Of a stretch of DNA of 64,000 bases, positions 1 to 64,000 are shown one piece after another; the stretch's first letter is position 1; each line of letters opens with the position of its first letter. The stretch spans positions 165,406 through 229,405 of the forward strand of contig CAYGLK010000002.1 of NCBI GenBank assembly GCA_964350985.1, in the 5' to 3' direction. The notes beneath the pieces were generated by a model. It searched no databases, was not told where the DNA came from, and was given only the letters and a program-made list of their open reading frames with translations. The position numbers and the translations under genes were made by a program. Source of the DNA: an uncultured Candidatus Saccharibacteria bacterium. Lineage in GTDB: Bacteria; Patescibacteriota; Minisyncoccia; Phycocordibacterales; UBA918.

Positions 1-320
1 CTCTTACTTTCTTATTGATCTTTACTGAGTAATCTTTTGTACTGATTGGCCCATGAGCCACACCTCCTCCAACCCAGATTGGTGAACGAGTAGAACCGTG
101 TCGAGCGCGTCCTGTTCCTTTTTGCTTCCAAGGCTTTTTACCACCTCCTCGCACTTCACCTCGACCCTTAGTATGAGCAGTCGTTTCGCGAGCGTTAGCT
201 TGCATTCCGACAACTACTTCGTACACCAAGTCAGCATTCCAATTGAGACCAAAGACGGTCTCTGGAAGTGAGATTTTTCCTACTTCCTTTCCCTCGTGGG
301 AATAGATTTTTGAATCCATA
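1..320 (-). CDS. rplD: 50S ribosomal protein L4 (3'-partial; runs off window start)
   Basis: Minus-strand frame from ATG at 318-320 translates [76 protein letters not shown]..., the uL4 signature (GTGRAR). It lies directly downstream of rplC. The supplied ORF 22..213 is in a different frame and is spurious. Confidence 0.85.
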
Positions 321-333
321 TATTTATGCTTAC

Positions 334-954
334 TTAGATGCCACGCACCTCTACTAATGTTCCTTTTCGACCTGGTATAGCTCCGGCGATCAATAATACA
401 TTTTCAGCTGCATTAACTTGAAGTACTTCCAAGTTGATTACAGTAATCTTGTCTGAACCCATTCGTCCGGCCATTCGAGTTCCTTTGATAACTCGCTTGA
501 ATCCAGTTGAACCAATTGATCCTGGTTCACGTTCTGAGTGCTTTTGTCCGTGACTTCGACGACCTCCGGCAAAACCGTGTCGCTTAACCACTCCTTGAAA
601 TCCTTTTCCTTTTGAAATTGCAGAAACCGCAATCACGTCTCCAGGACTGAATACAGAAGCGTCGAAAGCAGAATCTTTTACAAGTTCACTAATCGTTGCT
701 TCTTCTCCAACTTTTGGACGAAACTCTTTTACATAGCGAGCGCTAGTTCCAGAGTGACCTTTTTGAGCTTTTGCTACTCGGTGTTCTTTTTGCTCTCCAG
801 TTGCAACCTGTACGGCTACATAACCATCTTTCTCAATATTTTTTACTTGAGAAATTTTGGCTGGAGCTACTTTAAGAATAGTAGCGGCCTTACAAACACC
901 GTTTTCATCGAAAACTTGTGTCATTCCAGCCTTAGTTCCAATAATGAATTTCAT
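334..954 (-). CDS. rplC: 50S ribosomal protein L3
   Basis: 206 aa; [19 protein letters not shown]... with [13 protein letters not shown] motif, typical uL3. Sits in S10-operon context. Confidence 0.95.
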
Positions 955-989
955 TACGTATAACTAAACTAATAATGTTCTAAGACCGC

Positions 990-1055
990 CACAACAAACC
1001 GCGCCTACAAAATGTAGGGACACAAGGTCCACACATAAATAAGCGCGGTTTGTGC
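990..1055 (-). promoter_or_regulatory. Structured 5' leader element before rplC: 11-bp long-range helix (acaaaccgcgc/gcgcggtttgt) enclosing hairpins cctaca-aaa-tgtagg and ggac-acaag-gtcc
   Basis: Inverted repeats read directly from sequence; sits between an rpsJ-proximal terminator and the rplC ATG. Confidence 0.4.
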
Positions 1056-1113
1056 CCATTGGTCCAAGTAAGTCGAAACTTAACTTGTACTTAGGTCTTT
1101 AGAAACTGTCGCT

Positions 1114-1141
1114 ACTATAGCGTAATTGAGAGAAAAAGCAA
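1114..1141 (-). promoter_or_regulatory. Candidate sigma70-like promoter (TTGCTT-N16-TATAGT) for rplC-rplD, upstream of a structured about 150-nt leader
   Basis: Minus-strand hexamers read from the reverse complement of 1136-1141 and 1114-1119. Confidence 0.4.
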
Positions 1142-1167
1142 GTATTTATGGACTTAATGATGCTAAA

Positions 1168-1203
1168 TAAAAAAGCCGCCAGCTTTCGCTGGCGGCTTTT
1201 TTA
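1168..1203 (-). terminator. Intrinsic terminator directly after rpsJ (gccgccagc-tttcg-ctggcggc + T-run); palindromic, works on either strand
   Basis: Perfect 9-bp GC stem flanked by an A-run and a T-run, read directly. Confidence 0.7.
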
Positions 1204-1220
1204 TGAATGGCGGATGAATA

Positions 1221-1589
1221 CTACATCATCTTTACATCAATGTTCACTCCCGAAGGAAGTGATAGGTTCGTTAGAGCTTCTACCACTTTTGGTCCTGGGT
1301 TAAGAATATCAACTACTCGTTTATGCATTCGCATCTCGAACTGTTCTCGCGCATCTTTATAAACGAAAGTTGAGCGATTCACGGTATATTTCTTAATCTC
1401 AGTTGGTAGCGGTATTGGTCCAACCACCTTCGCATCAAAACGAAGTGCAGTATCGATTATTTGTTTGATACTCGCGTCCAAAATCTTGTGCTCGTAAGCA
1501 CGAACGCGAATACGCAATTTATTAATCTCGGCTGAAACAGCTTTGGTTTCTTTTGTCTTTGATTCTTTTTTTGTAGTATCAGTGGCCAT
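1221..1589 (-). CDS. rpsJ: 30S ribosomal protein S10
   Basis: 122 aa; core IRIRVRAYEHKILD...IPLPT matches uS10, with a short lysine-rich N-terminal extension. Immediately downstream of tuf. Confidence 0.9.
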   Translation of the reverse strand: MATDTTKKESKTKETKAVSAEINKLRIRVRAYEHKILDASIKQIIDTALRFDAKVVGPIPLPTEIKKYTVNRSTFVYKDAREQFEMRMHKRVVDILNPGPKVVEALTNLSLPSGVNIDVKMM

Positions 1590-1622
1590 AGTGTGTTTAG
1601 AGTTACCTTAGTTTAATAAAAT

Positions 1623-2816
1623 TTAGGCAACGATCTTTGTTACAACACCCGCACCAACTGTCTTACCACCTTCACGAATCGCGAAGTTTGTTTGTTCTTC
1701 CATAGCTACAGGAGCTACTAGTTTTACCTTGAACTTTGCAGTATCTCCAGGCATAACCATTTCTACTCCGTCCGCTAGAGTTACATCTCCAGTTACGTCT
1801 GTTGTTCGAACGTAGAACTGTGGCTTGTATCCAGTAAAGAATGGTGTGTGACGTCCTCCTTCATCCTTGCTTAGTACGTATACTTCAGCTTCAAATTCTG
1901 TATGAGGAGTTACTGAACCCTTCTTAGCAAGTACTTGTCCTCGGTGTACATCTTCTTTCTTTGTACCTCGTAGTAGAATACCAGCGTTGTCTCCAGCTTG
2001 AGCTTGGTCAAGTTGCTTGTTGAACATTTCCACTCCAGTAACTGTTGTTAGTGAAGTATCTTTGATACCAACGATTTCAACTTCCTCACCTACCTTAACA
2101 ATACCTCGTTCTACACGACCAGTTACTACTGTACCTCGACCTTCAATTGAGAAGATGTCTTCGATAGGCATCAAGAAAGGCTTATCTAGGTCTCGAACTG
2201 GTGTTGGGAAGAATGAGTCCATCGCATCAGCAAGTTCAATAATCTTATTGCCCCATTCTGAAGAAGAATCTTCTAGAGCCTTAAGACCTGAACCCTTAAT
2301 AACTGGAGCGTTAGCGCCATCAAAACCATTCTTTGTTAGAAGTTCTCGTAGTTCTTCTTCTACTAGTTCGATCATTTCAGCGTCGTCTACCATGTCACAC
2401 TTGTTTAGGAAAACAATGATGTTAGGTACACCAACTTGCTTAGCAAGAAGAACGTGCTCACTTGTTTGTGGCATCGCTCCATCAGTAGCAGCAACTACAA
2501 GTACAGCACCGTCCATTTGTGCAGCACCAGTAATCATGTTCTTGATGTAGTCGGCGTGACCTGGCGCATCGATGTGTGCGTAGTGTCGGTTTGGAGTTTC
2601 GTACTCAGAGTGTGAGAGTGAAATAGTAATACCTCGAGCTTTTTCTTCTGGGGCCTTATCAATATCTTCAACGGCCTTGACGTTAGCTGAATAGCCATTG
2701 CCTCGAGCTTGAAGAGTAGTAAGGATTGCAGCCGTAAGCGTAGTCTTTCCGTGGTCAACGTGACCAATAGTTCCTACGTTAATGTGTGGCTTAGAACGAT
2801 CAAATGCACCTGCCAT
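1623..2816 (-). CDS. tuf: Elongation factor Tu
   Basis: 397 aa; [26 protein letters not shown] GTPase motifs. Confidence 0.97.
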
Positions 2817-2992
2817 AATAATGATAGATTAATTTATAGTTTATAAACCGCACACAGCTACTAAAAGCCGTGCCCGAGCGTACATTCTAGGCGGCGCGAG
2901 AACAATCGCGCTTAGAATGAACACGGAGGGCGTGTGAAAGAGCAATACTATGTTCGCTCCACAAAACAGCAGGGCTGTATGCGGTATCGGCA

Positions 2993-3020
2993 ATAGTACC
3001 AGAGTGAGATAGTTTTGCAA
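2993..3020 (-). promoter_or_regulatory. Candidate promoter (TTGCAA-N16-TACTAT) for tuf, followed by about 170-nt leader with long hairpin (cattctaagcgcg...cgcgccgcctagaatg)
   Basis: Hexamers at 3015-3020 and 2993-2998 on the minus strand; lies immediately downstream of terminator 3028-3053. Confidence 0.4.
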
Positions 3021-3021
3021 G

Positions 3022-3060
3022 CAAAAAGCCGCCGCACCCTAGGGTGCGGCGGCTTTTTGA
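3022..3060 (-). terminator. Intrinsic terminator hairpin gccgccgcaccctagggtgcggcggc flanked by A-run/T-run (tuf-fusA spacer)
   Basis: 13-bp GC-rich palindrome with flanking homopolymer runs. Confidence 0.7.
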
Positions 3061-3254
3061 CTTAATTGACCAATTTACTACGCTTCTTCTACAACATCCT
3101 TCAGGGTCCTTAAAATAATCACATACAATATGAATCTCAGAGAAAAACACAAATTTCGTTGACTCCTTACAGGAGCAGTACACCTTGTCGATATTTTAAG
3201 CTCTCGGGGAGCAAAAATATCTGACAAGGTCCGTAAAATATATAACGAAGAATA

Positions 3255-3296
3255 AAAATAAAAGCACCCCCTGGAGGGAGTGCTTTTATTTAGAAT
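3255..3296 (-). terminator. Intrinsic terminator after fusA (agcaccccctggagggagtgct + T-rich tract on minus strand)
   Basis: Stem-loop plus T-run read from the reverse complement. Confidence 0.65.
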
Positions 3297-3303
3297 TTTT
3301 TCA

Positions 3304-5475
3304 TTATGCTTCCTCTACAACATCTTTAACGCCTCTTGCTTTCTTAATATCGTTAGCCACGTTTGGTGGTACGACATCATAGTGATGGAATTCCATCATC
3401 ATTGAAGCTCGTCCTTGTGTCATTGACCGGAGCATGTTGGTGTAACCAAACATTTCAGACAGCGGTACTTTTGCAGTAATCACCTTCTTGTCTCCAATAT
3501 CAGCCATTCCTTCTACTTGGCCACGCTTACTAGAAATATTTCCGTTAACGTCACCCATGAATTGTTCTGGTGTTCGAACTTCGATCTTCATTACTGGCTC
3601 AAGTAGAACAGCACCAGCCTTAGCCGCTGCTTCCTTGAAAGCATAGATAGCCGCTAGTTTGAAAGCAATTTCTGAAGAGTCCACGTCGTGGAATGACCCA
3701 TCGTAAAGCTCAACAGTAACATCCTCCATCTTAAACCCAGCCACGAATCCTCGAGACATTGCTTCTTTACAACCTTTCATTACAGCTGGGATGTATTCTC
3801 CAGGAATAACTCCTCCCTTAATACTGTTGATGAATTCGTAGTGATCTTCACGAGTCACGTTCTTAGGAATCTTCTCATCTGGCTCCAGTTCTTTCATTGG
3901 TCGGATACGGATCTTCACGTGACCATACTGTCCCCGTCCTCCAGACTGCTTAACATACTTATATTCTGCCTCCGCATCTCGTTGAATAGTTTCACGATAA
4001 GCTACTTGTGGTGCTCCCACGTTTGCCTCAACGTTAAATTCTCGCTTCATACGATCTACTAGAATTTCTAGGTGAAGTTCACCCATTCCAGCGATAATTG
4101 TTTCCATTGTTTCTTCATCGGTAGAAACTTTGAAAGTTGGATCTTCATCAGCTAGCTTTCGTAGTGCTACACCCATTCTTTCTTGGTCACCCTTTGTCTT
4201 TGGTTCTACTCGAAGTGCTACCACTGGTTCTGGGAACTTAATTTGTTCAAGTATAATTGGGTGCGCTTCGTCACAAAGTGTATGAGAAGTCTTCACTTCC
4301 TTAAGTCCTACTCCAGCAGCAATTTCTCCAGCGTATACTTCCTCGATTTCTGTTCGCTTATCAGCTTGCAGTCGAACAATACGTCCAAGACGTTCCTTTT
4401 CACCTGTAGTTGAGTTGTAGATATAACTACCAGACTTCACCACTCCAGAATATACTCGGAAGAAAGTAAGCTGTCCTACAAACGGGTCAGTTTGTAGTTT
4501 GAAAGCCAAAGCACAAAAAGGTTCACTATCGTCTGGTAGACGAGTAATATCGCTTTCGTCTTTAGGATTAATACCCTTAATTGGTGGTAGGTCTGTTGGA
4601 GCTGGTAGGTAATCAACCACAGCGTCGAGTACTAGCTGTACACCAATGTTCTTTAGCGCAGAACCAGTCATCACAGGGAAAATCTCGTTTGCAATAACAG
4701 CTTTACGTAATGTGATCTTCAAGTCTTCAGTAGTTGGTTCGTTACCAGCTAGGAAAGCCTCCATCAAAACATCATCGTGCTCTACTACTCGCTCTACTAG
4801 TTCAGCTCGATACATCTCAGCATCAGCCTTTAGTTCTTCAGGAATTTCAACTTCCTTAACTTCCATTCCCATAACTCCTTCAAAGACGAAGGCTTTCATC
4901 TTGATCAAGTCAACTACACCCTTTAGTTGATCTTCAGCTCCCCAAGGTAGTTGGATACGAACTGCTTTCTTAGATAGTCGGTCTTGGATACTCTTGTATG
5001 ACTTTTCAAAACTCGCTCCCAATCGGTCCATCTTGTTGATGAAACAAATACGAGGTACACCAGCTTCGTCAGCGTAACCCCAGTTAGTTTCTGATTGTGG
5101 TTCTACTCCTGCTACAGAGTCAAACACTACTACAGCGCCGTCGAGCACACGCATTGATCGCTTTACTTCAGCAGTAAAGTCGATGTGTCCTGGAGTATCA
5201 ATAATATTAAAGTTGTACATCTTTGTCCGATCTTTTCGATCTTCCACTTCTGTTTTAGACCAGTTACAAGAAATAGCCGCTGCGGTAATAGTAATACCAC
5301 GCTCTCGTTCTTGCTCCATCCAGTCAGTGACGGTAGCACCATCGTGCACCTCACCAATCTTGTGACTCATCCCTGTATAGAAAAGTACGCGTTCTGAAGT
5401 GGTAGTCTTACCAGCATCAACGTGCGCCACAATTCCAAAGTTTCGCATTCTATCTACTCCAAATTCTCGTGCCAT
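3304..5475 (-). CDS. fusA: Elongation factor G
   Basis: 723 aa; AHVDAGKTTTSERVL, DTPGHIDF, full five-domain EF-G length. Confidence 0.97.
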   Translation of the reverse strand: MAREFGVDRMRNFGIVAHVDAGKTTTSERVLFYTGMSHKIGEVHDGATVTDWMEQERERGITITAAAISCNWSKTEVEDRKDRTKMYNFNIIDTPGHIDFTAEVKRSMRVLDGAVVVFDSVAGVEPQSETNWGYADEAGVPRICFINKMDRLGASFEKSYKSIQDRLSKKAVRIQLPWGAEDQLKGVVDLIKMKAFVFEGVMGMEVKEVEIPEELKADAEMYRAELVERVVEHDDVLMEAFLAGNEPTTEDLKITLRKAVIANEIFPVMTGSALKNIGVQLVLDAVVDYLPAPTDLPPIKGINPKDESDITRLPDDSEPFCALAFKLQTDPFVGQLTFFRVYSGVVKSGSYIYNSTTGEKERLGRIVRLQADKRTEIEEVYAGEIAAGVGLKEVKTSHTLCDEAHPIILEQIKFPEPVVALRVEPKTKGDQERMGVALRKLADEDPTFKVSTDEETMETIIAGMGELHLEILVDRMKREFNVEANVGAPQVAYRETIQRDAEAEYKYVKQSGGRGQYGHVKIRIRPMKELEPDEKIPKNVTREDHYEFINSIKGGVIPGEYIPAVMKGCKEAMSRGFVAGFKMEDVTVELYDGSFHDVDSSEIAFKLAAIYAFKEAAAKAGAVLLEPVMKIEVRTPEQFMGDVNGNISSKRGQVEGMADIGDKKVITAKVPLSEMFGYTNMLRSMTQGRASMMMEFHHYDVVPPNVANDIKKARGVKDVVEEA

Positions 5476-5680
5476 AATAATTTTACTAATTACTTCTTAT
5501 ACCTATATATGTATTGATAATTGATACTCCCTTTCAGCCCGACGACTTACTTGAAAGTAAGCTTGGAGAAAAGAAAAAGCCTAAACAGGCTTAACGCCGA
5601 TACTATACGGTATTTGAGCCCAATCGGCAACCGTTTAAAGCTACAAAATATAAAAAATGGATTAGGTTAGGTAAAACATG

Positions 5681-5706
5681 AATTATTCCCGAATGTAAAG
5701 ATTACT
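5681..5706. promoter_or_regulatory. Inverted repeat GAATGTAAAG-att-ACTTTACATTTC overlapping the likely promoter (TAGAAT about 8 nt before the ATG) of the oxidoreductase-DedA gene
   Basis: Read directly. Confidence 0.35.
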
Positions 5707-5738
5707 TTACATTTCATAATCTGCTAGAATATCCTTAT

Positions 5739-7820
5739 ATGCAAAATAATACTTTTGACGCAGTAGTGCTGGGAGCTGGGTCAGGCGGACTAACTACAGC
5801 TGTGGGCTTGAGTAAAGTCGGTCAAAAAGTACTTCTGGTTGAGCGTGAACATATGGGTGGCGAATGTACCAATACTGGTTGTGTTCCTAGTAAGGCCCTA
5901 CTCCATCATGCTAAGGGTTATTTTCATGCTACCAAGATTGCCGGTATGACTCCGAAGACCGAGACCTATCGCCAAGAAGCCTTTACCTACGTGCGAAACA
6001 AGATTGAAGAAATTTTAGCAGAAGAAACACCGGAACACTTTCAGAAACAAGGTATCACCGTCGTAATGGGGGAAGCCGAATTTACCGGCCCAGAGAGTAT
6101 TAAGGTTGGCACTGAAGAATACACCTTCAAAAAAGCAGTGATCGCTACTGGTTCTTCCCCGCGTCCACTTGATATCCCTGGACTGGAAGAAAAAATGATC
6201 CTAACCAACCAAAATATTTTTGATCTGACCAAGATTCCCGCTCGCACCCTGATTATTGGCGGCGGTCCAATCGGAATGGAAATGGGACAAGCTCTAGCTA
6301 TGCTTGGAAGCCAAGTAACTATTATTGAAAATGGTCCCCGTTTTGCGAAACTAGAGGATGAGGCTATTAGTCCAATCATTAACAGGAAGTTCGAACAGCT
6401 TGGCATCAAAATATATACCAATGCCAACGTGACCAAGATTGAAAATTACTTGGCTGAAGTCAAAGTAAAAGACGGAGATGGTGCTGAAGTCATGATGCCG
6501 AAGATTGCCTTCGATAAAGTCTTAATTGCGATTGGTCGAGTACCCAATCTTCCAAATGGTTTAGCCCTAGCTCAAATCAAGTGTGAAACTTACGGAATAA
6601 CCGTTAATAAAAACTGGCAGACCGCCAACAAAAACATTTATGCTTTGGGTGATGTCTCGGCCCGGATGAAATTTACCCACGTAGCAGACGACACCGCCAG
6701 ACAAGTTGTTGGCCGCATAGCTAGTAAGGGTTTCTTCAGTGTGAAGACAAAAGAAATTCCCAAAGTGACTTATACCGAACCTGAAATTGCTCAGGTAGGA
6801 CTTTCATACAAAGAAGCTTTGGAAGAATATGGCATTGGAAGAATAATGCGGATTGAAGTCCCATACAGTGAAAACGATCGAGCTAAGACTGATGCTGCTA
6901 CCGAAGGACTCTTAGTCATTACCGCCAAAAGACTTTCCGGAAAAATTTTAGGAGCAAATATTATCGGTGAAAATGCTGGAGACTTAATCGGGACTATTAC
7001 AGTGACAATGCAGCACAATATTTCTCTATACAAACTTCGCTCAACTATCTTTGCCTACCCAACTCTTTCCCTTCTCATCCGGAAAGCAGGTGACAAATTC
7101 TTTGGCCAGCAAATTGCTGACCTGAAGACCGACATCAAAAATCTGCTGAAACGTAATATCCCAAAATTAGTAGCGGTATTCTTCTGGCTATCGCTTATCA
7201 TTGGTTTCAATTATTACCGAGTATCGAATGATCTTTCCTACCAGGATATTTTGATGGAAATGTTAACCTTCTTCACCAGCACGGCTTATGGGCCACTGAT
7301 CTACATGGTTTTATATGCTTTGCGTCCACTCATACTTTTCCCAGCCACGATCCTGACCGCCCTTTCCGGAGCCTTGTTTGGCTTTTGGTGGGGAGTTCTC
7401 TATACCCTTATTGGTGAAAATCTTTCAGCCAACTTCGCCTACTGGATTGGCCGCTACTTCGGTAATGATTTCAAACTAGAAAAAACAGCCATTGGAAAAT
7501 GGGTTGAAGCGCTTCGTAAAAAGCCATTTGAATCTGTCTTATTTATGCGACTCTTCTATGTACCGTTTGATCTAACCAACTACGGCTCTGGAATCCTGAA
7601 GATAAAATGGTCTTCATACTTTACCGCTACCTTGATTGGTATTGTTCCTGGCCTGACTACCTTCGTAGCTCTGGGTGCTGCCGTTGATCTAGACAAGTTC
7701 CGCACAGACGGTATTACTTTTGACGCCTTCAACCCAGCTTTCTTAGCTTTGTCAGTAGGAATCTTTGTAGTTTCAATTATGATTTCTAACTATCTTAAGA
7801 AGAAGAAAGAAGTGAAGTAA
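5739..7820 (+). CDS. Fusion protein: class I pyridine nucleotide-disulfide (FAD) oxidoreductase N-terminal domain fused to a DedA/TVP38-TMEM64 family membrane domain
   Basis: N-terminus has GAGSGG FAD fold and the redox-active GGECTNTGCVPSK CxxxxC motif (lipoamide dehydrogenase/mercuric reductase class). The C-terminal ~230 aa are multi-pass membrane with DedA-like YVPFDLTNYGSGIL segment. Confidence 0.7.
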   Translation: MQNNTFDAVVLGAGSGGLTTAVGLSKVGQKVLLVEREHMGGECTNTGCVPSKALLHHAKGYFHATKIAGMTPKTETYRQEAFTYVRNKIEEILAEETPEHFQKQGITVVMGEAEFTGPESIKVGTEEYTFKKAVIATGSSPRPLDIPGLEEKMILTNQNIFDLTKIPARTLIIGGGPIGMEMGQALAMLGSQVTIIENGPRFAKLEDEAISPIINRKFEQLGIKIYTNANVTKIENYLAEVKVKDGDGAEVMMPKIAFDKVLIAIGRVPNLPNGLALAQIKCETYGITVNKNWQTANKNIYALGDVSARMKFTHVADDTARQVVGRIASKGFFSVKTKEIPKVTYTEPEIAQVGLSYKEALEEYGIGRIMRIEVPYSENDRAKTDAATEGLLVITAKRLSGKILGANIIGENAGDLIGTITVTMQHNISLYKLRSTIFAYPTLSLLIRKAGDKFFGQQIADLKTDIKNLLKRNIPKLVAVFFWLSLIIGFNYYRVSNDLSYQDILMEMLTFFTSTAYGPLIYMVLYALRPLILFPATILTALSGALFGFWWGVLYTLIGENLSANFAYWIGRYFGNDFKLEKTAIGKWVEALRKKPFESVLFMRLFYVPFDLTNYGSGILKIKWSSYFTATLIGIVPGLTTFVALGAAVDLDKFRTDGITFDAFNPAFLALSVGIFVVSIMISNYLKKKKEVK

Positions 7821-7926
7821 TGAGCTTAAAGAAAAAGAGTGGCCAGCAAGGCTGGCCACTCTTTTTCTTGTAGAATAGTATTTTGTACAAATTGCACAAA
7901 ATACTGGTTTAGAGTATAATTTCACT

Positions 7927-8169
7927 ATGAAAATAATTTCCACCAGCAAAGCACGAAATCTATTGCCAAAGTTTATCGCTTCCCTCAAGGAAAGTGACAA
8001 GGCTTTTGTGATTGGTCGTCGCAATACCCCTGAAGCGGTGATTATTAAATTTCCAAGCCATTTTCGAAATAATGTCTCTGATATTACCAATATCAATGCC
8101 TACTCCTCTAGTTTTGACTTCTTAGCAGATGAACCAGATCTGTATAGCGCCGCTGACGTAAAAAGTTAA
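7927..8169 (+). CDS. Type II antitoxin, Phd/YefM-like
   Basis: 80 aa; SKARNLLPKFIASL...FVIGRRNTPEAVII resembles the Phd/YefM N-terminal fold. It sits 3 nt upstream of a MazF/PemK-like toxin. Confidence 0.55.
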   Translation: MKIISTSKARNLLPKFIASLKESDKAFVIGRRNTPEAVIIKFPSHFRNNVSDITNINAYSSSFDFLADEPDLYSAADVKS

Positions 8170-8172
8170 ACA

Positions 8173-8508
8173 ATGAAAAGAAAAGTATTACATTGTAATA
8201 AAGGTGACATCTTACTCATTCCCTTTCCTTTTACTGACCTGTCTAGTAGTAAGCTTCGTCCAGGGGTTGTTCTAGCTCAAGATAAAAACGATATGACCCT
8301 AATCTTTATTACGAGCCAAAAACCAAAAGGAGAAAAGTTTTTGGAACTAAATCCAACCAAAGAAAATGGCATCAAAGTAAAGTCATATATTCGCTACACC
8401 AAAGTTGCCACTCTTGATTTAGCTATGTCACTTGGTCAAATTGGTAAATTAGACAGAGAAACACACAGCAAAATTGTTTCTAGCTTTAACGACTTTATTG
8501 CGATTTAA
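8173..8508 (+). CDS. Type II toxin, MazF/PemK family endoribonuclease
   Basis: 111 aa; GDILLIPFPFTDLSSSKLRPGVVL matches the PemK/MazF signature (GDI..v.fPf.d.s..K.RPa.Vl). Confidence 0.7.
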   Translation: MKRKVLHCNKGDILLIPFPFTDLSSSKLRPGVVLAQDKNDMTLIFITSQKPKGEKFLELNPTKENGIKVKSYIRYTKVATLDLAMSLGQIGKLDRETHSKIVSSFNDFIAI

Positions 8509-8518
8509 TTTTAATTAA

Positions 8519-8548
8519 AAACAGGGCGGCCTACGGCTGCCCTGTTTT
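8519..8548. terminator. Bidirectional terminator between convergent toxin gene and alkylation-repair-like gene
   Basis: cagggcggcc-tac-ggctgccctg hairpin with flanking A/T runs. Confidence 0.6.
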
Positions 8549-8551
8549 TGT

Positions 8552-9718
8552 TTACCCCACCAACTCAAAGTTTTCTTTGACCAAAATCTTTCCATTCACT
8601 TGGATCTCAAGCCTATGTTCTCCGGTATAAAGTGTTCGAGTACTCATCAGTCGAAGCGGGTGTTGTTTACTGAACATTATTTCTCCGTCTGGAACTAAGG
8701 TTTTATTCCCAAGATCAAATACTTTGGCCGCCAATTTCCCGTTTGCCTTTTTAAAATAAATTAGATAGCTAAGTTTTAAATTTTGTTTCTTCTTACTTAG
8801 CGACTTGAGCCCAAAACAAAAGTCTAGTTTCTCACCAATTTTTACCTGGGGTGTTAGAAGCTTAAATTGCTTCACTCCTACCTCAACTTCTCCAAACCCC
8901 AGCAATTTTAGCGCCTTCAAATTTCCCTGCTTAACCAAAGTCCGTAGCGAGTGTTTGATTATAAAATCAACTTCATCTTGATTTTGTTTTTTATCTTTTT
9001 TCCACTTGGTTAAAGTTTTTAACACTAAGTCTGGATAGATCTTGGACAGATCGTTTAGATGATTGGCGACTGAACGAGTAACATAGCGGCTTTTATCAGC
9101 ATGCAAAGTATCTAGAATTGGAAAGAGTAATTTTGGATCAATATTTATTTTTTTAGCCCAGGGAAGATTTGGTCTGGTTCCCTCGCTTGCTAGTCGGCGC
9201 ACGTGATAATTTTTGGACTTAGACCAGACAGCTACTGTAGCTAAAGTTTCTTTAGGAAAATTATTTAGAAAATCCCGCAAGGCACCTTCACAAGAAAATC
9301 TTTTAGTGATTTCTTCAAGTGCGTTTAAAGATACTTTCAAATGTTTTGCAGCACAACCATACTCGGCCACAAAATATGAATACGGCGCATAAATAAAATC
9401 ACCAAAGTCAGCGTCAGTTTTTGTAGGATCAAGTGGTGCTGGTAAAGCTAACAAAATAACCTCAACGGCCTCTTTATAGTCAGTCGGTAAATATTCACGC
9501 AGGCGATCCCTGATACCCATTATTCTCTGCATCAACTCTTGTTCGGGAAAATCTTTCAAAACCGCTTTTACAAAATCTTTTTCTTTGAACACTGGGTAAG
9601 CCTTCTTTATTTCTCTGGCTAACTTTTCTACTTTAACTTTATTAAAAAGCATGTCTTTTAGTAAGAAGATCTTTTCGGTTTGTCGGTGTTTAGTCATATT
9701 TGTATTTTCGCCTTTCAC
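8552..9718 (-). CDS. HEAT-repeat DNA alkylation repair enzyme-like protein (AlkD/COG4335-like)
   Basis: 388 aa; segment WSKSKNYHVRRLASEGTRPNLPWAKK resembles the DNA_alkylation family motif. Assignment by eye only. Confidence 0.45.
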   Translation of the reverse strand: MKGENTNMTKHRQTEKIFLLKDMLFNKVKVEKLAREIKKAYPVFKEKDFVKAVLKDFPEQELMQRIMGIRDRLREYLPTDYKEAVEVILLALPAPLDPTKTDADFGDFIYAPYSYFVAEYGCAAKHLKVSLNALEEITKRFSCEGALRDFLNNFPKETLATVAVWSKSKNYHVRRLASEGTRPNLPWAKKINIDPKLLFPILDTLHADKSRYVTRSVANHLNDLSKIYPDLVLKTLTKWKKDKKQNQDEVDFIIKHSLRTLVKQGNLKALKLLGFGEVEVGVKQFKLLTPQVKIGEKLDFCFGLKSLSKKKQNLKLSYLIYFKKANGKLAAKVFDLGNKTLVPDGEIMFSKQHPLRLMSTRTLYTGEHRLEIQVNGKILVKENFELVG

Positions 9719-9760
9719 AGAGAAATAGCAAGCCTAAAGTTATATTGATATAATGTCAGC

Positions 9761-10111
9761 ATGAATAAATATCACGGAAGTTGTCACTGCGGAAAAGTAG
9801 CCTACGATGTCGAAGCTGATTTTACAGAAGCAATGCGTTGTAACTGTAGTCATTGTAAACGTAAGGGGTTTTTATTAGCCTTTGTGCCTCTAGATAAATT
9901 TAATCTTGTTTCAGGTGAAGAAAATTTAACTACCTACCATTTCAATAAACACCATATTGATCATACTTTTTGTAAGACCTGTGGCACAGAGTCTTTCGCT
10001 AAGGGTCACGATGGGAATGGAAACCACATGGTGATGATCAACCTCAACTGTATTGAGGACTTTGATATCACCAATCTCAAAATCGGCGAGTACGACGGCG
10101 CTAGTGCTTAA
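9761..10111 (+). CDS. GFA family protein (glutathione-dependent formaldehyde-activating / CENP-V-like Zn domain)
   Basis: 116 aa; CHCG...CNCSHC...CKTCG cysteine pattern typical of the GFA domain. Confidence 0.65.
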   Translation: MNKYHGSCHCGKVAYDVEADFTEAMRCNCSHCKRKGFLLAFVPLDKFNLVSGEENLTTYHFNKHHIDHTFCKTCGTESFAKGHDGNGNHMVMINLNCIEDFDITNLKIGEYDGASA

Positions 10112-10124
10112 GTTTAGATAAAAA

Positions 10125-10168
10125 GAAAAGGCGAGGAAGAGTTGCTGTCGCAACCCTTCCTCGCCCAG
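10125..10168. terminator. Bidirectional terminator hairpin ggcgaggaagag...cttcctcgcc between convergent genes
   Basis: 10-bp perfect stem. Confidence 0.6.
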
Positions 10169-10188
10169 CGTCCTTCACAACGATCTCG

Positions 10189-11022
10189 TCAGACGGCAAC
10201 ACCTTCGTTCGTTTCAACCACTTCTAGTTCCTTCGGCTGGTCAGGCTTGCGCGTCAGCACCCAAAGGGTAAACATGGAGAGAAGCGGGACCCAAAAAGCA
10301 GTCAACGCCAAACTCGGTTGGTCCATGGCATGATACATGTTTACCAGAAAATATGGTGCGCATGCCAGGAACAAAATGGAAATTACAATACCAAATAGTC
10401 CAGCGAGCTCGTTCCATGGGGAGTCCTTATCACCTGGCCAGTTTTTGCTAAGTGAATAACTTCGATTGAAGATAGCTATGTACGTTATGAAGGAATAAAT
10501 CAACCCCGCCCAGATCAGATATATAATCATAAGTACCTTTTTATTGTATTGAACATAGCTGATTGAACCTTCGGGGTTTATCCACGCCGGAATCGGCTCT
10601 GATACAGCAGCTAGTCCAGCAATGCTTTGCATTTCCCATGGGTAAAGAGCAGGTGCAATATCGATTTCAAACCAAGAAGGAAGGTCATCTATCCAAGTAT
10701 GATTGGAAAGTAGATAAACTGTTCGTCCATCTATTGTGACTTCAATTGCACCTTCCATTGCACTTTTCTTGAGACGAGCTTTCTCTTGATTCAAACGATC
10801 TGCTTTCTTTTTTTTCTGGTCAAAGTACTCTTCCTGCTTCGCTAACTGCGCCTCGTTGAGGTTCGCCGAGTCGTACGGCGGGACAACCAACTCGTCGGGA
10901 ACCACAAATTTCGCTACCAGAAACAAAAGCACCAAGATGATGATTGTCCCCAAAAAGCGAACATTTGCTTCAAGTGTCTCCGGAGACGCTGGGTCTGCTT
11001 TCTCTTCTATTACCTGATTCAT
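10189..11022 (-). CDS. Hypothetical membrane protein
   Basis: 277 aa; several hydrophobic segments. Lies in a GC-rich block and converges on a hairpin terminator at 10130-10165. Confidence 0.45.
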   Translation of the reverse strand: MNQVIEEKADPASPETLEANVRFLGTIIILVLLFLVAKFVVPDELVVPPYDSANLNEAQLAKQEEYFDQKKKKADRLNQEKARLKKSAMEGAIEVTIDGRTVYLLSNHTWIDDLPSWFEIDIAPALYPWEMQSIAGLAAVSEPIPAWINPEGSISYVQYNKKVLMIIYLIWAGLIYSFITYIAIFNRSYSLSKNWPGDKDSPWNELAGLFGIVISILFLACAPYFLVNMYHAMDQPSLALTAFWVPLLSMFTLWVLTRKPDQPKELEVVETNEGVAV

Positions 11023-11219
11023 GCTTCTCTCCCATTGATTGTGACAGAACGACGAGCGCTTTACTCGTTAAATTGAACGATACAACTTTATAACAATGGT
11101 GTCAATTCAGCCTCGACAGATTTTGTCCGTCTGTTTTATTGACACTACAAATGGCCGTAGTACTGTATTTATATTACCTGCTCTTACCCTTCTGTTCTTT
11201 TCCATACTAGGAGACTCCG

Positions 11220-11552
11220 ATGAAAATCAAAATGGGTCGCCACAGACTCTGGAAGGTTTTTGACAAGGCTGTCACAATCTATTTTTTTGTGGCACTGCTG
11301 CTATCACCCCTTCTGGTAGCCTCATGTGTCACCTTGGTACAGGGCGACTACTTGCCGTGGTACAAGCACCTCACTCTGGCATTCTATATGCCACAAGGAG
11401 TCTGGCTGGCACTAACGGCCTACCTGATAATTCCAACCGAAGAAGATTGGAACTCAAGCTTTAGGAGAGGTCTCAGCCTTGCGTTGGCTCTTACGATCTC
11501 CGTTTTTGGTCTAAGCAATCTGCTGCTGGCGATCATGGAATTCATCAGTTAG
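11220..11552 (+). CDS. Hypothetical small membrane protein
   Basis: 110 aa, 3 predicted TM segments. Followed by hairpin/T-run near 11578-11612. Confidence 0.4.
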   Translation: MKIKMGRHRLWKVFDKAVTIYFFVALLLSPLLVASCVTLVQGDYLPWYKHLTLAFYMPQGVWLALTAYLIIPTEEDWNSSFRRGLSLALALTISVFGLSNLLLAIMEFIS

Positions 11553-11680
11553 TTGGAGGAGGGAGAAACTGAGGCCGGGTGTGCATGCACGTCCGGTTTT
11601 TCTTATGTTTATAATTTGAAATCTAAAAGTAATTCCTCATGAAGAGAAATTTTTTAAAAGTTTAATGCTAAACTTTAAGG

Positions 11681-12520
11681 ATGAATTACGTGCGTGTTCT
11701 TTATCTCGCTCTTATCGCTTATGTTGCCACTCTCTTTGGTGACGCGGGAGACATTGGCATCACTGGTTTTTTAATCCCTAGTATCTTGATGGGGATCGGA
11801 GTCGGGATAGATGTTTTTATCGCTACCCTAGTAAAGTATCGCGACACTAACATGTCTTGGAAAAACTGGACTATACCAGTAGTTATCACTCACATTACTT
11901 TTCCAGCCTTTGGGTATTTTATGTTTTGGTCGCTCTCGACCTCTGTTCCAGTAGCTCAGTTTACTCTAGGAATTATTGGGTTTGTCTTGGTGACATTATT
12001 CATCTATGAAGTCATTTGTGAATCAGCTGGCTTAAAACCAATCTTTGGAATTTCTTCTTGGATCGGTTCTTTCTTTGGTTTTAGAGAAAACGACTCTCGA
12101 CTATTTATTACTGTCCTTGTTGTTAGTTGGGACGCTCTCTGGAGTGGACCAGCCAAAGCTGCTCAAGCAAGTGCTGGAGCGTGGTCAAATTTTGAGGTCG
12201 GGCTTTCATTTGCTATTGCTGGACTGGTAGTAGCTATAGTTGCTGAAGTTGCTCTATTTTTAGCTCACTACCTGCGAACCAAAAATTTCAAAAACCCTAT
12301 CTCAATGTCACGTTTTAATATTGTTGGAAAATATATTGAGTTATCAGTTATTGGTGGCTTTGGAGTTCTCTCTCTTTGGAATAGTTTCTCTAACGAAGCC
12401 AACTTATATCAATCAATCATCATCTCTAGTCTAATACTTCTTATTATTTTTATAATCATCCTCCAACCACTCTGGAATAGACAAATCAAAGAAGCCAGAA
12501 CGGCACTCAAATCTAAATAA
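11681..12520 (+). CDS. Multi-pass membrane protein, possibly DUF204/MntP-like
   Basis: 279 aa; two repeats carrying a conserved Asp in TM context (GIGVGIDVFIATL, VVSWDALWSG), reminiscent of MntP/YtaF. Paralogous to the next gene. Confidence 0.35.
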   Translation: MNYVRVLYLALIAYVATLFGDAGDIGITGFLIPSILMGIGVGIDVFIATLVKYRDTNMSWKNWTIPVVITHITFPAFGYFMFWSLSTSVPVAQFTLGIIGFVLVTLFIYEVICESAGLKPIFGISSWIGSFFGFRENDSRLFITVLVVSWDALWSGPAKAAQASAGAWSNFEVGLSFAIAGLVVAIVAEVALFLAHYLRTKNFKNPISMSRFNIVGKYIELSVIGGFGVLSLWNSFSNEANLYQSIIISSLILLIIFIIILQPLWNRQIKEARTALKSK

Positions 12521-12739
12521 AACCCTTATTCACAAGCTTGACTTATAGTCAAGCTTGTGCTACTGTCTCGAAGCAAATCGAAATTGCTGTACATCTTGTT
12601 CTTCGAAAACTAAGTAGAGGAACCATAACCGCGGGAGTTACAAACCATGAAGATTTGGAAGACCGCCTGCACGGCACTTGCCGTGTCCTGGGACGAGCTT
12701 TTGCTCTCCCTCAACATCCGCACAACCGAGGGGTAAGTC

Positions 12740-13603
12740 ATGAATCTCATCGATGTTTTGTCCATCATTGGACTCGCCATCGCTGTGGGTGTTGGTGTCT
12801 CGATGGACGTCAGCGGCTACAACATCTCGATGGCGGGGAACAGGGAATACTCTGAAGCTCCAATCAGACGCTCCCTGTTTCACGCCTTCTGGCACGGCCT
12901 GTTCCTTTCTCTTGGAATTGGTCTGATTACAGCTGTTGGAGCCATCTTCGAGCACCTGCTGATCAAGTACAACCTCGGCTGGATTTTCGAGTGGATTTCC
13001 AACATCCTTGCTTGGCTTCATCCAAGCCAAGTCGTGGTTTGGATTCTGGCCATTGTGGGCATCGGGCTTTGGACCAAGCTCTATTATGACAAGCTCCGCG
13101 GCGAAGGCGGTGACGAACACGTCCCAGGATGGCTGAAGTGGTTTCTGACCCTCTTCAAAGTTCCCATCACTCAAATGATGTTCGTTCTCGTCGCCGTCGA
13201 CATGTGGTTTCTGACACCACTGATCAAGGCCTTGATCGAGATGTACACCATCGCTGGGAAGGCCATGTTTGTTGCGTTCGTATTCGCAACTGTGTTCACT
13301 TGCAGCATGATATCGATCAAGTACGGGCAGCGATTCCTCAAGAGCGGGAACGTGAAGGCGTTGTTTTTCTGGTTGGTGGCGCTCGTGTTTATTGAGCCGC
13401 TGATTACCGGTTACTTCGGCGGGCGTACAGCCTACTGGGCACTTACCGGAACCTGGGACAACAACGTATCTCTCATTCTTTTCTCGGCGGTGATTGTGAT
13501 GATCTTGTCAATTGGCAAGTTCGCAGGGATCGTCGAGGACAAGTGGGACGAAGCCAACGAAGCAGTCCACGGAAAACCGCAGGAACCTGAAGCGGCAGCG
13601 TAG
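12740..13603 (+). CDS. Multi-pass membrane protein, paralog of 11681..12520 (DUF204/MntP-like?)
   Basis: 287 aa; VGVGVSMDVSGYNIS and VAVDMWFLTP motifs at equivalent positions. GC-rich; followed by terminator 13627-13660. Confidence 0.4.
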   Translation: MNLIDVLSIIGLAIAVGVGVSMDVSGYNISMAGNREYSEAPIRRSLFHAFWHGLFLSLGIGLITAVGAIFEHLLIKYNLGWIFEWISNILAWLHPSQVVVWILAIVGIGLWTKLYYDKLRGEGGDEHVPGWLKWFLTLFKVPITQMMFVLVAVDMWFLTPLIKALIEMYTIAGKAMFVAFVFATVFTCSMISIKYGQRFLKSGNVKALFFWLVALVFIEPLITGYFGGRTAYWALTGTWDNNVSLILFSAVIVMILSIGKFAGIVEDKWDEANEAVHGKPQEPEAAA

Positions 13604-13626
13604 AACATCGCTGCAGAAGAACTGAG

Positions 13627-13790
13627 CACCCCCCGGCCAATGCGGCTGGGGGGATTTTGTATTGAAATATTAAGAGTTTTGGAGTGAAGAAAAAAGCGCG
13701 ACCGTAGGTCGCGCTTTTTCTTTATATCTTTTTCAGCTTTACCAAAAAATAAAACCTTTCAGTTAACTGAAAGGTTTTATTTTCGACTTC
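13627..13790. terminator. Cluster of three intrinsic terminator hairpins (13629-13653; 13690-13720; 13751-13778) in one 165-bp convergent spacer
   Basis: Three independent GC stems, each with a T-run on at least one strand. Confidence 0.6.
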
Positions 13791-13796
13791 TTGTAC

Positions 13797-15284
13797 TTAT
13801 TTAGACTTTTTAGCGAGATCCAAAGTCTCGTCAATGCGGATTTGTTCCACAAAGTCTGCCACGTGAGAAACCAAAATCATCGCGCCTTTATAATCATGTA
13901 AAGCTTGAGCAATCACTGGAATGTGACGGAAGTTAATGTGGTTGGTTGGCTCGTCTAAAATCAACAGCCCTGGTTTTTCCATTGTTAGTTTTGCAAAAGC
14001 GACTAAACCTTTTTGTCCTTCAGAGAGGTTACCTACTTTAGTCTTCATCACGTCACCGAAAAGCAGGAAGCCGGCAGCAATAGAGCGCATCTCCTCCTCC
14101 AACTTTCTTTGCATTGAGTCCATCAACGTTTCAAACACTGTTTTATCAAAATCTAAGTTAGAGAAGTCTTGGCGGTAGTAACCGATCTTTACTCCTGGAG
14201 CAATATGCTCCCCTTCTGCATGACCTGAAGCTAGTCGTTCAAGCAAGGTTGTCTTACCAATTCCATTTGGACCAACAATACGCAAGTGTGTACCTCGTTT
14301 CAAAACCAAGTCACACTCCACCTCTTTTGGTTCGTGGTTTTTTATCACTTGGTACGAAGTAAGTTTTACCACTTCAAGTGGTACGTCTCCATGCGGTTCA
14401 ATCGTAAATGGCCGGATAGTTTTATCTTCACGACGGACATCAACCTTGTTTTCTTCTGCTTCTTCTACTTCGTCACGCATTCGCTTGGCTACCAAACGCA
14501 TCTTTCCTCCCTTGTTGGAAAAGTAGTTAATCTTGTCTTTGTTGGCTTGGATCTCTTTAGCTAATCTAGCGTTTTCCCGTTGCTCCTTTTCTACTTGAGC
14601 GGCAATATCTTTTACCACAGCGTGATAGTTACCGTTATATTGTTCTACCTGACGTCGTTGCGTATTGAGATAAAGTACTCCTTGAGTAAATGAGTTCAAA
14701 AAGTCTGAATCGTGAGAAATAACCAAAACTGTCTTATTGTATTCCTTAAGGAAAGTGGTCAGGTGCTCAATACCAGCCACATCAAGATTGTTGGTTGGCT
14801 CATCAAGGAGTAGGACGTCTGGCTTTTGAATCAAAGCCTGGGCTAGAAGCAGACGCGCTTGTTGCCCTCCAGAAAAACTACCGATGATTCGATCTTTGAA
14901 AGTCTCGCGCTGCTTTTCAGTTGGAGTAAGGTTTACTACTTCCAAGACATCCTCAATCTTTGGGTCAATATCATAAATCTTCTCTTCAAAACATTTTTCG
15001 AAAAATTCTCGGACTGTTAGTTTTAGTTCTGGACGAGGAATGATCTGGCGAGCGATCGCGATAGTAGTCCGCGGTTCAATATTAATATCTCCATCATCAG
15101 CATGACGGTCTCTAGTAATAAGAGAAAAGATTGTACTTTTACCAGCGCCGTTTTGCCCCATCAGAGTCAGTTTGGCGCCACGACGCACTACAAAGTTGGC
15201 CTCTTTTAAGATTGGCCTAGTTGCGTCGTACTCGTACGAAACATTTTTAAAAACAATAATTCCATCGCTGCGTGACATAGGCAA
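13797..15284 (-). CDS. ABC-F family ATPase (tandem ABC domains, no TMD)
   Basis: 495 aa; two Walker A motifs (GQNGAGKST, GPNGIGKTT) and two signature motifs (LSGGQQARL, LSEGQKGLV). Confidence 0.85.
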   Translation of the reverse strand: MPMSRSDGIIVFKNVSYEYDATRPILKEANFVVRRGAKLTLMGQNGAGKSTIFSLITRDRHADDGDINIEPRTTIAIARQIIPRPELKLTVREFFEKCFEEKIYDIDPKIEDVLEVVNLTPTEKQRETFKDRIIGSFSGGQQARLLLAQALIQKPDVLLLDEPTNNLDVAGIEHLTTFLKEYNKTVLVISHDSDFLNSFTQGVLYLNTQRRQVEQYNGNYHAVVKDIAAQVEKEQRENARLAKEIQANKDKINYFSNKGGKMRLVAKRMRDEVEEAEENKVDVRREDKTIRPFTIEPHGDVPLEVVKLTSYQVIKNHEPKEVECDLVLKRGTHLRIVGPNGIGKTTLLERLASGHAEGEHIAPGVKIGYYRQDFSNLDFDKTVFETLMDSMQRKLEEEMRSIAAGFLLFGDVMKTKVGNLSEGQKGLVAFAKLTMEKPGLLILDEPTNHINFRHIPVIAQALHDYKGAMILVSHVADFVEQIRIDETLDLAKKSK

Positions 15285-15339
15285 CTACCATACACTATTT
15301 TTAAGTGAGATGTAAGTCTAAAGCTCAAATAGAGGTAAC

Positions 15340-15639
15340 TTAATCCTCAACATGCTTACCCCACTGCCACTTTGGTTTTTCTCCCTTCCAATACGAAATA
15401 AAGATCAGAATGAGAGTTAGCAATATAATTGGCGCAAAAAAATCTTTTTTTATTTCAGACAGGCTCATTTCTTCATTTAATTTTGAAGCGAAGTACACAA
15501 CCCCGATCAGATATCCAAATACTACCAACCACCCCTGGTAACGCGCCGGAGTCCAGCCCCAACCATACAGCTTTCTCTTAAACCAATAGCCTTTCGGATT
15601 ATCTTTTAGGTACTGAGCGTAGTCTCTAATGATTTTCAT
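15340..15639 (-). CDS. Hypothetical small membrane protein
   Basis: 99 aa, two hydrophobic segments. Confidence 0.4.
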   Translation of the reverse strand: MKIIRDYAQYLKDNPKGYWFKRKLYGWGWTPARYQGWLVVFGYLIGVVYFASKLNEEMSLSEIKKDFFAPIILLTLILIFISYWKGEKPKWQWGKHVED

Positions 15640-15713
15640 ATAATTTATTATGCGCTTAGTTAATAAAAATTCAAGTATTATAAAAAATAGCAGTCATAAA
15701 TGACTGCTATTTT

Positions 15714-15782
15714 TTATTTCTTTTCACCCTTGTCTTTCTTTGGCTTCTTCTTTTCTTTACGCATGTCCTGACCCTTAGCCAT
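15714..15782 (-). CDS. Possible 22-aa lysine-rich peptide MAKGQDMRKEKKKPKKDKGEKK
   Basis: ATG at 15780-15782 (minus), TAA stop at 15714-15716. Immediately followed on the minus strand by a perfect hairpin (15682-15710) plus T-run. Not in the ORF track (<60 aa). Confidence 0.25.
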   Translation of the reverse strand: MAKGQDMRKEKKKPKKDKGEKK

Positions 15783-15842
15783 AATGCTTTTGTCTTATGT
15801 AATAAAAACCAATATCTATATTATAGCAAAGCTCTATAATTA

Positions 15843-16430
15843 TTAGTTGAAGAGGATGGGTATTTCTAGGGCGTCGTCATTTTCTGGCAAACCGGATGGG
15901 TTATCCTTGTGTAGAATCAAAGTTCCCCTTTTCATGAACTCAGGATCCCCTTCATTATATGGAGAAACAAATTCTAGCTGAGTGCTAAAAGGTACAAATT
16001 CCTCAGTCATCCAATCTCCGGCCGCAGTTGCAAAGCCTTCAGCAATAATTAGCCCATCCCAGTTAGTAAGTACTATCGGGAAGCTAGCTTCGAAGTACCA
16101 GTAACCGCGAGCCTGTCCGCTAATAGTTTGCGGGGATTCAATTTTTCCGTTCGGGACTGGAGTATCTAATCTAATTAGATCACTTTTAGAATCAATGTGT
16201 GCTTGTATATCAGCCTCTACTTCTGGTAAAGCTGGGCAGACAAATTCACAATTTGGACCAGTACGTCCCACATAAGATCCATCCGGACACATCATCGCGT
16301 CCATTGTACAAGCGACAGCATCGTCCTCGGACGGCAGAGGTCCAACCACTTCAGTTCTAGGTGAAATAAAAAACTGCAGCAAAGCGAGCACCACTGCTAA
16401 ACCAATCAAAATATATATTGCTTTTATCAT
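15843..16430 (-). CDS. Secreted protein with Gmad2-like immunoglobulin-like domain
   Basis: 195 aa; N-terminal signal/TM, Cys-rich linker, C-terminal GYWYFEASFPIVLTNWDGLIIAEGFATA...EFVPFSTQLEF resembles the Gmad2 domain. Confidence 0.35.
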   Translation of the reverse strand: MIKAIYILIGLAVVLALLQFFISPRTEVVGPLPSEDDAVACTMDAMMCPDGSYVGRTGPNCEFVCPALPEVEADIQAHIDSKSDLIRLDTPVPNGKIESPQTISGQARGYWYFEASFPIVLTNWDGLIIAEGFATAAGDWMTEEFVPFSTQLEFVSPYNEGDPEFMKRGTLILHKDNPSGLPENDDALEIPILFN

Positions 16431-16673
16431 ATTAAATATTATAGCAAACTAGCCTAATAAAAGAGACAGAAATCTCTTTGTCGAAACCGTCGCTCCAGCA
16501 AAATCTTCATAGACGACTATCTACGCGTTCCCTAAGGAGCTTGGTTTTTCAATATTTCTAAGAGATTTTAGCTATTTCACAGCTATTATTTGACCGTAAA
16601 ATTTTAATATGTTTAGATGCCTGTTGGTTAGCTCTTTATGTGACCTGTTTCATCAACTTCCCCTTTTGCTTTT

Positions 16674-17246
16674 TTGGAGTGTCGCGTGTCAGAAGATACG
16701 GCTGCAACAATTCATCCCAAATCACTTTCAGGAGTAACGTCTGCTTGGGCAGGCCTGGTCTGGATATGCGTGGTGATAGCAATCATCGCGTTACATATCT
16801 ACATTGCAAATGATGTCACTCTTTTACTAGCAGGTACTTTGATCTTGGTATTTTCTGGTATCCTCGTAGTCTCAGCACTCACCAGTAAGCTGAACTCCAG
16901 TCAGCTGGAAGGCTGCATTGAGTACTTGACTCATCTTTCGATGGCACAAGGACTAGTGATCAATCACCTGTCTGACTTGCCAAGCGAAGAAGAGTTGGCT
17001 AAAGCCTTAAAGCCCCTGATCATCTGCTTCCACCTTTTCACAAATCCGAGCTTGCTCAAGAGACATGTTTCTCTGCAGAACAAGGTAATCAGGGATATCA
17101 TCTATTGGGAACTTCACCAAATGCGGGAGGAGGCAGAAGAGGTTTATAACAACCCCAAAAAGGATGAGTCGACAAGGATAACGGCCGGCGACAAGATCTA
17201 CAATCTCAATAAACTGATGGAGGTTCTCTCTCCGACGGTGAAGTGA
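16674..17246 (+). CDS. Hypothetical membrane protein
   Basis: 190 aa ORF with two TM segments, moderately GC-rich. Start uncertain. Followed by terminator 17268-17302. Confidence 0.35.
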   Translation: MECRVSEDTAATIHPKSLSGVTSAWAGLVWICVVIAIIALHIYIANDVTLLLAGTLILVFSGILVVSALTSKLNSSQLEGCIEYLTHLSMAQGLVINHLSDLPSEEELAKALKPLIICFHLFTNPSLLKRHVSLQNKVIRDIIYWELHQMREEAEEVYNNPKKDESTRITAGDKIYNLNKLMEVLSPTVK

Positions 17247-17267
17247 GGCCAGCAGTCGTCGCCGATT

Positions 17268-17302
17268 AAGTTCGCGCCCCCAGGGCGCGAATATTTTTAT
17301 AT
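17268..17302 (+). terminator. Intrinsic terminator ttcgcgcccccagggcgcgaa + T-run
   Basis: Read directly. Confidence 0.65.
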
Positions 17303-17468
17303 TAAAAATAGAAAAGACCCGAGTGGGACACTAGTCAAGTAAATTTTAAATAACATTTGTAGTGACTGAGATTTTCTAAACGAGACAAAGCAAAAGGCCG
17401 GAAAATTTGTGAGCTGTACTAATTAAATAGGTAAATTTTATTTTGAAATGAAGTACGAGGCGAATAAC

Positions 17469-17513
17469 AAAAAAGCCGCGAGGCGTACTGAACGTACGAC
17501 GAGCGGCTTTTTC
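17469..17513 (-). terminator. Intrinsic terminator downstream of rpsG (gccgcgaggcgtac...gtacgacgagcggc + T-run on minus)
   Basis: Read directly. Confidence 0.6.
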
Positions 17514-17548
17514 TGTGTATTCAACGAAGTAATTCGTTCAAAATAGGT

Positions 17549-18019
17549 TTACCAAGCGAAGTGGGCAAAGGCTCGGTTAGCCTCAGCCATCTTGTGAGTA
17601 TCTTCCTTCTTCTTCACTGCATTTCCTTCTTCCTTAGCAGCTAGCTTAAGTTCTTGAGCTAGAGCTTTGTGCATTGGCACGCCTTTTTGATTTCGTGCTC
17701 CAGCAATGATCCATCGTAGGGCCAAAGCCATTCGGCGCTCTGGTCTCACTTCTCGTGGAACCTGGTAGTTTGCTCCACCAACTCGACGTGAACGCACTTC
17801 CATCATTGGACCAGCGTTTCGGAGAGCAGTGTTGAATACTTCCAAAGGATCACCTCCTTCTTTATCATTCTTGATTTCTTCAAATGCACCGTAGACAATC
17901 TTGCGCGCAGTTTCTTTTTGACCACGAAGCATGATGTAGTTGATCAGTCGTTCTACTTCGACAGACTGATGAACAATATCAGGATTTACTACAGGACGTT
18001 TTTTAATTGGACGTCGCAT
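17549..18019 (-). CDS. rpsG: 30S ribosomal protein S7
   Basis: 156 aa; [14 protein letters not shown]...GANYQVP... typical uS7. Confidence 0.95.
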
Positions 18020-18203
18020 AAATTTTAAATTAATTGATTCTTAAGGGTCTTGCTACGACATTAAGAATGAGGAGTGTGTATGACATTCTCATTCTTCGCA
18101 TAATTTGATTCCGAAGCTTTTTAGGCTTGAATCGCATCCGTTATCTGTAGCGAATATAAACTATTTGTAATTGCTCTTACTTCAAGTAGCAGGTAACCCT
18201 GGA

Positions 18204-18611
18204 CTACTTAGGCTTCTTCGCACCGTAGCGCGAACGTCCCATTCGTCGCTCCGCAACTCCAGTAGCATCGTACTTTCCTCGAACAATAGTGTATTGCACA
18301 CCAATGTCCTTTACGCGTCCACCTCGAACCAAAACCACTGAGTGCTCTTGCAAGGTATGCTTGATACCAGGAATGTAAGCAGTGATTTCTTGACCGTTAC
18401 TTAGTCGTACTCGGGCAATCTTTCGAATCGCTGAGTTCGGCTTTCGCGGAGTCTTAGTAGTAACACGAGTACAAACGCCACGTTTAAATGGAGAGTTGTA
18501 AGAGTTTGGCCGATTCTCGATTTTGTTAAATCCAGTATGCAAAGCCCCAGTCTTACTCTTCTTCACTGGATCGCGTCGCTTCTTTCTTGTTAATTGTTGT
18601 ATTGTTGCCAT
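18204..18611 (-). CDS. rpsL: 30S ribosomal protein S12
   Basis: Start reassigned to [14 protein letters not shown] (ATG at 18609-18611), the canonical S12 N-terminus. The 13 upstream codons of the ORF are an extension. Confidence 0.95.
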
Positions 18612-18743
18612 AAAGCTCGCATACAATACTATAACTAGCTTTTTTTGCAACCATTAGAGCCCCTCATCAAGGTTCGACCTTGATATAAATAATATCTCGT
18701 AAGCAGAGCAGACCGCCTCAAACACCAAAACAAAAAGTTATAC

Positions 18744-19697
18744 TTACTTGGCCACGAATAGATACCGAAAGCGTCTGTTTGGCTTGTTCCACTCGATCCA
18801 GTAATCACCTGCGTTAAGGCGGCGCTTGCCGTCATCATCACAATAAAGACGCGGGGTTTTAATCTCGCTGTCCAAAATACTGTTGCTGCAAAGCCATTCA
18901 TTACGCTTTTTATTGAGATCTGGTCTTTGTATACCTAAGGCTACTAATTCAGCAAATGTAAGTGCGCGATAACCAGCTTGGTCCATGTCAGCAACTAACC
19001 GTTCTTGCTCTTCTGGATTAGTTTGATACAACCCGTTTGATATTCTTTCAAAATCTGTAATCTCATAATCGATAAACAGGACATCAAAAGTAATGTTCGC
19101 AGGTGGGTTCCAGGGGATGTTTTGGAGTTCACTACGAACCGCTGCTGGTGAAGCGTTGTCAGCTGCCATGAAGGCTCCTTTAGCTGTCTCCCAGTCCTTC
19201 AATTGTCTTTTTAGTTCCCGGGATATTTCAATAGTGACTATTCCTCCTTCAAAGCTTGTGTCTAATGTAGCTGGAGTACCGAGTTCTTTCAATTTATTTA
19301 TTACATTAAACCTACTTACGCCTCTGAGATTTTCCTGTAAAGAATCTAAATGATCTTGCTTAATGAAATCAGGTAGAGCATCTTTTTTTAAGTTCTTAAA
19401 GTGTGCTAGTAATTGCAGCCAGAGCTCACTAAACTCATGTTTTTGTTTATCAGTAAATTGAAGAGATTCGTATATTTCATTGCTTTTAATCTTACATTCG
19501 TCCAAAACCGCAGATGCTCTATCCATTATTGCTTGAAACTTTTCTTCCTCCTGCTCAACTAACTCTCTTGCCTGCGCCCTAAACACTTCTCCAGGTATCA
19601 TTAAATTGTCAATTTCTGCATCAAAATCATCGGCTTTTGCCTCATCTTTAAAAGAAGCAAACGATTTATAAGGTTTTTCTCCAGATTCATTTCCCAT
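18744..19697 (-). CDS. Hypothetical protein (317 aa), upstream of rpsL on the same strand
   Basis: Long ORF with no recognisable motif; acidic N-terminus. Confidence 0.45.
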   Translation of the reverse strand: MGNESGEKPYKSFASFKDEAKADDFDAEIDNLMIPGEVFRAQARELVEQEEEKFQAIMDRASAVLDECKIKSNEIYESLQFTDKQKHEFSELWLQLLAHFKNLKKDALPDFIKQDHLDSLQENLRGVSRFNVINKLKELGTPATLDTSFEGGIVTIEISRELKRQLKDWETAKGAFMAADNASPAAVRSELQNIPWNPPANITFDVLFIDYEITDFERISNGLYQTNPEEQERLVADMDQAGYRALTFAELVALGIQRPDLNKKRNEWLCSNSILDSEIKTPRLYCDDDGKRRLNAGDYWIEWNKPNRRFRYLFVAK

Positions 19698-19784
19698 ATT
19701 TAAAATAGTTACTAAAATTATACCAAAGCAACTACAGATGTATAGCCTAATAGATAAATGCCACTTTAAAATGTTCTTGTCGCT

Positions 19785-20420
19785 CTAGCCCCCAATCAAA
19801 AGCATGGTGAAGCTACGAGTCAAAACGTAAAGTGGTGGTCCGAGGAAAAGGATAAAGGCAATAATGACAACTGAGAATGAAATAGCGATATTTTGTTCCA
19901 TAAATTGACGGAAGCGATCGTAACTCATCGCTAGCGAATAAGGTAGGAATTTAGGCAGAATCTTTGAACCATCAAGCGGTGGAATCGGTACTAAGTTAAA
20001 CAGAGCCAAAAAAATGTTTAAGATAATGATATTGACTGATAGGCCAACAAAAGTGTCTGAAAGCTGTAAAATGTCGGCACTTCTGACCAAGACAGCAAAA
20101 ACTATCGCAATGAAGATATTGGCTAGTGGTCCAGCTGCAGCAACAATAGCCTCCCCCCACTTTTGGTTGGTGAAGTTGTAGGGATTGTAAGGAACTGGCT
20201 TAGCTGCACCAAAAAGGAATGGTGAACCGCTCAAAACAAGCAAGGCTGGAAGGATAACTGACATTAAAGGGTCAATATGAACAAGAGGGTTGGCTGACAA
20301 GCGTCCCTGAAGGCGTGCTGTAGGGTCGCCAAGCCAATTAGCGGCGTATCCGTGAGCCATTTCATGAATAACGACAGAAAGTACGAGAGCGACGATAATA
20401 GCGATTTGTATTGGATCCAT
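19785..20420 (-). CDS. Site-2 protease family (M50) membrane zinc metalloprotease
   Basis: HEMAHGYAANWLGD (HExxH in TM helix) and downstream NLVPIPPLDGSKIL motif. Start trimmed to MDPIQIAI because the ORF's 5' extension overlaps the divergent rpmB. Confidence 0.75.
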   Translation of the reverse strand: MDPIQIAIIVALVLSVVIHEMAHGYAANWLGDPTARLQGRLSANPLVHIDPLMSVILPALLVLSGSPFLFGAAKPVPYNPYNFTNQKWGEAIVAAAGPLANIFIAIVFAVLVRSADILQLSDTFVGLSVNIIILNIFLALFNLVPIPPLDGSKILPKFLPYSLAMSYDRFRQFMEQNIAISFSVVIIAFILFLGPPLYVLTRSFTMLLIGG

Positions 20421-20495
20421 AGTGTTCTTATAGTACTTATGAAAGCTTGCAATATCAAGTATGCATGCTAGTATAGCGGGACTAAAAACAAGCAT

Positions 20496-20738
20496 ATGGC
20501 AAAACAATGCGACATCACAGGAAAGAAGACCCAAATCGGGGGACGATACAGTAACCGCACTCGTGCGACGCAGTTTAATCCGTGCGGAAAAACAAAGCGT
20601 TCACCAAACCTACAGAAGAAGAGAATCTATGTAGCAGAGTTAGGAAAGTCAGTTACAGTAAAAGTTTCTACTAAAGGACTTCGAACTATTGCAAAGAACG
20701 GAGCGTACAAAACTCTTCGAGAAGCAAAGTTGGTTTAA
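20496..20738 (+). CDS. rpmB: 50S ribosomal protein L28
   Basis: 80 aa; MAKQCDITGKKTQIGG...NLQKKRIYV...VSTKGLRTIAKNG matches bL28. Confidence 0.8.
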   Translation: MAKQCDITGKKTQIGGRYSNRTRATQFNPCGKTKRSPNLQKKRIYVAELGKSVTVKVSTKGLRTIAKNGAYKTLREAKLV

Positions 20739-20744
20739 CCAAAA

Positions 20745-20785
20745 CAAAAGACCGGCGCCCTAGGGCGCCGGTCTTTTGTTTTACT
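20745..20785 (+). terminator. Intrinsic terminator after rpmB (agaccggcgccctagggcgccggtct + TTTTGTTTT)
   Basis: Perfect 11-bp stem. A near-identical hairpin recurs at 40246-40268. Confidence 0.7.
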
Positions 20786-21667
20786 TTACTCAATCCATAT
20801 TTGCTGACCATCCGTTTTAAAAACTACAGTCCCCTGCTCTGCTGTCGAAAAAAGCTCAATGTTTCTTTTACTTAATTTATCTAGTACCTCAGTGTGTGGA
20901 TGTCCGTAACTATTTCCTTTACCAGCAGACACTACAGCATAATCAGGCATAACCAGATCTAAGAATAAATCAGCTGTGGCAGTCCTAGATCCGTGATGCC
21001 CCAACTTTAAAACTTCACTTTCTAAAACATCTCCATAAGTCTTACCTATGTACTCTTCAATATTTAGAGTGGCATCCCCAGTCAACATAAACTCAATATC
21101 GCCATAACGTAGCTGCAAGACAATAGACGAAGTATTACTTTCCCAACTAGTCGGATCAGAAGCGGGAGAAAAAATAACTAAGGTGGTAGATGCACCAAGC
21201 TGAATCGTTTGCCCGGCGCGAGCCAATAGAATATCACTGGTCTCATTTTTTACCGCGGAAGAAAAAGAGCTAGATACAGCTGAGTCACTGGTATTTTCGG
21301 TGGTAATAATCTTGTCTACTTGATAACGAGCAAGCACATCAACCAGTCCACCAATATGATCTTTGTCTGGATGAGTAGATAAAACAATATCTAAATCTCG
21401 ATCCCAAATCGACATTTGCCTTGGCAACTCGCGCAAGACCGTATTGTCCGGACCACCATCAATCAGCAACTGCACACCATCAAACGTCTCAATAAAAATA
21501 GCATCTCCTTGGCCAACATCTAGAAAGGCCACGGTCAAAATTTCGTCACTTAGCGAACCGGCGCTACTAGCACTCTGTTGTCCGATATAGCCTGGATATA
21601 AAAACACAAAACCAACGAGGAAAATCAGCGCTGTCAAAAACAATATCCTAGCTCGCAAAACAGACAT
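20786..21667 (-). CDS. ComEC-type metallo-beta-lactamase domain protein (stand-alone C-terminal module of ComEC/Rec2)
   Basis: 293 aa; N-terminal signal anchor, then HPDKDHIGGL and LKLGHHGSRTA...YGHPH MBL motifs typical of the ComEC C-domain. Confidence 0.75.
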   Translation of the reverse strand: MSVLRARILFLTALIFLVGFVFLYPGYIGQQSASSAGSLSDEILTVAFLDVGQGDAIFIETFDGVQLLIDGGPDNTVLRELPRQMSIWDRDLDIVLSTHPDKDHIGGLVDVLARYQVDKIITTENTSDSAVSSSFSSAVKNETSDILLARAGQTIQLGASTTLVIFSPASDPTSWESNTSSIVLQLRYGDIEFMLTGDATLNIEEYIGKTYGDVLESEVLKLGHHGSRTATADLFLDLVMPDYAVVSAGKGNSYGHPHTEVLDKLSKRNIELFSTAEQGTVVFKTDGQQIWIE

Positions 21668-21736
21668 TCTTTTATTATACAGCTCAGTATTTTTATCTCT
21701 GCTATAATATTTAAAATATAAGTTAAATACATCTAT

Positions 21737-22315
21737 ATGAATTACGAACCAAAAACATTCAACGTCCCGGAATTAGCCGGAATTAGTAAGGAAACTATTG
21801 ATGAACACATCGGTCTATACCAAGGCTACGTCAAACACGTAAATCTAATTCGCGACAAAATTACTGCCTACAGCAATGACAAAGACAACAACGGCTACGC
21901 TATTGCTGAAATGCAACGTCGTCTTGGTTTTGAGTTTGGCGGTATGCGCAATCATGAATATTACTTTACGCAATTTGAAGGTGGTGCAAAGAAGCTACCT
22001 GATGGAAAATTCAAAAATTTAATCGAAAAACAGTGGGGTAGCTTTGATGACTGGCTGGAGAGATTCACTGAGATTGCCCTTACTCGAGGAGTTGGTTGGG
22101 CGATGCTTTATTTTGATTCAAAGACAGAGCAGTTGGTTCAGACCTGGGTAGACGAACAACAACTTGGACAACTAGCTGACTTAGACATTGTCTTAGCTCT
22201 AGATATGTGGGAGCACTCATACATGTTAGATTTTCCACCAAGCAAAAAGAAAGAATACGTAAAAGCTTTTTTTGAAAATCTAAACTGGGAAGAAGTTGCT
22301 AGTCGAGTAGACTAA
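21737..22315 (+). CDS. sodA: Fe/Mn superoxide dismutase
   Basis: 192 aa; NHEYYF and DMWEHSYMLDF motifs (SOD D-x-WEH-x-YY signature). Confidence 0.75.
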   Translation: MNYEPKTFNVPELAGISKETIDEHIGLYQGYVKHVNLIRDKITAYSNDKDNNGYAIAEMQRRLGFEFGGMRNHEYYFTQFEGGAKKLPDGKFKNLIEKQWGSFDDWLERFTEIALTRGVGWAMLYFDSKTEQLVQTWVDEQQLGQLADLDIVLALDMWEHSYMLDFPPSKKKEYVKAFFENLNWEEVASRVD

Positions 22316-23982
22316 CGGAAGAAGATCGGAGTATCCGAATCAGACGGTAAGTCAGCTCCTGACTTACCGTCTGATTTTTTAGATCCATTTTTGAGGTCAG
22401 TCACGTTATCTTTTTCCTCCACAATCACCCAATTGGTTAGATCAATTTTTGCGGTTTGTGATTTCTCAGTTTTATTATTCAGTCTTAAAAGTTTTTCGCC
22501 CATTTCACTATAACCAAACTCCCCACCTTGGCTATACCTGCGCCAAATAAAATATCCAAGTAACGTATATGCGAGGATAACCAAATAAAATGGGAAGACT
22601 GGAACTGTGTAGGCAGCAAAAGGAAGTCCAGCAAACCATAGCGCCATACTGTTTATATATGTCAGAGAGAAATATGTTGGTACAGCCACTAAAGAAGATA
22701 GTGGTAGGGATACAAAACCGACTAAGCCGGTTAAAAAAGTAAGTAACATCGCCACTGGTACCATTGGTAAAACTAAAACATTAACTAGAACGGCCACAAC
22801 TGACAGCTCGCCGATTTGATATAAAAGCAAAGGCAATACTGCTACTTGAGTGGCTAAGGTAGCAATCATAAAACCCCTAATACCAATGAAGTTCGGAACA
22901 CGCGTTAGAAATGATTCTAAACCAGGAGCGATTAGAATTAGTCCGAGCGTAGCTAAAAATGAAAGCTGAAAACCAACGTCATAAACAAGTAGATGAGGAT
23001 TTATTAGAACCATAATAGCCCCAGCTAAAAGTAGTCCTCGCAAGACAAAATAAACTCGACCAGTTACTTGAACAACAAGAAGTAGTGAAGCCATGATACT
23101 GGCTCGCATTACCGTGGCAGACAGACCAACCAATAGGGCAAATAGAGTTATGGCCATAACTCCCGCTATCACTCTAGGTTTTGGTGGCAAAAAATAACCG
23201 AGGATAAACATCACAAATATAACGACTAGCATAATATTGTAGCCAGACAAAACCACAATATGAATAATACCCGTCTTTCTAAAAGCCAACTCTAACTCTT
23301 CTCCTAGGGCTTGCTTAACTCCGAGCAACAATCCCTCTCCCAAAGCAACAGCTGGTTCACTAATCACCTGCTCTAAGTTTTGCATAAATGATTGCTTAAA
23401 CTTAATCAGAGAAGCAACAATCAGATTACCCTCTCCTGAACCTAGTACGGCAACTTCAGCAAAGCTTATTTTATATTCAATTCCTTTTGCTTTTAAATAG
23501 CCAGGATAATTAAAAGTTCGACCCAAGTCAGTGGTAAAACTTTCCGGTTTTTCTAAAACACCCGTGACCGAAACAACGTCACCATAATTAATTTTTTGAT
23601 ATTTATCGACCGAGACTAGCACCGAGTCTCTTTCTGTCTCAATCTGAAGCATTGTGTTCTTGGCGCGGACATCAGGTTCTGAAACCACTATTCCTTCTAT
23701 ACTAATTTCGCTTCCAACCTTATCACTCAAAAAAGAATTACTGAAAGACTGTTCAGCAAAATCTACTCGCAAGGCACCCAAGCTTGCAGTCATGATAAAT
23801 ACCCCGATAAATAAAAAACCTCTGATCTCAACTTTATTTAAAGTGCGGTGCCAGAGTAAAGTAAAAACAAAACCAAAAAATATGAGAACTGTTATTTCTG
23901 GCAAGGAGAGTGGGAAGAAAGTAGCTAAAGCAACTCCAAGTAAGAAACTCAATGTTATTAGATAAAAATAATGAATTAGCAT
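22312..23982 (-). CDS. comEC: ComEC/Rec2 competence membrane channel (N-terminal OB/DUF4131 plus competence TM domain; no MBL domain)
   Basis: 556 aa polytopic membrane protein; VYDVGFQLSFLATLGLIL matches the ComEC competence-domain signature. Confidence 0.75.
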   Translation of the reverse strand: MLIHYFYLITLSFLLGVALATFFPLSLPEITVLIFFGFVFTLLWHRTLNKVEIRGFLFIGVFIMTASLGALRVDFAEQSFSNSFLSDKVGSEISIEGIVVSEPDVRAKNTMLQIETERDSVLVSVDKYQKINYGDVVSVTGVLEKPESFTTDLGRTFNYPGYLKAKGIEYKISFAEVAVLGSGEGNLIVASLIKFKQSFMQNLEQVISEPAVALGEGLLLGVKQALGEELELAFRKTGIIHIVVLSGYNIMLVVIFVMFILGYFLPPKPRVIAGVMAITLFALLVGLSATVMRASIMASLLLVVQVTGRVYFVLRGLLLAGAIMVLINPHLLVYDVGFQLSFLATLGLILIAPGLESFLTRVPNFIGIRGFMIATLATQVAVLPLLLYQIGELSVVAVLVNVLVLPMVPVAMLLTFLTGLVGFVSLPLSSLVAVPTYFSLTYINSMALWFAGLPFAAYTVPVFPFYLVILAYTLLGYFIWRRYSQGGEFGYSEMGEKLLRLNNKTEKSQTAKIDLTNWVIVEEKDNVTDLKNGSKKSDGKSGADLPSDSDTPIFFR

Positions 23983-24082
23983 TTTTTAGTCTACTCATTA
24001 TAACAATAGTGACTCAGTAAAATTTAAAATAAAAAAACCGCTGAGCGCCGGTGTTGGCGCTCGCGATGTTTGACTTTGCTGG

Positions 24083-24421
24083 CTATGCAGCGCTACGGAC
24101 AAGGCTTCCCTTGAGAGTCACTTTGACCCTCTTCAGGTGTTGCACCTCTGCACCGAGCGCGATAGAAAGAGACTGGTCCTCATTGATCATGTCGACGAGA
24201 ACATTGAGCTCTCGATGGGCAGCGATGATTTCGAGGCGAGTCATGCTACTAATCCGATTCTTGACGAAGAAATTTTTGTACTTTTGGTAAGCTTCTCTCA
24301 CCAAGTCGAAATTCGTCATCGTCGGGGACACACTTGAATCTGAACGCATAACAGCTCCCAGCTGCAGCACACGTTGTACTGCTTCAGACAGGACGATACA
24401 TTCAGATACAAAAAAAGTCAA
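24083..24421 (-). CDS. Hypothetical protein (GC-rich islet)
   Basis: 112 aa ORF followed on the minus strand by hairpin terminator 24043-24062 plus T-run. Confidence 0.35.
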   Translation of the reverse strand: MTFFVSECIVLSEAVQRVLQLGAVMRSDSSVSPTMTNFDLVREAYQKYKNFFVKNRISSMTRLEIIAAHRELNVLVDMINEDQSLSIALGAEVQHLKRVKVTLKGSLVRSAA

Positions 24422-24560
24422 TCACACTGATGTGCGATCAACCTGTTTGGAGGGTCGCGACGAAGTCGCGACCCATCCCCTCACTTCTTCGGCTCAACCG
24501 GTCTTGGGCGACCTTTTTGCGGATACCCTCCGGTTGGTTTTCTCTTTTGTTTTTGGTGAT

Positions 24561-24872
24561 TCAAGCGACTACTCTCTGTCGCTCAGTTTCAGAAGGCGGA
24601 AAAGCCGGCAGTGGCGGCGACTCCTCTTTGAGTTGCCTGAGTCGGATTGACATCCAAGACTTCCAAGCAACCAACCTGGTAAAGGTAGGCACCCCGTAGT
24701 GCACGCCTTCTTTGCGACACTCAGTGACCAGCTGGCCGATTTCTTCATAAAGTTTTTCTACATCCTTCACACTGAGTGCGAAATTCTCTCCGCTTTCGTT
24801 GAGTTCGGATAGACGCAGGATCATTCTATCAAGCCTCTCGGTCAAAGACTCTACTTGCTTTCTGACTTTCAT
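24561..24872 (-). CDS. Hypothetical protein (GC-rich islet)
   Basis: Likely start MKVRKQVESL preceded by hairpin gcagcacatggagtgctgc; predicted coiled-coil. Confidence 0.35.
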   Translation of the reverse strand: MKVRKQVESLTERLDRMILRLSELNESGENFALSVKDVEKLYEEIGQLVTECRKEGVHYGVPTFTRLVAWKSWMSIRLRQLKEESPPLPAFPPSETERQRVVA

Positions 24873-25030
24873 TTTGTCGCACCTATGCAGCACTCCATGT
24901 GCTGCTCCGTGTTGGAATATAACAAACACATACAATAACGCAAGTAACATTTGTGATCTTTACAAGCTAACTCATTTAAAAAAGAACGAACCACCCCGAG
25001 GGGTGGTTTTGATCGCAACCCACCGGGTTG

Positions 25031-25261
25031 CTATTTGACAGTTTGTTCAAGGCTGTTTCGCAGGCCAACAAGCCTCTTCCGGCGCAGTGGGTCGTTCCTT
25101 ACTTCGGCGATGGCTCTCAAGACCATCGTGAGGAAGGCCTTTGCTTTCTTCAAGCAGCGAAATTCCCTCTTGGTCTGCAAGAAACCCTCGACCCTATCCA
25201 ATGGGTCTTTCTTTTCTGCAGCCTTTTGGTTCGATTTCCGGTGTCTTTTCGGCTTGGACAT
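25031..25261 (-). CDS. Hypothetical basic protein (GC-rich islet)
   Basis: Likely start MSKPKRHRK; followed on the minus strand by terminator hairpin 24991-25008. Confidence 0.3.
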   Translation of the reverse strand: MSKPKRHRKSNQKAAEKKDPLDRVEGFLQTKREFRCLKKAKAFLTMVLRAIAEVRNDPLRRKRLVGLRNSLEQTVK

Positions 25262-25334
25262 TAGCGTCTCTCCCTCAGCACGGGATGTGCTGCCAAAAGT
25301 GAATATAGCAAAAAATCTGACTCTAGTAAACTGT

Positions 25335-25763
25335 TTATTTACCGTCCAAGGCCTCATTAACTAAACGATCGGCCTCTTTGTTTTTTTCTCGTGGAACGTG
25401 GACAAAAGTAATGTTAGGAAAACTAGCAACCCGCATATTATGAATCTCAATAAACATTGGTACTAGACCGGGTTCTTTTATTTGATAGATGCCGCTTAGC
25501 TGCTTTTGGACCAATTCACTATCAAGACGAATCTCAAACTGCATTGTTTTAGACTTCTTACCATAGAGCTGCTTAAGTGTTTGTAGAGCGAGCATAACTC
25601 CGTAATACTCAGCAAAGTTGTTAGTGGCATTTCCGAGAGTCTTTTTTTCCTCATGAACTACTTCTCCTTTAACGTCAGTAATATAAACTCCAGCGGCCGC
25701 TGGTCCTGGGTTACCTCGTGACCCTCCGTCAGTGTAAGTAATTATTTTTTCCATTTCGTTCAT
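25335..25763 (-). CDS. rnhA: Ribonuclease HI
   Basis: MNEMEKIITYTDGGSRGNPGPAAAGV...EYYGVMLAL...HVPREKNKEADRL: RNase H catalytic motifs. Confidence 0.8.
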   Translation of the reverse strand: MNEMEKIITYTDGGSRGNPGPAAAGVYITDVKGEVVHEEKKTLGNATNNFAEYYGVMLALQTLKQLYGKKSKTMQFEIRLDSELVQKQLSGIYQIKEPGLVPMFIEIHNMRVASFPNITFVHVPREKNKEADRLVNEALDGK

Positions 25764-25791
25764 TATAACAAAAATCGATCTAAAACACGAC

Positions 25792-27501
25792 TTAGAGAAT
25801 ATCGACAATACGAAGTCTCGTTTGTAGTCGGTTCATAAAATAACTCTCCTCAAAGTGCACCAACAAAGAACACTCCGCTTCGGTAGTCGGAGTACTGGAA
25901 AACTGAGTGACTGTCTTAAAGAAAGCAATAGCTTCTTTAGCTAAACCTCTAGTATCGAAAGATAACTTAGTATGTTCCTTAGCTTTACCAAAAGCAGTAA
26001 CGGCTGTGGGGCGAACTTTATTGATTAAATACAATGGCTTGCGATTATCACAACCAAAGGGAGCACATTGTCTTTGGGCTCGAAGTAACTCGTGATCAAA
26101 TTGATCTAGGGTAAGTGTCATATCAACCAACAGTGGCTCAGAAACAGCTGCTGCCGCACCTAGTTTCTTATACGCTCCAAGCAAACCTTCAGCTAGGTCG
26201 TGGATTTTTTCTTCATTGACCGAAAAACCGCCAGCAACATGATGCCCACCAAACTCAGAGAAAATTTCTGGAATCTCCTCCATTAGACGAACAACACTTA
26301 TGCCACCGCCTGAACGACAAGAACCTTTAATAACACCGTTGCCATCTCGACCCCACAAAAAAGCCGGTCGATTATTTTCTTCAGCTAACTTTCCGGCGGC
26401 TAAACCGACCAAGGAAGGTCTCCACTCTGTGTTACCAAGGACAATCACCTCAGGTAGCTCAATCATTTTTTTTAGACGAACATGAACCTCTTTGGTCATT
26501 TGCGCCACAGCTGATTTGCGATCAGTGTTTAGCTTTTCTAGGTGCTTTAGATATTTGCCAGCTTCACCTTCGTCTGTTGTCGCCAGAAGATTAAAAGCGT
26601 CTTCAGGAGTATCCATCCGCGACGCGGCGTTTATCCTTGGACCTATTGAAAAACCGATATCATCTTCAGCTAAATAATTCTGGTTAATTTTTTGTTTACG
26701 AAGTAACTGCTGCAAGCCTGGACGTCGGGACTTTCGTAAAACTGTTAGTCCGTAGTGAGCGAGGACGCGATTCTCATCTGTTAGCGGCACCATGTCAGCA
26801 ATCGTAGCAATGCCTACCATATCTAAAAACCACTTTTCCTGTCCTTCTTTCAAATCAAACTTTCCACGCTCAATCAGAGCTTGCACCAACTTAAAAACAA
26901 CTGCCGCGCCGCATAAGCCAGAAAAAGGATACGTGTCACCTACTTTTGGATTTACTACTGCTACTGCTTCAGGTAAATTTTCTTTTGGTTCATGGTGATC
27001 AGTGATAATGACGTCAATATTGTTTTCCTTAGCCAACTTCACCGCTTCAATATCAGTGGTCCCACAATCAATGGTGATAATCAGAGCAGGGTTTTGTTCT
27101 TCTTTTAACTTCAAAACTGCTTTTTCACTTAAACCAAAACCATCAAAATGACGATGTGGAATATGATTATAAAAATTTTCAAAACCGATAGCTTTGAAAA
27201 AATCATGAAGGACAACTGCGCCTGGAATACCGTCACAGTCATAGTCACTGTAAATAATTACTCTTTCGTTTTTAGAGATCGCTTTCAAAACTCTAGTGAC
27301 TGCTTTTTCCATATCGTGTAAAAGAAATGGATCATGCAGCTTTTCAGCGTAAGAAGGATTCAAAAAATCTTCTGCAGCTGCAGTATTTTTTATTCCTCGA
27401 TTAAAAAGTAAAGTTCTAAGAACCTCACTATAATTAGATAACTCCTGGTTGGTTTCATCAGAGAGAGATGGTAAAACCTCAAAGATAGACATATAACCCA
27501 T
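25792..27501 (-). CDS. recJ: Single-stranded-DNA-specific exonuclease RecJ
   Basis: 569 aa; DHH motifs (YSDYDCDGI, ITDHH) and DHHA1 region. Confidence 0.85.
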   Translation of the reverse strand: MGYMSIFEVLPSLSDETNQELSNYSEVLRTLLFNRGIKNTAAAEDFLNPSYAEKLHDPFLLHDMEKAVTRVLKAISKNERVIIYSDYDCDGIPGAVVLHDFFKAIGFENFYNHIPHRHFDGFGLSEKAVLKLKEEQNPALIITIDCGTTDIEAVKLAKENNIDVIITDHHEPKENLPEAVAVVNPKVGDTYPFSGLCGAAVVFKLVQALIERGKFDLKEGQEKWFLDMVGIATIADMVPLTDENRVLAHYGLTVLRKSRRPGLQQLLRKQKINQNYLAEDDIGFSIGPRINAASRMDTPEDAFNLLATTDEGEAGKYLKHLEKLNTDRKSAVAQMTKEVHVRLKKMIELPEVIVLGNTEWRPSLVGLAAGKLAEENNRPAFLWGRDGNGVIKGSCRSGGGISVVRLMEEIPEIFSEFGGHHVAGGFSVNEEKIHDLAEGLLGAYKKLGAAAAVSEPLLVDMTLTLDQFDHELLRAQRQCAPFGCDNRKPLYLINKVRPTAVTAFGKAKEHTKLSFDTRGLAKEAIAFFKTVTQFSSTPTTEAECSLLVHFEESYFMNRLQTRLRIVDIL

Positions 27502-27537
27502 GTTAACACGAGCTGTAATTACGGTATACTATTCAGC

Positions 27538-27954
27538 ATGATTGATACAATTTTTAGCAAAATAATTGCTCGAGAAATTCCTGCAAACATTGTTTATGAA
27601 GATGATTTAGTGTTGGCTTTTCTAGACATCACACCAGTGAATCATGGACACACTTTGGTGATACCTAAAAAACCTTTTGTGGATATTTTTGATGGAGATA
27701 CGGAGACTCTAGCGCAGATGATGCGGGTTGCACAAAAAATTTCCCTAGCGTTAAAACAGTGCGGTTTAGCAGAAGGGGTTAACCTGATCATGAATAACGG
27801 TGAAGCTGCTGGACAAGAAGTCTTTCATTCTCACCTTCATGTAGTTCCGAGAATTACCGGTGACGAGGTATTTCTAAAACCTAAACACGTAGAAAATCCA
27901 ACCGATAAATTTGAAGAAGTGACAGAAAAATTAACAAAAGCCCTGGCTAACTAA
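27538..27954 (+). CDS. HIT family (histidine triad) hydrolase
   Basis: 138 aa; HSHLHVVPR histidine triad. Confidence 0.85.
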   Translation: MIDTIFSKIIAREIPANIVYEDDLVLAFLDITPVNHGHTLVIPKKPFVDIFDGDTETLAQMMRVAQKISLALKQCGLAEGVNLIMNNGEAAGQEVFHSHLHVVPRITGDEVFLKPKHVENPTDKFEEVTEKLTKALAN

Positions 27955-27984
27955 AGCTCGGGCTTTTGTTTATACTTTAAATAA

Positions 27985-29109
27985 TTATTTTTGGAGCTTA
28001 TCCAAAACTGGAGTTGTTCCGTGTTCAAGCAGAGTAAGCATCGACCCGCCGCCAATAGAGACAAAGCCGAACTGTTCGTTTAAGCCTAGCTTTTCAACCG
28101 CTGCTACTGTATCTCCGCCTCCAAGGACACTAAAGCCTGGCGCCTCAGCGATAAGTTTTGCGACCGCTTCAGTACTATCTACAAATCCCGCCTCGTAATT
28201 CCCAAATGGTCCATTCCACAAAATGGTCTTTGCCTCTTGTATATATGACGTTAGCATAGCTACAGTGTCAGGACCCATATCCATAATTTTTTCTTCAGGT
28301 AGCACTTGATCTACTGGTTTTGTCAGCACCCCTTCTGGGCCATCAACAATAACGTCAATTGGTAAAAGTAGTTTTTTGTTATTTAAAAACGAAGCCCCTT
28401 CCAGAGAAACTTCAGATACTAAAGACTTGCCTACTTCAAAACCTTTGGCTTTAAGAATATCATTGGTTAACGCTCCTCCAATAAACACGTGATCGTAAAG
28501 ATCAAGATACTTTTCTACCAAAGGCATCTTGGTTTCAAACTTAGCTCCTCCAAGTAAAAAGAGGGCTGGTTTTTCTGGCTGCATCACCTTAGCTACTCCA
28601 GTAACTTCAGCCGCTAATGCGATACCGGCGTAAGCTGGTAATACTTCTGCCAATCCAAGAGTCGATGCATGATCACGATGCACTTCTGCAAAAGCGTCGT
28701 TGACATAGAGATCCACTCCTTCGGCCATAACCGTTACCAACTCTTGATTGTTTTCTTCTTCACGAGAGTCTTGTCTTAGGTTTTCACAAAATAAAATCTC
28801 GCCGTCTTTCATTGATTCAAGTTTTTGAGTAAAGTCTGCATCAGTGATTTTTCCGCCCCAGGTCATTTCTAGTGAATTTTTTAGTTCTTCAAAAACAGGA
28901 TATAGGGTCTCTTCTGGTTCACGTCCAATATGCGAGATAACTATTGTGCGAGCTCCTTTTTCTTTTAAATACTCAAGGGTTGGCAACGCGCGGCGAAGTC
29001 GGAAAGAATTACGGACCTTTCCATCCACTAGTGGTACGTTGCAAGAAGACCTAACTAAAACAACTTTTCCTTGAAGGCCTTCGACTTCTGTTATTACTTT
29101 AAGATCCAT
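27985..29109 (-). CDS. pgk: Phosphoglycerate kinase
   Basis: 374 aa; N-terminal RSSCNVPL, GGGA/GGGD motifs. Adjacent to tpiA. Confidence 0.9.
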   Translation of the reverse strand: MDLKVITEVEGLQGKVVLVRSSCNVPLVDGKVRNSFRLRRALPTLEYLKEKGARTIVISHIGREPEETLYPVFEELKNSLEMTWGGKITDADFTQKLESMKDGEILFCENLRQDSREEENNQELVTVMAEGVDLYVNDAFAEVHRDHASTLGLAEVLPAYAGIALAAEVTGVAKVMQPEKPALFLLGGAKFETKMPLVEKYLDLYDHVFIGGALTNDILKAKGFEVGKSLVSEVSLEGASFLNNKKLLLPIDVIVDGPEGVLTKPVDQVLPEEKIMDMGPDTVAMLTSYIQEAKTILWNGPFGNYEAGFVDSTEAVAKLIAEAPGFSVLGGGDTVAAVEKLGLNEQFGFVSIGGGSMLTLLEHGTTPVLDKLQK

Positions 29110-29112
29110 AGA

Positions 29113-29877
29113 TTATTTTTTTGTTTCTGTTGCTTTAATAATAGCGGTAAAATCTTTTGCCAATAGACTAGCTCCTCCGACCAAAAATCCAGTCATGCCA
29201 CTTTGTGAATACAATACTTCTGCGTTACTTTCTTTAACCGACCCCCCATAGATAAGACGAACCTTTTCAGCGGTCTTTCGATCAAATAACTTTGTTAAAG
29301 TACTAACAATAAAAAGCTGAATTTCCTTAACGTCTTCCGCTGTCGCTGTCTGTCCAGTACCAATAGCCCATATCGGCTCGTAGGCAATAACTATTTTAGA
29401 GAGTTGTGGAGTTAAAAGATCAGTAGTTAATTCTTTAATTTGATTTGCCAGGTGATTAAAAAACTGACCTTGGGTGTCTCTTTTTATTTCACCAATACAA
29501 ACTACTGGAGTCAGTTTTCTTTTTAATAGAGCGTGCACTTTTTTATTCACTTGCTTATCAGTTTCACCTAAAGCTCTCCTCTCTGAGTGACCAACTATTA
29601 CGTACTCTACTCCATAGTTAGCTAACATCGCTGGGCCAATCTCTCCGGTTACAGCTCCTCTTTCCTCGTAGTGTGAATCTTGGGCCGCAAGTCTCACCTG
29701 ATCGTTGGCTAACTTTGAGACTTCAGGAATAAAAAGAAATGGAGGCGCAATGACAACTTTTGCTGAGATTGTTTTAGGTAATGCTTTTTTTACATCACTA
29801 AATAAAGTCTTTGCTTCAAGTGCATTTCCTGGGTTAAGCTTCCAATTTCCGATAACTAAGGCTTGTTGGTGTTTCAT
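29113..29877 (-). CDS. tpiA: Triosephosphate isomerase
   Basis: IGNWKLN, VIVGHSERR and IAYEPIWAIGTG motifs. Start placed at MKHQQALVIGNWK. Confidence 0.9.
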   Translation of the reverse strand: MKHQQALVIGNWKLNPGNALEAKTLFSDVKKALPKTISAKVVIAPPFLFIPEVSKLANDQVRLAAQDSHYEERGAVTGEIGPAMLANYGVEYVIVGHSERRALGETDKQVNKKVHALLKRKLTPVVCIGEIKRDTQGQFFNHLANQIKELTTDLLTPQLSKIVIAYEPIWAIGTGQTATAEDVKEIQLFIVSTLTKLFDRKTAEKVRLIYGGSVKESNAEVLYSQSGMTGFLVGGASLLAKDFTAIIKATETKK

Positions 29878-29947
29878 ATGACAAAATTGTAGCATATAGA
29901 AAAAGAGTCAGGCCGGTGAGGCCTGACTCTTTTTCTATAACTTTTAG

Positions 29948-31414
29948 CTACTGATTATCTCTCCATTCTGTAACAGTATAAACATCAGACGTTTTTGGTA
30001 CTAGCGGTGGCGGGTTAAGTACCAGGTTACGATCGTAGCTGTTAAAACGATTTTCAAAACCTGAAGTTGTATTACCACTACCATTACTCCACCGCGTACC
30101 AACTCTGCCGTTGGAGACAATTGTTCCATTAATTGTAAGAGAATCTCTAATGTGATACTGATCTAATGAATTCGGTGACAAGCCCTTATTTCCATCATCC
30201 CAACAATTCTGACAGTAATAATTTCGTCCAAAACGCCCTTGTTGAGCAACAAAGATTCCATTTAAAGTCATAACATCTGGCACATTAAGGCCTACCAAGA
30301 CATCCTGCTCGGCTATTGCCAATAAGCCCGAGGTAGTTGCCGAAGTATAAGTAATATTGTCGTTTAAAATAATCTGTGGGTTAATAGAGGCTGAAGAAAT
30401 ATCAGCTGCTGCAATAGTAACTTTTTGACTAACTACTCCCTGAAGCCATACTTTATCCTGAACAAAAATTAAAGGGCACAATGGATTTATAGGATAATCA
30501 GTTGTTGGCCCACTTGTATTTGAAATTACATGTCTCTCTGGTTGCCAATCATCTTGGCTTGAATATCCCCAATATTGAGTAGTTCCTGTTACTCTTCTAA
30601 CGCTGATTGTGTTGTCGCTGTTAAAGGTTATTCGGTAACCAAAAGCACCAGATGGTGGAATAAAGACACCTCCAGTAGCATTTTGAGCACGATCCTGCAT
30701 TTGCGCCAAGTCGATAGTTAAGCCAGTGAAGTCGATCGGCGCTGAAGGAAAAGAAAATAAACTTGGATTTGCATTAGCAGTAGTGGTAAAAACTCCGTCG
30801 CGGTTTCCGCTCGGAGAACAGAAATCACAATTCCAGGTTGTCTGACCACTTGTTACAGTGGAGTAGTTTGTTCCATCCATTCTAATACCGCCGTTAGAGT
30901 GATACGGTCCGACAATCTGACGATCAGCCCCAGCCCAGACGTTTGAGTTAATAATGTAGGCATACTCAGCTACACTGGGCCTTGAATACCTAGCAGTAAT
31001 ATTTCTCGACAATGTTGGGTCGGCGTAAGTATAGCCGGTTGAAGAGACTTCGATTGAAGCGATATCTCCGCAATAAGCACTACTATCTACTTCAAGAGAG
31101 AATTCTCCGATCGCAGCTCCTTCTGGGTCATAATAGACTTGAGTATATGGTCCAGGTAATCCAGTACCGTTAGTAATATCATTTGGATAGTGAGCTAAAA
31201 ACCATTTGTAATAGTTAAGTCCGGCTTCAGCAATGTCTAAAGCTTTTTGTAATTCAACTCTTTGAATCACTGCTTTATTTTGTGTGGCAATATAACCAAA
31301 GAAAGAAGATATGATCAAAAAAAGGATTCCGCCAAAAACCAAAACGACGACCAATAAATAACCCTTTTGTTGTAAATTATTATCTTTATTTTTTATAGAA
31401 AAAATATTTTGCAT
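29948..31414 (-). CDS. Type IV pilus minor component, PilX-N-like, with large C-terminal extracellular domain
   Basis: 488 aa; N-terminal hydrophobic anchor, then KALDIAEAGLNYYKWFL (PilX_N-like). Overlaps the upstream pilin gene. Confidence 0.5.
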   Translation of the reverse strand: MQNIFSIKNKDNNLQQKGYLLVVVLVFGGILFLIISSFFGYIATQNKAVIQRVELQKALDIAEAGLNYYKWFLAHYPNDITNGTGLPGPYTQVYYDPEGAAIGEFSLEVDSSAYCGDIASIEVSSTGYTYADPTLSRNITARYSRPSVAEYAYIINSNVWAGADRQIVGPYHSNGGIRMDGTNYSTVTSGQTTWNCDFCSPSGNRDGVFTTTANANPSLFSFPSAPIDFTGLTIDLAQMQDRAQNATGGVFIPPSGAFGYRITFNSDNTISVRRVTGTTQYWGYSSQDDWQPERHVISNTSGPTTDYPINPLCPLIFVQDKVWLQGVVSQKVTIAAADISSASINPQIILNDNITYTSATTSGLLAIAEQDVLVGLNVPDVMTLNGIFVAQQGRFGRNYYCQNCWDDGNKGLSPNSLDQYHIRDSLTINGTIVSNGRVGTRWSNGSGNTTSGFENRFNSYDRNLVLNPPPLVPKTSDVYTVTEWRDNQ

Positions 31415-31415
31415 A

Positions 31416-32033
31416 TTAAAGATTGTCTTTTAGGTTTCTTGGAGTTACCCCACTACGTAGTAGGAATTCTCCTGGTGAACGAACAGGGTCTATATTCACT
31501 ATTATCTTTGTGTCGATATATCGTACATCTGTGAGCAATGCACTTGGGGGAGTAAGAGCTGCTCCTGCACTATCGAAGTATAAAAACGTACTTGTACCTT
31601 GGACGATGTTTTGTACATACTCTGACAGAATTTCTACTCGATCAGGTGTTACTAAATTATACACTGGGGGTGTACCTGAAGCTTCATAAATATTTTTATA
31701 AATAGTAGTTCCAGTTAATACATACTCAACATATTCAACTGAAAGATCCTGGTCAGTATTAGTATAAAAACCAAAACGATGTGGCTGAATGACAGCTATA
31801 GGAAATGTCCCTGTATCGGAATAAGCCATTTCTCGAGCGTCACTAAGCCAATTTTGTAAACCTCTTCTAGCTTGATCAATTTCATAGGACTGAGCAATTG
31901 TATAACCATTTGCCTGGTAGAGATTAAAAATACTAGTATAGATCACTAATGTCATCATAGTATAAAGACTAACAACTACAATTGTCTCAACTAAAGTAAA
32001 CCCTTGGTTATGAAAAATTTTTTTCATAACCAC
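31416..32033 (-). CDS. Type IV prepilin-like minor pilin/pseudopilin
   Basis: 205 aa; class III signal QGFTLVETIVVVSL (G/FTLxE cleavage-methylation motif). Confidence 0.6.
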   Translation of the reverse strand: MVMKKIFHNQGFTLVETIVVVSLYTMMTLVIYTSIFNLYQANGYTIAQSYEIDQARRGLQNWLSDAREMAYSDTGTFPIAVIQPHRFGFYTNTDQDLSVEYVEYVLTGTTIYKNIYEASGTPPVYNLVTPDRVEILSEYVQNIVQGTSTFLYFDSAGAALTPPSALLTDVRYIDTKIIVNIDPVRSPGEFLLRSGVTPRNLKDNL

Positions 32034-33782
32034 TTATGGAGCTAAATTAATTACTTGTACAGAGGAGCCACCTATTACGTACGGATCTAATACTTGGGTA
32101 GCATAGCCTGGAGCACTAACTTCTAGTCTGTAGTCAGCTGCATCTAAAAGACCTCCAAAATAAGACTGTCCGCACCAACCAGTATTAATAGTTGAACTGT
32201 AAGCTGGTCTAGTCAAAGTTACAGTAGCGTCGATAATAGACGATTCTAAACCTGAATCATTCACTACTACTCTTAAATTATTTGTTGAACTGGTTGTGGT
32301 TCTAACGTCTAGGGTCACTTCAGAGCCTGGGTTAACAGTGATAGGGTTTGACGCGCAAGCTTCCATAATAACTGAGCCTCCTGTTAAGCTAACTAAGTAA
32401 GAATCCCATTCAATGTCATTGAACACCCTCTGACCTGAACCATCAGTACTAGAACTGACATCAAACTTATAGACAGTTGTAAGCGCTGAATTTGTTCCGA
32501 TTGATTTATTGCCGCGGAGGTTGAAATTGACTCCCGACAGCATGTTTTTGGACTCAATATAAGAAATAACTAACTCATCAATTCTTGGAGTAACTGTAGT
32601 GTTAGAAGTAGTCAGCTCAATCCCAGCTACTATTGTAGAGAACGTGCCAGCATCGAGCCCGCGCAGGTCAATAAACCTGTCAGAGAAACCAACAGAGTTT
32701 CCTGGTAAATATGTGTCGGAGATAATATCTGCTGTATTCGTACTTGTGTAAAACCGAACACGAAAATCTGTACCTGATGGCTTACTTGAAGTTACTTCTG
32801 CTACCCCCCAAGATTCAATAGTACTTGGGGTTAATGGATTTAAAACTACCGCACCAGAGATATCGTAAACTCCAGCTACTTGGTTTAATACTAAATCCCC
32901 TCCAGCAACCTCAACACTACTTGTTGCGGCAGCATTTAGTAAGTCGGTAAATTCTTCTGAGATGTTTTGTATTACAGGGTTATTGAAAATATTGACGGTC
33001 AAATCTCCAAGAAGATCGATTTGAAAATTCATAGTAGTGATATCACTTTCCAAAACTGTCACTGGTAGTTTAGAAGGATTCTCCAAAGAGGTAGTGGCTC
33101 GACGAGTCTGATCAGATGAATACCCCGGCGCAGATACAAAAAGTTCATACTCAGAAGCAGCTGGTGCTCCTGTAAAATACGCAATTCCAGTTGCATCAGT
33201 TTTTCTAGTGATATCAATCGTACTGGTAGTAGTTTCATTAAGGAGCCGAACATCTATACCAGCCAGCGGAAGGACGTTGGCATCAAAAACATTAACACGG
33301 ATAGTCCCTCCTCCAGCTGTGGTTTCAATTGATCTCGGTACAATTGTCGTAATTAGACTAAATGACTTAGCCCCACCATAAATATTCCAAGAATACTCAA
33401 CTTTAACAGTCTTATAATCAGCCAAAATCAAATTACTATCTGCTGGTCCAAAACCGTCAGCATCATCATCTTCGTATTGAATATATACCCGTTCGTTAAA
33501 CTCAATGCCATTTAATGAAACTGTACGATTTTGAGGAATCAAACCCTCTGGAATACCTGAAATAGTTCCTACATCGTTATAAGGTAGTGACTGAATGTAT
33601 TCGAGTCGATCAGTTGCCAACGAGAGCGCTGTCATTTGAGCTCTAGATTGAGCAATCACTTTTAGAGTGAATTCAAAAGAAGCAAAAAGACCTCCAAACA
33701 CTAATACTGTAATCGCAATCACCACTAAAACTTCAATCAAAGAGATTCCTCTGTTGTATTTTTGTTGAAGTGGTTTAAACAT
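32034..33782 (-). CDS. Type IV prepilin-like minor pilin (PilV-like) with about 540-aa extracellular extension
   Basis: 582 aa; RGISLIEVLVVIAI prepilin N-terminus. Large T/S-rich beta-rich C-terminal region. Confidence 0.6.
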   Translation of the reverse strand: MFKPLQQKYNRGISLIEVLVVIAITVLVFGGLFASFEFTLKVIAQSRAQMTALSLATDRLEYIQSLPYNDVGTISGIPEGLIPQNRTVSLNGIEFNERVYIQYEDDDADGFGPADSNLILADYKTVKVEYSWNIYGGAKSFSLITTIVPRSIETTAGGGTIRVNVFDANVLPLAGIDVRLLNETTTSTIDITRKTDATGIAYFTGAPAASEYELFVSAPGYSSDQTRRATTSLENPSKLPVTVLESDITTMNFQIDLLGDLTVNIFNNPVIQNISEEFTDLLNAAATSSVEVAGGDLVLNQVAGVYDISGAVVLNPLTPSTIESWGVAEVTSSKPSGTDFRVRFYTSTNTADIISDTYLPGNSVGFSDRFIDLRGLDAGTFSTIVAGIELTTSNTTVTPRIDELVISYIESKNMLSGVNFNLRGNKSIGTNSALTTVYKFDVSSSTDGSGQRVFNDIEWDSYLVSLTGGSVIMEACASNPITVNPGSEVTLDVRTTTSSTNNLRVVVNDSGLESSIIDATVTLTRPAYSSTINTGWCGQSYFGGLLDAADYRLEVSAPGYATQVLDPYVIGGSSVQVINLAP

Positions 33783-33784
33783 GT

Positions 33785-35014
33785 TTAAGATAACCCGTCT
33801 GAGATAGAGTAGATTGGTGAAATCATCGCTAGTGCAAAGAATCCAACTACTCCTCCAATCACAACCATCATAATCGGTTCAATAATAGTAGAGAGGTCTT
33901 TGGTCTTTCGTTCAACTTCTGTTTCATAAAAAATTGCCAACTCGCCTAGCATCCCGGAGATCTGACCTGTCTCCTCTCCAACTAGTATCATCTCCCCTAC
34001 CAGAATCGGGTAAAGGTCAGAGCGCTCAATAAATATTTCTGAAAGTGGAGTACCTTTCTCTACCCGCAACTGGGCTTCGGCTAAGACCTCTTTATAATAA
34101 ACATTCTGAACAACTTCAGCTGTAATTCCAATAGCTTGAATGACATCAACTCCAGAATTCAAAAGTGAAGACAAGGTCCTGGCAGTTCGAGCTGAGTTTG
34201 TCTCTTTTGCCATATTTCCAATAACTGGAAGTTTAGGAATAACATATGAAGTAAATTTTTTACCAATTTTTGACCGCAAGAAATAAATCACTCCGACTAC
34301 AAACCCAACTACAGCCAAAAGAGCGACCAGTGTATGTTCAGCGAAGAAGTCACTAGTATTGATCAATAAGACAGTGGTAGCAGGAAGGTCGATCTTCATA
34401 TCTTTAAAAACACCTGTAATCTGAGGTAAGACAAAGATCATCATTAAAATACCAATAATCACCATCACCGACATCACAATTCCCGGGTAGATCATTGCCC
34501 CTTTAATCTTTTTGGTTAGATTACTTGATCGTTCCATCTGTATCGCTAAAGTCTGCAGTGACTCAGATAGGTTTCCACTTTCTTCTCCCGACTTAATCAT
34601 CGCTACATATAGATCACTAAAGACTTCCGGAAATTCTTTTAGAGCTACGTAAAATTGTTCACCATTATTGATTCTTTCGGCAATTCTTTTTAAGACCCAT
34701 TTTGTCTTAAGGTTACTACTTTGTCTTTCGATAACTGACAAAGCTCGAGTAACTGTCAGTCCCGCCTTAAGCATTGACCCAAAGTTACGGGTCATCATCA
34801 CGAGTTCGTCAGCTGAGACGCGACTCATCATTAGGTTGATCTTTTCTAGATTAAAAAATTTACCAAAACTTGCCTCACCGTTTTCTTCAATATTGGAAAC
34901 TCGGTCACCATCTCGCCTAGCGATATCGTAGACAGCATAACGATCGTCAGCGCTCACCGTCTTGGTGATTTTTTGCCCCTCAGCATCTTCTCCAGTGTAA
35001 GTAAATTTAGGCAT
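33785..35014 (-). CDS. pilC: Type IV pilus inner-membrane platform protein PilC/GspF
   Basis: 409 aa; two GspF-type repeats and three TM segments. Confidence 0.85.
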   Translation of the reverse strand: MPKFTYTGEDAEGQKITKTVSADDRYAVYDIARRDGDRVSNIEENGEASFGKFFNLEKINLMMSRVSADELVMMTRNFGSMLKAGLTVTRALSVIERQSSNLKTKWVLKRIAERINNGEQFYVALKEFPEVFSDLYVAMIKSGEESGNLSESLQTLAIQMERSSNLTKKIKGAMIYPGIVMSVMVIIGILMMIFVLPQITGVFKDMKIDLPATTVLLINTSDFFAEHTLVALLAVVGFVVGVIYFLRSKIGKKFTSYVIPKLPVIGNMAKETNSARTARTLSSLLNSGVDVIQAIGITAEVVQNVYYKEVLAEAQLRVEKGTPLSEIFIERSDLYPILVGEMILVGEETGQISGMLGELAIFYETEVERKTKDLSTIIEPIMMVVIGGVVGFFALAMISPIYSISDGLS

Positions 35015-35019
35015 ATAAA

Positions 35020-36771
35020 CTATTCATTAATAACGCGCAATACTTCTTCAATGCTTGTTAGTCCTTTAGCAGCTTTATAGATACCGTCTTCAAGCATAGT
35101 GAGCATGCCTTCTTTTCTGGCTTGTGCTTCGATCTCGTCTCCAGTTTTTTGCGCCATTACCATCTCTTTGATGGTTGGAGATACTTGCAAGACTTCATGA
35201 ATTCCCATTCGGCCTTTGTAACCATCTTCAGTCTCTCCCTTTTCTTTTGGATGATAAAACTGAATATCGTTCCAGGTAGCATCCTCTTTAACTATCTTTT
35301 CTTCTTTTAGAGTATTCAATACTGAGTCGAGGTCAACGTGTGATGCTAATTCATCTCTCTCAGCCTTAGATAAAACATATGGCAAACGATCGTCAGCCAG
35401 CTTACGGACCAGTCGCTGACCAATTGCAACGCGCAAAGTAGAAACAAGCAAGAATGATTCCACTCCCATATCTACCAAACGAGCTACTGTTCCAGAAGCC
35501 GAGTTGGTGTGAACTGTAGCTAATACCAAGTGTCCTGTTAGGGCAGCGTTAATAGCTAGGCTAGCAGTCTCCTGATCACGAACTTCTCCAACCATAATAA
35601 TATCCGGGTCCTGACGCATTAGTGACCGTAAACCAGCCGCAAAAGTAAAGCCGATTTCTGGTTTAACCTGGCTTTGATTTACTCTAGCCATCTGGTACTC
35701 GATCGGGTCTTCAATGGTTGAGATATTTACTTCCGGAGAATTTAACAAGTCGAGAATTGTATAAAGAGTGGTCGACTTACCAGAACCAGTTGGTCCTGTT
35801 ACTAGGATAATACCGGTAGTAGCTCTAGTAGCCTTATGGATTCTCTCTAGAGTCGAACCATGGAAACCAATACCTTCAAGTGAAAAACCACTTCGGCTTT
35901 CACGAAGGAGACGCATAACAATCTTCTCACCAAAAAAGACTGGCAGCATCGAGACACGAAAAGCCACTTTCTGACCATCCATTTCCATTTTAAAACGACC
36001 GTCTTGAGGTAAGCGTTTTTGGTCTAACTTTAAGTTAGATAACACTTTAATTCTCGCTACCAAAGTACCAGCAGCGTGCTTGGGTAGCTTCATAGCATCA
36101 TTTAAAATACCGTCAATTCGGTAACGAACAACCACCTCTTCTTCCATTGGTTCAACGTGAATATCTGAAGCCCCCTGGATGATTGCGTGACGTAGTAAAG
36201 TATCAACAATCCGAACTACCGGTAAGTCCTCAGCCATCTTCTTTAAATCTTTCTCAGAAATCTCTTCCCCACCCTCTTCAGCAATCACTTTCAAAGCTGA
36301 AGCATCTTTCATAATCAATTCACCAAACTCATCTTTCAAAGTCTTCTGATATTGCCGTAGTGCGCCGCGCATTGACTCAGTGTCAGTCAGTCGAGGAAGG
36401 ATTTTTAGACCTACTTTCTTCTTCACAAAGTCGATCGCCGGCAGGTCGGCAGTGTCCAACATCGCCACTTCTAGTTCTTTATCTGTTTTCTTAAAAGCAA
36501 TAATGTTGTGCGTCCGAGCAACTGGCTCAGGGATCATAGTCAGAACATCAAAGTCAATCTTCATGTTCTTCAGAGAAACAAAAGGAACTCCTAGTACATA
36601 GGACTCTACCCGACGCATATCATCTTCTGTCATATGACCTTGAGCTATCAAGGCTTCAGCCAAAGTCCGTCGCTCGTCTTTGGCGACTTTCTCCACGGCA
36701 GCGATCTCTGACTTTTTAATCAAGCCAGCATCGATGATAAAAGTCTTAAGTTGTTCATCTTGTATTCGCAC
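35020..36771 (-). CDS. pilB: Type IV pilus assembly ATPase PilB/GspE
   Basis: 583 aa; N1/N2 domains, Walker A GPTGSGKSTTLYTIL, Asp/His boxes. Confidence 0.9.
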   Translation of the reverse strand: MRIQDEQLKTFIIDAGLIKKSEIAAVEKVAKDERRTLAEALIAQGHMTEDDMRRVESYVLGVPFVSLKNMKIDFDVLTMIPEPVARTHNIIAFKKTDKELEVAMLDTADLPAIDFVKKKVGLKILPRLTDTESMRGALRQYQKTLKDEFGELIMKDASALKVIAEEGGEEISEKDLKKMAEDLPVVRIVDTLLRHAIIQGASDIHVEPMEEEVVVRYRIDGILNDAMKLPKHAAGTLVARIKVLSNLKLDQKRLPQDGRFKMEMDGQKVAFRVSMLPVFFGEKIVMRLLRESRSGFSLEGIGFHGSTLERIHKATRATTGIILVTGPTGSGKSTTLYTILDLLNSPEVNISTIEDPIEYQMARVNQSQVKPEIGFTFAAGLRSLMRQDPDIIMVGEVRDQETASLAINAALTGHLVLATVHTNSASGTVARLVDMGVESFLLVSTLRVAIGQRLVRKLADDRLPYVLSKAERDELASHVDLDSVLNTLKEEKIVKEDATWNDIQFYHPKEKGETEDGYKGRMGIHEVLQVSPTIKEMVMAQKTGDEIEAQARKEGMLTMLEDGIYKAAKGLTSIEEVLRVINE

Positions 36772-37012
36772 AACAAATTGGAAATGAGCTAATAAGTGCT
36801 ATTACATTTATTGTATCACTAAAGCTATTTTTTAAAGCAAGATAATTCCCACAAAAAATTTACTTTTAATAACTTTTGGTCACTTTACTTTATTTGTAAA
36901 AAGGCCTATATTAGAGGAATCACGTGGATTGAATGCTCGGCTTGCGCCGGGCTTTCTTTATAAAGTGATAGTTGAGAAAAATTATCCAATTTATTATTAA
37001 ATATTTATTATT

Positions 37013-38413
37013 ATGTTTGACCTAAAAGTTATTAATGCCGTTTTAACGGAAATGGAAGAAGAGCGAGGAATTCCTCGAGAAAAATTACTAGATGCAATTG
37101 AGCAATCACTAGCAACAGCTTATAAAAAAGAATTTGGTAAAAGAGGCCAGATTATTAACGCTAAATTTGACTTAGCTGCTGGTACAACTACTTTTAATCA
37201 AGTGAAGATTGTAGTTGATGAAAGCATGCTTAAGGCAGAGACTCCAGAGGATGAAGAAGGGGCCGAGGCTGCTGAAGTAGAAGAGTCAGAAGATGAAGGA
37301 GACAAGATTCGTTTTGATGATGAAAAACACATCATGATCAATACTGCCAAAATGATCAAAAAAGATGTTCAGCTTGGTGAAGAACTTATCTTCCCTCTTG
37401 AACCAAAAGATGACTTTGGTCGTATTGCCGCTCAAACTGCAAAGCAAGTAATCGTACAAAAGATTCGAGAAGCTGAAAAAGAATCAGCTCTAGCAGAGTT
37501 TGGACAAAAAGCGGGCGACATTGTTGTTGGTTTTGTGCAGCGTTTTGAACGTGGAAATCTCTACGTTGACCTTGGCCGTGTTACAGCCATCATGCCTTAC
37601 GACGAACAAATTCCTGGAGAACGTTATAAACCAGGCGAAAGAATTCGTGCTATTTTGCTTGCTGTTGAAGAAACTTCACGAGGTATTTTTCTCAAACTAT
37701 CACGTTCTCATCCAGACTTCCTTTCAGAGCTCTTTGCTATCGAAGCACCTGAAATCCAAAGTGGGGCAGTAGAAGTAAAAGCAGTGGCCCGAGAAGCTGG
37801 AGCACGATCTAAGATCGCTGTCTTTGCTAACGATGCACACCTTGACCCGGTTGGATCACTAGTAGGGCAACGAGGAGTACGAGTATCTACTGTTATGAGT
37901 GAGCTTGGTGGCGAAAAGATCGACATCATTGAATGGTCTGCTAACCAAACCGAATTTATTGAAGACTCACTTTCTCCAGCTGAAGTAATGAGTGTGAAGA
38001 TTGTGTCTGAACCAAATGCAGAAACTGGTGAAAGAGGACACGCTATTGCTGAAGTGGCTCCTGATCAACAATCCCTAGCGATTGGTCGCGGTGGTCAAAA
38101 TGTTCGACTAGCAGCTAAGCTAACTGGTTGGAAGATCGACATCACTTCTGCTGAAAGTAAAGAAACTTTAGCTGAAGTTGATGATAGCGGCAATGTAAAT
38201 ATTGAAGCACCGGCCAGCTCTCCAGTAGGCAAAGAAGACGAAGCCTTAGAAGCAGAAGTAGCTACCACTGAAGCGCCTGAAGAAGCTAGTGAAGACGAAC
38301 CAACTAACGACCGAGATACAAATCCTGATACAGAAGAAATGAACGAAATTGATACACCTGAAGAAGCGGAAGCGTTAGTTGCTGAGGAAGAAGAAAAAGC
38401 GAAAGGCAAATAA
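37013..38413 (+). CDS. nusA: Transcription termination/antitermination factor NusA
   Basis: 466 aa; NusA N-terminal domain, S1 and two KH regions (GQRGVRVSTV..., GRGGQNVRLAAKLTGWKIDI), acidic C-terminus. Confidence 0.85.
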   Translation: MFDLKVINAVLTEMEEERGIPREKLLDAIEQSLATAYKKEFGKRGQIINAKFDLAAGTTTFNQVKIVVDESMLKAETPEDEEGAEAAEVEESEDEGDKIRFDDEKHIMINTAKMIKKDVQLGEELIFPLEPKDDFGRIAAQTAKQVIVQKIREAEKESALAEFGQKAGDIVVGFVQRFERGNLYVDLGRVTAIMPYDEQIPGERYKPGERIRAILLAVEETSRGIFLKLSRSHPDFLSELFAIEAPEIQSGAVEVKAVAREAGARSKIAVFANDAHLDPVGSLVGQRGVRVSTVMSELGGEKIDIIEWSANQTEFIEDSLSPAEVMSVKIVSEPNAETGERGHAIAEVAPDQQSLAIGRGGQNVRLAAKLTGWKIDITSAESKETLAEVDDSGNVNIEAPASSPVGKEDEALEAEVATTEAPEEASEDEPTNDRDTNPDTEEMNEIDTPEEAEALVAEEEEKAKGK

Positions 38414-38438
38414 TTAGAAATTTAATTAAGCTATAATT

Positions 38439-38963
38439 ATGAATCTACTTCACGATATCGCTCCTGGAACTAAGGAGGAAATGAATGTTATTGTCGAGAT
38501 CCCTAAATTCTCAAAAAATAAATACGAAATCGATAAGGAAACGGGTTTAATTGCTCTAGATAGAGTGATGCACTCTTCTCAAGATTATCCTTTTGACTAT
38601 GGTTTTGTTCCACAAACACTTTGTGACGATGGTGACGCGCTAGACGTTGTTCTATTCACTACTTACCCACTAGCTTCAGGTATCTTAGTAAAAGCTCGTC
38701 CTGTAGCGATGATGGAAATGATTGATGGTGGTGAACAAGACAATAAAATCGTCGCGGTCCCAGTTGATGACCCTCGGATGAACGACATTAAAGATATGTC
38801 TGACCTGAATTCTCACTTTATCAAAGAGATGACTCACTTCTTTGAAACTTACAAAAAGATTCAAAATAAAGAGGTAAAAATCGGTACTTGGCATGGAGCT
38901 AATGAAGCCAAAACAGAATTTGATAAAAGTTGCGCGATGTATAAAGAAAAAGGTTCAAAATAA
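38439..38963 (+). CDS. ppa: Inorganic pyrophosphatase (family I)
   Basis: 174 aa; EIPKFSKNKYEID...DGDALDVVL signature. Confidence 0.9.
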   Translation: MNLLHDIAPGTKEEMNVIVEIPKFSKNKYEIDKETGLIALDRVMHSSQDYPFDYGFVPQTLCDDGDALDVVLFTTYPLASGILVKARPVAMMEMIDGGEQDNKIVAVPVDDPRMNDIKDMSDLNSHFIKEMTHFFETYKKIQNKEVKIGTWHGANEAKTEFDKSCAMYKEKGSK

Positions 38964-39056
38964 ATAATATTTTCACCTGCGTATAACCCCCGTATCCTTA
39001 ATTGGAGCGGGGGTTATACTTAATATTATTGATTATTGGCTAAATAAAGTAGAACT

Positions 39057-39803
39057 ATGCAATCTTTAACGATGAAAAAAATTATCAGTATTGGAGCTTT
39101 AATACTAGCTATCTTCTTAGCTTTGCATTTTAGTGCTGACGCACAGGAAGAACAAAATACAACTGATGAAGTGAGTGCAACAACTATTGAGAGACAAAAT
39201 AGTTCTGATGAACGACAACAAGAAAATGCTGAGCGAGTGGAGGCAAGACAAGATGAACGCTCAGAACTGAGGGAAGAAAGACAAGATGAACGAAGTGAGA
39301 ATATTGAAGCCAGACAAGAGTTACAAGCCGAAAGAGTTGAAACGAGACAAAACATTCAGGCAGAAAGAAAAGGGGCCCTGGAAGCTGCCCGACAAGAAAG
39401 GGTTATGAATCTTTCTGCCAATATCAGCAATCGTATGGATGCTGCTATCTTAAGGATTGAAAATATCATTGAACGTTTTGCTGAAAGAATAGAAAAAATA
39501 TCAGCTACCGGAGTGAATGTTGACGCCGCTAGAAATAAGTTAAATGAAGCAAGTCGCCTCCTAGAAGAAGCTAAGAATAAGATATCTAACATTGATTCTT
39601 TGGTCTATAACGCTACAACTTCAAATGAACCTAGAAGTGAGTGGCAAAAGGTAAAAGCAACTTATAAAGAAGCTGGAACACTTATCAGAGCAAGTCATGC
39701 AGCTCTAAGGGAGACGTTGGCCCTGCTTAAGACTGCTTTAGGAGAAGCTGATCGAGGAATAAATGAAGCAGTTAGCAGGAATGAGACTGAAGTCACTGAA
39801 TAA
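39057..39803 (+). CDS. Secreted low-complexity repeat protein
   Basis: 248 aa; signal peptide, then ER(Q/E)DERSE... charged repeats and coiled-coil. Confidence 0.45.
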   Translation: MQSLTMKKIISIGALILAIFLALHFSADAQEEQNTTDEVSATTIERQNSSDERQQENAERVEARQDERSELREERQDERSENIEARQELQAERVETRQNIQAERKGALEAARQERVMNLSANISNRMDAAILRIENIIERFAERIEKISATGVNVDAARNKLNEASRLLEEAKNKISNIDSLVYNATTSNEPRSEWQKVKATYKEAGTLIRASHAALRETLALLKTALGEADRGINEAVSRNETEVTE

Positions 39804-39826
39804 ATTATTTTACTAAAACTTATTTT

Positions 39827-40216
39827 ATGGAAAACGAACCACAATTTGAAGGAGAAGAAATGAAACTGCCTGAAGAAGATATTTCCACTGACGCTGATGA
39901 CACACAACCACAAAACAGTTCAGGTGTAGTCATCTTTATACTATTTGCTATTTTGGCAGCGGTCTTGGTAGGGATGTATTTCTGGTACGAAGCTTCAACA
40001 ACAATTCCCCAGACAACTAACGAAGCAAGTAGGCCAACACTTGAAGAAAATAAAGAACCAGAAACTACAACAGCCACAGCCCAGACTGAAAGTTTTAACG
40101 CTATGAGTACTTCTGATGAAATCACTGCTATTGAAGCTGATTTAGAAAGTACAGACCTAGATAACCTCGAAGCAGAGATGCTACAAATCGAAGCTGAACT
40201 AGAAGCTGCAAATTAA
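39827..40216 (+). CDS. Small acidic single-TM protein
   Basis: 129 aa, central TM helix, acidic termini. Followed by two tandem hairpins 40221-40268. Confidence 0.4.
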   Translation: MENEPQFEGEEMKLPEEDISTDADDTQPQNSSGVVIFILFAILAAVLVGMYFWYEASTTIPQTTNEASRPTLEENKEPETTTATAQTESFNAMSTSDEITAIEADLESTDLDNLEAEMLQIEAELEAAN

Positions 40217-40220
40217 TAAA

Positions 40221-40270
40221 ACCCACCAAGTTGGTGGGAGTGACTGACCGGCGCCTTAGGGCGCCGGCTT
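40221..40270. terminator. Tandem hairpins cccaccaagttggtggg and gaccggcgccttagggcgccggc between convergent genes
   Basis: Read directly; second hairpin is almost the same sequence as the one at 20751-20776. Confidence 0.6.
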
Positions 40271-40283
40271 TGTTCATGGCTGC

Positions 40284-40739
40284 TCAAGGAGAACCAAACA
40301 GCCTAGCTTCCATCTGCGCATGTGGCGACTGAACCTCAGGCACGTAGTAGAGGTTCCATCCTGGTGTCACTCCCCATTTCACCCTGCAGGGCATACTCGG
40401 AAAGAGCTCCAATACACTCTGTTCGTAGTAACGCCAGAGGAACCGCGCTCTTGTTTTGAGCACACAACACGCCTCGTTGACGACTGCTGAGAAAGTGTTG
40501 GTCTTGAAAGCATCGTCGTGTAACTGCTGGTAATGACAGTGCAGGTACAAGAGTCTCCGCAGCTCCATCGGTAGGCGGTACGAGCATTCCACCACTCCTA
40601 CTGGAGGAAGGTCCATTTTCTGAACCATGAGGTTCAGCTGATGGGAAGTGACTTCACTCAACTCTCTCTCAAGCCAGGAAACATTGATCATGGCACACTC
40701 CAAAAAAAGAAAAGAAGACCTATCATCCCGACGAAACAC
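40284..40739 (-). CDS. Hypothetical Cys-rich protein (GC-rich islet)
   Basis: ORF of 151 aa (probable start MINVSWLEREL). GC content far above flanks. Confidence 0.3.
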   Translation of the reverse strand: MFRRDDRSSFLFLECAMINVSWLERELSEVTSHQLNLMVQKMDLPPVGVVECSYRLPMELRRLLYLHCHYQQLHDDAFKTNTFSAVVNEACCVLKTRARFLWRYYEQSVLELFPSMPCRVKWGVTPGWNLYYVPEVQSPHAQMEARLFGSP

Positions 40740-40853
40740 TGTTCGTCTTGGTGTCTGAACTATACTAATTAAATGATATTTGTCAAATAAAATTTCTCTC
40801 TCTTTGCTAAATTGGTTGCAATTCTGTTAGATATCCGTAAACTAGCCCGTACT

Positions 40854-41978
40854 ATGTCTAAACATTCACATCATCACGATATTGATTTTAAAAAGGCCTT
40901 TACTGTAGAAGTAGAGCCAAAATCACAAGTAAAAATAAGCGGCGAGATCCCTTATGCTGAATTAGAAGCAGAGCGTGCAAATGCTATCAAATCACTAGGT
41001 CAAAATGTTAGCCTAGATGGTTTTAGAAAAGGTCACGTCCCGGCGGCTGTACTCGAGAAGCATATTGGTGAAATGAACATCCTAACTGAAATGGCTGAAC
41101 GCGCGATTTCACATATGTACCCACATATATTAGAAGCTCATAAAATTGACGCTATTGGTTACCCAAAGATCGAAATTACTAAAATTGCTCCTAAGAGTCC
41201 TCTAGGCTTTACGGCCACTGTAGCTACTATTCCTGAAATTGGTTTACCTGACTACAAAGCGATCGCCAAAGAAACCAATGCTAAAAAGCCAAGTTTGGAA
41301 GTAACAGATGCTGATCTAGAAGAGAAGATTAAAGATATTTTGCGTCAAAAAGCCGCTTACGAAAAAATACAAAAGAAAGCAGCTGAAACTCCAAGTGACG
41401 CCACTGACCTGCCTACTCCAGAAGATACTAAAGAAACAAAGGAAGAGCCAATTCCAGAGCTAACAGACGAAGTTGTTAAAGGACTAGGACAACCAGGACA
41501 ATTTGAAACAGTTGATCAATTCAAAAAAATGCTCCGTGAGCATCTAGAAATCGAAAAGACTCAAGAAGTTAACGCTAATCACCGAGCAAGTATCACTGAT
41601 CAAATTATTGAAAAGAGTACAATTGAATTACCACAGATTTTGATCGATTCAGAACTTAACCAAATGTTTGCGCAAATGGAAGAAGACCTGAAGAGATCAA
41701 ATCTAAAGATGGACGACTACTTGTCTCACATTAAAAAGACTAAGGATGATCTACGCAAAGAATGGTCACCTAGTGCTGAGAAACGAGCTAAGTTACAACT
41801 GATCTTAAACGAAATTGCCAAGAAGGAGAAAATTGTTGCTGATGAAAAACTAGTGTCTGAGCAAGTTAAAGCTTTGCTAGAACAATACAAAGATGCTGAC
41901 GAAGCCAGAGTTAGAGTATACGTATCTTCAATTCTGCAAAACGAAGCAGTGATGAAGAGTTTAGAAGAAATTAAATAA
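40854..41978 (+). CDS. tig: Trigger factor (short form)
   Basis: GFRKGHVPAAVLEKHIG ribosome-binding motif. Immediately upstream of clpP (conserved tig-clpP synteny). Start set at MSKHSHHHD. Confidence 0.7.
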   Translation: MSKHSHHHDIDFKKAFTVEVEPKSQVKISGEIPYAELEAERANAIKSLGQNVSLDGFRKGHVPAAVLEKHIGEMNILTEMAERAISHMYPHILEAHKIDAIGYPKIEITKIAPKSPLGFTATVATIPEIGLPDYKAIAKETNAKKPSLEVTDADLEEKIKDILRQKAAYEKIQKKAAETPSDATDLPTPEDTKETKEEPIPELTDEVVKGLGQPGQFETVDQFKKMLREHLEIEKTQEVNANHRASITDQIIEKSTIELPQILIDSELNQMFAQMEEDLKRSNLKMDDYLSHIKKTKDDLRKEWSPSAEKRAKLQLILNEIAKKEKIVADEKLVSEQVKALLEQYKDADEARVRVYVSSILQNEAVMKSLEEIK

Positions 41979-42086
41979 TTAGAGGTTGCATAAAAAAGGG
42001 CTGCCGTCGGCAGCCCTTTTTTACTTTCTCCCCAAATCTGTTACCATTCACCTTAATCAGTAACGACAGAATTCACATTTTAATTT

Positions 42087-42701
42087 ATGCAAAATAATTC
42101 ACAAAAAGAAACCAATCCCGTAGAGAACTACATGGTACCGATGGTAATTGAAAAGACTCTAGGTGGAGAAAGAGCCTTTGACATCTTTTCTCGTCTGCTA
42201 AAAGAGCGGATTATCTTTATTACCGGACCGATCGAAGACCATATGGCCAATCTAGTAGTAGCGCAGCTACTTTTCCTAGAAGCTGAAGATCCAAAAAAAG
42301 ATATCTTTATCTACATCAACTCACCTGGAGGAAGTGTGACTGCCGGACTTGGTATTATCGACACGATGCACCACATCAAACCTGACGTAGCGACTGTATG
42401 TGTCGGTATCGCTGCTTCAATGGGTTCACTTATCCTTTCTCAAGGGGCTAAAGGAAAGCGAGCTATACTGCCAAATGCTGAAGTGATGATCCACCAACCA
42501 ATGGGAGGTGCTTACGGACAAGCGACTGATATTGATATCACAGCAAAACATATCCTAAAGACCAGAGATAAACTCAACAAGCTCCTAGCTAAAGCTAGTG
42601 GTCAAAAGCTAAGCAAAGTGGAGACAGACGTTGAACGAGACTTCTTTATGGACGCAGAACAAGCTAAGAACTACGGATTGGTAGACAAAATCTACAAATA
42701 A
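42087..42701 (+). CDS. clpP: ATP-dependent Clp protease proteolytic subunit
   Basis: 204 aa; active-site context [14 protein letters not shown]-triad. Confidence 0.92.
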
Positions 42702-42717
42702 ACCAGAAACAAAGTTA

Positions 42718-42758
42718 AAAACAAATCTCTCCTTCTAGGAGAGATTTGTTTTTAAGCC
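42718..42758 (+). terminator. Intrinsic terminator after clpP (aaaaacaaatctctcc-ttct-aggagagatttgttttt)
   Basis: Read directly. Confidence 0.7.
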
Positions 42759-42877
42759 TTTATGGTCAAATTACTAGATAATGGTGGATGCTTTTACAAG
42801 CTGCTATACTTCTGGTATGGTACCGACGAGGAGAGACTGTCACGCCCGGACCATTTAATAGTTGATATTGAAGAAAT

Positions 42878-44401
42878 ATGGATCAAACACTTGCCCTTGC
42901 GCTTGCAATGCTAGTGCTTGGTGCAGCTACTGGATACTATTTTCGATACCTACACGCCCTCTCAAAGAAACGTTCGATAGAAATTGATATAAAAGAACGA
43001 GAGGTTGCGGCTGAAAAAAAAGTTATCGACCTGATTGAAAAAGCGGAAGAAAAAGCCGCCAACATCCTGCACGAAGCCAAGCAAGAAAGAAAAACTCAAG
43101 AAGAAAAATTGTCCCAAAAAGAAGCACACCTCTTAAAAAGGGAGGATCTTATTGATAATAGACAAATTGAATTAGATTCTCAAAAAGAAATGGTTCAAGG
43201 AAAAATTAACGAAATAAAACAAATAAAAACTCAGTTGGATGATCGTAAAGGTGAAATTGATAAAAAGCTTGAAGAAGTAAGTGGCTTAACTGCTGAGGAA
43301 GCTTTGGGTAGATTAGTAACAAAAGTAGAGCAACAACACGAGGATGATCTTCGTGGCCGGATTGAAAAACTTGATCGACAAGGTACTGAGGCTTTTGAAG
43401 CCAAGGCACAAAATATTTTGTTAGCTGCTATTCACCGAGTTGGCAACAATATCCCTTCAAACACAATGACAACTCATGTTGAAATCCCAAGTGATGATCT
43501 AAAGGGTAAAGTTATCGGAAAAGAAGGGCGAAATGTTCGAGCTTTTGAAAGAGCTACTGGCGTAGACGTGATGATTGATGAAACTCCTGGTTTTATTGTT
43601 TTGTCTTCATTTGACCCAATCCGACGTGAGATCGCTCGAGTTGCACTAGAAGCTCTACTTAAAGACGGTCGTATCCAACCAGCTAAGATTGAAGAGATGG
43701 TTGAAACAGCTCGAAAAGAAGTGGCGACCATGGTACGAAAGATGGGTGAGAAGGCCGCCTATGAAGCTAACGTGCCAAACTTACATCCCGATCTTATTAG
43801 TATCTTAGGGCGACTACACTTCCGTACTAGTTACGGACAAAATGTTCTCTGGCACTCAGTCGAGATGGCGCATATGGCTGCGATTATCGCTGAAGAAGTA
43901 GGAGCTGATGTAGCTATTGCTAGAGCCGGCGCTTTGCTACACGATATTGGTAAATGTGTTAGTCATGAAGTAGCTGGAACGCACGTTGAGATTGGTATTC
44001 GTATCTTAGAGAAATATGCCGTTGATCACCAAGTAGTCTTAGCGATGCGAGCACACCATGAAGAATACCCTTACGAAACACCAGAATCTATTATTGTTCA
44101 GGTGGCTGATGCTATCTCTGGTGGACGTCCTGGAGCAAGAAGAGACTCAATAGAAAACTACATCAAGAGACTAACGGATCTCGAAGCTATTGCCACAACC
44201 ATCAAAGGAGTTGATAAAGCCTTTGCAATTGCTGCTGGTCGTGAGATTAGAGTCTTGGTAAATCCAGAAGCATTAAATGACTTAGAGAGTCATACACTAG
44301 CGCGCACTATTGCTACAACCATTGAAGCAAAAATTCGCTTCCCTGGAGAGATCAAAGTGCACGTAATTCGTGAAACTAGAGTCGTCAGTTACGCTAGATA
44401 A
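42878..44401 (+). CDS. rny: Ribonuclease Y
   Basis: 507 aa; N-terminal TM, coiled-coil, KH domain (KGKVIGKEGRNVRAFE), HD domain (LLHDIGK). Confidence 0.85.
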   Translation: MDQTLALALAMLVLGAATGYYFRYLHALSKKRSIEIDIKEREVAAEKKVIDLIEKAEEKAANILHEAKQERKTQEEKLSQKEAHLLKREDLIDNRQIELDSQKEMVQGKINEIKQIKTQLDDRKGEIDKKLEEVSGLTAEEALGRLVTKVEQQHEDDLRGRIEKLDRQGTEAFEAKAQNILLAAIHRVGNNIPSNTMTTHVEIPSDDLKGKVIGKEGRNVRAFERATGVDVMIDETPGFIVLSSFDPIRREIARVALEALLKDGRIQPAKIEEMVETARKEVATMVRKMGEKAAYEANVPNLHPDLISILGRLHFRTSYGQNVLWHSVEMAHMAAIIAEEVGADVAIARAGALLHDIGKCVSHEVAGTHVEIGIRILEKYAVDHQVVLAMRAHHEEYPYETPESIIVQVADAISGGRPGARRDSIENYIKRLTDLEAIATTIKGVDKAFAIAAGREIRVLVNPEALNDLESHTLARTIATTIEAKIRFPGEIKVHVIRETRVVSYAR

Positions 44402-44464
44402 GAAGCACTATAGAAAAATAAAAACGTTGAACCCCCGCATGCTTGGCACGCGGGGGTTTGCCGT

Positions 44465-45286
44465 TCAAATTACGACCAGATCCTTCAGCTCTGGGCAAAG
44501 GAAGAACAGCTTCTGCTTCTCCCGCTCCCCTGCTGGTACAAAAGAATCGAGAGCCGTGAACAGTGCGTGTCTCCAAAAACTCTCTTGGAACATTTCCTGC
44601 TCGACGACTGAAATAGTCTCGACCCCAAATACCTGCCCCAAAGCTGGTTGATAGGGAGCTGGCGGGAGTATAAACAAGCCTCTCCCATCAAGTTGTAGCT
44701 TGGTGATTCTGATTACTTCTTGATCGAGAAGCTCCTTGTACTCAAGCCCACCCAGCAGAGTCATAACTTTCTGCTGAAAGGTTGACGCCAGCATTTCCTC
44801 GCGACAGATTTCTGCCTCACTTTGATCCATCCCACTGGGACCTGATACAAAGTAATGCACATGAAACCCTTCGTGCATGAGGGCTAGTGTTCTGCCGACC
44901 TCACTCAAGGTTGTGCTGTCGTTGACAATCATTGTCCGCATACCCAGACTGAACTGGACTCCCAGGGGCTCCCTGAAGAACTCACTCCATTTCTGATGGA
45001 GGTTTTCATCACCTGGCACCATTGGCACGAAAGAGAACCATTCCCTGGTATTCCCCGACTCCAAGGAGATAACTCCACTTTCATGGGGCTCTCCCGGCAC
45101 AGCGTTGGTCTTGAGGAAGTGAATCATAGCCCTCACCTCAGGGTCTTTTATCTGACTGAGAACTTTCTCTGACCCACTGAACCAGCGCTCCATAATTACC
45201 CTTCTTGACACCACGGAGCTAGCGAAACTGTTGCTCAAAATCAGCAGCAACACGAGAAAAAACGACAACTTCTGCAAGATATTCAT
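44465..45286 (-). CDS. Hypothetical secreted protein (GC-rich islet)
   Basis: 273 aa with N-terminal signal peptide; no recognisable motif. Confidence 0.4.
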   Translation of the reverse strand: MNILQKLSFFLVLLLILSNSFASSVVSRRVIMERWFSGSEKVLSQIKDPEVRAMIHFLKTNAVPGEPHESGVISLESGNTREWFSFVPMVPGDENLHQKWSEFFREPLGVQFSLGMRTMIVNDSTTLSEVGRTLALMHEGFHVHYFVSGPSGMDQSEAEICREEMLASTFQQKVMTLLGGLEYKELLDQEVIRITKLQLDGRGLFILPPAPYQPALGQVFGVETISVVEQEMFQESFWRHALFTALDSFVPAGEREKQKLFFLCPELKDLVVI

Positions 45287-45590
45287 CGAGACTCTCCAGT
45301 GATTACTGCGTGGGTTGGTGAGTGGTGCTTAGTAGTACTACGACAACGAACTTTAACTACTAATGGCTAATCTACGCGACTATTTTCTTATGTCAAGATT
45401 GAGGATTTTTAGGAAAACTTTATCTAACATTATTATGCGCTATAATATTACAACACTAAATAAATAAAATGTAAGGTGTTGCAGCTAATACAGCTTGATA
45501 TATAATGTTGTTAAGCCATTATAAACGGCACCGTGCCTGAGTCATCAACTCAACACATTTTAATCACTCTTAGACATAAGTTTCAAATCT

Positions 45591-45863
45591 ATGAATAAAG
45601 CAGACATCATCAGTAAAGTGCACGAAGTACTAGGATCAACTAAGGCAGATGCTGAACGAGCAGTTGAAGCAGTATTCGGTAGTATCGAAGCAGCTATGAA
45701 AGACGGTACACAAGTATCAGTTGCTGGTTTCGGAATCTTCGAAGCGAAGATGCGAGCAAAGCGAGAAGCTCGAAACCCTCGAACTGGTGAAACTGTTAAT
45801 GTTCCAGCAATGCGAGTACCTAAATTCCGCGCTGCAAAAGCTTTGAAGGACTCTGTAAAATAG
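45591..45863 (+). CDS. hup: DNA-binding protein HU
   Basis: 90 aa; GFGIFEAKMRAKREARNPRTGE...VPKFRAAKALK HU/IHF signature. Confidence 0.9.
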   Translation: MNKADIISKVHEVLGSTKADAERAVEAVFGSIEAAMKDGTQVSVAGFGIFEAKMRAKREARNPRTGETVNVPAMRVPKFRAAKALKDSVK

Positions 45864-45879
45864 ATTCTAATCTATTTAG

Positions 45880-45916
45880 AAAAGGCGCTGTTTTATGAAA
45901 TAAAACAGCGCCTTTT
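45880..45916 (+). terminator. Intrinsic terminator after hup
   Basis: aaaaggcgctgtttt-atgaaat-aaaacagcgcctttt. Confidence 0.7.
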
Positions 45917-46090
45917 CACATCCCCAAACTTATCCCCCACAAATATTAAAAGTAGTGTGATATTATATAAAGGTAGCGGAGGTAAATACGCTATGTGGAG
46001 AATGCAGAGTATTCCTCAGCTATTTCCCATCACAATTTAAACAGGAGCCTCGTACAGCCACGGGGCTTTTGTTTTACCTCGACAGTTTGA

Positions 46091-47266
46091 TTACTTTTTT
46101 CTTATATAAAAATAAAGTGGTAACGTAGTTAATAGGAAACAAATACCCAAAACAAAGAAAGCGATTTGATAACTAGTCTGTTCAATAACAATTCCAAGAA
46201 CAAAACAAATAATACCATTGAATATATTTGATATCTGGGCTTCTGTAGAAAGCAAAGTTGCCTTAAACTTACTTTCCCTAATAATCTCTAATATAAACCC
46301 TCGAGAGACCTGCGAAAGCCCCCATTGAAACCCATTTATAACCAGCAGTACCCCAGCCACAAACCAAGCATTCACACTAACAGCTAAAAGTAACAACAGA
46401 ATAGTGTAGAAAATTATTTTAAACCGATAAAATAAAACAATATTTGGGAAATAATTTTTGATTAAGCCACTGTAGGCGAGTATCAAAGAAGCTAACGCTC
46501 TCCCAGCACCAAATAGTACCCCAAACCAAATTACCGGTATCTCTAAAAAAACTTGATAGGGCGCTCGAAAAATTCCAATACTAAATAAAACGGCGCCAAC
46601 GAAGGCGGAAAAGATAGCGTACCTAAAAAATCCTAGTTTGTACCCAGCTTGCATTACTTGTTTAAAGTTGGTGGTGTTCACTTCAGCAACATGTTCGGGA
46701 GTCACTTGTGGTGTTGTTAGTGATAGAGCAAAAATAAGACCGATCACGTCCAGTACTATAGATAGAGCGAAAGGGACTTTGTAGCTGATACTAACGAGAA
46801 ATGGTGTCAGCACTGTTAAAACGATCGGTACAGCAAAGCCTATCGAACTGGCTTTACCCATAACCTTAGCGTAATCCTCTTCACGATTTAACGCCCTGAG
46901 TGTTTCATGCATGAAAGCTGATCCAGTACCACTAAAGAAGGCCGAAGCCACACTCAAAGAAATAGACCCCAATATAAGCAGTGTAAGACTATTTGAGATC
47001 AGAAAAAAGAAACTGGATAAAATGAAAAAAAGATACGCGACAACAATAGCTTGTTTGTGACCTAATTTATCAGACACATATCCGCTTGGAATCTCAAATA
47101 AAAATCCCGCCATATTACCAATTAGTAGGATTAGCCCAATTGATTGGGCTGTCACATCTGGGATAGTTAAATAATATGCTCCCAGGATCGCAATATAAGT
47201 ACGCTTATTGGTAACAAGCAAAACGGTATATTTCCAAATATTGGCATTCATTTTTTCTAAGTACAT
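46091..47266 (-). CDS. MFS transporter
   Basis: 391 aa, about 12 TM segments, SDKLGHKQ loop motif. Confidence 0.65.
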   Translation of the reverse strand: MYLEKMNANIWKYTVLLVTNKRTYIAILGAYYLTIPDVTAQSIGLILLIGNMAGFLFEIPSGYVSDKLGHKQAIVVAYLFFILSSFFFLISNSLTLLILGSISLSVASAFFSGTGSAFMHETLRALNREEDYAKVMGKASSIGFAVPIVLTVLTPFLVSISYKVPFALSIVLDVIGLIFALSLTTPQVTPEHVAEVNTTNFKQVMQAGYKLGFFRYAIFSAFVGAVLFSIGIFRAPYQVFLEIPVIWFGVLFGAGRALASLILAYSGLIKNYFPNIVLFYRFKIIFYTILLLLLAVSVNAWFVAGVLLVINGFQWGLSQVSRGFILEIIRESKFKATLLSTEAQISNIFNGIICFVLGIVIEQTSYQIAFFVLGICFLLTTLPLYFYIRKK

Positions 47267-47347
47267 GCAGGATAACTATACATTATTGTTAAAGGAGCAC
47301 AATTAGAAAAAGCCGTCCTAAAGACGAGCTTTTTCAAAATAGTTAGT

Positions 47348-47782
47348 TTAGTACCCAAACTCTGAATAGAAGACATTATTACTATAGTTCAGAAGAGACA
47401 CTTTTACATAATCAACAATATTTTCTGGCAGCTGATCTAACTTAAACCAACTTAAGTCATCACATTTTTCTGGTTCTTTGTTACTGATCTCTCCAGAGTA
47501 AGCCTTAGTGGTCATAAAAAAATCAATTCTCTCATCGACACTCCCCTTTCGCTGCATTACGTGGACAACAGATATGTCATCAACTTTAAGATCGATTCCT
47601 ATTTCTTCTTTAATTTCACGCACGCAGCCTTCACGAGCGGTTTCATTTCCTTCTAGATGACCAGCAGGTACACCATAATACCCGTCCATAAAACCCGTGT
47701 TACAACGTCTTTGCAAAAGAATTTCATCACCTTTAATTAGGAATAGATATGCGGAACCAATATATGTAAATCTGTCTGTCAT
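47348..47782 (-). CDS. NUDIX hydrolase
   Basis: 144 aa; Nudix box GHLEGNETAREGCVREIKEEIGI. TGcTATACT box 8 nt upstream of the ATG. Confidence 0.75.
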   Translation of the reverse strand: MTDRFTYIGSAYLFLIKGDEILLQRRCNTGFMDGYYGVPAGHLEGNETAREGCVREIKEEIGIDLKVDDISVVHVMQRKGSVDERIDFFMTTKAYSGEISNKEPEKCDDLSWFKLDQLPENIVDYVKVSLLNYSNNVFYSEFGY

Positions 47783-47820
47783 TGAGAAAGTATAGCAAAA
47801 TATAAAGTGCGGTTAAAACA

Positions 47821-47853
47821 TGCAAAAAGCTGACCATAGGCCAGCTTTTTGCA
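47821..47853. terminator. Hairpin tgcaaaaagctgacc-ata-ggccagctttttgca between two NUDIX genes
   Basis: 15-bp near-perfect palindrome. Confidence 0.55.
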
Positions 47854-47863
47854 TACTAAACTC

Positions 47864-48367
47864 TTATCCAAAATTAAGCTTCTCTCCCCGCAAGAGCTGA
47901 AATGCTTTAACTAAAGCTTTTATCTCTGGGTCATCACCTCTTTTGTTCTTAGTCATCACTTTTTCAATCTCATTTTCAGCAAACCATCCATATTCTGAGT
48001 GATCATCCATATTAATTTTAATATCTTCTACATTAGAAATAATGGTAGCAAAAAATATTACTTCTACTGAATGTGAACCTTTTACATTATTCATATATGT
48101 AAAAGAGGTAAGTGGATCTCCCACGTTAATCTCAATGTCAAATTCCTCTTTGATTTCTCGTTTTAGGCCATCAACAATATTTTCTCCAAAATCTATGTGC
48201 CCACCAGGTATCTCATACACACTTGGTAGAAACTTTTTTGTTGCTGCTCTCTTCGGCAGAAAGATTTTTTCTACACCATTAAATTTTTTATGAATAAGAG
48301 CGCACGCGGTTATAACTTGCTGCCCTTTTGCAGGCACCTCGCTATCGTGAGAAGTTTTAGTTTCCAT
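47864..48367 (-). CDS. NUDIX hydrolase (probable start at METKTSHD; the ORF track's 20-codon 5' extension is the conserved leader uORF)
   Basis: Nudix box GGHIDFGENIVDGLKREIKEEFDI. The upstream in-frame MLSEPETTRLGTLL... corresponds to repeat family B. Confidence 0.7.
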   Translation of the reverse strand: METKTSHDSEVPAKGQQVITACALIHKKFNGVEKIFLPKRAATKKFLPSVYEIPGGHIDFGENIVDGLKREIKEEFDIEINVGDPLTSFTYMNNVKGSHSVEVIFFATIISNVEDIKINMDDHSEYGWFAENEIEKVMTKNKRGDDPEIKALVKAFQLLRGEKLNFG

Positions 48368-48390
48368 AAAGTAAATATTATTTTGTAAGA

Positions 48391-48457
48391 GGGTGCCAAG
48401 ACGCGTTGTCTCCGGCTCTGATAGCATTAAACTACCTGAAAATAATTATTTTGCAAG
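48391..48457 (-). promoter_or_regulatory. Repeat family B copy 1: TTGCAA -35 box, leaderless uORF (MLSEPETTRLGT...) and conserved leader upstream of NUDIX 47864..48367
   Basis: About 50-nt block 48391-48439 is near-identical to 51122-51172; the ATG of the uORF is at 48425-48427 (minus). Confidence 0.55.
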
Positions 48458-48495
48458 TTTTTAGTATTTGTCTAATAAGTTAGATTTTTGAAAAT

Positions 48496-48867
48496 TTAAT
48501 TTAAAGTAGAACCACTTCCAAGATGAAAGTGGAGCTGGGCCACTTCTTGCCTCTTTCCTCCATTGGTAACTATAGTGTAATCAGTGTCTTGCCAGCCTTT
48601 GTCTAAAATAATTTCTTGAGCGACCTCAAGGCATTCTTTTATGTATTTAAAATCATCAGGAGTAGCTTCAGACAGGTTTTTGATGGCTTTTTTAGGGACA
48701 ATCAATATATGCTCTTCCCAGTGCGGTTTAGGGTGCTTAAAGGCAATTACTTTATCAGTTTCCTTAATTCTTTTTACCGGTAAAAGGCCGGATAGTTTTC
48801 CAAAGGCTACTCCAACAATTAATTCACCCAGAGGTGACTTTGCTAGAGTTAAAAGCAATTTTTTCAT
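48496..48867 (-). CDS. HIT-like hydrolase
   Basis: 123 aa; C-terminal HFHLG histidine motif. Leaderless-type promoter module directly upstream. Confidence 0.5.
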   Translation of the reverse strand: MKKLLLTLAKSPLGELIVGVAFGKLSGLLPVKRIKETDKVIAFKHPKPHWEEHILIVPKKAIKNLSEATPDDFKYIKECLEVAQEIILDKGWQDTDYTIVTNGGKRQEVAQLHFHLGSGSTLN

Positions 48868-48912
48868 AGGTTGATTATAGCAAAAGACCTTGTGGGACGA
48901 CGCTAGAACGGT
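48868..48912 (-). promoter_or_regulatory. Junction module A copy 1 (degenerate): 22-mer GTTCTAGCGTCGTCCCACAAGG plus TGcTATAAT extended -10, 7 nt before the leaderless ATG of the HIT-like gene
   Basis: Aligned by eye with copies at 50653, 52009-52050 and 52715. Confidence 0.5.
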
Positions 48913-49017
48913 TTTGATCGAAGATGAAGATATAGAATAAAAAAACTCCCCTTGTACCTTTCGGCCTCGGGGAGATTATTTGTCCATATTCAGGCTGGAT
49001 TACAGTTACTTGGCTGC

Positions 49018-49557
49018 CTAAACAACCTCACACTCAAGGAACCCTCTGATCAGTCGGATAGCTTCAAGCCGCGAGTGTCTGGGACGAAGTTCTTCATAGT
49101 AGTTTGCCTCCATTGCAAAGAGAAGTTTATTAAGCTCCTCCACCTTCGCACCAAACACGGCCTGAACAGTTTGAGTGGGGTCCTTTATCAACTCCTCACC
49201 AAGCTCAACATAGAAATAGCGAATGAGAGAGCCCACTGCAATTACCCCAGCAAGTTTCTGGCGATGTGGCGAGAGGTGCAACTCAGACAAAAGAGCATCT
49301 ATCTCCTCGATTTCTATCTTGGGAATTGCTGACACTGGGACATTTTCGTCCTGTGCCCGTTTCAGAGTCTGAAGCGTTAGTCCTCCAGCACAAGCTTGAG
49401 CCTCTGAACCAGTGACAAATTCCATCAAACCTTTTGACATATCATCATTCCATCCACAAAGTGGCATACATCCTCCAAATATCAATGTTTTTAAAGAACT
49501 ATCAAAAATCTTTTGATAGACCAAGTTTAAGAATATAGCAATATATAATTTTGGCAT
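49018..49557 (-). CDS. Hypothetical protein (GC-rich islet)
   Basis: 179 aa ORF; the minus-strand terminator 48953-48990 follows it. Start uncertain. Confidence 0.35.
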   Translation of the reverse strand: MPKLYIAIFLNLVYQKIFDSSLKTLIFGGCMPLCGWNDDMSKGLMEFVTGSEAQACAGGLTLQTLKRAQDENVPVSAIPKIEIEEIDALLSELHLSPHRQKLAGVIAVGSLIRYFYVELGEELIKDPTQTVQAVFGAKVEELNKLLFAMEANYYEELRPRHSRLEAIRLIRGFLECEVV

Positions 49558-49613
49558 CTAAATAATTATTTATTTAGAAATGCATGATATACCAATTTAA
49601 ATATAGCTAATTT

Positions 49614-49634
49614 TTACTCTACTATGTCCAAAAT
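49614..49634. promoter_or_regulatory. Perfect palindrome ATGTCCAAAATATGGACAT upstream of TrmB-like gene 49671..50441 (candidate operator)
   Basis: 7-bp arms, 5-nt spacer, in an AT-rich promoter region. Confidence 0.4.
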
Positions 49635-49670
49635 ATGGACATAATAGATACTGTTTGATATCATTAAGCA

Positions 49671-50441
49671 ATGAAAAAGTGGACAAAACAGCAGTGTACA
49701 ATACTGGGAATAGACAACAAAGAAGCAAGGATTCTTGATGTATTATCTAGCACGGCAGGAACAAATACTGTAGCCGTAGCAGAAAAATCTTTTATTCCAC
49801 GCATAACTACCAGACGGATATTACAAAAATTAGTGAGCCGAGGACTAGTCACGCGAACCAAACTCAAACAATCAATCAACTGGACATTAGTAAGTCCAAC
49901 AGTATTCGAAAAGAAAATCGCTTCAATATTTCAAGACTCTGATTTGTTCCATACTAGAAACATCGGTTTATCAGAAGTAGGTAGTCTAAATATCTACAGG
50001 GGTGTGAAAGAGATGATTGAAAGTAACCGCAAAATACTTATCGCACATACTGGTGAACGAGTACTAGCCATAGAGCCAAATGGAATTTGGAAGCACTTTG
50101 CGAAAATTGATCCTGAGCCAGTCCATCAATTAAATCTGTTACGGAAAGAAAAACAAATATTAATAGAGATGGTAGCAGAGGAAGGCTTTAAAGAGGTTAT
50201 AGGCAATATTGTCCATCCAAATGTAATCAATTCATTTATGTCTCTCGCTGTTGATATAAAAGTGGTACCTGCTGGTACTCTAGATTCTGCAACAGAAATT
50301 CTCATCTTTCGCGACCAATTATTATTTATGGATTGGGCACATTTAGTAGCAGTAGAAGTTAAAAATCCTAGTACACTTCGTGTCATCAAAGCAATGTTTC
50401 GAACACTTCAATCGAGTGGCTACGACTATGCTTTGAAATAA
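49671..50441 (+). CDS. Putative wHTH transcriptional regulator, TrmB-like paralog
   Basis: 256 aa; N-terminal LGIDNKEARILDVLSSTAGTNTVAVAEKSFIPRITTRRILQKLVSRGLV resembles the TrmB/MarR winged helix. Palindrome ATGTCCAAAATATGGACAT lies 40 nt upstream. Confidence 0.45.
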   Translation: MKKWTKQQCTILGIDNKEARILDVLSSTAGTNTVAVAEKSFIPRITTRRILQKLVSRGLVTRTKLKQSINWTLVSPTVFEKKIASIFQDSDLFHTRNIGLSEVGSLNIYRGVKEMIESNRKILIAHTGERVLAIEPNGIWKHFAKIDPEPVHQLNLLRKEKQILIEMVAEEGFKEVIGNIVHPNVINSFMSLAVDIKVVPAGTLDSATEILIFRDQLLFMDWAHLVAVEVKNPSTLRVIKAMFRTLQSSGYDYALK

Positions 50442-50453
50442 ATACGCAGCTAC

Positions 50454-50652
50454 GGGTGAGAAGAATCGGCGCCAGTTCTAAATAAAATTCTTCGTAAACT
50501 CGAATTTATATTAAGAACCCGCTGCCCCGTCGCTTCTGTACGGACGCTATGCCTTGCGTCCGGCTTCGCCAGAAGCTCTCTTCGATTCTTCTCACACGCT
50601 ACAAACAGCAACGGCCTCAATACATTCGTATTGAGGCCGGCCGATTTGTGCG
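50454..50652. repeat. C-element copy 1 (199 bp): bounded by inverted 15-17-nt copies of the tRNA-Gly(TCC) 3' end (GGGTGAGAAGAATCG ... CGATTCTTCTCACACGC), internally multi-hairpin, then hairpin ggcctcaatac-attc-gtattgaggcc
   Basis: Identical (by eye, 199/199 or near) to 55184-55382. Begins 13 nt after the stop of the TrmB-like gene 49671..50441. Confidence 0.7.
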
Positions 50653-50674
50653 CCTTGTGGGACGACGTTAGAAC
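50653..50674 (-). repeat. Junction 22-mer copy 2 (AAGTTCTAACGTCGTCCCACAAGG on minus), abutting the NUDIX 50677 stop codon and the 199-bp C-element
   Basis: Read directly. Confidence 0.6.
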
Positions 50675-50676
50675 TT

Positions 50677-51099
50677 TTATTGATGATTTGCAGGATCAAA
50701 CATTCCTAAAAGTTTTTTAGGTCCGTCAAAAAGTTCCATACCCTCAACATCGTCTTTGTTAACAAAGCGTATTTCAATACATTCATCTGAAGGTGTGAAA
50801 TTTAAATGCTCTAATTTAGTTTCATACAAAACATTAGCGATCCTTATTTCGGGGTGGTTTGTACTCCTGCCAGTTATGAAGTAGCTAGGGTTACTTGCTA
50901 TGTAAACTGCTTTCAGTCCCATCTCTTCCATTAATTCTCTAGGTAAATCTTCTTGAGGTGTAACGTCCCAATCTAAACCACCGCCCGGTAATTCCCATCG
51001 CCCGTTCTCCTCTTTACAGAGTAAGAATTTATCTTTTGTCTCGTTTAGAACTAAAGCTTTAACACTGACACGATAAAAACAGTTTGGTATTTCACTCAT
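50677..51099 (-). CDS. NUDIX hydrolase
   Basis: 140 aa; Nudix box GGGLDWDVTPQEDLPRELMEEMGL. Preceded by family-B leader with 13-codon uORF. Confidence 0.75.
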   Translation of the reverse strand: MSEIPNCFYRVSVKALVLNETKDKFLLCKEENGRWELPGGGLDWDVTPQEDLPRELMEEMGLKAVYIASNPSYFITGRSTNHPEIRIANVLYETKLEHLNFTPSDECIEIRFVNKDDVEGMELFDGPKKLLGMFDPANHQ

Positions 51100-51116
51100 A
51101 AATATATTTTATGTTT

Positions 51117-51188
51117 TTAATAGGTGCCAAGACGCTGCGCCTCCGGCTCTGATAGCATTAAGTTACCTGAGGAGTGGTTATGTTGCAA
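51117..51188 (-). promoter_or_regulatory. Repeat family B copy 2: TTGCAA -35 box plus 13-codon leaderless uORF MLSEPEAQRLGTY* (51117..51158) 17 nt upstream of the NUDIX 50677..51099 start
   Basis: Direct sequence comparison with copy 1; uORF translated by hand. Confidence 0.55.
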
Positions 51189-51202
51189 GTTTTGAGCCTT
51201 AG

Positions 51203-52006
51203 TTAGTCACTAAAAAGCTCTTTTTTATATGTATTTTTTATTTGCTCAACTCCTTTATCTGTTTCAATTTCACAAGAAGAATAATTAGTCTCGTTTATAT
51301 AAAGTCGCTTGCTACCAAAATCAAAACGTTTGCACCAATCTCCATGAACATTATCTACTTTATGTTGGCTATTTTTATTTAAATATCCTATTTCTATAAC
51401 TGAACCAGAAATATTCGTTAGATCTAATAAATCTTGAATTGGAAAGAGGCTGTAGTAAATTGAAGGAATGCTTCCTGAAGCGGTAAATGTCTTCCTAATC
51501 AATACATCATACTGACCATGTTTATTTTTAACATCTGAAACAAAGTTTTGCTCTGCATTAGAAAGATTTGTGTCATTTTTGAGAATCTCTGTCTTCCAAG
51601 TAGTTTTATATTCTCCATTATTATGTTGAAAAGAAATATCACTCAAAATTTCTTCTGGCGCATTTGAATAGCTTTGGTTCCAAATGCAAAACTCTTTTTC
51701 ACTATCAAGTTTACGGGTAGTCTGAATAGTATGGGAATTTTTTCCGGTAGTATATTTAACAGTTTCCTTTACTTCATTGTCACCAATTTTAAGAAATCCA
51801 TTTTTTTCGAAATCAGTTAGGGTATCTAGTACGACCCACTCGTTTTGCGGAGGTAAACCAAAAACTTCTACCCACCCAAGAAAGGTGTGGTACCGAGGCA
51901 AAACAATAGAAACCTGTTTACCATTAATTTCTAATTTAACGTCGTAGTAGTAAACATTATCTTTATATTCTTTAAATGAAATGTCCAGATTGCCTATTTT
52001 CTTCAT
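51203..52006 (-). CDS. Hypothetical protein
   Basis: 267 aa, AT-rich, no motif recognised. Leaderless-type promoter module directly upstream. Confidence 0.45.
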   Translation of the reverse strand: MKKIGNLDISFKEYKDNVYYYDVKLEINGKQVSIVLPRYHTFLGWVEVFGLPPQNEWVVLDTLTDFEKNGFLKIGDNEVKETVKYTTGKNSHTIQTTRKLDSEKEFCIWNQSYSNAPEEILSDISFQHNNGEYKTTWKTEILKNDTNLSNAEQNFVSDVKNKHGQYDVLIRKTFTASGSIPSIYYSLFPIQDLLDLTNISGSVIEIGYLNKNSQHKVDNVHGDWCKRFDFGSKRLYINETNYSSCEIETDKGVEQIKNTYKKELFSD

Positions 52007-52008
52007 AG

Positions 52009-52050
52009 TTTGATTATAGCAAAACTAACCTTTTGGGATGATGTTAGAAC
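52009..52050 (-). promoter_or_regulatory. Junction module A copy 3: 22-mer overlapping the NUDIX 52044 stop (…EKF-TAA-C…) plus TGcTATAAT-N7-ATG of gene 51203..52006
   Basis: Read directly. Confidence 0.55.
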
Positions 52051-52508
52051 TTTTCTTGAGTATCAGGAAAAGCAAGATTATAAAATTGCTTGAAAAGAGG
52101 AGATATGTTACTTGGTAAGTTATCTTTATCAAACCAGCCTGCTTCTTTAATTTCGTTTAGGTCGATTGTAATTTCACCCTCATTAGCATTAGCAAAAAAG
52201 ACATGGATAGTGTCTTTCTTAAACTCCCCATTATATTTAATTGAACCAAGTTGCTTAATGTTTTTTAACGACAAACCAACTTCTTCTTTCACTTCTCGAA
52301 TTACAGCTTGCTCAAGACTCTCACCCATTTTGATTCCTCCACCAACAGTCGTAAGTAGAGGACTGCCGTATGTATGTTTAATTAAAAGTATTTTGTTTTC
52401 GAGAGTAACAACACATCGGACACCTTCAGTTGTTGGTCTTCTTAAAAACCAATAAGCCTGCAGTACAGGGTAACCAATTTTGTAGAGAGTAGCTTTACTG
52501 AAAATCAT
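52044..52508 (-). CDS. NUDIX hydrolase
   Basis: 154 aa; Nudix box GGGIKMGESLEQAVIREVKEEVGL. Ends ...EKF* inside the junction 22-mer. Confidence 0.75.
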   Translation of the reverse strand: MIFSKATLYKIGYPVLQAYWFLRRPTTEGVRCVVTLENKILLIKHTYGSPLLTTVGGGIKMGESLEQAVIREVKEEVGLSLKNIKQLGSIKYNGEFKKDTIHVFFANANEGEITIDLNEIKEAGWFDKDNLPSNISPLFKQFYNLAFPDTQEKF

Positions 52509-52528
52509 TCACCTACTATAGCAAACTT

Positions 52529-52714
52529 GCGGGTGAGAAGAATCGGGGTCAAGTTTCTAAATAAAATTGTTCGCTAGCTCCAATTTTACTAAGAACTTTC
52601 TCCCCGGACTCGCAGGCCCAAAGGGTCCCCTGCTCCGTCTTTCGATTCTTCTCACCCGCTACCAACGGCAAAGGCCGCCAATGCTTTCGCATTGGCGGCC
52701 TGCCGATTGGTGCA
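52529..52714. repeat. Divergent C-like element: same terminal inverted tRNA-Gly 3'-end copies (GCGGGTGAGAAGAATCG ... CGATTCTTCTCACCCGC) and same helix layout, with compensatory substitutions (aaaattg/caatttt vs aaaattc/gaattt; hairpin ggccgccaatgc-tttc-gcattggcggcc)
   Basis: Aligned by eye to copy 1; stems conserved, sequences differ. Confidence 0.55.
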
Positions 52715-52736
52715 CCTTGTGGGACGGCGTTAGAAC
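52715..52736 (-). repeat. Junction 22-mer copy 4, overlapping the stop of the HExxH gene (…GEKF-TAA-CGCCGTCCCACAAGG) and abutting the divergent C-element
   Basis: Read directly. Confidence 0.6.
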
Positions 52737-53182
52737 TTTTCTCCAACCTGAACCAAAGGGGCTTTATTTTCAATAAATGTTAGTTTTCGTTTATCTCTTA
52801 AATAATTGAACAAACTAAAGATTTGTCTATTTTTCAAATAATTTAAATTTTCTTGGTTGCGATAAGCTTCTTGTTCAACAGCTCGGTATAAGTATCTATT
52901 TTCCGGATTGAGTCTTAAGAGTAAACCAGAGTAAATATCTTCTATAAATCCCAGAACCAAACAACCAATGAATAAGGTTTCCAATTGTTGTCGGAAATGA
53001 ATTCTTTCATGGTTTATAAAGACAGGAGTTGCATATTCTTCTTTACGGACAAAAATAAAAGGAAATATTGCTGCCGCTTTTGCTTTTTGAGCCCCACTTT
53101 TACCAGATGAAAAATATCCAGCTATTTTTACTAGTAGCTCTGATTCAATAATATTTGCCCCATGTTTCCGACAGAGTTGCAT
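52730..53182 (-). CDS. Hypothetical protein with HExxH motif (possible small zinc hydrolase)
   Basis: 150 aa; HERIH motif. Ends ...EKF* inside the junction 22-mer. Confidence 0.4.
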   Translation of the reverse strand: MQLCRKHGANIIESELLVKIAGYFSSGKSGAQKAKAAAIFPFIFVRKEEYATPVFINHERIHFRQQLETLFIGCLVLGFIEDIYSGLLLRLNPENRYLYRAVEQEAYRNQENLNYLKNRQIFSLFNYLRDKRKLTFIENKAPLVQVGEKF

Positions 53183-53204
53183 TAGCAGATTATATCAAAA
53201 AACT

Positions 53205-53240
53205 TTAATGCGGGTGAGAAGATCGGTCACGAATCACTAA
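53205..53240. repeat. Solo element end GCGGGTGAGAAGATCGGTCACGAATCACTAAGTATATTTGTTC, directly upstream of the HExxH gene promoter
   Basis: Reverse complement recurs fused to a tRNA-Pro 3'-end copy at 61053-61117. Confidence 0.5.
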
Positions 53241-53306
53241 GTATATTTGTTCAAATAAAAAAACCGCGCAGTGGTACTGCGCGGGTTTGGTATACCATCA
53301 GGTTCT

Positions 53307-54248
53307 TCAACAGTTGCTAAGTTCGGCTCGAATCTGATTCACAGCCTTCTCCACGTACCCATCGTATGCGTCTAACTTTTTCACTTCTTCGTCATTGTAT
53401 AGGTCAATACCTATATTCATTGGTATCACAGAAATCTGCATGAACTGATGAGTAAGGGCGTGACTGAATAGGTACTTCGCCGGAGATCTCAGCGTCACTA
53501 CATCTTTCATGAGTATATCGATAGCCAAAAGTTCCTCCAGTACCTTACTTTCACTTTCTAACTGAAAGGTTTCACCTAGAGACACATGTCTGTTGCCAAA
53601 CAGACAGTGTTTTATTGTTGCTATGGTCGAGGGCTCGTACTTACCCTGACCTCTGTAGTCCTGAAAGAGGCGCCATAACACGAAACCACTCCAAAGTACT
53701 TTAATCTCCCTCTCGGCTAAACCCATCGCTTCGGTGTCGCCACCAAAGGACTTTTGTAACTCGAAAAGTTGTTTCATCTTTCTGACGAAGTACTTCTTTT
53801 GTATTACTGCTTCGTCTTCATCAAGATGAAACCGTTCTCTCCGCTCGAAATTGCCTCTAATACAGGGGAGTTTGGCACTCTGGCCGTTGTCCTGGTACCA
53901 GAGACTCATTGTCGCATCGACATAGAGTTGAGCCTGTTCTTTTGTGAACAGCTGCTTGTCTACCAGTTTTTGCGACACCAACAATGACAGAACTAACCGT
54001 GAAAGTGGCATGAATGTGTCCTCATAGAACTGCTGTTTCACTGCGTCGTAAAGCACATTGCTGCCGTAGAACTCAATAACTTCCTTGTTTGAGAAGTACA
54101 CATCGTCTATGGCGATTACAAAAGTCTGCCAGTAGACACTATCTCCGACAAAGCTGTAACCGGACTCCTCTATGCGCTGAACGATCTGCTTTGCATAGTT
54201 AAGTAAAAACGACTCAAATTCTTCAGGTTTTTCGAATCCTTTAAACAT
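53307..54248 (-). CDS. Hypothetical protein
   Basis: 313 aa; terminator hairpin 53259-53284 follows on the minus strand. Confidence 0.45.
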   Translation of the reverse strand: MFKGFEKPEEFESFLLNYAKQIVQRIEESGYSFVGDSVYWQTFVIAIDDVYFSNKEVIEFYGSNVLYDAVKQQFYEDTFMPLSRLVLSLLVSQKLVDKQLFTKEQAQLYVDATMSLWYQDNGQSAKLPCIRGNFERRERFHLDEDEAVIQKKYFVRKMKQLFELQKSFGGDTEAMGLAEREIKVLWSGFVLWRLFQDYRGQGKYEPSTIATIKHCLFGNRHVSLGETFQLESESKVLEELLAIDILMKDVVTLRSPAKYLFSHALTHQFMQISVIPMNIGIDLYNDEEVKKLDAYDGYVEKAVNQIRAELSNC

Positions 54249-54423
54249 TGTTTTTCCTCCCTTTATGGGCTTTGTGTAAACGAACTGTTTTAACCGATAT
54301 TAAGATACAATATAAAATACTATATGTCAATAATCTCGTCACTTAGTCACGTCTATATTCAGAATACTGTTGTTTTATAATAGCATTTATGTTATATTTA
54401 TTTTGACAAAATTGTCGTCATTT

Positions 54424-55155
54424 ATGAAAAATAACTACCTAACTGCTTCCGGTCTTGATGAAAAGGAATCTACCGCCTATATAGCTCTACTTGAGCTCGG
54501 AGAGGCAACCATGAGTGAACTTACAAAGAAATCAGAACTAAAAAGGTCGACTCTATATTTTATTGTTGAAGCACTTCACAAAAAAAGATTGATTGGTATT
54601 GTAAAAAAGGGGAAGAAAACCGTCTACTCGGCCGAAGACCCCAAAAGGCTCCTTGAGCAAGCCGACGAGAACCGACGCAATCTTGAATATGCGATGCCAG
54701 AACTTTTATCTGTTGCCAACAATATTGTCAAAAAGCCAAAGGTGAGATTTTTTGAAGGGGTGGACGGTATCAAAGAAGTGTACAGGGATATTCTTAGATA
54801 CCCTGATAATAAGATTTGCGCTTGGGTATCGGAGTCGATGATTACAGAATTTGATTCAAGCTTTATTACTGACCACTATATTCCGAAACGGCTTGAAAAG
54901 AAAATTTGGGCAGAGGTGATTGCCTCTGATACTACTGTTGGTAAGGATTTTAAGTCTAAGGATCTTGAGGCGCTACGAAAAACAAGGCTGCTCGATGAGT
55001 CGCAATTCCCTCTTTCGATTGAAATTAGTCTCTATGGTAAAGATAAAATTGGTTTTATGTCGATAGATGACAAACTTGGCCTCATTGTGGAAAGTAAACC
55101 CATAGCTGACACATTAAAGAGCATATTCAAAGCACAATGGGATTCTCTGTCTTGA
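54424..55155 (+). CDS. TrmB family transcriptional regulator
   Basis: N-terminal wHTH TAYIALLELGEATMSELTKKSELKRSTLYFIVEALHKKRLI plus C-terminal TrmB-like domain. Start set at MKNNYL. Confidence 0.55.
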   Translation: MKNNYLTASGLDEKESTAYIALLELGEATMSELTKKSELKRSTLYFIVEALHKKRLIGIVKKGKKTVYSAEDPKRLLEQADENRRNLEYAMPELLSVANNIVKKPKVRFFEGVDGIKEVYRDILRYPDNKICAWVSESMITEFDSSFITDHYIPKRLEKKIWAEVIASDTTVGKDFKSKDLEALRKTRLLDESQFPLSIEISLYGKDKIGFMSIDDKLGLIVESKPIADTLKSIFKAQWDSLS

Positions 55156-55183
55156 TCGTATTCATAAAATAAAGTTAAATTTC

Positions 55184-55382
55184 GGGTGAGAAGAATCGGC
55201 GCCAGTTCTAAATAAAATTCTTCGTAAACTCGAATTTATATTAAGAACCCGCTGCCCCGTCGCTTCTGTACGGACGCTATGCCTTGCGTCCGGCTTCGCC
55301 AGAAGCTCTCTTCGATTCTTCTCACACGCTACAAACAGCAACGGCCTCAATACATTCGTATTGAGGCCGGCCGATTTGTGCG
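55184..55382. repeat. C-element copy 2 (199 bp), directly downstream of TrmB gene 54424..55155
   Basis: Near-identical to 50454-50652. Confidence 0.7.
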
Positions 55383-55590
55383 GGTGAGAAGATCGGTCAC
55401 GAGTTACTAACTATAATAGTTCGCTTCGCTCCTTTTCTAGTAAGTACTCTCGACCCCAGCTCGCTCATTGCTACGCAATATCGCTGCGCTTTTCGATTCT
55501 TCACGCAAAGCGCGCAGGCGCTTTGCTTCACCCGCACACTATGTTTCAAACGAAAAAGCCCCTTGAAGGGCTTTTTCGGAAACATATGTG
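55382..55590. repeat. Second element between C-copy 2 and tRNA-Gly(TCC): starts GCGGGTGAGAAGATCGGTCACGAGTTAC (same variant end as 53209-53240), ends with an interrupted tRNA-Gly 3' end (ttcgattcttc-[acgcaaagcgcgcaggcgctttgc]-ttcacccgc), then hairpin/T-run 55546-55578
   Basis: Read directly; the shared 5' segment with 53209-53240 is about 26 nt. Confidence 0.5.
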
Positions 55591-55661
55591 TGCGGGTGAG
55601 AAGAATCGAACTCCCGACTACTGCTTGGAAGGCAGTCGTTTTACCACTAAACTACACCCGC
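55591..55661 (-). tRNA. tRNA-Gly (anticodon TCC)
   Basis: Manual fold of the reverse complement: acceptor GCGGGTG/CACCCGC, D-arm GTTT-AGTGGTA-AAAC, anticodon loop CTTCCAA, T-loop TTCGATT, discriminator A; no encoded CCA. Confidence 0.8.
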
Positions 55662-55846
55662 AAGTGAGGTACTAAAAGAAAGTTTATTTTCTTTTATGTG
55701 CCGAATGCAGCAGGTGAAAGCTATGCTTACACCTCGCAACACTCAACTACCAGCTTACTCTAACTAAACCGTTAAACAATTCAGTACGCACGATTCTACC
55801 ACCATTGGGCTAAAAATTCCACCAGGGCTTGCTATACTATTTAAAT

Positions 55847-56941
55847 ATGCAATTTTTAACCGAAGTTTTTATTACGATCATTACAGCTTACTTGGCTTTC
55901 ACAAACCAGCTAGCAGACACTATTATTAATGTAATTGGAGCTGATGAAGAGGCTGAAGAAGTAGAAATGGTTGAAGATGAGGAAGGAATGAGTCTTAGAA
56001 ACCTACCCAGCCAGTTTGGCTCTAAGAGTCTACCTGACATCTTGCTTCGAAGTGCAGCTTACCAGAGAGCTTCTGCCCTAACAGCTGATGACTCTGGCGT
56101 TGTTTCAGAAGATCCCGCTGAAGCGTTGGTAAACATCTTTTGTACTTTCACTAGTCCAACAACTATCAGAACGACAACTGGTTCTGGCTTCTTCGTTCAT
56201 AGTGACGGTGTAATACTCACGAATGCTCATGTGGCTCAATACCTACTCTTAGGTTCTACTGACATTTTAGGTGACGCAGAGTGTATCGTCAGACAAGGAA
56301 ATCCTGCTAGTCCTAAGTATCAAGCCGGCCTTCTCTACATACCTCCAACCTGGGTTCAGGAGAACGCTAGTCTAATTAATGACTCAGCTCCAACTGGAAC
56401 TGGAGAGCGAGACTATGCTCTGCTATACATAACTAAGTCAATCGACAATTCTCCTCTACCAGATACCTTCCCGGCCCTGTCAGTGGATTCTGAGTTATTG
56501 CCTCGTACTGCTTCAGGAAAAGAAGTAACTGCTGCTGGCTATCCGGCTACTGCCTTGATTAAAAGTGGCCCTAGCGCACAACTTTTAGCTGTACTATCTA
56601 CTACCACTATCTCTGAGTTGTATACGTTTGGATCAAACTACGCTGATGTCTTTTCTATTCGCGGTAGTACAGTTGGAGCTGAAGGATCTTCAGGTGGTCC
56701 GATAGTAAATAAAGATGGTGACGTTATCGGAATGATTGTTACTCGTGGAGATGATAAGACTGATGGAGTAGGAAGTTTGAGAGCTATTACTACCTCTTAT
56801 ATTCACCGAACCATCCTCGAAGAAACCGGATTTTCTTTAGCGAGAAATATTAGTGGTAACTTAGCTTCAAGATCACAAATATTCACGAGCACAGTCGCTC
56901 CGTTTATGATTGATCTGCTATCTCAAGAGCTTGGTAACTAA
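55847..56941 (+). CDS. Trypsin-like (S1 family) secreted serine protease
   Basis: Catalytic His context FFVHSDGVILTNAHV and Ser context GSSGGPIV; N-terminal TM/signal. Start likely MQFLTEV. Confidence 0.75.
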   Translation: MQFLTEVFITIITAYLAFTNQLADTIINVIGADEEAEEVEMVEDEEGMSLRNLPSQFGSKSLPDILLRSAAYQRASALTADDSGVVSEDPAEALVNIFCTFTSPTTIRTTTGSGFFVHSDGVILTNAHVAQYLLLGSTDILGDAECIVRQGNPASPKYQAGLLYIPPTWVQENASLINDSAPTGTGERDYALLYITKSIDNSPLPDTFPALSVDSELLPRTASGKEVTAAGYPATALIKSGPSAQLLAVLSTTTISELYTFGSNYADVFSIRGSTVGAEGSSGGPIVNKDGDVIGMIVTRGDDKTDGVGSLRAITTSYIHRTILEETGFSLARNISGNLASRSQIFTSTVAPFMIDLLSQELGN

Positions 56942-56996
56942 TAAACAAAGATATAAAAAAGCGGCCCATGGGGCCGCTTTTTTATATCTCTTTAAA

Positions 56997-58388
56997 CTAA
57001 ACCTCTAAGACTTCCTCTTCCTCTTTGTCTTCCTCATCCTTTTCTTCAGTTGGATCAGTACTAGTAGATTTTTCCTCTACCTTTGGTTCAGTATCTTTTA
57101 TCTGAGGTTCTGTTGGCTTAGCGATCTTAAGCATAGCTGCAACGTCTGAGATGATACTGTAGGCTTCATTACTAACTTTTTCTAGCGTATCTATATCTTG
57201 ATCTGCTGCTTCAAGTAGCGCTGGCAACAGAGCTAACTTTTCTTCAGTTTCGCTAATTGCTAATTCAACTTTTTCTTTTTGATCAGCACTTACTTTGATT
57301 TCTGCAGTTGAGCTTGAAGTAGTTGTAGCGTTTATATCAGCTAAAACAGATTCTAGTGTTGCTTCAGTTGTAGTAATTTGTTGCTTTATCAGAGCTAAAC
57401 GTTGCTCTTTAGTTAAAGTATCTGGAACCAAATCATCAATTGTTAAGTTGGTTCGTACATCGATATTTGTCATGAAAGCGATCAAGCGATGGATTTGTTG
57501 CAGTGCAACAACTAAGTCTTTCTTTGCAGCCAACTCATCTACTTCAGATAAAGCCATCGCTTCTGAAATACGAGTATCAATATCACCTAGTCTATTTGTG
57601 ACAGTACTCTTCTCGTCACTAGTAGCAGAGTCTTCAATTCCTTTTACTAGTTCATAAGCTCGAGTGGTCTCACTCTCTACTTTAGCCAAGAGTCGACTGT
57701 ATGCAGGAAGGTCAATATCAGCAGTTACTGGTTCAGCGGCTTGAGTCGCAGACAATATCGCAGCAATTTTATTGATAGACTTTCCAGCAACTTCTGTCTC
57801 GCTTCGATGCATTAGAGAAGTAGTCTGGATATCAAGAGCAGTGTTAAGACCGATTGACGCTAGTGTAGCTTCGTCTTTGTCAGACAACTTCAAGTTTTCA
57901 ATTTCTTTTCGAGCATTATCACTATGAACCTTCACAGCTGAGACAACACTGGCTTCTACCTCTTCGGTTAGCTTACCTTCGTCAGCCAATAGTCTAGCTT
58001 CAGCGATACGTCGATTAAGTAGTTCTGTTTCCCAAACCACTTTCTCATAAGATCCTCGAGCTAAAGTTCCACGCACTTCTTCATTAAAACCAACCTTAAC
58101 TGCGTACAAGGTATCGCCTGGCACCGCTTTCTCGGCAAAATAAGAAACACTTACTACAAAAACCATGGCCATGACACCACTCCATCGTAAAACTCTCCAT
58201 TTATTAAAATTAAATAAGATGAAATTTTGACCAGCTACAGATACATTCTCACTAGAAGTCTTTAGACTTGCTGGCAAAGGATGGTACTCCATATAAGAAA
58301 CAACTCGCTCTTTGAGCTCACGTTTCTCAGCGACACTCAAATGAATGTCCTGGGCTTTTTTATTAAATTGTTGGCTAAATCTTTTCAT
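56997..58388 (-). CDS. Putative anti-sigma factor-like membrane protein (single TM, long coiled-coil/acidic extracytoplasmic region)
   Basis: 463 aa; sits immediately downstream of an ECF sigma factor. N-terminal cytoplasmic segment, one TM, acidic C-terminal tail. Confidence 0.45.
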   Translation of the reverse strand: MKRFSQQFNKKAQDIHLSVAEKRELKERVVSYMEYHPLPASLKTSSENVSVAGQNFILFNFNKWRVLRWSGVMAMVFVVSVSYFAEKAVPGDTLYAVKVGFNEEVRGTLARGSYEKVVWETELLNRRIAEARLLADEGKLTEEVEASVVSAVKVHSDNARKEIENLKLSDKDEATLASIGLNTALDIQTTSLMHRSETEVAGKSINKIAAILSATQAAEPVTADIDLPAYSRLLAKVESETTRAYELVKGIEDSATSDEKSTVTNRLGDIDTRISEAMALSEVDELAAKKDLVVALQQIHRLIAFMTNIDVRTNLTIDDLVPDTLTKEQRLALIKQQITTTEATLESVLADINATTTSSSTAEIKVSADQKEKVELAISETEEKLALLPALLEAADQDIDTLEKVSNEAYSIISDVAAMLKIAKPTEPQIKDTEPKVEEKSTSTDPTEEKDEEDKEEEEVLEV

Positions 58389-58393
58389 TTATT

Positions 58394-58972
58394 TTATGTT
58401 TTTCTTTTTTTGGTGGCTGCTGCCTCCCCTTCCTCTATTTTGTTCCTTAAAAGTTTCAAACCGCGGTGGATCCGGACTGAGACGACATTTTCCGACTCTT
58501 CGATCAGGGCCGCGATTTCTTTTGGTCCTAGCTCGTCAACGAAACGGAAGAGTAACACTTCTTTATATTCTTCTGGCAAGTCAGCCAAAAGCTCAAAGGC
58601 CTTACGCCCATCAATTGTCGCCGCCAGGGCCTCAACTGTGCTTTCGGACAATTCTGAGAAAGAACCTTCATCTACCCCCTCAACTTCAAGTAGAGCATCG
58701 AGTGAGGCTTCTTTTTTCTTACGGTACTCATCAATGATGAGGTTATTTAAGACCTTATATAAAAATGACCGATAAGAATCAATCTCATGTCCAGCTCGAA
58801 TGTATGACCATACCTTAGTAAAAGTATCGTGTACTACATCGATAGAGCGTTCGCGATTGCTAATCCTAATTGCCGAATGGCGGAAAAGGGCCTCACTATA
58901 CTCTTCAAAAGCTTTCAAGAAGCGTTCCTCCTGGCTTTCTGCTATGTCGTTTGTCTTTTTTAGACTCGCCAT
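58394..58972 (-). CDS. RNA polymerase sigma factor, ECF (sigma-70 family group IV)
   Basis: Region 2 (FTKVWSYI...YLYKVLNNLIIDEYRKKK) and region 4 HTH (LPEEYKEVLLFRFVDELGPKEIAALIEESENVVSVRIHRGLKLLR). Confidence 0.8.
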   Translation of the reverse strand: MASLKKTNDIAESQEERFLKAFEEYSEALFRHSAIRISNRERSIDVVHDTFTKVWSYIRAGHEIDSYRSFLYKVLNNLIIDEYRKKKEASLDALLEVEGVDEGSFSELSESTVEALAATIDGRKAFELLADLPEEYKEVLLFRFVDELGPKEIAALIEESENVVSVRIHRGLKLLRNKIEEGEAAATKKRKT

Positions 58973-59036
58973 GGTATGAAAACCATTATATACGTAGACG
59001 CCCGAATACACGAATTCTTACTGAGCATTATTGATA

Positions 59037-59654
59037 TTAGGCTTTTTTATTGATTGCCTCGATTAATTCAGGCAATTCCCCTACTAAAAAGTGGTTTTTG
59101 TCTTCAAAACTAACAAATTGGGCCTGATCCAGGTATTTTTTGAACTCAAGACTGTGATCATAAGGAACGATAAAATCATCTTTGGAGTGCCAAATTGACA
59201 CCTTAGACTGGTCGACAGATAAATTAGCCAGTGACTGGGGGTCAAACTGAAAACTCCCACAATCATTACCGTCTGGATCAGCACAGGTTCCACAAGGAGC
59301 TGCCAATAAGAAAACTTTATTGACCTCTACTGGCAATTTATTTTCACTTAGATATTTAGCCAAAAACATTCCTCCAAGAGACCAGCCAATCAGAGTCACG
59401 TCTTCTCTTAGGTATTCAAAGTGTCTTTCAAACCAAATAGCCCATTCATCATACTGGGCATTAGTCTTGTTTGGCATACTAGGCATAAAAACCTCATATT
59501 CTTCACCAAGATCAGTAGATAGTGATTTAGTCCAAAAGTCTTTTGAAACTGTATCTGGTAAATTTCTGACAGGAACAGTTTGTAAATAGCGTAAAAAATC
59601 CTCTCTCTTGGAGAAAGCATCTCCTCCATGAATAAAAAATACTTGTTTTTTCAT
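59037..59654 (-). CDS. Alpha/beta serine hydrolase (YdeN/RBBP9-like)
   Basis: 205 aa; nucleophile elbow GWSLGG, FIHGG oxyanion region. Confidence 0.6.
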   Translation of the reverse strand: MKKQVFFIHGGDAFSKREDFLRYLQTVPVRNLPDTVSKDFWTKSLSTDLGEEYEVFMPSMPNKTNAQYDEWAIWFERHFEYLREDVTLIGWSLGGMFLAKYLSENKLPVEVNKVFLLAAPCGTCADPDGNDCGSFQFDPQSLANLSVDQSKVSIWHSKDDFIVPYDHSLEFKKYLDQAQFVSFEDKNHFLVGELPELIEAINKKA

Positions 59655-59745
59655 ATGTTTATGATATTTGATTATTTAAGTCAGACTTGCTTTTTTATGA
59701 AAGTATGATATAAAATATATCGACTTAATTTTGGAGACCTTGTTA

Positions 59746-59904
59746 TGAACAAGGAGAAAGAAGCCCCGCAAACTGGCCCTCCTGAAAGCTTTGCTCCGGA
59801 AACTCCGGAGCAATTGGAGAAATTCCAACAAATGAGGCAGCTGGCGGAGACGCTTGGGAAGGCGATCAGGGAAGCTAACCCAGGGGCAGACAAGAAGAAT
59901 TGAT
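59746..59904 (+). CDS. Possible small protein (52 aa) MNKEKEAPQTGPPESFAPETPEQLEKFQQMRQLAETLGKAIREANPGADKKN
   Basis: GGAG 8 nt upstream of the ATG, and an intrinsic terminator hairpin (gggagcatcttgctccc + T7) at 59927-59955. Below the ORF-track size cutoff. Confidence 0.3.
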
Positions 59905-59953
59905 CAGGAAGAACCTGCATCATATGTTATGGGAGCATCTTGCTCCCATTTTT

Positions 59954-60526
59954 TTAATTTAAGTTACTTTTACGATCTGAAGCTTCTTTCATCAATCTAT
60001 TCCTTTCTGCTTCCTCTCCTACTCCCAATACAGACCCTTCATTATCCACCACCGCAATCAGAGGCTTTGATTCATCAATAGATTTCCTTGCCTCCATCCA
60101 GGTATCCATAATTGATTCTTTACTATTAGGTTTACGGTTCTCAAGAAACTTAAAAAACATTTTAATTTCACCTAAAGAAATTTTGGAGCCGAAACGATCT
60201 GAAAACATTTGTTGCAAGACCGCGGGATCAATTTTTTCTAGCATCCTAAATCCCGCCTCTTCGTTGGCTTTACGATCCAAAAAAGCAAGGCCAATGGCTT
60301 TTTTTTCAGATAATTCTTCACCGTCTCTCTCTGCCTGTTTTATCAAAACCTCAGCTCTAGCAGATATTGATTCATAATCATCGCTAGATAAAAGTTTTAC
60401 GTCTGCCCCTTCAACCAAGCCCATTTCTATCAAACAATCCCGAGCTGACTCTGTGTCACCGAATTCACTAAACCCAGAAAAAGGTGCTCTTGTTTCAAAT
60501 CTATGATTTTCATTATTTCCGTGCAT
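59954..60526 (-). CDS. Hypothetical protein
   Basis: 190 aa, acidic, no motif. Confidence 0.4.
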   Translation of the reverse strand: MHGNNENHRFETRAPFSGFSEFGDTESARDCLIEMGLVEGADVKLLSSDDYESISARAEVLIKQAERDGEELSEKKAIGLAFLDRKANEEAGFRMLEKIDPAVLQQMFSDRFGSKISLGEIKMFFKFLENRKPNSKESIMDTWMEARKSIDESKPLIAVVDNEGSVLGVGEEAERNRLMKEASDRKSNLN

Positions 60527-60845
60527 AAGTATGTTCTAAATTTAAATTTTAAATTAACGATGCTGCCAAACAGACTGCTTACTTCGATTATATCAGACCA
60601 AGTTGGATAACAGTAATTCACTCGCATTTTTTGATGATGGGTGGTATTATCTCAGACACAAATCAATGTGTACTTTGGTTTGTATAGCAAGAGCTTCCCG
60701 GGGTGTATCTTCGATACAACCCTTCTTCGCTCGGTCATGGCGTGGCACAAGCAGAGCTTGTCATTGCTTCAATGTAATTTTATTTAACGAAAGCAAGCTT
60801 TCTTAAATAAAATTACCTTAAAGCCACGCCGCGACCCTCACTCAT

Positions 60846-60916
60846 CGGGGTGTAGCATAGTGGTAGTGTACACGGTTTGGGACCGTGTGGTCCGGGTTCG
60901 ATTCCCGGCTCCCCGA
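60846..60916 (+). tRNA. tRNA-Pro (anticodon TGG)
   Basis: Acceptor CGGGGTG/CTCCCCG (one T-T mismatch at 6:67), anticodon stem-loop CACGG-TTTGGGA-CCGTG, T-arm CCGGG-TTCGATT-CCCGG, discriminator A, then hairpin/T-run. Confidence 0.7.
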
Positions 60917-60949
60917 CAAATAAAAAGGCGGCTTTATGCCGTTTTTTTA

Positions 60950-61117
60950 TTTGTTGGGGAGAAAACGTGCCCTGCGGCACGTTTGACCGGAATCGAAAAG
61001 CGCAGTGATGCCTTTAGGCGAGCGAGCTGTGGTCAAGAACACTTAGTAGATTTGGAGTCGAAGACGAACAAATATACTTAGTGATTCGTGACCGATTCCC
61101 GACTCCCCGACAAACAT
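60950..61117 (+). repeat. Repeat unit 1 downstream of tRNA-Pro (hairpin aaaacgtgccctgcggcacgttt...), ending with GAACAAATATACTTAGTGATTCGTGACCGA fused to a second copy of the tRNA-Pro 3' end (TTCCCGACTCCCCGACAAA) and its own terminator 61120-61160
   Basis: tRNA 3' end duplicated 19/20; about 100-nt unit is homologous to 61148-61260. Confidence 0.55.
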
Positions 61118-61147
61118 AAAATCCTGTAGTCTTTTAAGATTACAGGA

Positions 61148-61260
61148 TTTTGTTGTTTTCAGAGAAGAAAACGTGCCATGTGGCACGTTTGTACGGAATC
61201 TAAAATTGCAGCGATGTATTAGACGAGTGATCTTGGGTTAAGGACGCTTAGTAATTTGGG
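61148..61260 (+). repeat. Repeat unit 2 (gaaaacgtgccatgtggcacgtttgtacggaatctaaaattgcagcgatg...), diverged tandem copy of unit 1
   Basis: Aligned by eye, about 70-75% identity over about 100 nt, including a conserved hairpin. Confidence 0.45.
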
Positions 61261-61405
61261 TTAAGCAAAAGATATCCTCAGCGATTTATTATCGATTACT
61301 GACCCAAAGTAAAGTTGCGGGATAGGGATTATCTTTTCACATGAAACACTACAAATATGTTTCACGTGGTACATATGCTCATATTTACAGACGTTACACG
61401 TGTAA

Positions 61406-61822
61406 CTATTCCAAGATTATATTTGGTAAGTACTTAACAGAAGCATATTTCTCACTCAGAACAACCTTTACAGCAAGGACGTCTATTTGCCACTCCCCTT
61501 CATACTTATATTCCATCAACCAAGACTCTATGGCTCTAGAGAGCTTCTTTAGCTTATAGGAATGGACATTATCCTCTGGTCTCCAGGTACCACGTGAAAC
61601 ACTACCATTTAAATAAGTTTTTGTTTCATATGAAACTGTTTTAACCTCAACGAAGTGAACCTTATTAGTTCCACGTGCAACAATATCGATTTCTCCCCAT
61701 TTTTTAAGATAATTCCTGTTCAAGATATTAAAACCTTTTCTTTTTAAGTAGTTAGAGGCAATTTCCTCACCATAATTACCAATAACTTTATTATTTTTCT
61801 TATTTAAAGTTACTTCTGTCAT
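61406..61822 (-). CDS. YraN/UPF0102 family putative endonuclease
   Basis: 138 aa; GEEIASNYLKRKGFNILNRNYLKKWGEIDIVA...HFVEVKT matches the UPF0102 signature. Confidence 0.65.
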   Translation of the reverse strand: MTEVTLNKKNNKVIGNYGEEIASNYLKRKGFNILNRNYLKKWGEIDIVARGTNKVHFVEVKTVSYETKTYLNGSVSRGTWRPEDNVHSYKLKKLSRAIESWLMEYKYEGEWQIDVLAVKVVLSEKYASVKYLPNIILE

Positions 61823-62180
61823 TAATTTCAGTATATCACTAGAATTTACCTATGTTCTACGTGTAACAGGTAATAAGTGTTTCACGTGGCACACAAAATC
61901 AACATAGCTTGTTTTATATAGCTATTTGTCTTTTATAATTTGTCCTTTATCCACCTATACACCTACTTTTCCACAGTTCTGTTTATATCTTGTAAGTTTG
62001 TCCTTTAGGAAGTTTCTTCGAATTTATTGTATTGGGGGACAGGGGTAATCGCCAGCTTACTGCCGCAGTACACCTTTTGAATATATTCTTCCTTATAGTC
62101 AGAATCTATCTCAAAAGCTCTTCCGATCACCCAAGCAAAATTGAAAAAGACCAGGGTAGAAACCCTGATCTTTCTCAATT

Positions 62181-62205
62181 TGTGCGGCCAGGGGTAATCG
62201 AAACC
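62181..62205 (-). repeat. Perfect 25-bp direct repeat of the tRNA-Gly(GCC) 3' half (TGTGCGGCCAGGGGTAATCGAAACC), 209 bp from the intact copy at 62390-62414; a third partial copy (CAGGGGTAATCG) at 62040-62051
   Basis: Read directly; classic att-like duplication of a tRNA 3' end. Confidence 0.7.
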
Positions 62206-62391
62206 TGACGGTCACCAACGTCCTTTGCTTCAAGTATTCGCAAAGCGACGTGGTGCCGCGGGTCACGCCTCACTTGTTCGTAACCTCACAGTGTTCTGGC
62301 GGTTTCTCATACACAATGGGTGCGCAGGCACCCATTTACCAACCCTTACATATATAAAAATGACCCAAATTAAGGGTCATTTTTATATATG

Positions 62392-62462
62392 TGCGGCCAG
62401 GGGTAATCGAAACCCCGACTGTTGCTTGGCAAGCAACCGTTATACCACTTAACCATGGCCGC
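62392..62462 (-). tRNA. tRNA-Gly (anticodon GCC)
   Basis: Reverse complement folds: GCGGCCA/TGGCCGC acceptor, D-arm GTTA-AGTGGTA-TAAC, anticodon loop TTGCCAA, T-arm GGGGT-TTCGATT-ACCCC. Terminator hairpin follows. Confidence 0.8.
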
Positions 62463-62465
62463 ATT

Positions 62466-63149
62466 TTATTTTTCTAGCTCTTTGGTAGCTAATTCAATCC
62501 AACGGAATAATTTTTTCTTCAGAAGGGTACTGCCGATTATAGTATTGCCAACACCAAAATGCAACGTACGTTTCTTACTTCTTCCTTGTATAACTTGATT
62601 CTTGTAAAATTGACCAACTGAAAGTCCCGTTTTCTTAGCCCAGTGCTTCATACAAGTTACTTCATCTAAATCGGGATAAAGTAATATCCAAAACCTGATT
62701 TTTCTTTTATCTACACCTAAATAAGTGGTGATGAAGCGGATAAATATACGGTGTAAGTCTGGACGACTGTTAGCCATTCTAATTAAATGAGAGTCCTGAT
62801 TATCGCCTTCACTAACATACAACATCAAGCCAGCAATAAAGAGTGGGGAAGAACGATAGTGATTATACTCGATCTCAGCCAACCGGGTAATTTCAGAATA
62901 CTGCTTGCGGCGTTCTGTCATTCTAGCCTTGTTTATCAGAGCTAAACGGGCTTTATTTGTGACAATTGCCTTAGCTTTATTATCTTTAGCTACTGCCCGA
63001 GAGAAAGGCTCATCTTTAAGCCAAGAACTTACAGTTCCGACTGAAACACCGCAGATTTTAGCGATCTCTGTATAGGTAAAGCCTCGCTTCCGGAAAGCAA
63101 TGGCTTGTTCGTAAGCTTCTTTTTTATACTTTCCACGCAAAACTACCAT
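62466..63149 (-). CDS. HTH-domain protein of unknown function, abutting tRNA-Gly(GCC)
   Basis: 227 aa; HTH FTYTEIAKICGVSVGTVSSWLK near the N-terminus; the rest unassigned. Confidence 0.4.
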   Translation of the reverse strand: MVVLRGKYKKEAYEQAIAFRKRGFTYTEIAKICGVSVGTVSSWLKDEPFSRAVAKDNKAKAIVTNKARLALINKARMTERRKQYSEITRLAEIEYNHYRSSPLFIAGLMLYVSEGDNQDSHLIRMANSRPDLHRIFIRFITTYLGVDKRKIRFWILLYPDLDEVTCMKHWAKKTGLSVGQFYKNQVIQGRSKKRTLHFGVGNTIIGSTLLKKKLFRWIELATKELEK

Positions 63150-63251
63150 ATCAAAGTTACTATATTATATATGATCACCAGGGTTCATTTTAAAGATATA
63201 AACACAGCCCTTAGATAAGGGCTTTATTTATATCGCAGTATGAGTGTCTAC

Positions 63252-63536
63252 CTAAAAATCTCCGTTAATCATCTCTCCAATCACTAGCTGACAACCGTCT
63301 GGTCCAACTACAGCAGAGTAGGGGACTTGTGGAATAAAGTTGTATCTATCACCTGCGGTTAATCTTTTAGTATTTCCAGCGACTTTAATTTCAAAGGCTC
63401 CTTCCGCCACAAAGACAGTCACCTTATCTTGATGTTGATGTTCTTCATAAATTGCACCCGGGGCGTCTTGATTTTCATATACATATGTAAAACCTGCTTT
63501 TTCTAGGGTTTGAATACATCTTTCTGATAGTTCCAT
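63252..63536 (-). CDS. Cupin domain protein
   Basis: 94 aa; HQHQDKVTVFVAEGAFEIKV...GDRYNFIPQVPYSAV two-motif cupin pattern. Confidence 0.55.
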   Translation of the reverse strand: MELSERCIQTLEKAGFTYVYENQDAPGAIYEEHQHQDKVTVFVAEGAFEIKVAGNTKRLTAGDRYNFIPQVPYSAVVGPDGCQLVIGEMINGDF

Positions 63537-63613
63537 GGAGTAAATTATAGCAAATATTGTCTTTCTAAACTAAAAACACCGCCTTATAAGGTGGTGTTTT
63601 TAGTTTACTTTTG

Positions 63614-63685
63614 TGCACCTGCCAGGACTCGAACCCAGAATAACTGATCCGAAGTCAGTTGTGATATCCATTTCACTACAGGTGC
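63614..63685 (-). tRNA. tRNA-Arg (anticodon TCG)
   Basis: Reverse complement: acceptor GCACCTG/CAGGTGC, D-arm GTGA-AATGGATA-TCAC, anticodon stem-loop ACTGA-CTTCGGA-TCAGT, T-loop TTCGAGT. Confidence 0.75.
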
Positions 63686-63869
63686 AAGAGAGAAGTTAAA
63701 GAAAAGTTTATTTTTCTTTATGCTTCGAGCGCCGCATCTGCAAACTATGTTTACAGGTGCGAATGAAGAATCAAGCAAATAAAGCCTAATCTCCAATCAA
63801 CTTAGCGAGCTAAATTGATGTTCATCATCATACGTTAAAGCTAGGAAAAAGCAACGCTTTTCTGCTACA

Positions 63870-64000
63870 ATAAACGAATGATACCGCCAACAGCCATTCC
63901 TCTTTCAATTAAAAAAATCAGTGAGGTCTTAGAGAAAAATGGCTACGAAGCATACTTAGTAGGTGGTTGTGTTAGAGACTTGCTTTTAGGACGTACTCCA
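63870..64000 (+). CDS. cca: tRNA nucleotidyltransferase (CCA-adding) / poly(A) polymerase family, N-terminal fragment (runs off window)
   Basis: MIPPTAIPLSIKKISEVLEKNGYEAYLVGGCVRDLLLGRTP contains the GG.VRD nucleotidyltransferase motif. Confidence 0.65.

Follow-up and report, generated by a model that had tools for sequence, protein, structure and literature searches.

In the 64,000-nt stretch of DNA analyzed here (the window), rpsG and fusA, which elsewhere normally adjoin, lie 12 kb apart, and the question is how such a conserved gene order came to be interrupted. The ribosomal and elongation factor genes themselves keep the canonical order on the minus strand: according to the ORF listing and Pfam, rpsL-rpsG (18611-17549) is followed by fusA-tuf-rpsJ-rplC (5475-334). 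The first unit comprises rpsL (18204-18611; ribosomal protein S12, Pfam Ribosom_S12_S23 1.5e-30, its true ATG read from the sequence at 18611) and rpsG (17549-18019; ribosomal protein S7, Ribosomal_S7 1.3e-56), and the second fusA (3304-5475; EF-G), tuf (1623-2816) and rpsJ (1221-1589), identified from their translations and with tuf and rpsJ together spanning 1221-2816, and rplC (334-954). The window FusA is 57-87% identical to the FusA of 80 Patescibacteria species representatives. Between rpsG and fusA, positions 5476-17548 hold exactly 13 ORFs, seven on the plus and six on the minus strand, so that the interruption by 13 unrelated genes reported in a preliminary description of this locus is borne out. 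Judging by the record titles and the 304-kb NCBI contig, the sequence evidently comes from a metagenome-assembled genome, and a chimeric contig fusing two unrelated regions through faulty assembly or binning had to be considered. An independent Logan contig, however, is 100% identical across 13754-18172, from rpsG to the ABC-F gene, and the same architecture recurs in dozens of independent assemblies, one of them a 962-kb contig. The arrangement is thus not an assembly artefact, a reading whose probability we regard as negligible.

To characterize the gap, we compared its genes, starting beside fusA, with those of related loci. A fusion of a pyridine-nucleotide-disulfide oxidoreductase with a DedA/VTT membrane domain (PNDR-DedA, 5739-7820, plus strand; Pyr_redox_2 5.5e-62 and VTT_dom 9.6e-24) is divergent from fusA; it is present in 15 related loci, every time on the strand opposite to fusA, and has more than 6000 homologues, with both domains in 120 of the 120 listed. 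It is followed on the plus strand by a Phd/YefM-like antitoxin (7927-8169; 24.3 bits, under the Pfam Phd cut-off of 29.8) and a MazF/PemK toxin (8173-8508; Pfam), preceded by a promoter-like site predicted by pattern scan (7892-7920); among the related loci this pair was found only in L101, with its orientation relative to fusA reversed. The AlkD-like DNA_alkylation repeat protein (8552-9718, minus strand; PF08713 1.1e-7) has L084 as its sole other carrier among related loci (61%). Homologues of the adjacent GFA-family (glutathione-dependent formaldehyde-activating-like) protein (9761-10111, plus strand; Pfam GFA 4.5e-17) lie opposite fusA in L002, L084, L092, L095, L116/L120, L131 and L134, the L131 copy being upstream of ABC-F and not between ABC-F and fusA.

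Four membrane proteins devoid of Pfam matches come next. The 277-aa product of g6 (m277; 10189-11022, minus strand) has a weak homologue (31-34%) at the equivalent position of the sister locus L086. On the plus strand, the 110-aa protein encoded by g7 (11220-11552; GC3 0.577, z=2.7) is cargo specific to the window, having no homologue in any related locus, while the 279-aa protein of g8 (m279 family; 11681-12520) is matched in the same slot by homologues from L094, L096, L141 and L086, the last with two copies (69% and 52%). The GC-rich g9 (12740-13603, plus strand; GC 0.52, GC3 0.684, z=3.9) is missing from all related gaps compared, and only 12 homologues were found in the database searched. 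The three whose contigs were read sit in a conserved metK/methylase-murC locus of other Patescibacteria, and the closest has a GC3 of 0.71 on a contig of 48.6% GC, suggesting that g9 was probably acquired recently, and laterally, from another Patescibacterium.

The remaining genes lead up to rpsG. The ABC-F ATPase (13797-15284, minus strand; two ABC_tran and one ABC_tran_Xtn Pfam domains) is of the ribosome-associated translation factor type and scores 321 bits, under the cut-off of 380, against the NCBIfam ribosomal-protection-like ABC-F model. A 99-aa membrane protein (m99; 15340-15639, minus strand) is a recurrent neighbor of ABC-F, with homologues directly upstream or downstream of it in 13 loci, and a Gmad2-domain secreted protein (15843-16430, minus strand; Pfam Gmad2 3.7e-10) is a long-term resident of the gap, about 25 loci having a homologue upstream of ABC-F. 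The last gene, g13 (16674-17246, plus strand, opposite the ribosomal genes; GC3 0.545, z=2.3), is an ORFan specific to the window: it has no Pfam, NCBIfam or PHROG match, only two homologues among 5.8 billion proteins, and is missing from all related loci compared.

The preliminary description had interpreted this region as an insertion hotspot or genomic island, noting a GC-rich sub-block at 10.1-13.7 kb, many terminators and paralogous membrane proteins. Overall composition is native, with 41.8% GC in the gap and 40.6% in the rest of the window. The sub-block is not continuous: g6 and g7 (0.45-0.48) and g9 are GC-rich, but g8 (0.39) is not. Strong hairpins do occur at most gene ends, although terminators are not in excess (21 vs. 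17.7 ± 4.2 in shuffles). The alleged paralogy of g8 and g9 goes undetected by BLASTP (E 0.3), but profile-profile comparison (hhalign 89.8%, E 1.8e-6, 246 columns) supports their being remote homologues.

The related loci were gathered via the ABC-F protein of the window and hence count only clade members that carry it; all loci and genomes derive from metagenome assemblies. This search yielded 80 loci with an orthologous ABC-F, 79-91% identical to the window copy. Every contig of sufficient length has ABC-F flanked by rpsG upstream and fusA downstream on the same strand, and the gap measures 6.1-14.7 kb in the 15 loci or contigs with both flanks visible. Pairwise identities of ABC-F and of PNDR-DedA correlate with those of FusA (r=0.75 and r=0.79), as do those of RpsG, taken as a benchmark (r=0.75); diverging in step with FusA, these two genes are therefore long-term residents. 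When gap contents were mapped onto a neighbor-joining tree of FusA alone, the sister locus L086 shared m99-ABCF-m279-m277-PNDR-DedA with the window and L084 shared GFA-AlkD, while deep branches already carried GH15-ABCF-GIY-PNDR-DedA-GDH, as identified by Pfam. The GH15, GIY-YIG and glutamate dehydrogenase genes are common in relatives and absent from the window. One long-branched locus with a 2.2-kb gap and without ABC-F (L002) nests within the clade, which requires either a loss or an artefact of the tree. Comparison with relatives, which had been proposed as a check, speaks largely against the island reading: the split itself is clade-wide, with gaps of 6-15 kb, although its contents are not identical among relatives.

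These results bear directly on the possibility that the 12 kb arrived as one lateral block in this genome or its immediate ancestors. The presence of genes on both strands, a toxin-antitoxin pair, three genes unique to this genome and a higher GC3 than in the rest of the window's genes (Mann-Whitney p=0.003) would all fit such an event. Nonetheless, the raised GC3 traces to four genes only, six of the 13 genes (PNDR-DedA, ABC-F, m99, Gmad2, GFA and m279) recur in the gaps of several relatives, and Phd, MazF, AlkD-like and m277 each recur in one. Scaffold genes keep conserved positions among these relatives, with FusA identities as low as 75%, and residents co-diverge with FusA. Mobility signatures are likewise lacking: Pfam and further searches detected no integrase or transposase among the window genes, PADLOC and PHROG gave no match beyond a generic ATPase, no tRNA lies within 37 kb, and a repeat search returned no flanking or att-like repeats or target duplications. 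A recent or mobile island is thus highly improbable. One part of the original proposal that did hold is that the junction varies in content among relatives. The gap is a conserved scaffold with variable genes interleaved, among which g7, g9 and g13, absent from relatives and with GC3 z-scores of 2.3-3.9, look like recent additions, presumably of lateral origin.

At each edge of the gap, one transcription unit seems to give way to another. Promoters and terminators are here predicted from sequence, and from this we infer their action as such; window-wide, the promoter pattern is not above shuffles (12 matches vs. 7.8 ± 2.6). The rpsL-rpsG unit has a predicted promoter at 18623-18650 (TTGCAA-N16-TATTGT; pattern scan) and ends in a terminator-like hairpin and T-run at 17470-17512 (inverted repeat I9), both on the minus strand. 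A hairpin followed by a U-run folds 40-85 nt after rpsG in most of 27 related loci, and its stem sequences often differ between loci. On the opposite edge, the pattern scan predicts a fusA promoter at 5602-5630 (minus strand; TTGCCG-N17-TATAGT). Of 30 related loci, 29 have its -10 box, GTATAGTA, and 26 of these place it between -96 and -153 relative to the fusA ATG, mostly with a TTGC -35 box ~17 nt upstream (consensus TTGCNN-17-TATAGT); within the window, rpsL, tuf and rplC are preceded by the same promoter consensus. About 10 nt past the -10 box begins the fusA leader (5565-5592, minus strand), in which a U-rich tract (5565-5576) comes after a 6-bp hairpin (5577-5592). The hairpin covaries, with 90.4% of alignment cells paired vs. 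71% in shuffles (0/500) and 30-51% in slid controls, and with compensatory changes in four of six pairs. A covariance model of this leader (R1), run over 1.4 Mb, finds matches nowhere but upstream of fusA and recovers a locus outside its seed (L003, E 8e-6). An alignment further identified a conserved AT-rich, near-palindromic box (consensus ATACATATATAAGTA; 5500-5514, minus strand) 25-40 nt before the fusA ATG, which is the sole such site in the window and, being near-palindromic, matches on both strands.

The suggestion that fusA-tuf is transcribed apart from rpsL-rpsG can accordingly be upheld in part. Given the conserved rpsG terminator and the conserved fusA promoter and leader, fusA is very likely separate from rpsL-rpsG, but fusA-tuf does not appear to be one unit, since fusA has its own predicted terminator and tuf its own predicted promoter and structured leader. 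On the minus strand, a terminator-like hairpin (16 pairs and a T-run; 3256-3291) directly follows fusA, and a second one (3020-3056), with a weak terminator-type Rfam match, immediately precedes the predicted tuf promoter (2993-3020; TTGCAA-N16-TACTAT). Another terminator-like hairpin follows rpsJ (1165-1200; sub-threshold terminator-type Rfam matches), ahead of a predicted rplC promoter (1114-1141; TTGCTT-N16-TATAGT; pattern scan), giving fusA, tuf-rpsJ and rplC a predicted promoter and terminator each.

As a by-product, the analysis delineated a covarying tuf leader of ~165 nt (structured 5' leader of tuf-rpsJ at 2840-2985, minus strand), whose conservation extends to at least 12 loci of the clade and which carries an invariant boxA-like TGCTCTTTCACA (2933-2944). 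Its consensus structure comprises 34 pairs, 93.6% paired vs. 26-57% in slid controls, with compensatory changes in eight of the ten pairs of helix 3, and no Rfam family matched it.

We consider it likely that the rpsG|fusA break is ancient and vertically inherited in a clade of Kaiserbacteria-like Patescibacteria, as opposed to a recent island insertion. It would fall at the boundary between autonomous transcription units: rpsL-rpsG with its own promoter and conserved terminator, fusA with a conserved sigma-70-type promoter of its own and, after it, the conserved 5' hairpin and U-tract leader, and tuf-rpsJ and the unit starting with rplC with promoter/terminator pairs of their own. Inserted genes would be tolerated there because no co-transcription is needed across unit boundaries, and ordinary chromosomal genes would have filled the space. 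Long-term residents would be the co-directional ABC-F, Gmad2 and small membrane protein genes and the divergent oxidoreductase-DedA fusion beside fusA; GFA, AlkD-like, the m279/m277 membrane proteins and the Phd/MazF pair would be transient, and the strain-specific, compositionally atypical g7, g9 and g13 the newest additions here. For individual genes, we infer the direction of gain or loss.

An alternative is that the location of ABC-F, and perhaps of its neighbors, among translation genes was selected, making this an extended rather than a broken str cluster. ABC-F proteins are ribosome-acting, E-site factors, and the gene is highly conserved (79-91%), co-directional with rpsG and fusA, fixed in position in 80 loci where flanks are visible, and directly adjoins fusA in L001. 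The conserved rpsG terminator and the separate fusA promoter, however, as read from sequence, lend no support to co-transcription, and the stretch from ABC-F to fusA holds variable, functionally unrelated genes. In a survey of 80 Paceibacteria species representatives, moreover, ABC-F is missing at rpsG|fusA in all 79 others. Functional recruitment is therefore rather unlikely, if the most plausible competitor to an ancient, inherited break.

The same survey places the window in a wider context. Counting gaps of more than 500 nt as expanded, rpsG|fusA is expanded in 20 of 66 representatives, fusA|tuf in 41 of 55 and rpsJ|rplC in 12 of 48, as opposed to rpsL|rpsG (0/65) and tuf|rpsJ (1/52; greatest separation in relatives 711 nt). 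The ORFs in expanded gaps are almost all mutually unrelated (213 singletons). Such repeated, independent expansion of three str junctions with unrelated genes could point to active targeting, in which GIY-YIG homing or promoter/terminator recombination repeatedly delivers DNA; a small GIY-YIG nuclease gene follows ABC-F in nine of 16 complete gaps, and gap contents vary even between close relatives (FusA 92-93% identical). Yet the window has neither a GIY-YIG gene nor detectable repeats or target duplications, and by naive ORF calls the share of rare ORFs in the gap (39%) only moderately exceeds that in the conserved ComEC-rpsL flank (28%), so that "hotspot" is a weak description of rpsG|fusA. 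Targeting is thus improbable, and tolerance at unit boundaries accounts for the pattern with no need for it. Among compact junctions, terminator-like hairpins occur in 30-35% at the permissive sites vs. 0/64 at rpsL|rpsG, a comparison confounded by gap length.

The source genome belongs to the Patescibacteria, close to Candidatus Kaiserbacteria, and the FusA protein encoded in the window is 87% identical to that of MFMT01000030 and 57–80% identical to those of 79 other nearest species representatives. The translation genes flanking the gap retain their ancestral order and strand, with rpsL (ATG at 18611) and rpsG (17549-18019) on one side and fusA (3304-5475), tuf (1623-2816), rpsJ (1221-1589) and rplC (334-954) on the other, all on the reverse strand. 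The canonical co-transcribed str arrangement is absent: rpsL, rpsG, fusA and tuf are not contiguous, an oppositely directed gene abuts fusA, and the 487-nt fusA-tuf spacer holds two terminator-like hairpins. A distance of 12,073 bp separates rpsG from fusA, and this region (5476-17548) contains 13 ORFs, seven on the forward and six on the reverse strand. These encode a pyridine-nucleotide-disulfide oxidoreductase-DedA/VTT fusion (PNDR-DedA, 5739-7820, +), a Phd-like/MazF pair, a DNA_alkylation (AlkD-like) protein, a GFA protein, four membrane proteins without family matches (the 277-aa g6; the 110-aa g7, 11220-11552, +; g8, 11681-12520, +; g9, 12740-13603, +), an ABC-F ATPase (13797-15284, -), a 99-aa membrane protein (m99, 15340-15639, -), a Gmad2-domain protein (g12, 15843-16430, -) and an ORFan (g13, 16674-17246, +). 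The remaining genes of the window are those of an ordinary chromosome (RecJ, PGK, TIM, pilus ATPase, NusA, trigger factor, RNase Y). A chimeric contig is ruled out by an independent contig identical over 13754-18172 and by many other assemblies with the same layout; an exact-sequence look-up of RpsG returned a single 4.4-kb contig, identical to the window and with no strain variant, and that of FusA returned no record.

The ORF and family listing bears out the layout given in the preliminary description, with split str genes and 13 unrelated genes between them, subject to three small corrections. The GC-rich genes reported there are present, not as a single sub-block but as two patches (g6/g7 and g9) with the AT-rich g8 between them. 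Strong hairpins do stand at most gene ends, but terminator-like sites are not statistically over-represented. The membrane proteins g8 and g9, described as paralogous, are unrelated by BLASTP (E 0.3) but related at profile level (hhalign 89.8%, E 1.8e-6). They represent two remotely related families of ~280-aa membrane proteins, which share a G-x-G-x-x-x-D-V motif close to the N-terminus and, midway along the protein, a second motif that contains aspartate; neither family has a Pfam relative, and PDB profile searches found nothing.

Related loci, 160 altogether, were compared with the window. Scanning metagenome contigs with the ABC-F protein yielded 80 loci whose ABC-F is 79–91% identical to that of the window, and all those long enough to show their neighbours carry rpsL-rpsG upstream and fusA-tuf-rpsJ downstream on the same strand. 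FusA proteins of this clade range down to 75% identity with the window FusA, and the window and up to 80 plus 80 loci agree in the order ComEC-SOD-MBL-M50-rpsL-rpsG ... fusA-tuf-rpsJ-rplC. The rpsG-fusA distance is 6.1–14.7 kb in the 15 loci containing both flanks, and the 12.1 kb of the window is therefore typical of the clade. ORF clustering of the gaps together with Pfam reveals a recurring scaffold, rpsG > ... GH15 > Gmad2 > ABC-F > (m99) > GIY-YIG > ... < PNDR-DedA, GDH > fusA. Pairwise identity correlates with that of FusA for ABC-F (r=0.75), PNDR-DedA (r=0.79) and RpsG (r=0.75); judged from these identities, the tracking of FusA by ABC-F and PNDR-DedA agrees with the expectation under vertical co-inheritance. 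No empty site occurs among the 15 two-flank loci of the ABC-F clade, which all have a 6–15 kb gap with the same scaffold, and a compact rpsG-fusA arrangement is limited to locus L002 (2.2 kb) and to more distant Paceibacteria.

Gap contents were compared with relatives ordered on a FusA neighbour-joining tree. The sister of the window on this tree, locus L086, has m99-ABCF-m279(x2)-m277-PNDR-DedA in common with it (m279 and m277 being the g8 and g6 families), and the next relative, L084, has GFA-AlkD in common; in L001, ABC-F lies directly against fusA, and in L002, GFA is the sole gap gene kept. These differing contents therefore indicate a mosaic, an old scaffold on which genes have been gained and lost in small steps. 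Synteny with related genomes, proposed in the preliminary description as a check on the island reading, shows that relatives largely share the arrangement as regards the split and scaffold, which are common to the ABC-F clade, but not as regards the detailed contents, which differ. A Gmad2-like ORF of L001 was considered as an orthologue of g12, a case weakened by the shared part being an N-terminal Cys-rich motif at 32% identity. The slot adjoining fusA is filled by the oxidoreductase-DedA fusion in the window and 15 other loci and by a stand-alone DedA/VTT gene (224 aa) in L084 (14192-14863), which suggests either loss of the oxidoreductase portion or fusion of the domains somewhere within this clade. 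In 9 of 16 complete gaps (for example L111:1552-1884, and in L128, L135 and L140) the gene next after ABC-F encodes a small GIY-YIG nuclease; the window lacks this gene.

On mobility genes, flanking sites and sporadic presence, the gap region fails the tests for an integrase-type island. No integrase, recombinase or transposase was found among the 13 gap genes (Pfam, NCBIfam, PADLOC and PHROGs, some genes having been scanned with one or two of these four libraries), among the flanking genes (Pfam) or in the rest of the window. No repeat pair brackets 5476-17548, direct and inverted matches being short and at chance level, and no tRNA lies beside the gap, the nearest being at 55.6 kb. A defence island was likewise considered, and PADLOC yielded nothing beyond generic ATPase similarity for ABC-F; as to phage origin, the PHROG search gave no meaningful match. 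Comparison of composition, also proposed earlier and made here with the other window genes, gave a divided answer: GC3 of the gap genes is elevated (p=0.003), an effect due entirely to g9 (0.68, z=3.9), g7 (0.58), g13 (0.55) and g6 (0.47), the other nine genes being native-like, and overall GC is near-native (41.8% in the gap, 40.6% elsewhere in the window). The claim of a recent or mobile island is therefore not upheld, since mobility gene, tRNA and bracketing repeat are all lacking and the split is common to relatives.

Three of the gap genes, g7, g9 and g13, lack a counterpart throughout the 160 loci and are credible recent acquisitions. Among 5.8 billion proteins, g13 has two homologues and g9 twelve; the three g9 homologues whose contigs were read lie at a conserved metK/methylase-murC locus on higher-GC Patescibacteria contigs, and the closest homologue has an equally high GC3. 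The Phd/MazF pair recurs among the related loci only in L101, in the other orientation. Its genes lie 3 nt apart, with the putative antitoxin gene upstream of the toxin gene; MazF scores 35.3 bits (cut-off 23.1), and Phd, matched in its N-terminal half only, 24.3 bits, short of its cut-off (29.8). The ATPase has the ABC-F architecture, with ABC_tran in two stretches and an ABC_tran_Xtn linker, and is given no subfamily because its best NCBIfam model, a ribosomal-protection-like ABC-F, is matched at 321 bits, below the cut-off of 380. Outside the gap, a 317-aa ORF (18744-19697, -) between the M50 peptidase gene and rpsL has native GC3 (0.34), no Pfam or PHROG match and no homologue among the 160 related loci; with it, the variable junction between M50 and rpsL carries a second insertion specific to the window.

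The insert would lie between transcription units whose boundaries, the rpsG terminator and the fusA promoter and leader, are predicted with comparative support. In most loci examined, a long A-run/GC-stem/U-run hairpin, often differing in stem sequence among loci, follows the rpsG stop codon by 40–85 nt (17470-17512 in the window). Upstream of fusA, GTATAGTA is found at -96 to -153 in 26 of 30 loci, in most with a TTGC -35 box ~17 nt further upstream; the predicted promoter in the window is TTGCCG-N17-TATAGT (5630-5602, -). About 10 nt past the -10 box stands a 4–6-bp hairpin followed by UUUUUCUUUUCU-like tracts (5592-5565, -). In this leader stem 90.4% of cells are paired, as compared with 71% in shuffles and 30–51% in slid controls, and compensatory both-side changes occur in 4 of 6 pairs. 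A covariance model of promoter plus hairpin gave significant matches only upstream of fusA in 1.4 Mb, including the non-seed locus L003. Candidate roles for the hairpin and U-tract are those of an attenuator-like element or a 5' stabiliser. A conserved, AT-rich, near-palindromic box stands 25–40 nt before the fusA ATG (5500-5514, -); no other such site occurs in the window, and this one matches on both strands.

Sites of the same promoter consensus are predicted before rpsL (18650-18623, -), tuf (3020-2993, -) and rplC (TTGCTT-N16-TATAGT, 1141-1114, -), and strong hairpin/T-run terminators after fusA (3291-3256 and 3056-3020, -) and rpsJ (1200-1165, -). We accordingly adopt as a reading, drawn from the conservation of these predicted signals in sequence and structure, that the cluster would comprise four autonomous units, rpsL-rpsG, fusA, tuf-rpsJ and rplC onwards. 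No known RNA family was found in the boundary regions at the Rfam gathering threshold, the only matches being sub-threshold and of terminator type (E<=1). Just after fusA, between its two terminator hairpins, a non-coding block (3152-3276, -) with two hairpins is 70–89% conserved in loci L002, L097 (two copies) and L154, and may represent a small RNA or else a repeated element; a 98-aa ORF partly overlapping it (2887-3183) has no homologue. Upstream of rplC (955-1220, -), a terminator and promoter-like site precede a ~150-nt leader with a long hairpin (CACAAACCGCGC...GCGCGGTTTGTTG), which may be an L4/S10-operon-type leader.

The tuf-rpsJ unit has a 5' leader of ~165 nt (about 2840-2985, -), conserved in at least 12 clade loci, that folds into a closing helix and three internal helices and matches no Rfam family. 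Paired cells amount to 93.6%, against 26–57% in slid controls, the structure being derived from the same alignment that was used to score pairing; in one helix, both sides have changed in 8 of 10 pairs. The leader contains TGCTCTTTCACA (2933-2944, -), ~115 nt from the tuf start and invariant in 12 loci, which we take to resemble the E. coli rrn boxA consensus; the window contains no rRNA operon. Because rpsJ encodes S10/NusE, Nus-factor feedback on tuf-rpsJ would be a lead. It follows the proposal of BoxA/Nus-factor autoregulation of rpsJ (NusE) and suhB by Baniulyte et al. 2017 (PMC5725501), who report that in several genera boxA precedes rpsJ itself or the leading gene of an operon that includes rpsJ. 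Like those leaders, the one described here places a boxA-like element in the 5' leader of a unit encoding S10/NusE; unlike them, the box lies within a covarying structure of several helices, ~165 nt long, in Patescibacteria.

Junctions of the cluster were surveyed in the 80 nearest species representatives, with a gap threshold of 500 nt. The rpsG/fusA junction exceeds this in 20 of 66 cases (nine above 1 kb, maximum 7.4 kb), fusA/tuf in 41 of 55 (13 above 3 kb, maximum 9.3 kb) and rpsJ/rplC in 12 of 48. The tuf/rpsJ junction does so in 1 of 52 and rpsL/rpsG in 0 of 65, the rpsL/rpsG gap never rising above 261 nt in these 65 relatives. Ten further loci have no rpsG within 1.3–10 kb upstream of fusA. 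Gap-filling ORFs are almost all mutually unrelated (213 singleton clusters), and in some Paceibacteria a single giant ORF fills the fusA/tuf or rpsG/fusA junction (L007:12128-21385, 2829 aa; L028:2613-10000, 2010 aa). Among compact junctions, terminator-like hairpins occur at 30–35% of the three permissive junctions, 10% of tuf/rpsJ and 0 of 64 rpsL/rpsG, a comparison in which gap length is a partial confounder; many compact rpsG-fusA spacers hold a terminator, a promoter-like box and a hairpin with T-tract in series. Tolerance is the simplest explanation, in that genes could settle where no transcript or translational coupling need cross. The possibility of much greater fluidity in the gap than around it is weakened by a flank control: in the ABC-F clade, ORFs confined to one or two loci make up 39% in the gap as against 28% in the conserved ComEC-rpsL flank. 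The junction does vary in its contents, as the term hotspot implies, but turnover exceeds that of the flank only to this extent and the term should be used cautiously.

On the comparative evidence we read the region as a split of the str cluster that is old, inherited vertically and common to the clade, and that falls at a transcription-unit boundary, and not as a recently inserted island; its contents are mostly native, with slow turnover and three recent additions. The observation that opened this analysis stands, and the interpretation offered with it survives in part. We further suggest, tentatively and with rather less than even confidence, that the str-S10 cluster of this Patescibacteria lineage has been rebuilt as four autonomous modules, each with its own promoter, terminator and lineage-specific cis-regulatory leader, and that this modularisation lets accessory genes accumulate and ABC-F become a fixed member. 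The fusA module would carry a promoter-proximal hairpin/U-tract attenuator-like element and an AT-rich box, and the tuf-rpsJ module a ~165-nt RNA, covarying and not described before, whose boxA-like sequence could give NusB/S10 feedback. The rpsL-rpsG-fusA-tuf adjacency is often taken as near-universal and serves as an anchor for synteny work and for checks of metagenome-assembled genomes. Interruptions of it are routine across a large group of Patescibacteria and fall at specific junctions, and a split str cluster in such genomes should not be taken for a misassembly or a fresh island. The group also offers a natural experiment on the ribosomal supercluster, in which rpsL/rpsG and tuf/rpsJ are constrained and rpsG/fusA, fusA/tuf and rpsJ/rplC are not, as well as candidates for RNAs that regulate the expression of EF-G and of EF-Tu/S10, in organisms about whose gene regulation very little is known.

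In E. coli, rpsL-rpsG-fusA-tufA form a single operon. The genes, their order and their strand are the same here, and rpsL-rpsG are tightly linked in both; in the window, however, rpsG/fusA and fusA/tuf are not contiguous, a separate promoter and terminator are predicted for every part, tuf is linked with rpsJ and not with fusA, and the lineage-conserved ComEC-SOD-MBL-M50 genes replace rpoBC upstream of rpsL. Integrase-mediated islands resemble the gap in that a two-strand accessory block with a putative toxin-antitoxin pair, a few of its genes atypical in composition, interrupts a conserved neighbourhood; unlike them, the gap has no integrase or transposase, tRNA or att repeats, its overall composition is native and its scaffold is vertically inherited. 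Our literature search found no paper on a str-operon split in Patescibacteria/CPR, and the closest description is that of multigene insertions separating the operons of the ribosomal supercluster in Proteobacteria (Brandis et al. 2019, PMC6735719). In both cases colinear, same-strand translation units in ancestral order are pushed apart by small blocks of unrelated genes, and the insertions fall between transcription units, here as predicted from sequence. The present case differs in that the breaks lie inside the E. coli-type str operon, at rpsG/fusA and again at fusA/tuf, and in that the insert is 6–15 kb long and clade-fixed in Patescibacteria, with a conserved resident set of ABC-F, PNDR-DedA and Gmad2.

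Follow-up and report, generated by a model that had tools for sequence, protein, structure and literature searches.

The window, that is, the whole 64-kb stretch of DNA analysed here, contains two genes for NUDIX proteins on its minus strand. NUDIX-1 (47864..48367) encodes 167 aa from METKTSH, as delimited by homolog lengths and a Pfam NUDIX match, and NUDIX-2 (50677..51099) encodes 140 aa, is assigned by a Pfam NUDIX match and by its homolog loci, and belongs to the family that regularly carries the element described below. A tRNA-Gly(UCC) gene is found on the same strand at 55590..55661. The conserved segment that the first-pass annotation had placed upstream of both NUDIX genes was recovered on the minus strand: 48391-48439 and 51122-51172 are identical at 42 of 51 positions (82%, as against the roughly 85% claimed), and the similar block around the two copies reaches about 71 nt. 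The 18-mer ATGCTATCAGAGCCGGAG occurs exactly twice in the 64 kb, with no third occurrence at up to 3 mismatches, and two matches were reached in 0 of 100 shuffles. The two genes had been taken for paralogs of one subfamily; instead, they represent two separate NUDIX families, with most NUDIX-1 orthologs lacking the element. The common part of the two proteins is the NUDIX box only (36% over 28 aa), which argues that the copies do not stem from a larger recent duplication. In PDB and NCBIfam, the sequence matches of the NUDIX proteins did not go beyond the general NUDIX fold and stayed far below the cut-offs of the families concerned (ADP-ribose pyrophosphatase, MutT, RppH, NudI).

The two leaders have the same layout. 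In copy 1, a -35-like hexamer TTGCAA (48451..48456) is followed, 16 nt downstream, by a weak -10-like hexamer TAGTTT (48429..48434), then by the single-stranded 5' segment AUCAGA (48417..48422), the conserved stem-loop GCCGGAGAC-AACGC-GUCUUGGC (48395..48416; 8 pairs, a bulged G and a 5-nt loop) and an invariant A with an A/U-rich linker lacking a Shine-Dalgarno sequence, which runs to the NUDIX-1 start codon (48368..48394). Copy 2, likewise on the minus strand, has TTGCAA (51183..51188), the weak -10-like hexamer TAACTT 17 nt downstream (51160..51165), the stem-loop GCCGGAGGC-GCAGC-GUCUUGGC (51126..51147) and the invariant A with its A/U-rich linker, again without a Shine-Dalgarno sequence (51100..51125). 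Both boxes reported earlier are therefore present, with the reported 17-nt spacing applying to copy 2 and a 16-nt spacing to copy 1. A covariance model of the motif, searched on the window, returned these two sites only, with 54.1 bits for copy 1 and 49.7 bits for copy 2 and a next-best score of 12.6 bits (E about 0.9); no further copies were found elsewhere in the fetched loci.

The conserved unit is a 22-nt stem-loop with three variable lower pairs, a bulged G, a near-invariant upper stem (GAGAC/GUCUU) and a loop of consensus RMNGC. The alignment has 13 invariant columns in 42, with a conserved region of about 40 nt. The bulged G is present in all 23 aligned sequences, yet the bulge base was read as A in one locus (L072). 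The 5' segment has the consensus A-Y-W-C-N-G-M, in which C at -4 and G at -2 are nearly invariant, and an invariant A directly follows the hairpin, leading into the A/U-rich linker. Primary-sequence conservation of this degree would also be expected of a DNA-binding site.

Pairing is kept in 99.5% of 184 cells of the alignment, as against 36-39% in slid registers, and RNAalifold independently predicts the same 8-pair helix. Compensatory changes from C-G to U-A were found at two pairs (L042/L068 and L044/L064), with the observed covariation score reached by only 1 of 500 shuffles. The one-sided changes all give G·U pairs on the sense strand (G·U twice at pair 1, U·G four times at pair 2 and G·U twice at pair 7), pair 4 is G·U in all 23 sequences, and the sole C×A mismatch belongs to an orphan copy without a gene (L052/L053). 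From the same pairing counts, the antisense-strand version of the helix would be about 83% paired. What keeps the pairing intact are compensatory and wobble substitutions that work on the RNA sense strand specifically. The covariation comprises two pairs and perhaps 2-4 independent events, four of the eight pairs never varying, and most instances were retrieved by a pattern in which the upper stem was constant and the lower stem could differ by transitions only, which limits the variation that can be seen. Single-sequence folding gave weak z-scores (-1.7 and -0.1), with the start-codon region predicted to be mostly unpaired.

Neither RNAalifold nor folding supported a second helix or a pseudoknot. 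Pairing of the loop with the tail, or of the 5' segment with the tail (AGA/UCU), was rejected, being available in two or three sequences only. Pairing of the 3' arm UUGGCAC with the beginning of the coding sequence (GUGCCAG/UACCAA; possible in L037, L067, L072 and copy 1 of the window) was treated as a coincidence of V/I-P codons, being mismatched in most instances and lying at different distances in the two gene families. The GGAG in the 5' arm was rejected as a Shine-Dalgarno sequence, since it lies about 40 nt from the ATG and loses its bulge base to A in L072. An intrinsic terminator or tRNA trailer terminator was rejected as well, because the stem is followed by A-C-C-N-N-U-U-A-A-A-A with no U-run (no T-run in the DNA) and the terminator scanner calls none at either copy.

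The stem-loop recurs in about twenty related environmental sequences. It precedes all eight NUDIX-2-family homologs checked (61-97% identity to the NUDIX-2 of the window), and at least 15 of 20 metagenome pattern matches sit 23-27 nt before an ORF of the NUDIX-2 or NUDIX-1 family. The orientation and this hairpin-to-ATG distance are fixed in every gene-linked instance. Two of five NUDIX-1-family loci carry the element (the window and L068/69; L029, L030-35 and L080 are negative). As a negative control, the motif was searched in 28 loci from other phyla that carry distant NUDIX genes, without a match; a protein-seeded scan of species-representative genomes had returned only such distant NUDIX-box relatives from other phyla. 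Viral contigs gave 0 matches to the motif pattern. The N-terminal LELSEGYALGV of P0041 was considered as a frame-shifted copy of the motif and discarded, its DNA being unrelated.

Upstream of the hairpin, two contexts alternate. A promoter-like site (TTGnnn-N16-18-TAnnnT), ending 12-16 nt before the hairpin, is found in 15 of 23 instances, as against a mean of 0.18 in shuffles. Alternatively, a tRNA-Gly(UCC) gene, whole or as a 3' fragment, abuts the hairpin: intact genes end 5-10 nt before it in L066, L071 and L072, and copies of the tRNA 3' end abut it in L054 and L056 or lie about 55-60 nt upstream in L060, L061 and L063. In other genomes tRNA-Gly(UCC) is located immediately or closely upstream of the hairpin-NUDIX-2 unit, whereas in the window about 4.4 kb of inserted DNA lies between them. 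The window also contains three 230-nt repeats that end in the tRNA 3' end. A Shine-Dalgarno sequence was found in only 6 of 64 window ORFs, and many -10 boxes lie 6-7 nt before an ATG; this genome appears to be poor in Shine-Dalgarno sequences and to translate mostly leaderless mRNAs. A promoter downstream of the hairpin, which would make the NUDIX mRNAs leaderless too, was considered, as both window copies and a few other instances have TAAAAT/TAATAT 6-7 nt upstream of the ATG, and rejected as unconserved; many instances, read by eye, have TAAATA, TAATAA or nothing at this position. The scanner also called TTGGCA-18-TATATT for copy 2, a call set aside because transcription would start inside the coding region.

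Here it is proposed, with a little better than even confidence, that the element is a sense-strand 5'-leader RNA stem-loop of NUDIX mRNAs and a putative cis-regulatory motif. A transcript would begin downstream of the promoter-like site, typically TTGnnn-N16/17-TAnnnT, and the 12-16 nt that separate this site from the hairpin, the last 7 or so of which are A-Y-W-C-N-G-M, would be followed by the hairpin, the A, the 23-27-nt linker and the ATG. With the usual 6-8 nt between -10 and +1, we infer start sites about 4 nt downstream of the ATG of a short upstream ORF, near A 48422 in copy 1 and near A 51153 in copy 2. In genomes where the tRNA abuts the hairpin, processing of the tRNA 3' end would generate the mRNA 5' end, and the hairpin would again lie a few nucleotides from it. 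Because the sequence is conserved far beyond the needs of pairing and the element is common to two NUDIX families, a trans-acting factor that recognises the hairpin sequence-specifically probably binds it; this would most likely be a protein, possibly a NUDIX enzyme itself. With its binding site about 25 nt upstream of the start codon and within a few nucleotides of the 5' end, the factor could control ribosome access to the short unstructured linker, 5'-end-dependent decay, or both, and the two NUDIX enzymes would thereby come under common control. Since the mRNAs of this genome would otherwise be mostly leaderless, a leader of about 60 nt may in itself be a sign of added control.

That the element acts instead as DNA is rather unlikely. 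Under this explanation, an imperfect inverted repeat of 23 conserved bp at about +8 to +30 would serve as the site of a transcription factor that stops RNA polymerase arriving from the gene's own promoter or by read-through from tRNA-Gly. The very strong sequence conservation and the place just downstream of a promoter-like site, typical for repressor operators, fit such a role, as does the presence of TrmB/MarR-like HTH genes nearby (49671-50441 and 54370-55155 in the window, and also in L075). However, the arms are asymmetric as DNA, with the extra G and an invariant G/T position in all 23 sequences, so that symmetry needs RNA wobble pairs, and two-fold symmetric half-sites in duplex DNA were not found. 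RNA wobble on the sense strand, and on no other, accounts for the one-sided changes, two positions show changes in both partners, the orientation to the gene is always the same, and the HTH neighbour is missing from L037, L043, L047, L071, L072 and L076. The TrmB-like neighbour was rejected as a dedicated regulator, being present in 2 of 8 contexts only, and among the neighbours of the examined NUDIX-2 loci no regulator or binder gene was consistently nearby.

A more specific form of the RNA stem-loop reading, which we offer as a speculation and consider unlikely as it stands, would make the hairpin the operator of an undescribed post-transcriptional circuit of Patescibacteria, in which most translated mRNAs are leaderless. 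A NUDIX enzyme acting on RNA 5' ends (RppH/NudC/Nudt16-like), or else a sensor of that enzyme's nucleotide substrate, would bind sequence-specifically to the 5'-proximal stem-loop of its own mRNA, whose 5' end would come from a promoter or from tRNA-Gly 3' processing, thereby setting stability or translation, and the second, unrelated NUDIX family would have been recruited by acquiring the leader.

It is also unlikely, a shade more so, that the stem-loop works constitutively, free of regulatory input, as a 5' stabiliser or processing element, shielding the transcript from RNase J-type decay or marking the site where NUDIX mRNA and tRNA-Gly are cleaved apart. Stabilising 5' stem-loops are well established from the ompA, aprE and ermC leaders, and here the hairpin would lie a few nucleotides from the inferred 5' end in both promoter-driven and tRNA-abutting contexts. 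Additionally, a comparative study reports that the core RNases kept by Patescibacteria include RNase J, RNase III and PNPase (PMC12641178). A stabiliser, however, needs a stable helix only, whereas the loop, bulge, upper stem and flanking bases are conserved here across the whole range of NUDIX-2 identity, and the element is limited to NUDIX genes in the 64-kb window and the fetched loci.

A very small riboswitch, with the hairpin, 5' segment and A-rich tail directly binding a nucleotide-derived substrate or product of NUDIX enzymes, is improbable. That one element is dedicated to two different NUDIX families suggests a metabolite signal common to both, the helix is flanked by conserved nucleotides that are unpaired, and riboswitch control of NUDIX genes has a precedent in ykkC subtype 2c, which senses (d)NDPs (PMC7266159). 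The conserved region of about 40 nt has, however, one simple helix, and an expression platform is lacking: neither a terminator nor a Shine-Dalgarno sequence that could be hidden is present, and the start-codon region is predicted to be open; no Rfam riboswitch matched the leaders even at E up to 10.

Still less probable is a recombination or mobile-element site, such as a single-stranded DNA hairpin or an att-type site tied to insertions at tRNA-Gly(UCC). The unit does lie in a tRNA-Gly insertion hot spot, where tRNA 3'-end copies abut or lie near the hairpin, and the three window repeats end in the same tRNA 3' end. However, the hairpin keeps its distance to the NUDIX ATG whatever lies upstream, is present beside the intact abutting tRNA without insertion in L066, L071 and L072, and is absent from the other repeat boundaries by covariance model; the insertion junctions seen so far lie upstream of the hairpin, and no integrase gene was found among the neighbours scanned.

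The first-pass annotation had read the segment as a cis-regulatory leader for the NUDIX genes acting through a leaderless upstream ORF (uORF). Its description of the frames is correct. The copy 1 ATG (48425-48427) opens MLSEPETTRLGT... in frame with the NUDIX ORF, giving 187 instead of 167 aa, and the copy 2 ATG opens a 13-codon ORF, MLSEPEAQRLGTY plus stop (51117..51158, minus strand), which overlaps the hairpin and ends 17 nt before the NUDIX ATG. The in-frame start is, however, not an authentic N terminus: NUDIX-1 homologs begin at METKTSH, nearly all of the 120 listed have 165-169 aa, and the extra N-terminal residues of the few longer ones are unrelated. Judged from these homologs, the 187-aa ORF from 48427 is an artefact of an in-frame ATG. 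Among 24 unique instances, the MLSEPE frame is found only in the two window copies, with no ATG at this position in 19 and other frames in 3, and the alignment indicates that the uORF is an accident of this one genome. No amino-acid-level excess of conservation was found; as had been entertained at first pass, conservation is at the nucleotide level, here joined by structure as it follows base pairing, but not as part of a larger duplicated segment. A translated leader peptide MLSEPE... attenuating the NUDIX gene is thus scarcely credible, although its first six codons are identical in both window copies and leaderless starts are apparently widespread in this genome, since the ATG is so rarely present, the copy-to-copy changes (TT to AQ) are non-synonymous and clustered in the hairpin loop, only 1 nt lies between the -10-like box and the ATG, probably too little for a start there, and no terminator lies downstream. 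Of the earlier claim, the conserved cis element linked to NUDIX genes stands; leader-peptide attenuation does not.

To our knowledge, very few cis-regulatory RNAs are known from Patescibacteria (Candidate Phyla Radiation), which represent a large, mostly uncultured share of bacterial diversity and are ultrasmall, with tiny genomes and few regulators. As a short motif of sequence and structure, associated with two NUDIX families and probably fed by its own promoter or by a tRNA gene, the element could provide a tractable entry to the control of nucleotide-sanitising or RNA-5'-end enzymes in this group. Gene models are corrected as well, since 20 codons of the 187-aa NUDIX annotation in this genome are a spurious extension. 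If the element were only a stabilising hairpin, the result would be modest, adding one more lineage-specific leader motif.

Searching the whole window with Rfam at gathering score returned 4 tRNAs only, and the two leaders gave only chance-level matches to unrelated families at E up to 10; no covariance-model match was found to Rfam families including ykkC subtype 2, preQ1, guanidine-II/III and ZTP. The hairpin belongs to no Rfam family and, on our best reading, would be a new 5'-leader RNA element dedicated to NUDIX genes. The closest parallel by gene association is ykkC subtype 2c, a (d)NDP-sensing riboswitch that precedes genes for NUDIX and HAD hydrolases (Sherlock et al. 2019, reviewed in PMC7266159). 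Like it, the present element would be a 5' leader RNA that acts in cis and is dedicated to NUDIX genes, a likeness that suggests a nucleotide-related signal; however, ykkC RNAs are multi-helix aptamers of about 100 nt plus an expression platform, whereas here one hairpin of 22 nt is the only helix, and neither a terminator nor Shine-Dalgarno sequestration is seen. Regulatory uORFs and leader-peptide attenuators (trpL, ermCL and the like) share with the element a short ORF before the gene, in this genome only, and differ in that the ORF here is unconserved, its peptide has no regulatory codons, and neither the terminator scan nor folding found a terminator/antiterminator pair at either leader. 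The stabilising stem-loops of ompA, aprE and ermC are similar in having a hairpin a few nucleotides from the (here inferred) mRNA 5' end, in the present case in a lineage reported to retain RNase J (PMC12641178). They are defined by position and stability, and neither by sequence conserved across genera nor by a tie to one enzyme superfamily. IRE-type 5'-UTR operators, as in eukaryotic ferritin mRNA and the targets of bacterial aconitase, lie near the 5' end, where the bound protein blocks ribosome entry. They have in common with the element a 5'-proximal hairpin with a variable lower stem, a conserved bulge, a short upper stem and a conserved loop, carried by functionally related genes, but without sequence similarity, the IRE having the loop CAGUGN and a bulged C, as against RMNGC and a bulged G here. 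With a binding protein that is hypothetical in the present case, the resemblance is one of possible action, not of membership: two NUDIX enzymes would be placed under common control in the manner of an IRE-type operator.

Both conserved blocks and the relevant genes lie on the minus strand of the window. Copy 1 (48368-48456) reads CTTGCAA-N16-TAGTTT-AATGCTATCAGA-GCCGGAGACAACGCGTCTTGGC-A-CCCTCTTAC...ATG and leads into NUDIX-1 (47864-48367, 167 aa), and copy 2 (51100-51188) has the same arrangement with TAACTT and GCCGGAGGCGCAGCGTCTTGGC before NUDIX-2 (50677-51099, 140 aa). The conserved block reported by the first-pass annotation is borne out, with 42/51 identical positions (82%) over the two segments it had paired and an 18-mer, ATGCTATCAGAGCCGGAG, occurring exactly twice in the 64 kb (two matches in 0 of 100 shuffles). 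It is not part of a larger duplicated segment, since the alignable block spans only about 70 nt, the flanking sequence beyond it cannot be aligned, and the similarity of the two proteins is limited to the NUDIX box (36% identity over 28 residues). Nor do the genes represent one NUDIX subfamily, as had been claimed; they belong to two families with this box as their sole common part, each having its own large set of close homologs in metagenomes of Patescibacteria (Kaiserbacteria, Paceibacteria, 'Parcubacteria'). Neither protein reaches an NCBIfam equivalog cut-off and the PDB matches reflect generic NUDIX-fold similarity only. Within about 5 kb (47348-52508), the window has four different NUDIX genes along with one HIT-family (HinT/DcpS-like) gene, and the hairpin leader precedes just two of these NUDIX genes.

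The 24 unique instances of the element were gathered by contig look-ups by exact protein and one metagenome scan, using a degenerate pattern made from invariant columns. The hairpin is present in the leaders of 8/8 distinct NUDIX-2 homologs, from 97% down to 61% identity, with about 24 nt between its 3' arm and the ATG in the cases measured, and at least 13 of the 20 metagenome pattern matches sit 23-27 nt before a NUDIX-2-family ORF. Among the same 20 matches, two loci (L068, L069) have a NUDIX-1-family ORF downstream, two others (L052, L053) carry an orphan copy, and L062 and L065 are duplicates of NUDIX-2-linked leaders (L051/L059 and L056, respectively) in which the locus ends before any callable ORF. 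The match in locus L058 looks like a chance one, and it was absent from the covariance-model output at E up to 1. In L060 (143-165), the hairpin leader is intact and an IS30-like transposase ORF (301 aa) directly follows the NUDIX-2 start codon, which indicates that the gene was disrupted by insertion. No hairpin was found at the NUDIX-1 orthologs L029, L030-L035 and L080, three of which (L030, L031, L080), read closely, have a leaderless-type promoter with TATACT 6-7 nt before the ATG, and 28 loci of distant NUDIX genes from other phyla gave no match. As all NUDIX-2 homologs examined are positive and most NUDIX-1 loci negative, the element belongs primarily to the NUDIX-2 family and appears to have been acquired by one NUDIX-1 branch. 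The previous view of a leader dedicated to NUDIX genes holds in spirit.

Alignment of 23 element sequences (A3) shows a conserved 22-nt stem-loop. This includes a lower stem of three pairs (G-C, C-G, C-G), an invariant bulged G whose register is ambiguous between two adjacent Gs, an upper stem of five pairs (GAGAC/GUCUU in the register chosen) containing a G·U present in 23/23 sequences, and a 5-nt loop RMNGC (AACGC in 15 sequences, AAAGC in 3, AAUGC in 3, GCAGC in 2), followed by an invariant A directly 3' of the stem. A conserved single-stranded A-Y-W-C-N-G-M precedes the hairpin and an A/U-rich tail with consensus CCnnUUAAAA follows it. Pairing is held in 99.5% of 184 cells, compared with 36-39% when the 3' partners are slid, under a scan pattern in which the upper stem was fixed and the lower stem open to transitions only; loci L042 and L044, both of which show a double change, were retrieved independently of it, by the unbiased search via proteins. 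At lower pair 2, 16 sequences have C-G, 4 have U·G and 2 have U-A; at lower pair 3, 21 have C-G and 2 have U-A. In the upper stem, a single pair varies, with G·U replacing A-U in 2 sequences. The observed covariation score was matched by 1/500 column shuffles only, although 4 of the 8 stem pairs never vary and the covariation may rest on only 2-4 independent events. RNAalifold returned the same helix, reading a G-to-A change in L072 as G·U to A-U.

As established by this comparison, the element is strand-specific; it is a stem-loop in which both sequence and structure are conserved, and it has a fixed place between a promoter or tRNA and the NUDIX start codon. Here it is proposed that it functions in the mRNA, where conservation at the sequence level would point to recognition by a putative trans-acting factor. 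A protein-bound 5' operator is favored, which would control ribosome access or 5'-end-dependent decay, and a common hairpin operator would give joint control of the two NUDIX enzymes. An RNA cis-regulatory role as a whole is considered somewhat more probable than all other readings combined. A DNA operator, the strongest competitor, would equally be conserved in sequence before the genes; it is considered unlikely, as the one-sided changes all give G·U on the sense strand and the antisense version of the helix would be about 83% paired, as derived from the pair counts.

The upstream context is of two kinds. A TTGnnn-N16-18-TAnnnT composite ending 12-16 nt before the hairpin was found in 15/23 instances with enough upstream sequence (mean 0.18 and maximum 3 in shuffled sequences), and the first A at 6-9 nt (in most cases 6-7 nt) beyond the -10 box is the first base of the conserved AYWCNGM segment. 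In an mRNA begun at that A, the presumed start site, about 6-8 nt would precede the hairpin. This promoter is missing from most of the other instances; in loci L066, L071 and L072, the hairpin follows 5-10 nt after the end of a complete tRNA-Gly(UCC), and in L054 and L056 it directly adjoins a copy of the tRNA 3' end. With the tRNA in place of the promoter, the NUDIX-2 message must be co-transcribed with it, and tRNA 3' processing would again put the hairpin a few nt from the new mRNA 5' end. A tRNA-Gly(UCC) is present within 400 nt upstream in 7 independent loci. This arrangement could also suit a constitutive 5' stabilizer or a tRNA-mRNA processing element, to which we give a slightly smaller chance than to the DNA operator.

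Between hairpin and ATG there is an A/U-rich linker of 23-27 nt, in which no Shine-Dalgarno sequence was found. Structure prediction leaves most of the start-codon region unpaired, with no conserved sequestering, and no terminator was called after the hairpin at the window copies. A minimal riboswitch would also be an RNA leader of NUDIX genes; for an element with one simple helix, it is improbable. Shine-Dalgarno-like sequences occur in 6/64 window ORFs, and many window genes have an extended -10 of the TGnTATAAT type 6-7 nt before the ATG (e.g., starts 48867, 47782, 52006, 52508, 53182, 63536), suggesting that leaderless mRNAs are the norm in the source organism. A leaderless-type layout is shared by the HIT gene and the two remaining NUDIX genes (47348-47782, 52044-52508), so that a structured leader of about 60 nt is an exception in this genome. 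The comparative signal for the RNA element is solid, and its tRNA-or-promoter arrangement is unusual in a leaderless-type genome, but the stem-loop itself is small and shows limited covariation.

In the window, tRNA-Gly(UCC) is located at 55590-55661, 4.4 kb away; between it and the hairpin are insertions with copies of the tRNA 3' end at their borders. A role of the hairpin as a recombination site is nevertheless very improbable; the rest of the 64-kb window has no hairpin match beyond the two copies. A G+C-rich repeat of about 230 nt has three copies (50453-50680, ~52530-52745 and 55183-55420; sense on the minus strand), two of them 100% identical over 200 nt and located just 3' of TrmB-like HTH ORFs (49671-50441, 54370-55155). 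The last ~19 nt of tRNA-Gly(UCC) (CGATTCTTCTCACCCG) recur exactly at the end of each repeat copy, which also contains their inverted complement. There was no Rfam match at the gathering score; the repeats look like serial insertions at the tRNA 3' end, or possibly a structured RNA. Duplicated tRNA 3'-end segments by tRNA-Pro(UGG) and tRNA-Gly(GCC) (60887-60926/61081-61120, 62171-62205/62380-62414) suggest that other tRNA genes in the window are also insertion sites.

A further box, GTTCTAACGTCGTCCCAC, has four minus-strand window sites (48892-48909, 50657-50674, 52033-52050, 52719-52736). Ahead of two genes (starts 48867 and 52006), it is followed after 8-10 nt by a TGCTATAAT box. It is conserved between genomes (L030 at 2413 and 3034, L037 at 2926, and L052 just before the orphan hairpin) and flanks the NUDIX-1 ortholog in Kaiserbacteria CP060229; it may be a site for a regulator or associated with promoters, or else mark where the 230-nt repeat ends. 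The orphan hairpin (L052 1865-1889, L053 2788-2812) has a GTTCTGACGTCGTCCCA box before it and an intrinsic-terminator-like stem with a T-run after it, the NUDIX gene being absent. The single C×A mismatch observed is in this copy, which is therefore either a relic in decay or a short RNA of its own.

A translated MLSEPE leader peptide controlling the NUDIX gene, as first interpreted, is scarcely credible: the ORF details were correct (in copy 2, 13 codons ending at a distance of 17 nt from the ATG; in copy 1, an in-frame extension of 20 codons), but among the 24 instances only the two window copies encode MLSEPE, 19 have no ATG within 20 nt before the hairpin, and in the other 3 the ATG lies in different frames and the encoded peptides are unrelated. 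The differences between copies 1 and 2 are non-synonymous and located in the hairpin loop, and the -10-like box ends 1 nt before this ATG, which places the usual start (near 48422 and 51153) downstream of it. The best 120 NUDIX-1 homologs are nearly all of 165-169 aa, starting at an internal METKTSH, and the few longer ones have unrelated N-terminal extensions; therefore, the 187-aa window ORF is an over-extension and the correct start is very likely 48367. The public protein set carries the 187-aa form (P0001; 47864-48427), including the spurious 20-codon stretch through the hairpin. What stands of the first-pass annotation is the probable cis-regulatory NUDIX leader, without its peptide.

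No Rfam model matches the element and no description of the motif was found in a full-text literature search; from sequence comparison, it is a candidate for a new lineage-specific cis-regulatory RNA motif. Among known RNA leaders devoted to NUDIX genes, the ykkC subtype 2c (d)NDP riboswitch comes functionally closest, but it is a large multi-helix aptamer, unlike the present element (PMC7266159). In architecture, the element most resembles operators of the IRE type, in which a conserved loop and a short upper stem sit above one conserved bulge and a variable lower stem, close to the 5' end; the likeness is meant as analogy rather than membership.

Follow-up and report, generated by a model that had tools for sequence, protein, structure and literature searches.

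Strongly folded modules carrying copies of tRNA 3′ ends mark the joints of a gene-cassette island in Saccharibacteria

The window analysed here, a 64-kb stretch of a 304-kb contig from an uncultured Candidatus Saccharibacteria bacterium, contains a tRNA-Gly(TCC) gene and a 9.7-kb island that extends from this gene to an HU gene, with a trypsin-like protease, a DUF5667 protein and a sigma factor as neighbours on the tRNA side (Table 1). Three copies of a repeat (A, B and C) lie in the island. Copies A and C, described as near-identical in the first-pass annotation, share 100% identity over 200 nt between unrelated flanks, and copy B aligns to them with indels at ~84% column identity and scores 70 bits with the P3 model. 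The 17-mer GCGGGTGAGAAGAATCG occurs nine times in the window at up to 3 mismatches, as against 0.05 expected, and is the reverse complement of the minus-strand tRNA-Gly(TCC) 3′ end, as proposed earlier for the inverted repeat. This repeat is not terminal, as had been assumed, because the second arm (50581–50599) does not end the unit, to which the 53-nt hairpin at 50600–50652 also belongs. TrmB genes stop at 50441 and 55155, so copies A and C begin 12 and 28 nt later; the suggested TrmB link stands for these two copies but is not general, being absent at copy B and at most related loci. Downstream of copy B, a TGnTATAGT promoter precedes a NUDIX gene. The first-pass annotation had also overlooked the polarity of the units, the hairpin H as a unit part, the type-3 module and the remnant listed in Table 1, and the occurrence of the family at two further tRNAs in the window.

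Table 1. Positions of tRNA genes, modules and associated motifs in the 64-kb window
Feature	Position	Strand	Details
Copy A, type-1 module (= copy C)	50453..50652	-	H1 50600-50652; X′ 50581-50599; P3 50464-50528; X 50453-50468
Copy B, diverged type-1 module	52529..52714	-	H1 52660-52714; X′ 52641-52659; P3 52541-52606; X 52529-52545
D3 motif	52715..52736	-	GTTCTAACGYCGTCCCACAAGG on the minus strand; cassette 3′ end, then GCA↓H1
Module remnant	53209..53252	-	3′ half of P3 + X (CCGATCTTCTCACCCGCA); 89% to 55379-55422
Copy C, type-1 module	55183..55382	-	H1 55330-55382; X′ 55311-55329; P2; P3 55194-55258; X 55183-55198
Type-3 module between tRNA-Gly(TCC) and copy C	55379..55537	-	P3 model 83.9 bits; fold z -10.1; X′ divided into a (55526-55537) and b (55492-55505) by hairpin hp (55506-55525); after b, P2, P3 (55391-55457), X copy CCGATCTTCTCACCCGCA (55379-55396)
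H-term terminator hairpin directly 3′ of tRNA-Gly(TCC)	55538..55590	-	Canonical GC stem + U run (sequence, fold)
tRNA-Gly(TCC)	55591..55661	-	Lower coordinate 55590/55591; ARAGORN; Rfam tRNA 72.6 bits
tRNA-Pro(TGG)	60846..60916	+	tRNA search, Rfam
Terminator + type-3 module, arms = tRNA-Pro	60917..61110	+	P3 79.9 bits; z -10.2; a 60954-60961; hp 60962-60984; b 60985-60997; P3 61029-61097; X copy CGATTCCCGACTCCCCGA 61093-61110
Second, degenerate terminator + module 3′ of tRNA-Pro	61111..61300	+	P3 model 22 bits, E 0.01
Two terminator-plus-module units 3′ of tRNA-Gly(GCC) (62392-62462)	62033..62391	-	Fold z -10.5; first unit terminates in exact 21-nt copy of tRNA 3′ end (62183-62203), second in GGCGATTACCCCTGTCCCCCA (62033-62053)
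Arrows mark joints, here and in the text.

The 199-bp repeat belongs to a family, hitherto undescribed, of strongly folded Saccharibacteria modules of about 130–240 nt. These lie just 3′ of tRNA genes, and each carries the 3′ end of its tRNA twice, once as a copy and once as an inverted copy. Copies A–C read 5′ to 3′ on the minus strand, which is the strand of the tRNA. On the tRNA-sense strand, the module forms a rod composed of a terminator-like hairpin H that opens each module, a long helix P1, a variable side branch P2 and a conserved hairpin P3. The 3′ strand of P1 is X, a copy of the tRNA from the T-loop to the discriminator base (for tRNA-Gly(TCC), the last 19–20 nt, TTCGATTCTTCTCACCCGCA), and the 5′ strand is its complement X′; the P1 duplex corresponds to the last ~19 bp of the tRNA gene. 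The module boundaries read ...CACCCG↓CAC(A/C)AATC... and ...CTCACCCG(CA)↓, and in a circularised module X-H-X′ and X′-P2/P3-X would be one and the same helix. Directly 3′ of tRNA-Gly(TCC), the tRNA end pairs in the fold with segment a of the module that follows, which lengthens the H-term stem.

Both helices named earlier as preserved in copy B by compensatory changes, H1 and P3, were confirmed with more sequences. H1 comprises 24 pairs with 98.4% of cells paired and 10 pairs changed on both sides, and P3 comprises 18 pairs, 13 of them changed on both sides; in neither case did any of 500 shuffles reach the score. The repeat folds with z-scores of -8.4 and -8.5, the excess stability across units is at least 9 SD, and the sense strand folds more stably than its complement in 14 of 14 units with RNA parameters and in 13 of 14 with DNA parameters. 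Selection on secondary structure, already suspected in the first-pass annotation, is thus well supported by the covariation and the sense-strand stability, and it acts on the sense-strand structure. A G·T pair is conserved in P3 (pair 8–63, 12/20 sequences), as are the junction and loop nucleotides GCGAG, GGGG, GA..GAA and TGTAA. All 11 H1 loops are closed by C–G (GAAA, GAGA, GATA, GTTA, GAAT, GAAC and GTAT), and GNA triloops, GCGAAGC included, form 9 of 17 distinct P3 tips. Such loops are those of DNA mini-hairpins of extraordinary stability, which are known from initiation signals on single-strand DNA (PMC13037366); as an argument for function at the DNA level, these tips are suggestive only.

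The modules also follow tRNAs other than tRNA-Gly(TCC). They accompany tRNA-Gly(TCC), where they are single or tandem, tRNA-Pro(TGG) and tRNA-Gly(GCC) in the window and tRNA-Arg(TCG) elsewhere; the arms match their own tRNA each time, while the interior stays homologous. Our comparison set consisted of 34 related Saccharibacteria loci (here L-numbered), and P3 model matches came from the window and 24 loci. All of these lie downstream of tRNAs or inside tRNA-linked islands, and none lies away from tRNA-linked sites in the 64-kb window. In the sequence examined, 30 of 34 matches have a same-strand tRNA upstream, within 380 nt in 23 of these, and none of the 34 is on the strand opposite to the nearest tRNA. 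Homologues of the type-3 module next to tRNA-Gly(TCC) occur in L010, L011, L012, L015, L020 and L022–L027, and the array pattern tRNA-X↓H-X′..X↓H-X′..X is found in the window and in L011, L012, L015, L020 and L026.

These observations bear on a classical MITE, a DDE transposon shortened by deletion, whose terminal inverted repeats resemble a tRNA end by chance and whose insertion creates a target-site duplication. Such an element would account for a 15–19-bp inverted repeat and two identical copies. We rejected it as highly improbable: target-site duplications, a check proposed in the first-pass annotation, are absent from the compared flanks of A, B and C, H precedes the left arm and moves with it so that the inverted repeat is not terminal, the copies show strict polarity and tRNA linkage instead of dispersal, and the arms are swapped to fit the Pro, Gly(GCC) and Arg tRNAs with the interior kept.

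The modules mark where the segments of a horizontally exchanged gene-cassette island meet. X copies in tRNA orientation lie at 55379, 55181, 53209, 52528 and 50451, and the remnant is the end of a segment holding a TrmB-like gene and a 313-aa gene. The D3 motif has four matches in the window, as against 0 expected, and recurs in L010, L012, L015 and L027. H1 follows the copy at 50653–50674, and a promoter directly follows those at 52029–52050 and 48888–48909, which therefore serve as 'empty' sites. Between related loci, both the presence of modules and the cassettes differ. L027 and L028, with 100% identical proteases, differ by a block that comprises H-term, a module, the NUDIX cassette and D3 and is flanked by direct repeats of GCA plus CAG(C/T)CA(A/G)CATGAAAAG; the insertion joint in L027 is GCA↓H and not X. 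The NUDIX cassette shares 95% DNA identity between genomes whose flanking proteases share 62% protein identity, and L002 and L003 have the upstream flank, H1 and X′ in common but differ in module interiors and downstream genes. In L004, the module arms read CACCCGC and the resident tRNA CGCCCGC, indicating that the arms arrived with the module; the arms of the second module of L012 likewise mismatch the resident tRNA. In L024/L025 compared with L026, the T-arm allele of the tRNA is concordant with the module arms at strain level, a pattern for which the replacement of whole blocks by homologous recombination could suffice, with no dedicated enzyme.

Could the copies be passive scars, that is, att fragments displaced by repeated integrase-mediated island integration and decay, with the hairpins mere terminators and the structure devoid of a role? 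Partial-tRNA direct repeats between successive elements are a hallmark of tRNA-targeted islands (Islander, PMC4383910; tycheposons, preprint 10.1101/2020.12.28.424599), L031 carries a classical 33-nt duplication of the 3′ part of tRNA-Pro, and the sequences of different strains cease to be identical within the tRNA, at its T stem. This explanation nevertheless fits poorly and appears very unlikely, as it leaves unexplained the inverted copy X′, the compensatory changes in H1 and P3, the excess stability, the interior conserved across genomes and four tRNAs and the identical pair A/C, and the L027 joint is at H instead of X.

At a probability of roughly 0.4, we favour the reading that the modules are non-autonomous DNA elements which, as a folded single strand, serve as portable attachment sites and regenerate the target at the tRNA end. 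Modules would home to the 3′ ends of tRNA genes in Saccharibacteria and serve a cassette island. Modules, either on their own (~200 nt) or ahead of cargo genes, are joined directly to the last bases of the tRNA (...CACCCG↓CA...), and each regenerates the target, since all of them end in the same tRNA-end copy. Further modules and cassettes are stacked behind the first, which gives rise to the tandem arrays and to the island that reaches from tRNA-Gly(TCC) to the HU gene. The folded single DNA strand would be the active form, the modules would pass through a putative circular or excised intermediate, and joining may be performed by a recombinase or transposase encoded elsewhere. Within the islands examined and the 32 window ORFs scanned, no tyrosine or serine recombinase and no HUH or DDE transposase was detected; Phage_integrase had no match in the scanned window ORFs or in the Pfam annotation of related loci, and the modules themselves match no phage or plasmid. 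The attachment-site reading is supported by the position and polarity of the modules, the arrays, the presence/absence differences, the signs of recent movement (the identity of A and C, the L004 arms and the shared NUDIX cassette), the different interiors behind one flank in L002 and L003, the likely untranscribed position, the DNA-type hairpin tips and the covarying structure. Against it, the frequency of type-3 modules beside tRNA genes is so high that these modules may be resident and functional there and not inserted, the concordance in L024–L026 calls for no dedicated enzyme, and the conserved junction and loop nucleotides and the co-orientation with the tRNA are equally expected of an RNA.

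The main rival, which we consider possible but doubtful, is that the modules are structured ncRNAs, read through from the tRNA gene or an upstream cassette gene and processed via the tRNA-like stem. P1 would mimic the acceptor and T stems of the cognate tRNA in their coaxial stack, discriminator base included, so that RNase P and tRNA 3′-end enzymes would excise the module like a tRNA from a polycistronic operon; the RNA would then work in trans or in cis, for instance with X′ pairing to the trailer or 3′ end of the tRNA. RNase P and the CCA-adding enzyme accept minihelix substrates made of an acceptor stem stacked on a T stem, followed by the discriminator base. At the sequence level, P1 has the same composition and ends in ...CACCCGCA as the tRNA does; unlike a minihelix, it runs on through the T-loop positions and lacks the elbow, and transcription of the modules is putative. 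In addition to the strong covariation, the better folding of the sense strand with its conserved G·U pairs, the close co-oriented position behind the tRNA and the fit of the arms to four different tRNAs, X′ pairs perfectly with the tRNA end across the terminator when that end is included in the fold. Against this reading, the stretch from H to X′ contains no promoter, and little transcription should reach the module past H-term hairpins, which are canonical terminators, or past H1, which scores as an intrinsic terminator only on the sense strand. TGnTATAAT promoters begin immediately 3′ of X, placing the modules between a terminator and the next promoter, a position that is likely untranscribed. 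Furthermore, terminal P1 pairs are often lost (CTCAC↓TCTG, CACCC↓AG, CACCC↓TT), modules are absent from close relatives (relatives with an identical tRNA 3′ end, namely L019, L021, L028 and L031–34, have a plain terminator alone), several diverged module types are stacked in single loci, the arms at times mismatch the resident tRNA, and the loops are GNA triloops and GAAB tetraloops, not GNRA or UNCG. Among the Rfam 15 covariance models, only tRNAs reach the gathering score, and nothing meaningful matches even at E ≤ 1–10. Of the three candidates in the first-pass annotation, two remain the leading explanations, the hairpin-type recombination site and the structured RNA; the third, the MITE, is unsupported.

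A BIME is a short repeat in alternating orientation with alternating linkers, and the modules share this arrangement, with X and X′ alternating in tandem with the linkers H and P2/P3. They may resemble REP/BIME and IS200/IS605-derived palindromes in being strand-specific hairpins, non-autonomous, intergenic after genes and devoid of target-site duplications, but they are far larger and branched. The modules may then be host-domesticated extragenic palindromes whose stem-loop mosaics reinforce termination, protect upstream transcript 3′ ends and insulate cassettes, and which a single-copy HUH (RAYT-like) enzyme or unequal recombination would multiply from time to time. Their location, with a terminator on one side and the next promoter or the end of a convergent gene on the other, suits this explanation, as does a GTAG immediately 5′ of X′ in type-1 and type-2 modules, which is, however, missing from type-3 and tRNA-Pro modules. 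We regard it as unlikely, given that the copies occupy tRNA-linked sites only, with none elsewhere in 64 kb, instead of many operons, that the arms derived from the neighbouring tRNA are left unexplained, and that no Y1 HUH transposase or RAYT gene was seen among the ORFs scanned (64 kb of the 304-kb contig). As for the ends expected of IS200/IS605-derived and REP/BIME elements, hairpins and polarity are present without duplication, but a long X′/X repeat is present as well, and the short target (..G↓CA) is too weak to be decisive.

The attachment-site reading invites comparison with three further systems. Like Islander and tycheposon islands, the module islands are tRNA-adjacent, with the 3′ part of the tRNA directly repeated between segments (also at tRNA-Pro and tRNA-Gly(GCC)), the newer segments closest to the tRNA, accessory cargo and strain-level turnover. 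They differ in that no integrase was found in any module island examined, that units are as small as ~200 nt, that each module also has an inverted copy and folds into a covarying rod, and that the joint lies after the last base of the tRNA (GCA↓CA) and not within it.

In attP of the CTX-phi type (IMEX), inverted target-like copies ~90–150 nt apart anneal in single-stranded DNA and mimic the duplex target of the host recombinase. The two inverted target-like copies of a module can likewise anneal in a single strand, but target and hairpin stem are the tRNA end and not dif (XerC/XerD), and the modules carry no phage or replication genes and are stacked in arrays.

The integron attC site is an imperfect hairpin with conserved structure rather than sequence, one active strand and one site per cassette. 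Unlike in integrons, intI, attI and Pc were not found beside the module array, RYYYAAC/GTTRRRY boxes are absent from the module ends, the fixed point is the tRNA 3′ end, which the conserved stem copies, the cassettes have their own promoters with some genes inverted, and modules also occur cargo-free and at several tRNAs. By comparison, the modules resemble attC in their conserved structure with variable sequence, in their strand asymmetry and in a variable apical part with conserved unpaired bases, and, as in integron arrays, there is one site per cassette and small accessory genes grow from a fixed point.

Read on the tRNA strand (minus strand, 5' to 3'), each unit of the tRNA-Gly(TCC) island starts directly after '...GCA' with H, a long irregular, terminator-like hairpin (H1 in type-1 modules). 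H is followed by X' (GCGGGTGAGAAGAATCGAA), the complement of the tRNA 3' end, by a variable branch (P2), by a purine-rich junction (GCGAG..GGGG), by a long hairpin (P3) whose conserved tip consists of GA, a mini-stem of 2–3 bp and GAA, and finally by X (CGATTCTTCTCACCCG(CA)), which copies tRNA positions ~54–73. X' and X form a helix of 13–19 bp (P1). In a unit closed on itself, X–H–X' and X'–P2/P3–X are the same helix, so the unit would take the shape of a closed rod from which one or two branches project; such circular folds are at least 9 SD above shuffles in stability with RNA and DNA parameters alike. A retroviral-PBS-like role of X' was rejected: it spans tRNA positions 72–54, contains the CCA complement only where CCA is genome-encoded, and no reverse transcriptase was seen. 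The CCA end is encoded by a tRNA-Gly and a tRNA-Arg among the related loci (Table) and not by the window's tRNAs of this kind, and H, or segment 'a' of the next module, is complementary to the encoded tRNA end with or without CCA.

Copies A and C, reported as near-identical by the first-pass annotation, show 100% identity over 200 nt despite unrelated flanks, and copy B is indeed a diverged copy, with ~84% mean column identity to the other two and several indels. The repeat arm corresponds, as had been noted, to the 3' end of tRNA-Gly(TCC): GCGGGTGAGAAGAATCG is the reverse complement of its last bases and occurs 9 times in the window (≤3 mismatches), as compared with 0.05 expected. The element had also been described as bounded by inverted copies of this end. 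The inverted arms are present, but the second is internal, and a 53-nt hairpin beyond it also belongs to the copy A repeat. The element is polar, which is evident only when it is read on the minus strand, and extremely structured (folding z = –8.4 and –8.5 for the copies). A TrmB-like gene does end just before copies A and C (12 and 28 nt away); as a general rule, however, this link fails for copy B and most loci, and holds only loosely in L012. The suggestion of a MITE found no support, as target-site duplications were looked for and none was visible at the modules.

Covariation in both hairpins supports the earlier proposal that secondary structure is under selection. In H1 (24 pairs, 98.4% of cells paired), 10 pairs are changed on both sides, and the covariation of 0.384 (0.138 when shuffled) is reached by 0 of 500 shuffles. 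P3 has 18 pairs, 13 of them changed on both sides, and a covariation of 0.491 versus 0.145 (0/500); in its apical helix 95.5% of cells are paired and compensatory changes occur at 9 of 9 pairs. Shifting the partner by 1–3 columns abolishes the signal in both hairpins. At one P3 pair, 12 of 20 sequences have G.T. Furthermore, the module arms vary in step with the allele of the resident tRNA (T stem CTTCT or CCTCT), except in L004 and in the second L012 module.

Further copies were sought by scanning the whole window and the related loci with a P3 model, and were found in the window islands, behind other tRNAs and in related loci. Across the whole window, the model matches only the five modules of the Gly(TCC) island and two behind tRNA-Pro(TGG), whose arms are the tRNA-Pro 3' end and its complement and whose P2 and P3 are nearly as in the Gly modules of other genomes. 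The two units behind tRNA-Gly(GCC) each close with a copy of their own tRNA 3' end, one being an exact 21-mer. Modules behind tRNA-Pro, tRNA-Gly(GCC) and tRNA-Arg(TCG) in other loci likewise have arms that match the tRNA. A same-strand tRNA lies upstream of 30 of the 34 P3 matches in the sequence examined, within 380 nt in 23 of these 30, and none of the 34 was seen on the strand opposite its tRNA; the window modules, too, keep tRNA orientation (Pro, plus; Gly, minus). The modules are a real, widespread family of structured elements anchored at tRNA 3' ends. As far as we found, the family is undescribed: Rfam searches (gathering scores and permissive E-values) of the window, the module regions, the L002 flank and the D5/D3 region matched only tRNAs, exact-pattern scans of viral contigs gave no match to the inverted-repeat pattern or the tRNA end, blastn gave no module match in INPHARED phages or PLSDB plasmids, and literature searches that combined Saccharibacteria with tRNA-Gly, islands, integrons and structured RNA yielded no description of these modules. 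Ribozymes of the hammerhead, twister or related kinds were discarded, their cores being absent and Rfam giving no matches. In L031, an insert of ~70 nt lies between direct copies of the 3' part of tRNA-Pro, a 33-nt duplication that runs from the variable loop to the discriminator; this is a classical att-type scar, distinct from the modules.

The related loci comprise 4 genome and 13 metagenome loci from pattern scans, and 17 further ones found by way of homologues of the neighbouring protease; the four genome records, all MAGs, carry the labels Candidatus Saccharibacteria (2), Candidatus Parcubacteria (1) and uncultured bacterium (1). The kept gene order is sigma factor, DUF5667 protein, protease, tRNA-Gly(TCC), variable island, HU and RNase Y. 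Island length ranges from 0.8 to 9.7 kb among relatives, and the cargo comprises NUDIX, HIT, TrmB, MFS, DUF3800, AHSA1, GIY-YIG, rhodanese, metallo-beta-lactamase-fold and metalloprotease-like proteins as well as unknowns. No recombinase was found in the islands, either when island proteins and 30-odd window ORFs were scanned with Pfam and PHROGs or in the Pfam annotation of the related loci. GIY-YIG was considered as a helper and dropped, since L031 and L034 are identical and give no presence/absence signal. Modules most commonly lie directly after the tRNA, and otherwise after another module, after D3 (a 22-nt motif at cassette 3' ends) or, in one lineage, after another conserved flank; in several relatives whose tRNA 3' end is identical, only a plain terminator is present and no module. 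Nucleotide-pyrophosphatase-type genes are unusually concentrated in the window island (Table). In L012, a GC-rich non-coding stretch of ~270 nt that appears structured separates a module from D3, upstream of a convergent TrmB gene. In L020 (contig_782, 993 kb), trigger factor, ClpP, RNase Y and other genes are broken into short fragments resembling long-read frameshift errors, so its sequence details call for caution. A 76-aa ORF over the 'GGGGGCA' flank of L003 is interrupted in L002 and thus probably not coding. In several genomes, a ~35-nt motif, CAGAGCCGGAG(A/G)C...GCGTCTTGG(C/T)ACC, precedes NUDIX hydrolase start codons by ~30 nt; it has no Rfam match (E≤1), no covariation in six sequences and only a short hairpin, and may be a small cis-regulatory RNA.

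Coordinates of modules, tRNA genes, motifs and island genes in the window and related loci
Feature	Source	Position	Strand	Remark
Module copy A	window	50453–50652	minus	second arm 50581–50599; terminal hairpin 50600–50652
Module copy B	window	52529–52714	minus	
Module copy C	window	55183–55382	minus	
Type-3 module	window	55379–55537		between tRNA and copy C; X' interrupted by small hairpin; H is the tRNA's genuine terminator
Module remnant	window	53209–53252		half of P3, and X
tRNA-Gly(TCC)	window	55591–55661	minus	
tRNA-Pro(TGG) modules	window	60917–61300	plus	
tRNA-Gly(GCC)	window	62392–62462		
D3	window	48888–48909, 52029–52050	minus	no module; directly into TGnTATAAT promoter
D3	window	50653–50674, 52715–52736	minus	then GCA and H1-module
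NUDIX paralogues (4)	window	47348–47782, 47864–48427, 50677–51099, 52044–52508		
HIT-family gene	window	48496–48867		
Distant TrmB-like regulators	window	49671–50441, 54424–55155		
313-aa protein	window	53307–54248	minus	no Pfam or PHROGs match
267-aa protein	window	51203–52006	minus	no Pfam or PHROGs match
150-aa protein	window	52730–53182		HExxH motif; matches phage 'protease' family phrog_15610 (E 7e-16)
NUDIX cassette	window	50647–51151		
NUDIX cassette	L027; L029	5053–5557; 734–1238		
NUDIX-upstream motif	window	48369–48439, 51100–51170	minus	
NUDIX-upstream motif	L001; L020; L024; L027	~6380–6430; ~8311–8375; ~4200–4245; ~5500–5560		
Compared tRNA regions	L024; L026	5330–5760; 255–685		
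tRNA-Gly	L001	6714–6787		encodes CCA
tRNA-Arg	L021	20847–20921		encodes CCA
tRNA-Pro duplication	L031	10850–10970		
GC-rich non-coding stretch	L012	6167–6440		

Comparison of copies and loci gives signs of movement, among them the identity of copies A and C, and of cassette exchange. L027 and L028 have the same protease protein and differ by a block of terminator, module, NUDIX cassette and D3, with the direct repeats 'GCA + CAG(C/T)CA(A/G)CATGAAAAG' at its edges. The NUDIX cassette of the window is 95% identical in DNA to those of L027 and L029, whereas the flanking proteases share only 62% protein identity between genomes, which indicates that this single cassette was transferred horizontally in recent times. 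L002 and L003 have the upstream flank, H1 and X' in common and differ in module interiors and downstream genes. L024/L025 and L026 again encode the same protease protein; the ~180 nt aligned on the tRNA 5' side are identical, and the tRNA-Gly(TCC) genes are 100% identical over their 5' two thirds, divergence setting in exactly at the 5' strand of the T stem, which places a recombination breakpoint within the tRNA gene. The T-arm allele of the tRNA switches together with the arms of the module. D3 (GTTCTAACGYCGTCCCACAAGG + YGCA, minus strand), also present in L010, L012, L015 and L027, holds the place taken elsewhere by X and provides the stop codon for two genes (...EKF-stop). D3 was not accepted as the 3' end of another tRNA, its T arm being unconvincing.

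Between the two proposals of a hairpin recombination site and a structured RNA a choice remains, and we lean to DNA, giving an attachment-site type of module a probability of about 40%. The sense strand is more stable than its complement in 14 of 14 units with RNA parameters and in 13 of 14 with DNA parameters. In favor of DNA, H1 is scored as an intrinsic terminator on the sense strand and not on its complement, the hairpins right after the tRNA (H-term) are canonical terminators, and promoters start directly after X, so that the modules lie where little transcription is expected. In addition, C-G closes every H1 loop (GAAA, GAGA, GATA, GTTA, GAAT, GAAC and GTAT), and 9 of 17 distinct P3 tips carry GNA triloops, including GCGAAGC. 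Such loops are the repertoire of extraordinarily stable DNA mini-hairpins known from single-strand initiation signals (PMC13037366). Modules acting as RNA are a somewhat less likely alternative, to which their strict co-orientation with tRNA transcription and the conserved junction and loop nucleotides nevertheless lend weight; the terminal helix, made of acceptor, T stem and discriminator, would be an RNase P/CCA-type substrate, and X' is predicted to pair perfectly with the tRNA 3' end across the terminator.

In the Candidate Phyla Radiation, bacterial genomes are tiny and contain few recognisable mobile elements, and despite this, distant lineages swap cassettes in the region behind tRNA-Gly(TCC). 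The conserved, structured module, in which the tRNA end is copied and which lies at cassette joints, offers a concrete handle on the exchange mechanism. Acting as DNA, it would constitute a hairpin attachment site of a new type, linked to tRNA genes; acting as RNA, it would belong to a new RNA class that mimics tRNA ends, with one member for each cognate tRNA. More specifically, and in our estimate an unlikely proposition, Saccharibacteria might capture cassettes without an integrase in cis, a ~200-nt rod-forming ssDNA module with a duplex tRNA-3'-end copy serving as a portable attachment site that is attC-like in function, anchored at tRNA ends and retargetable to other tRNAs. If true, this would explain gene flux in ultra-small, mobile-element-poor genomes.

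Known systems resemble the modules in part. In alternating X and X' with two linker kinds, the modules recall BIMEs, but their copies are tRNA-bound, and a BIME-like variant of the DNA reading is improbable. The folded attP of CTX-phi likewise pairs inverted target copies, although the target here is not dif. As in tRNA-targeted integrative islands (Islander, tycheposons), direct tRNA-end copies accompany a growing island; this is distinct from those systems in that no integrase is present, units may measure just 200 nt and the joint is located behind the tRNA. As compared with integrons, intI/attI and R boxes are absent here, but the modules share with attC a covarying, strand-specific hairpin at each cassette joint.
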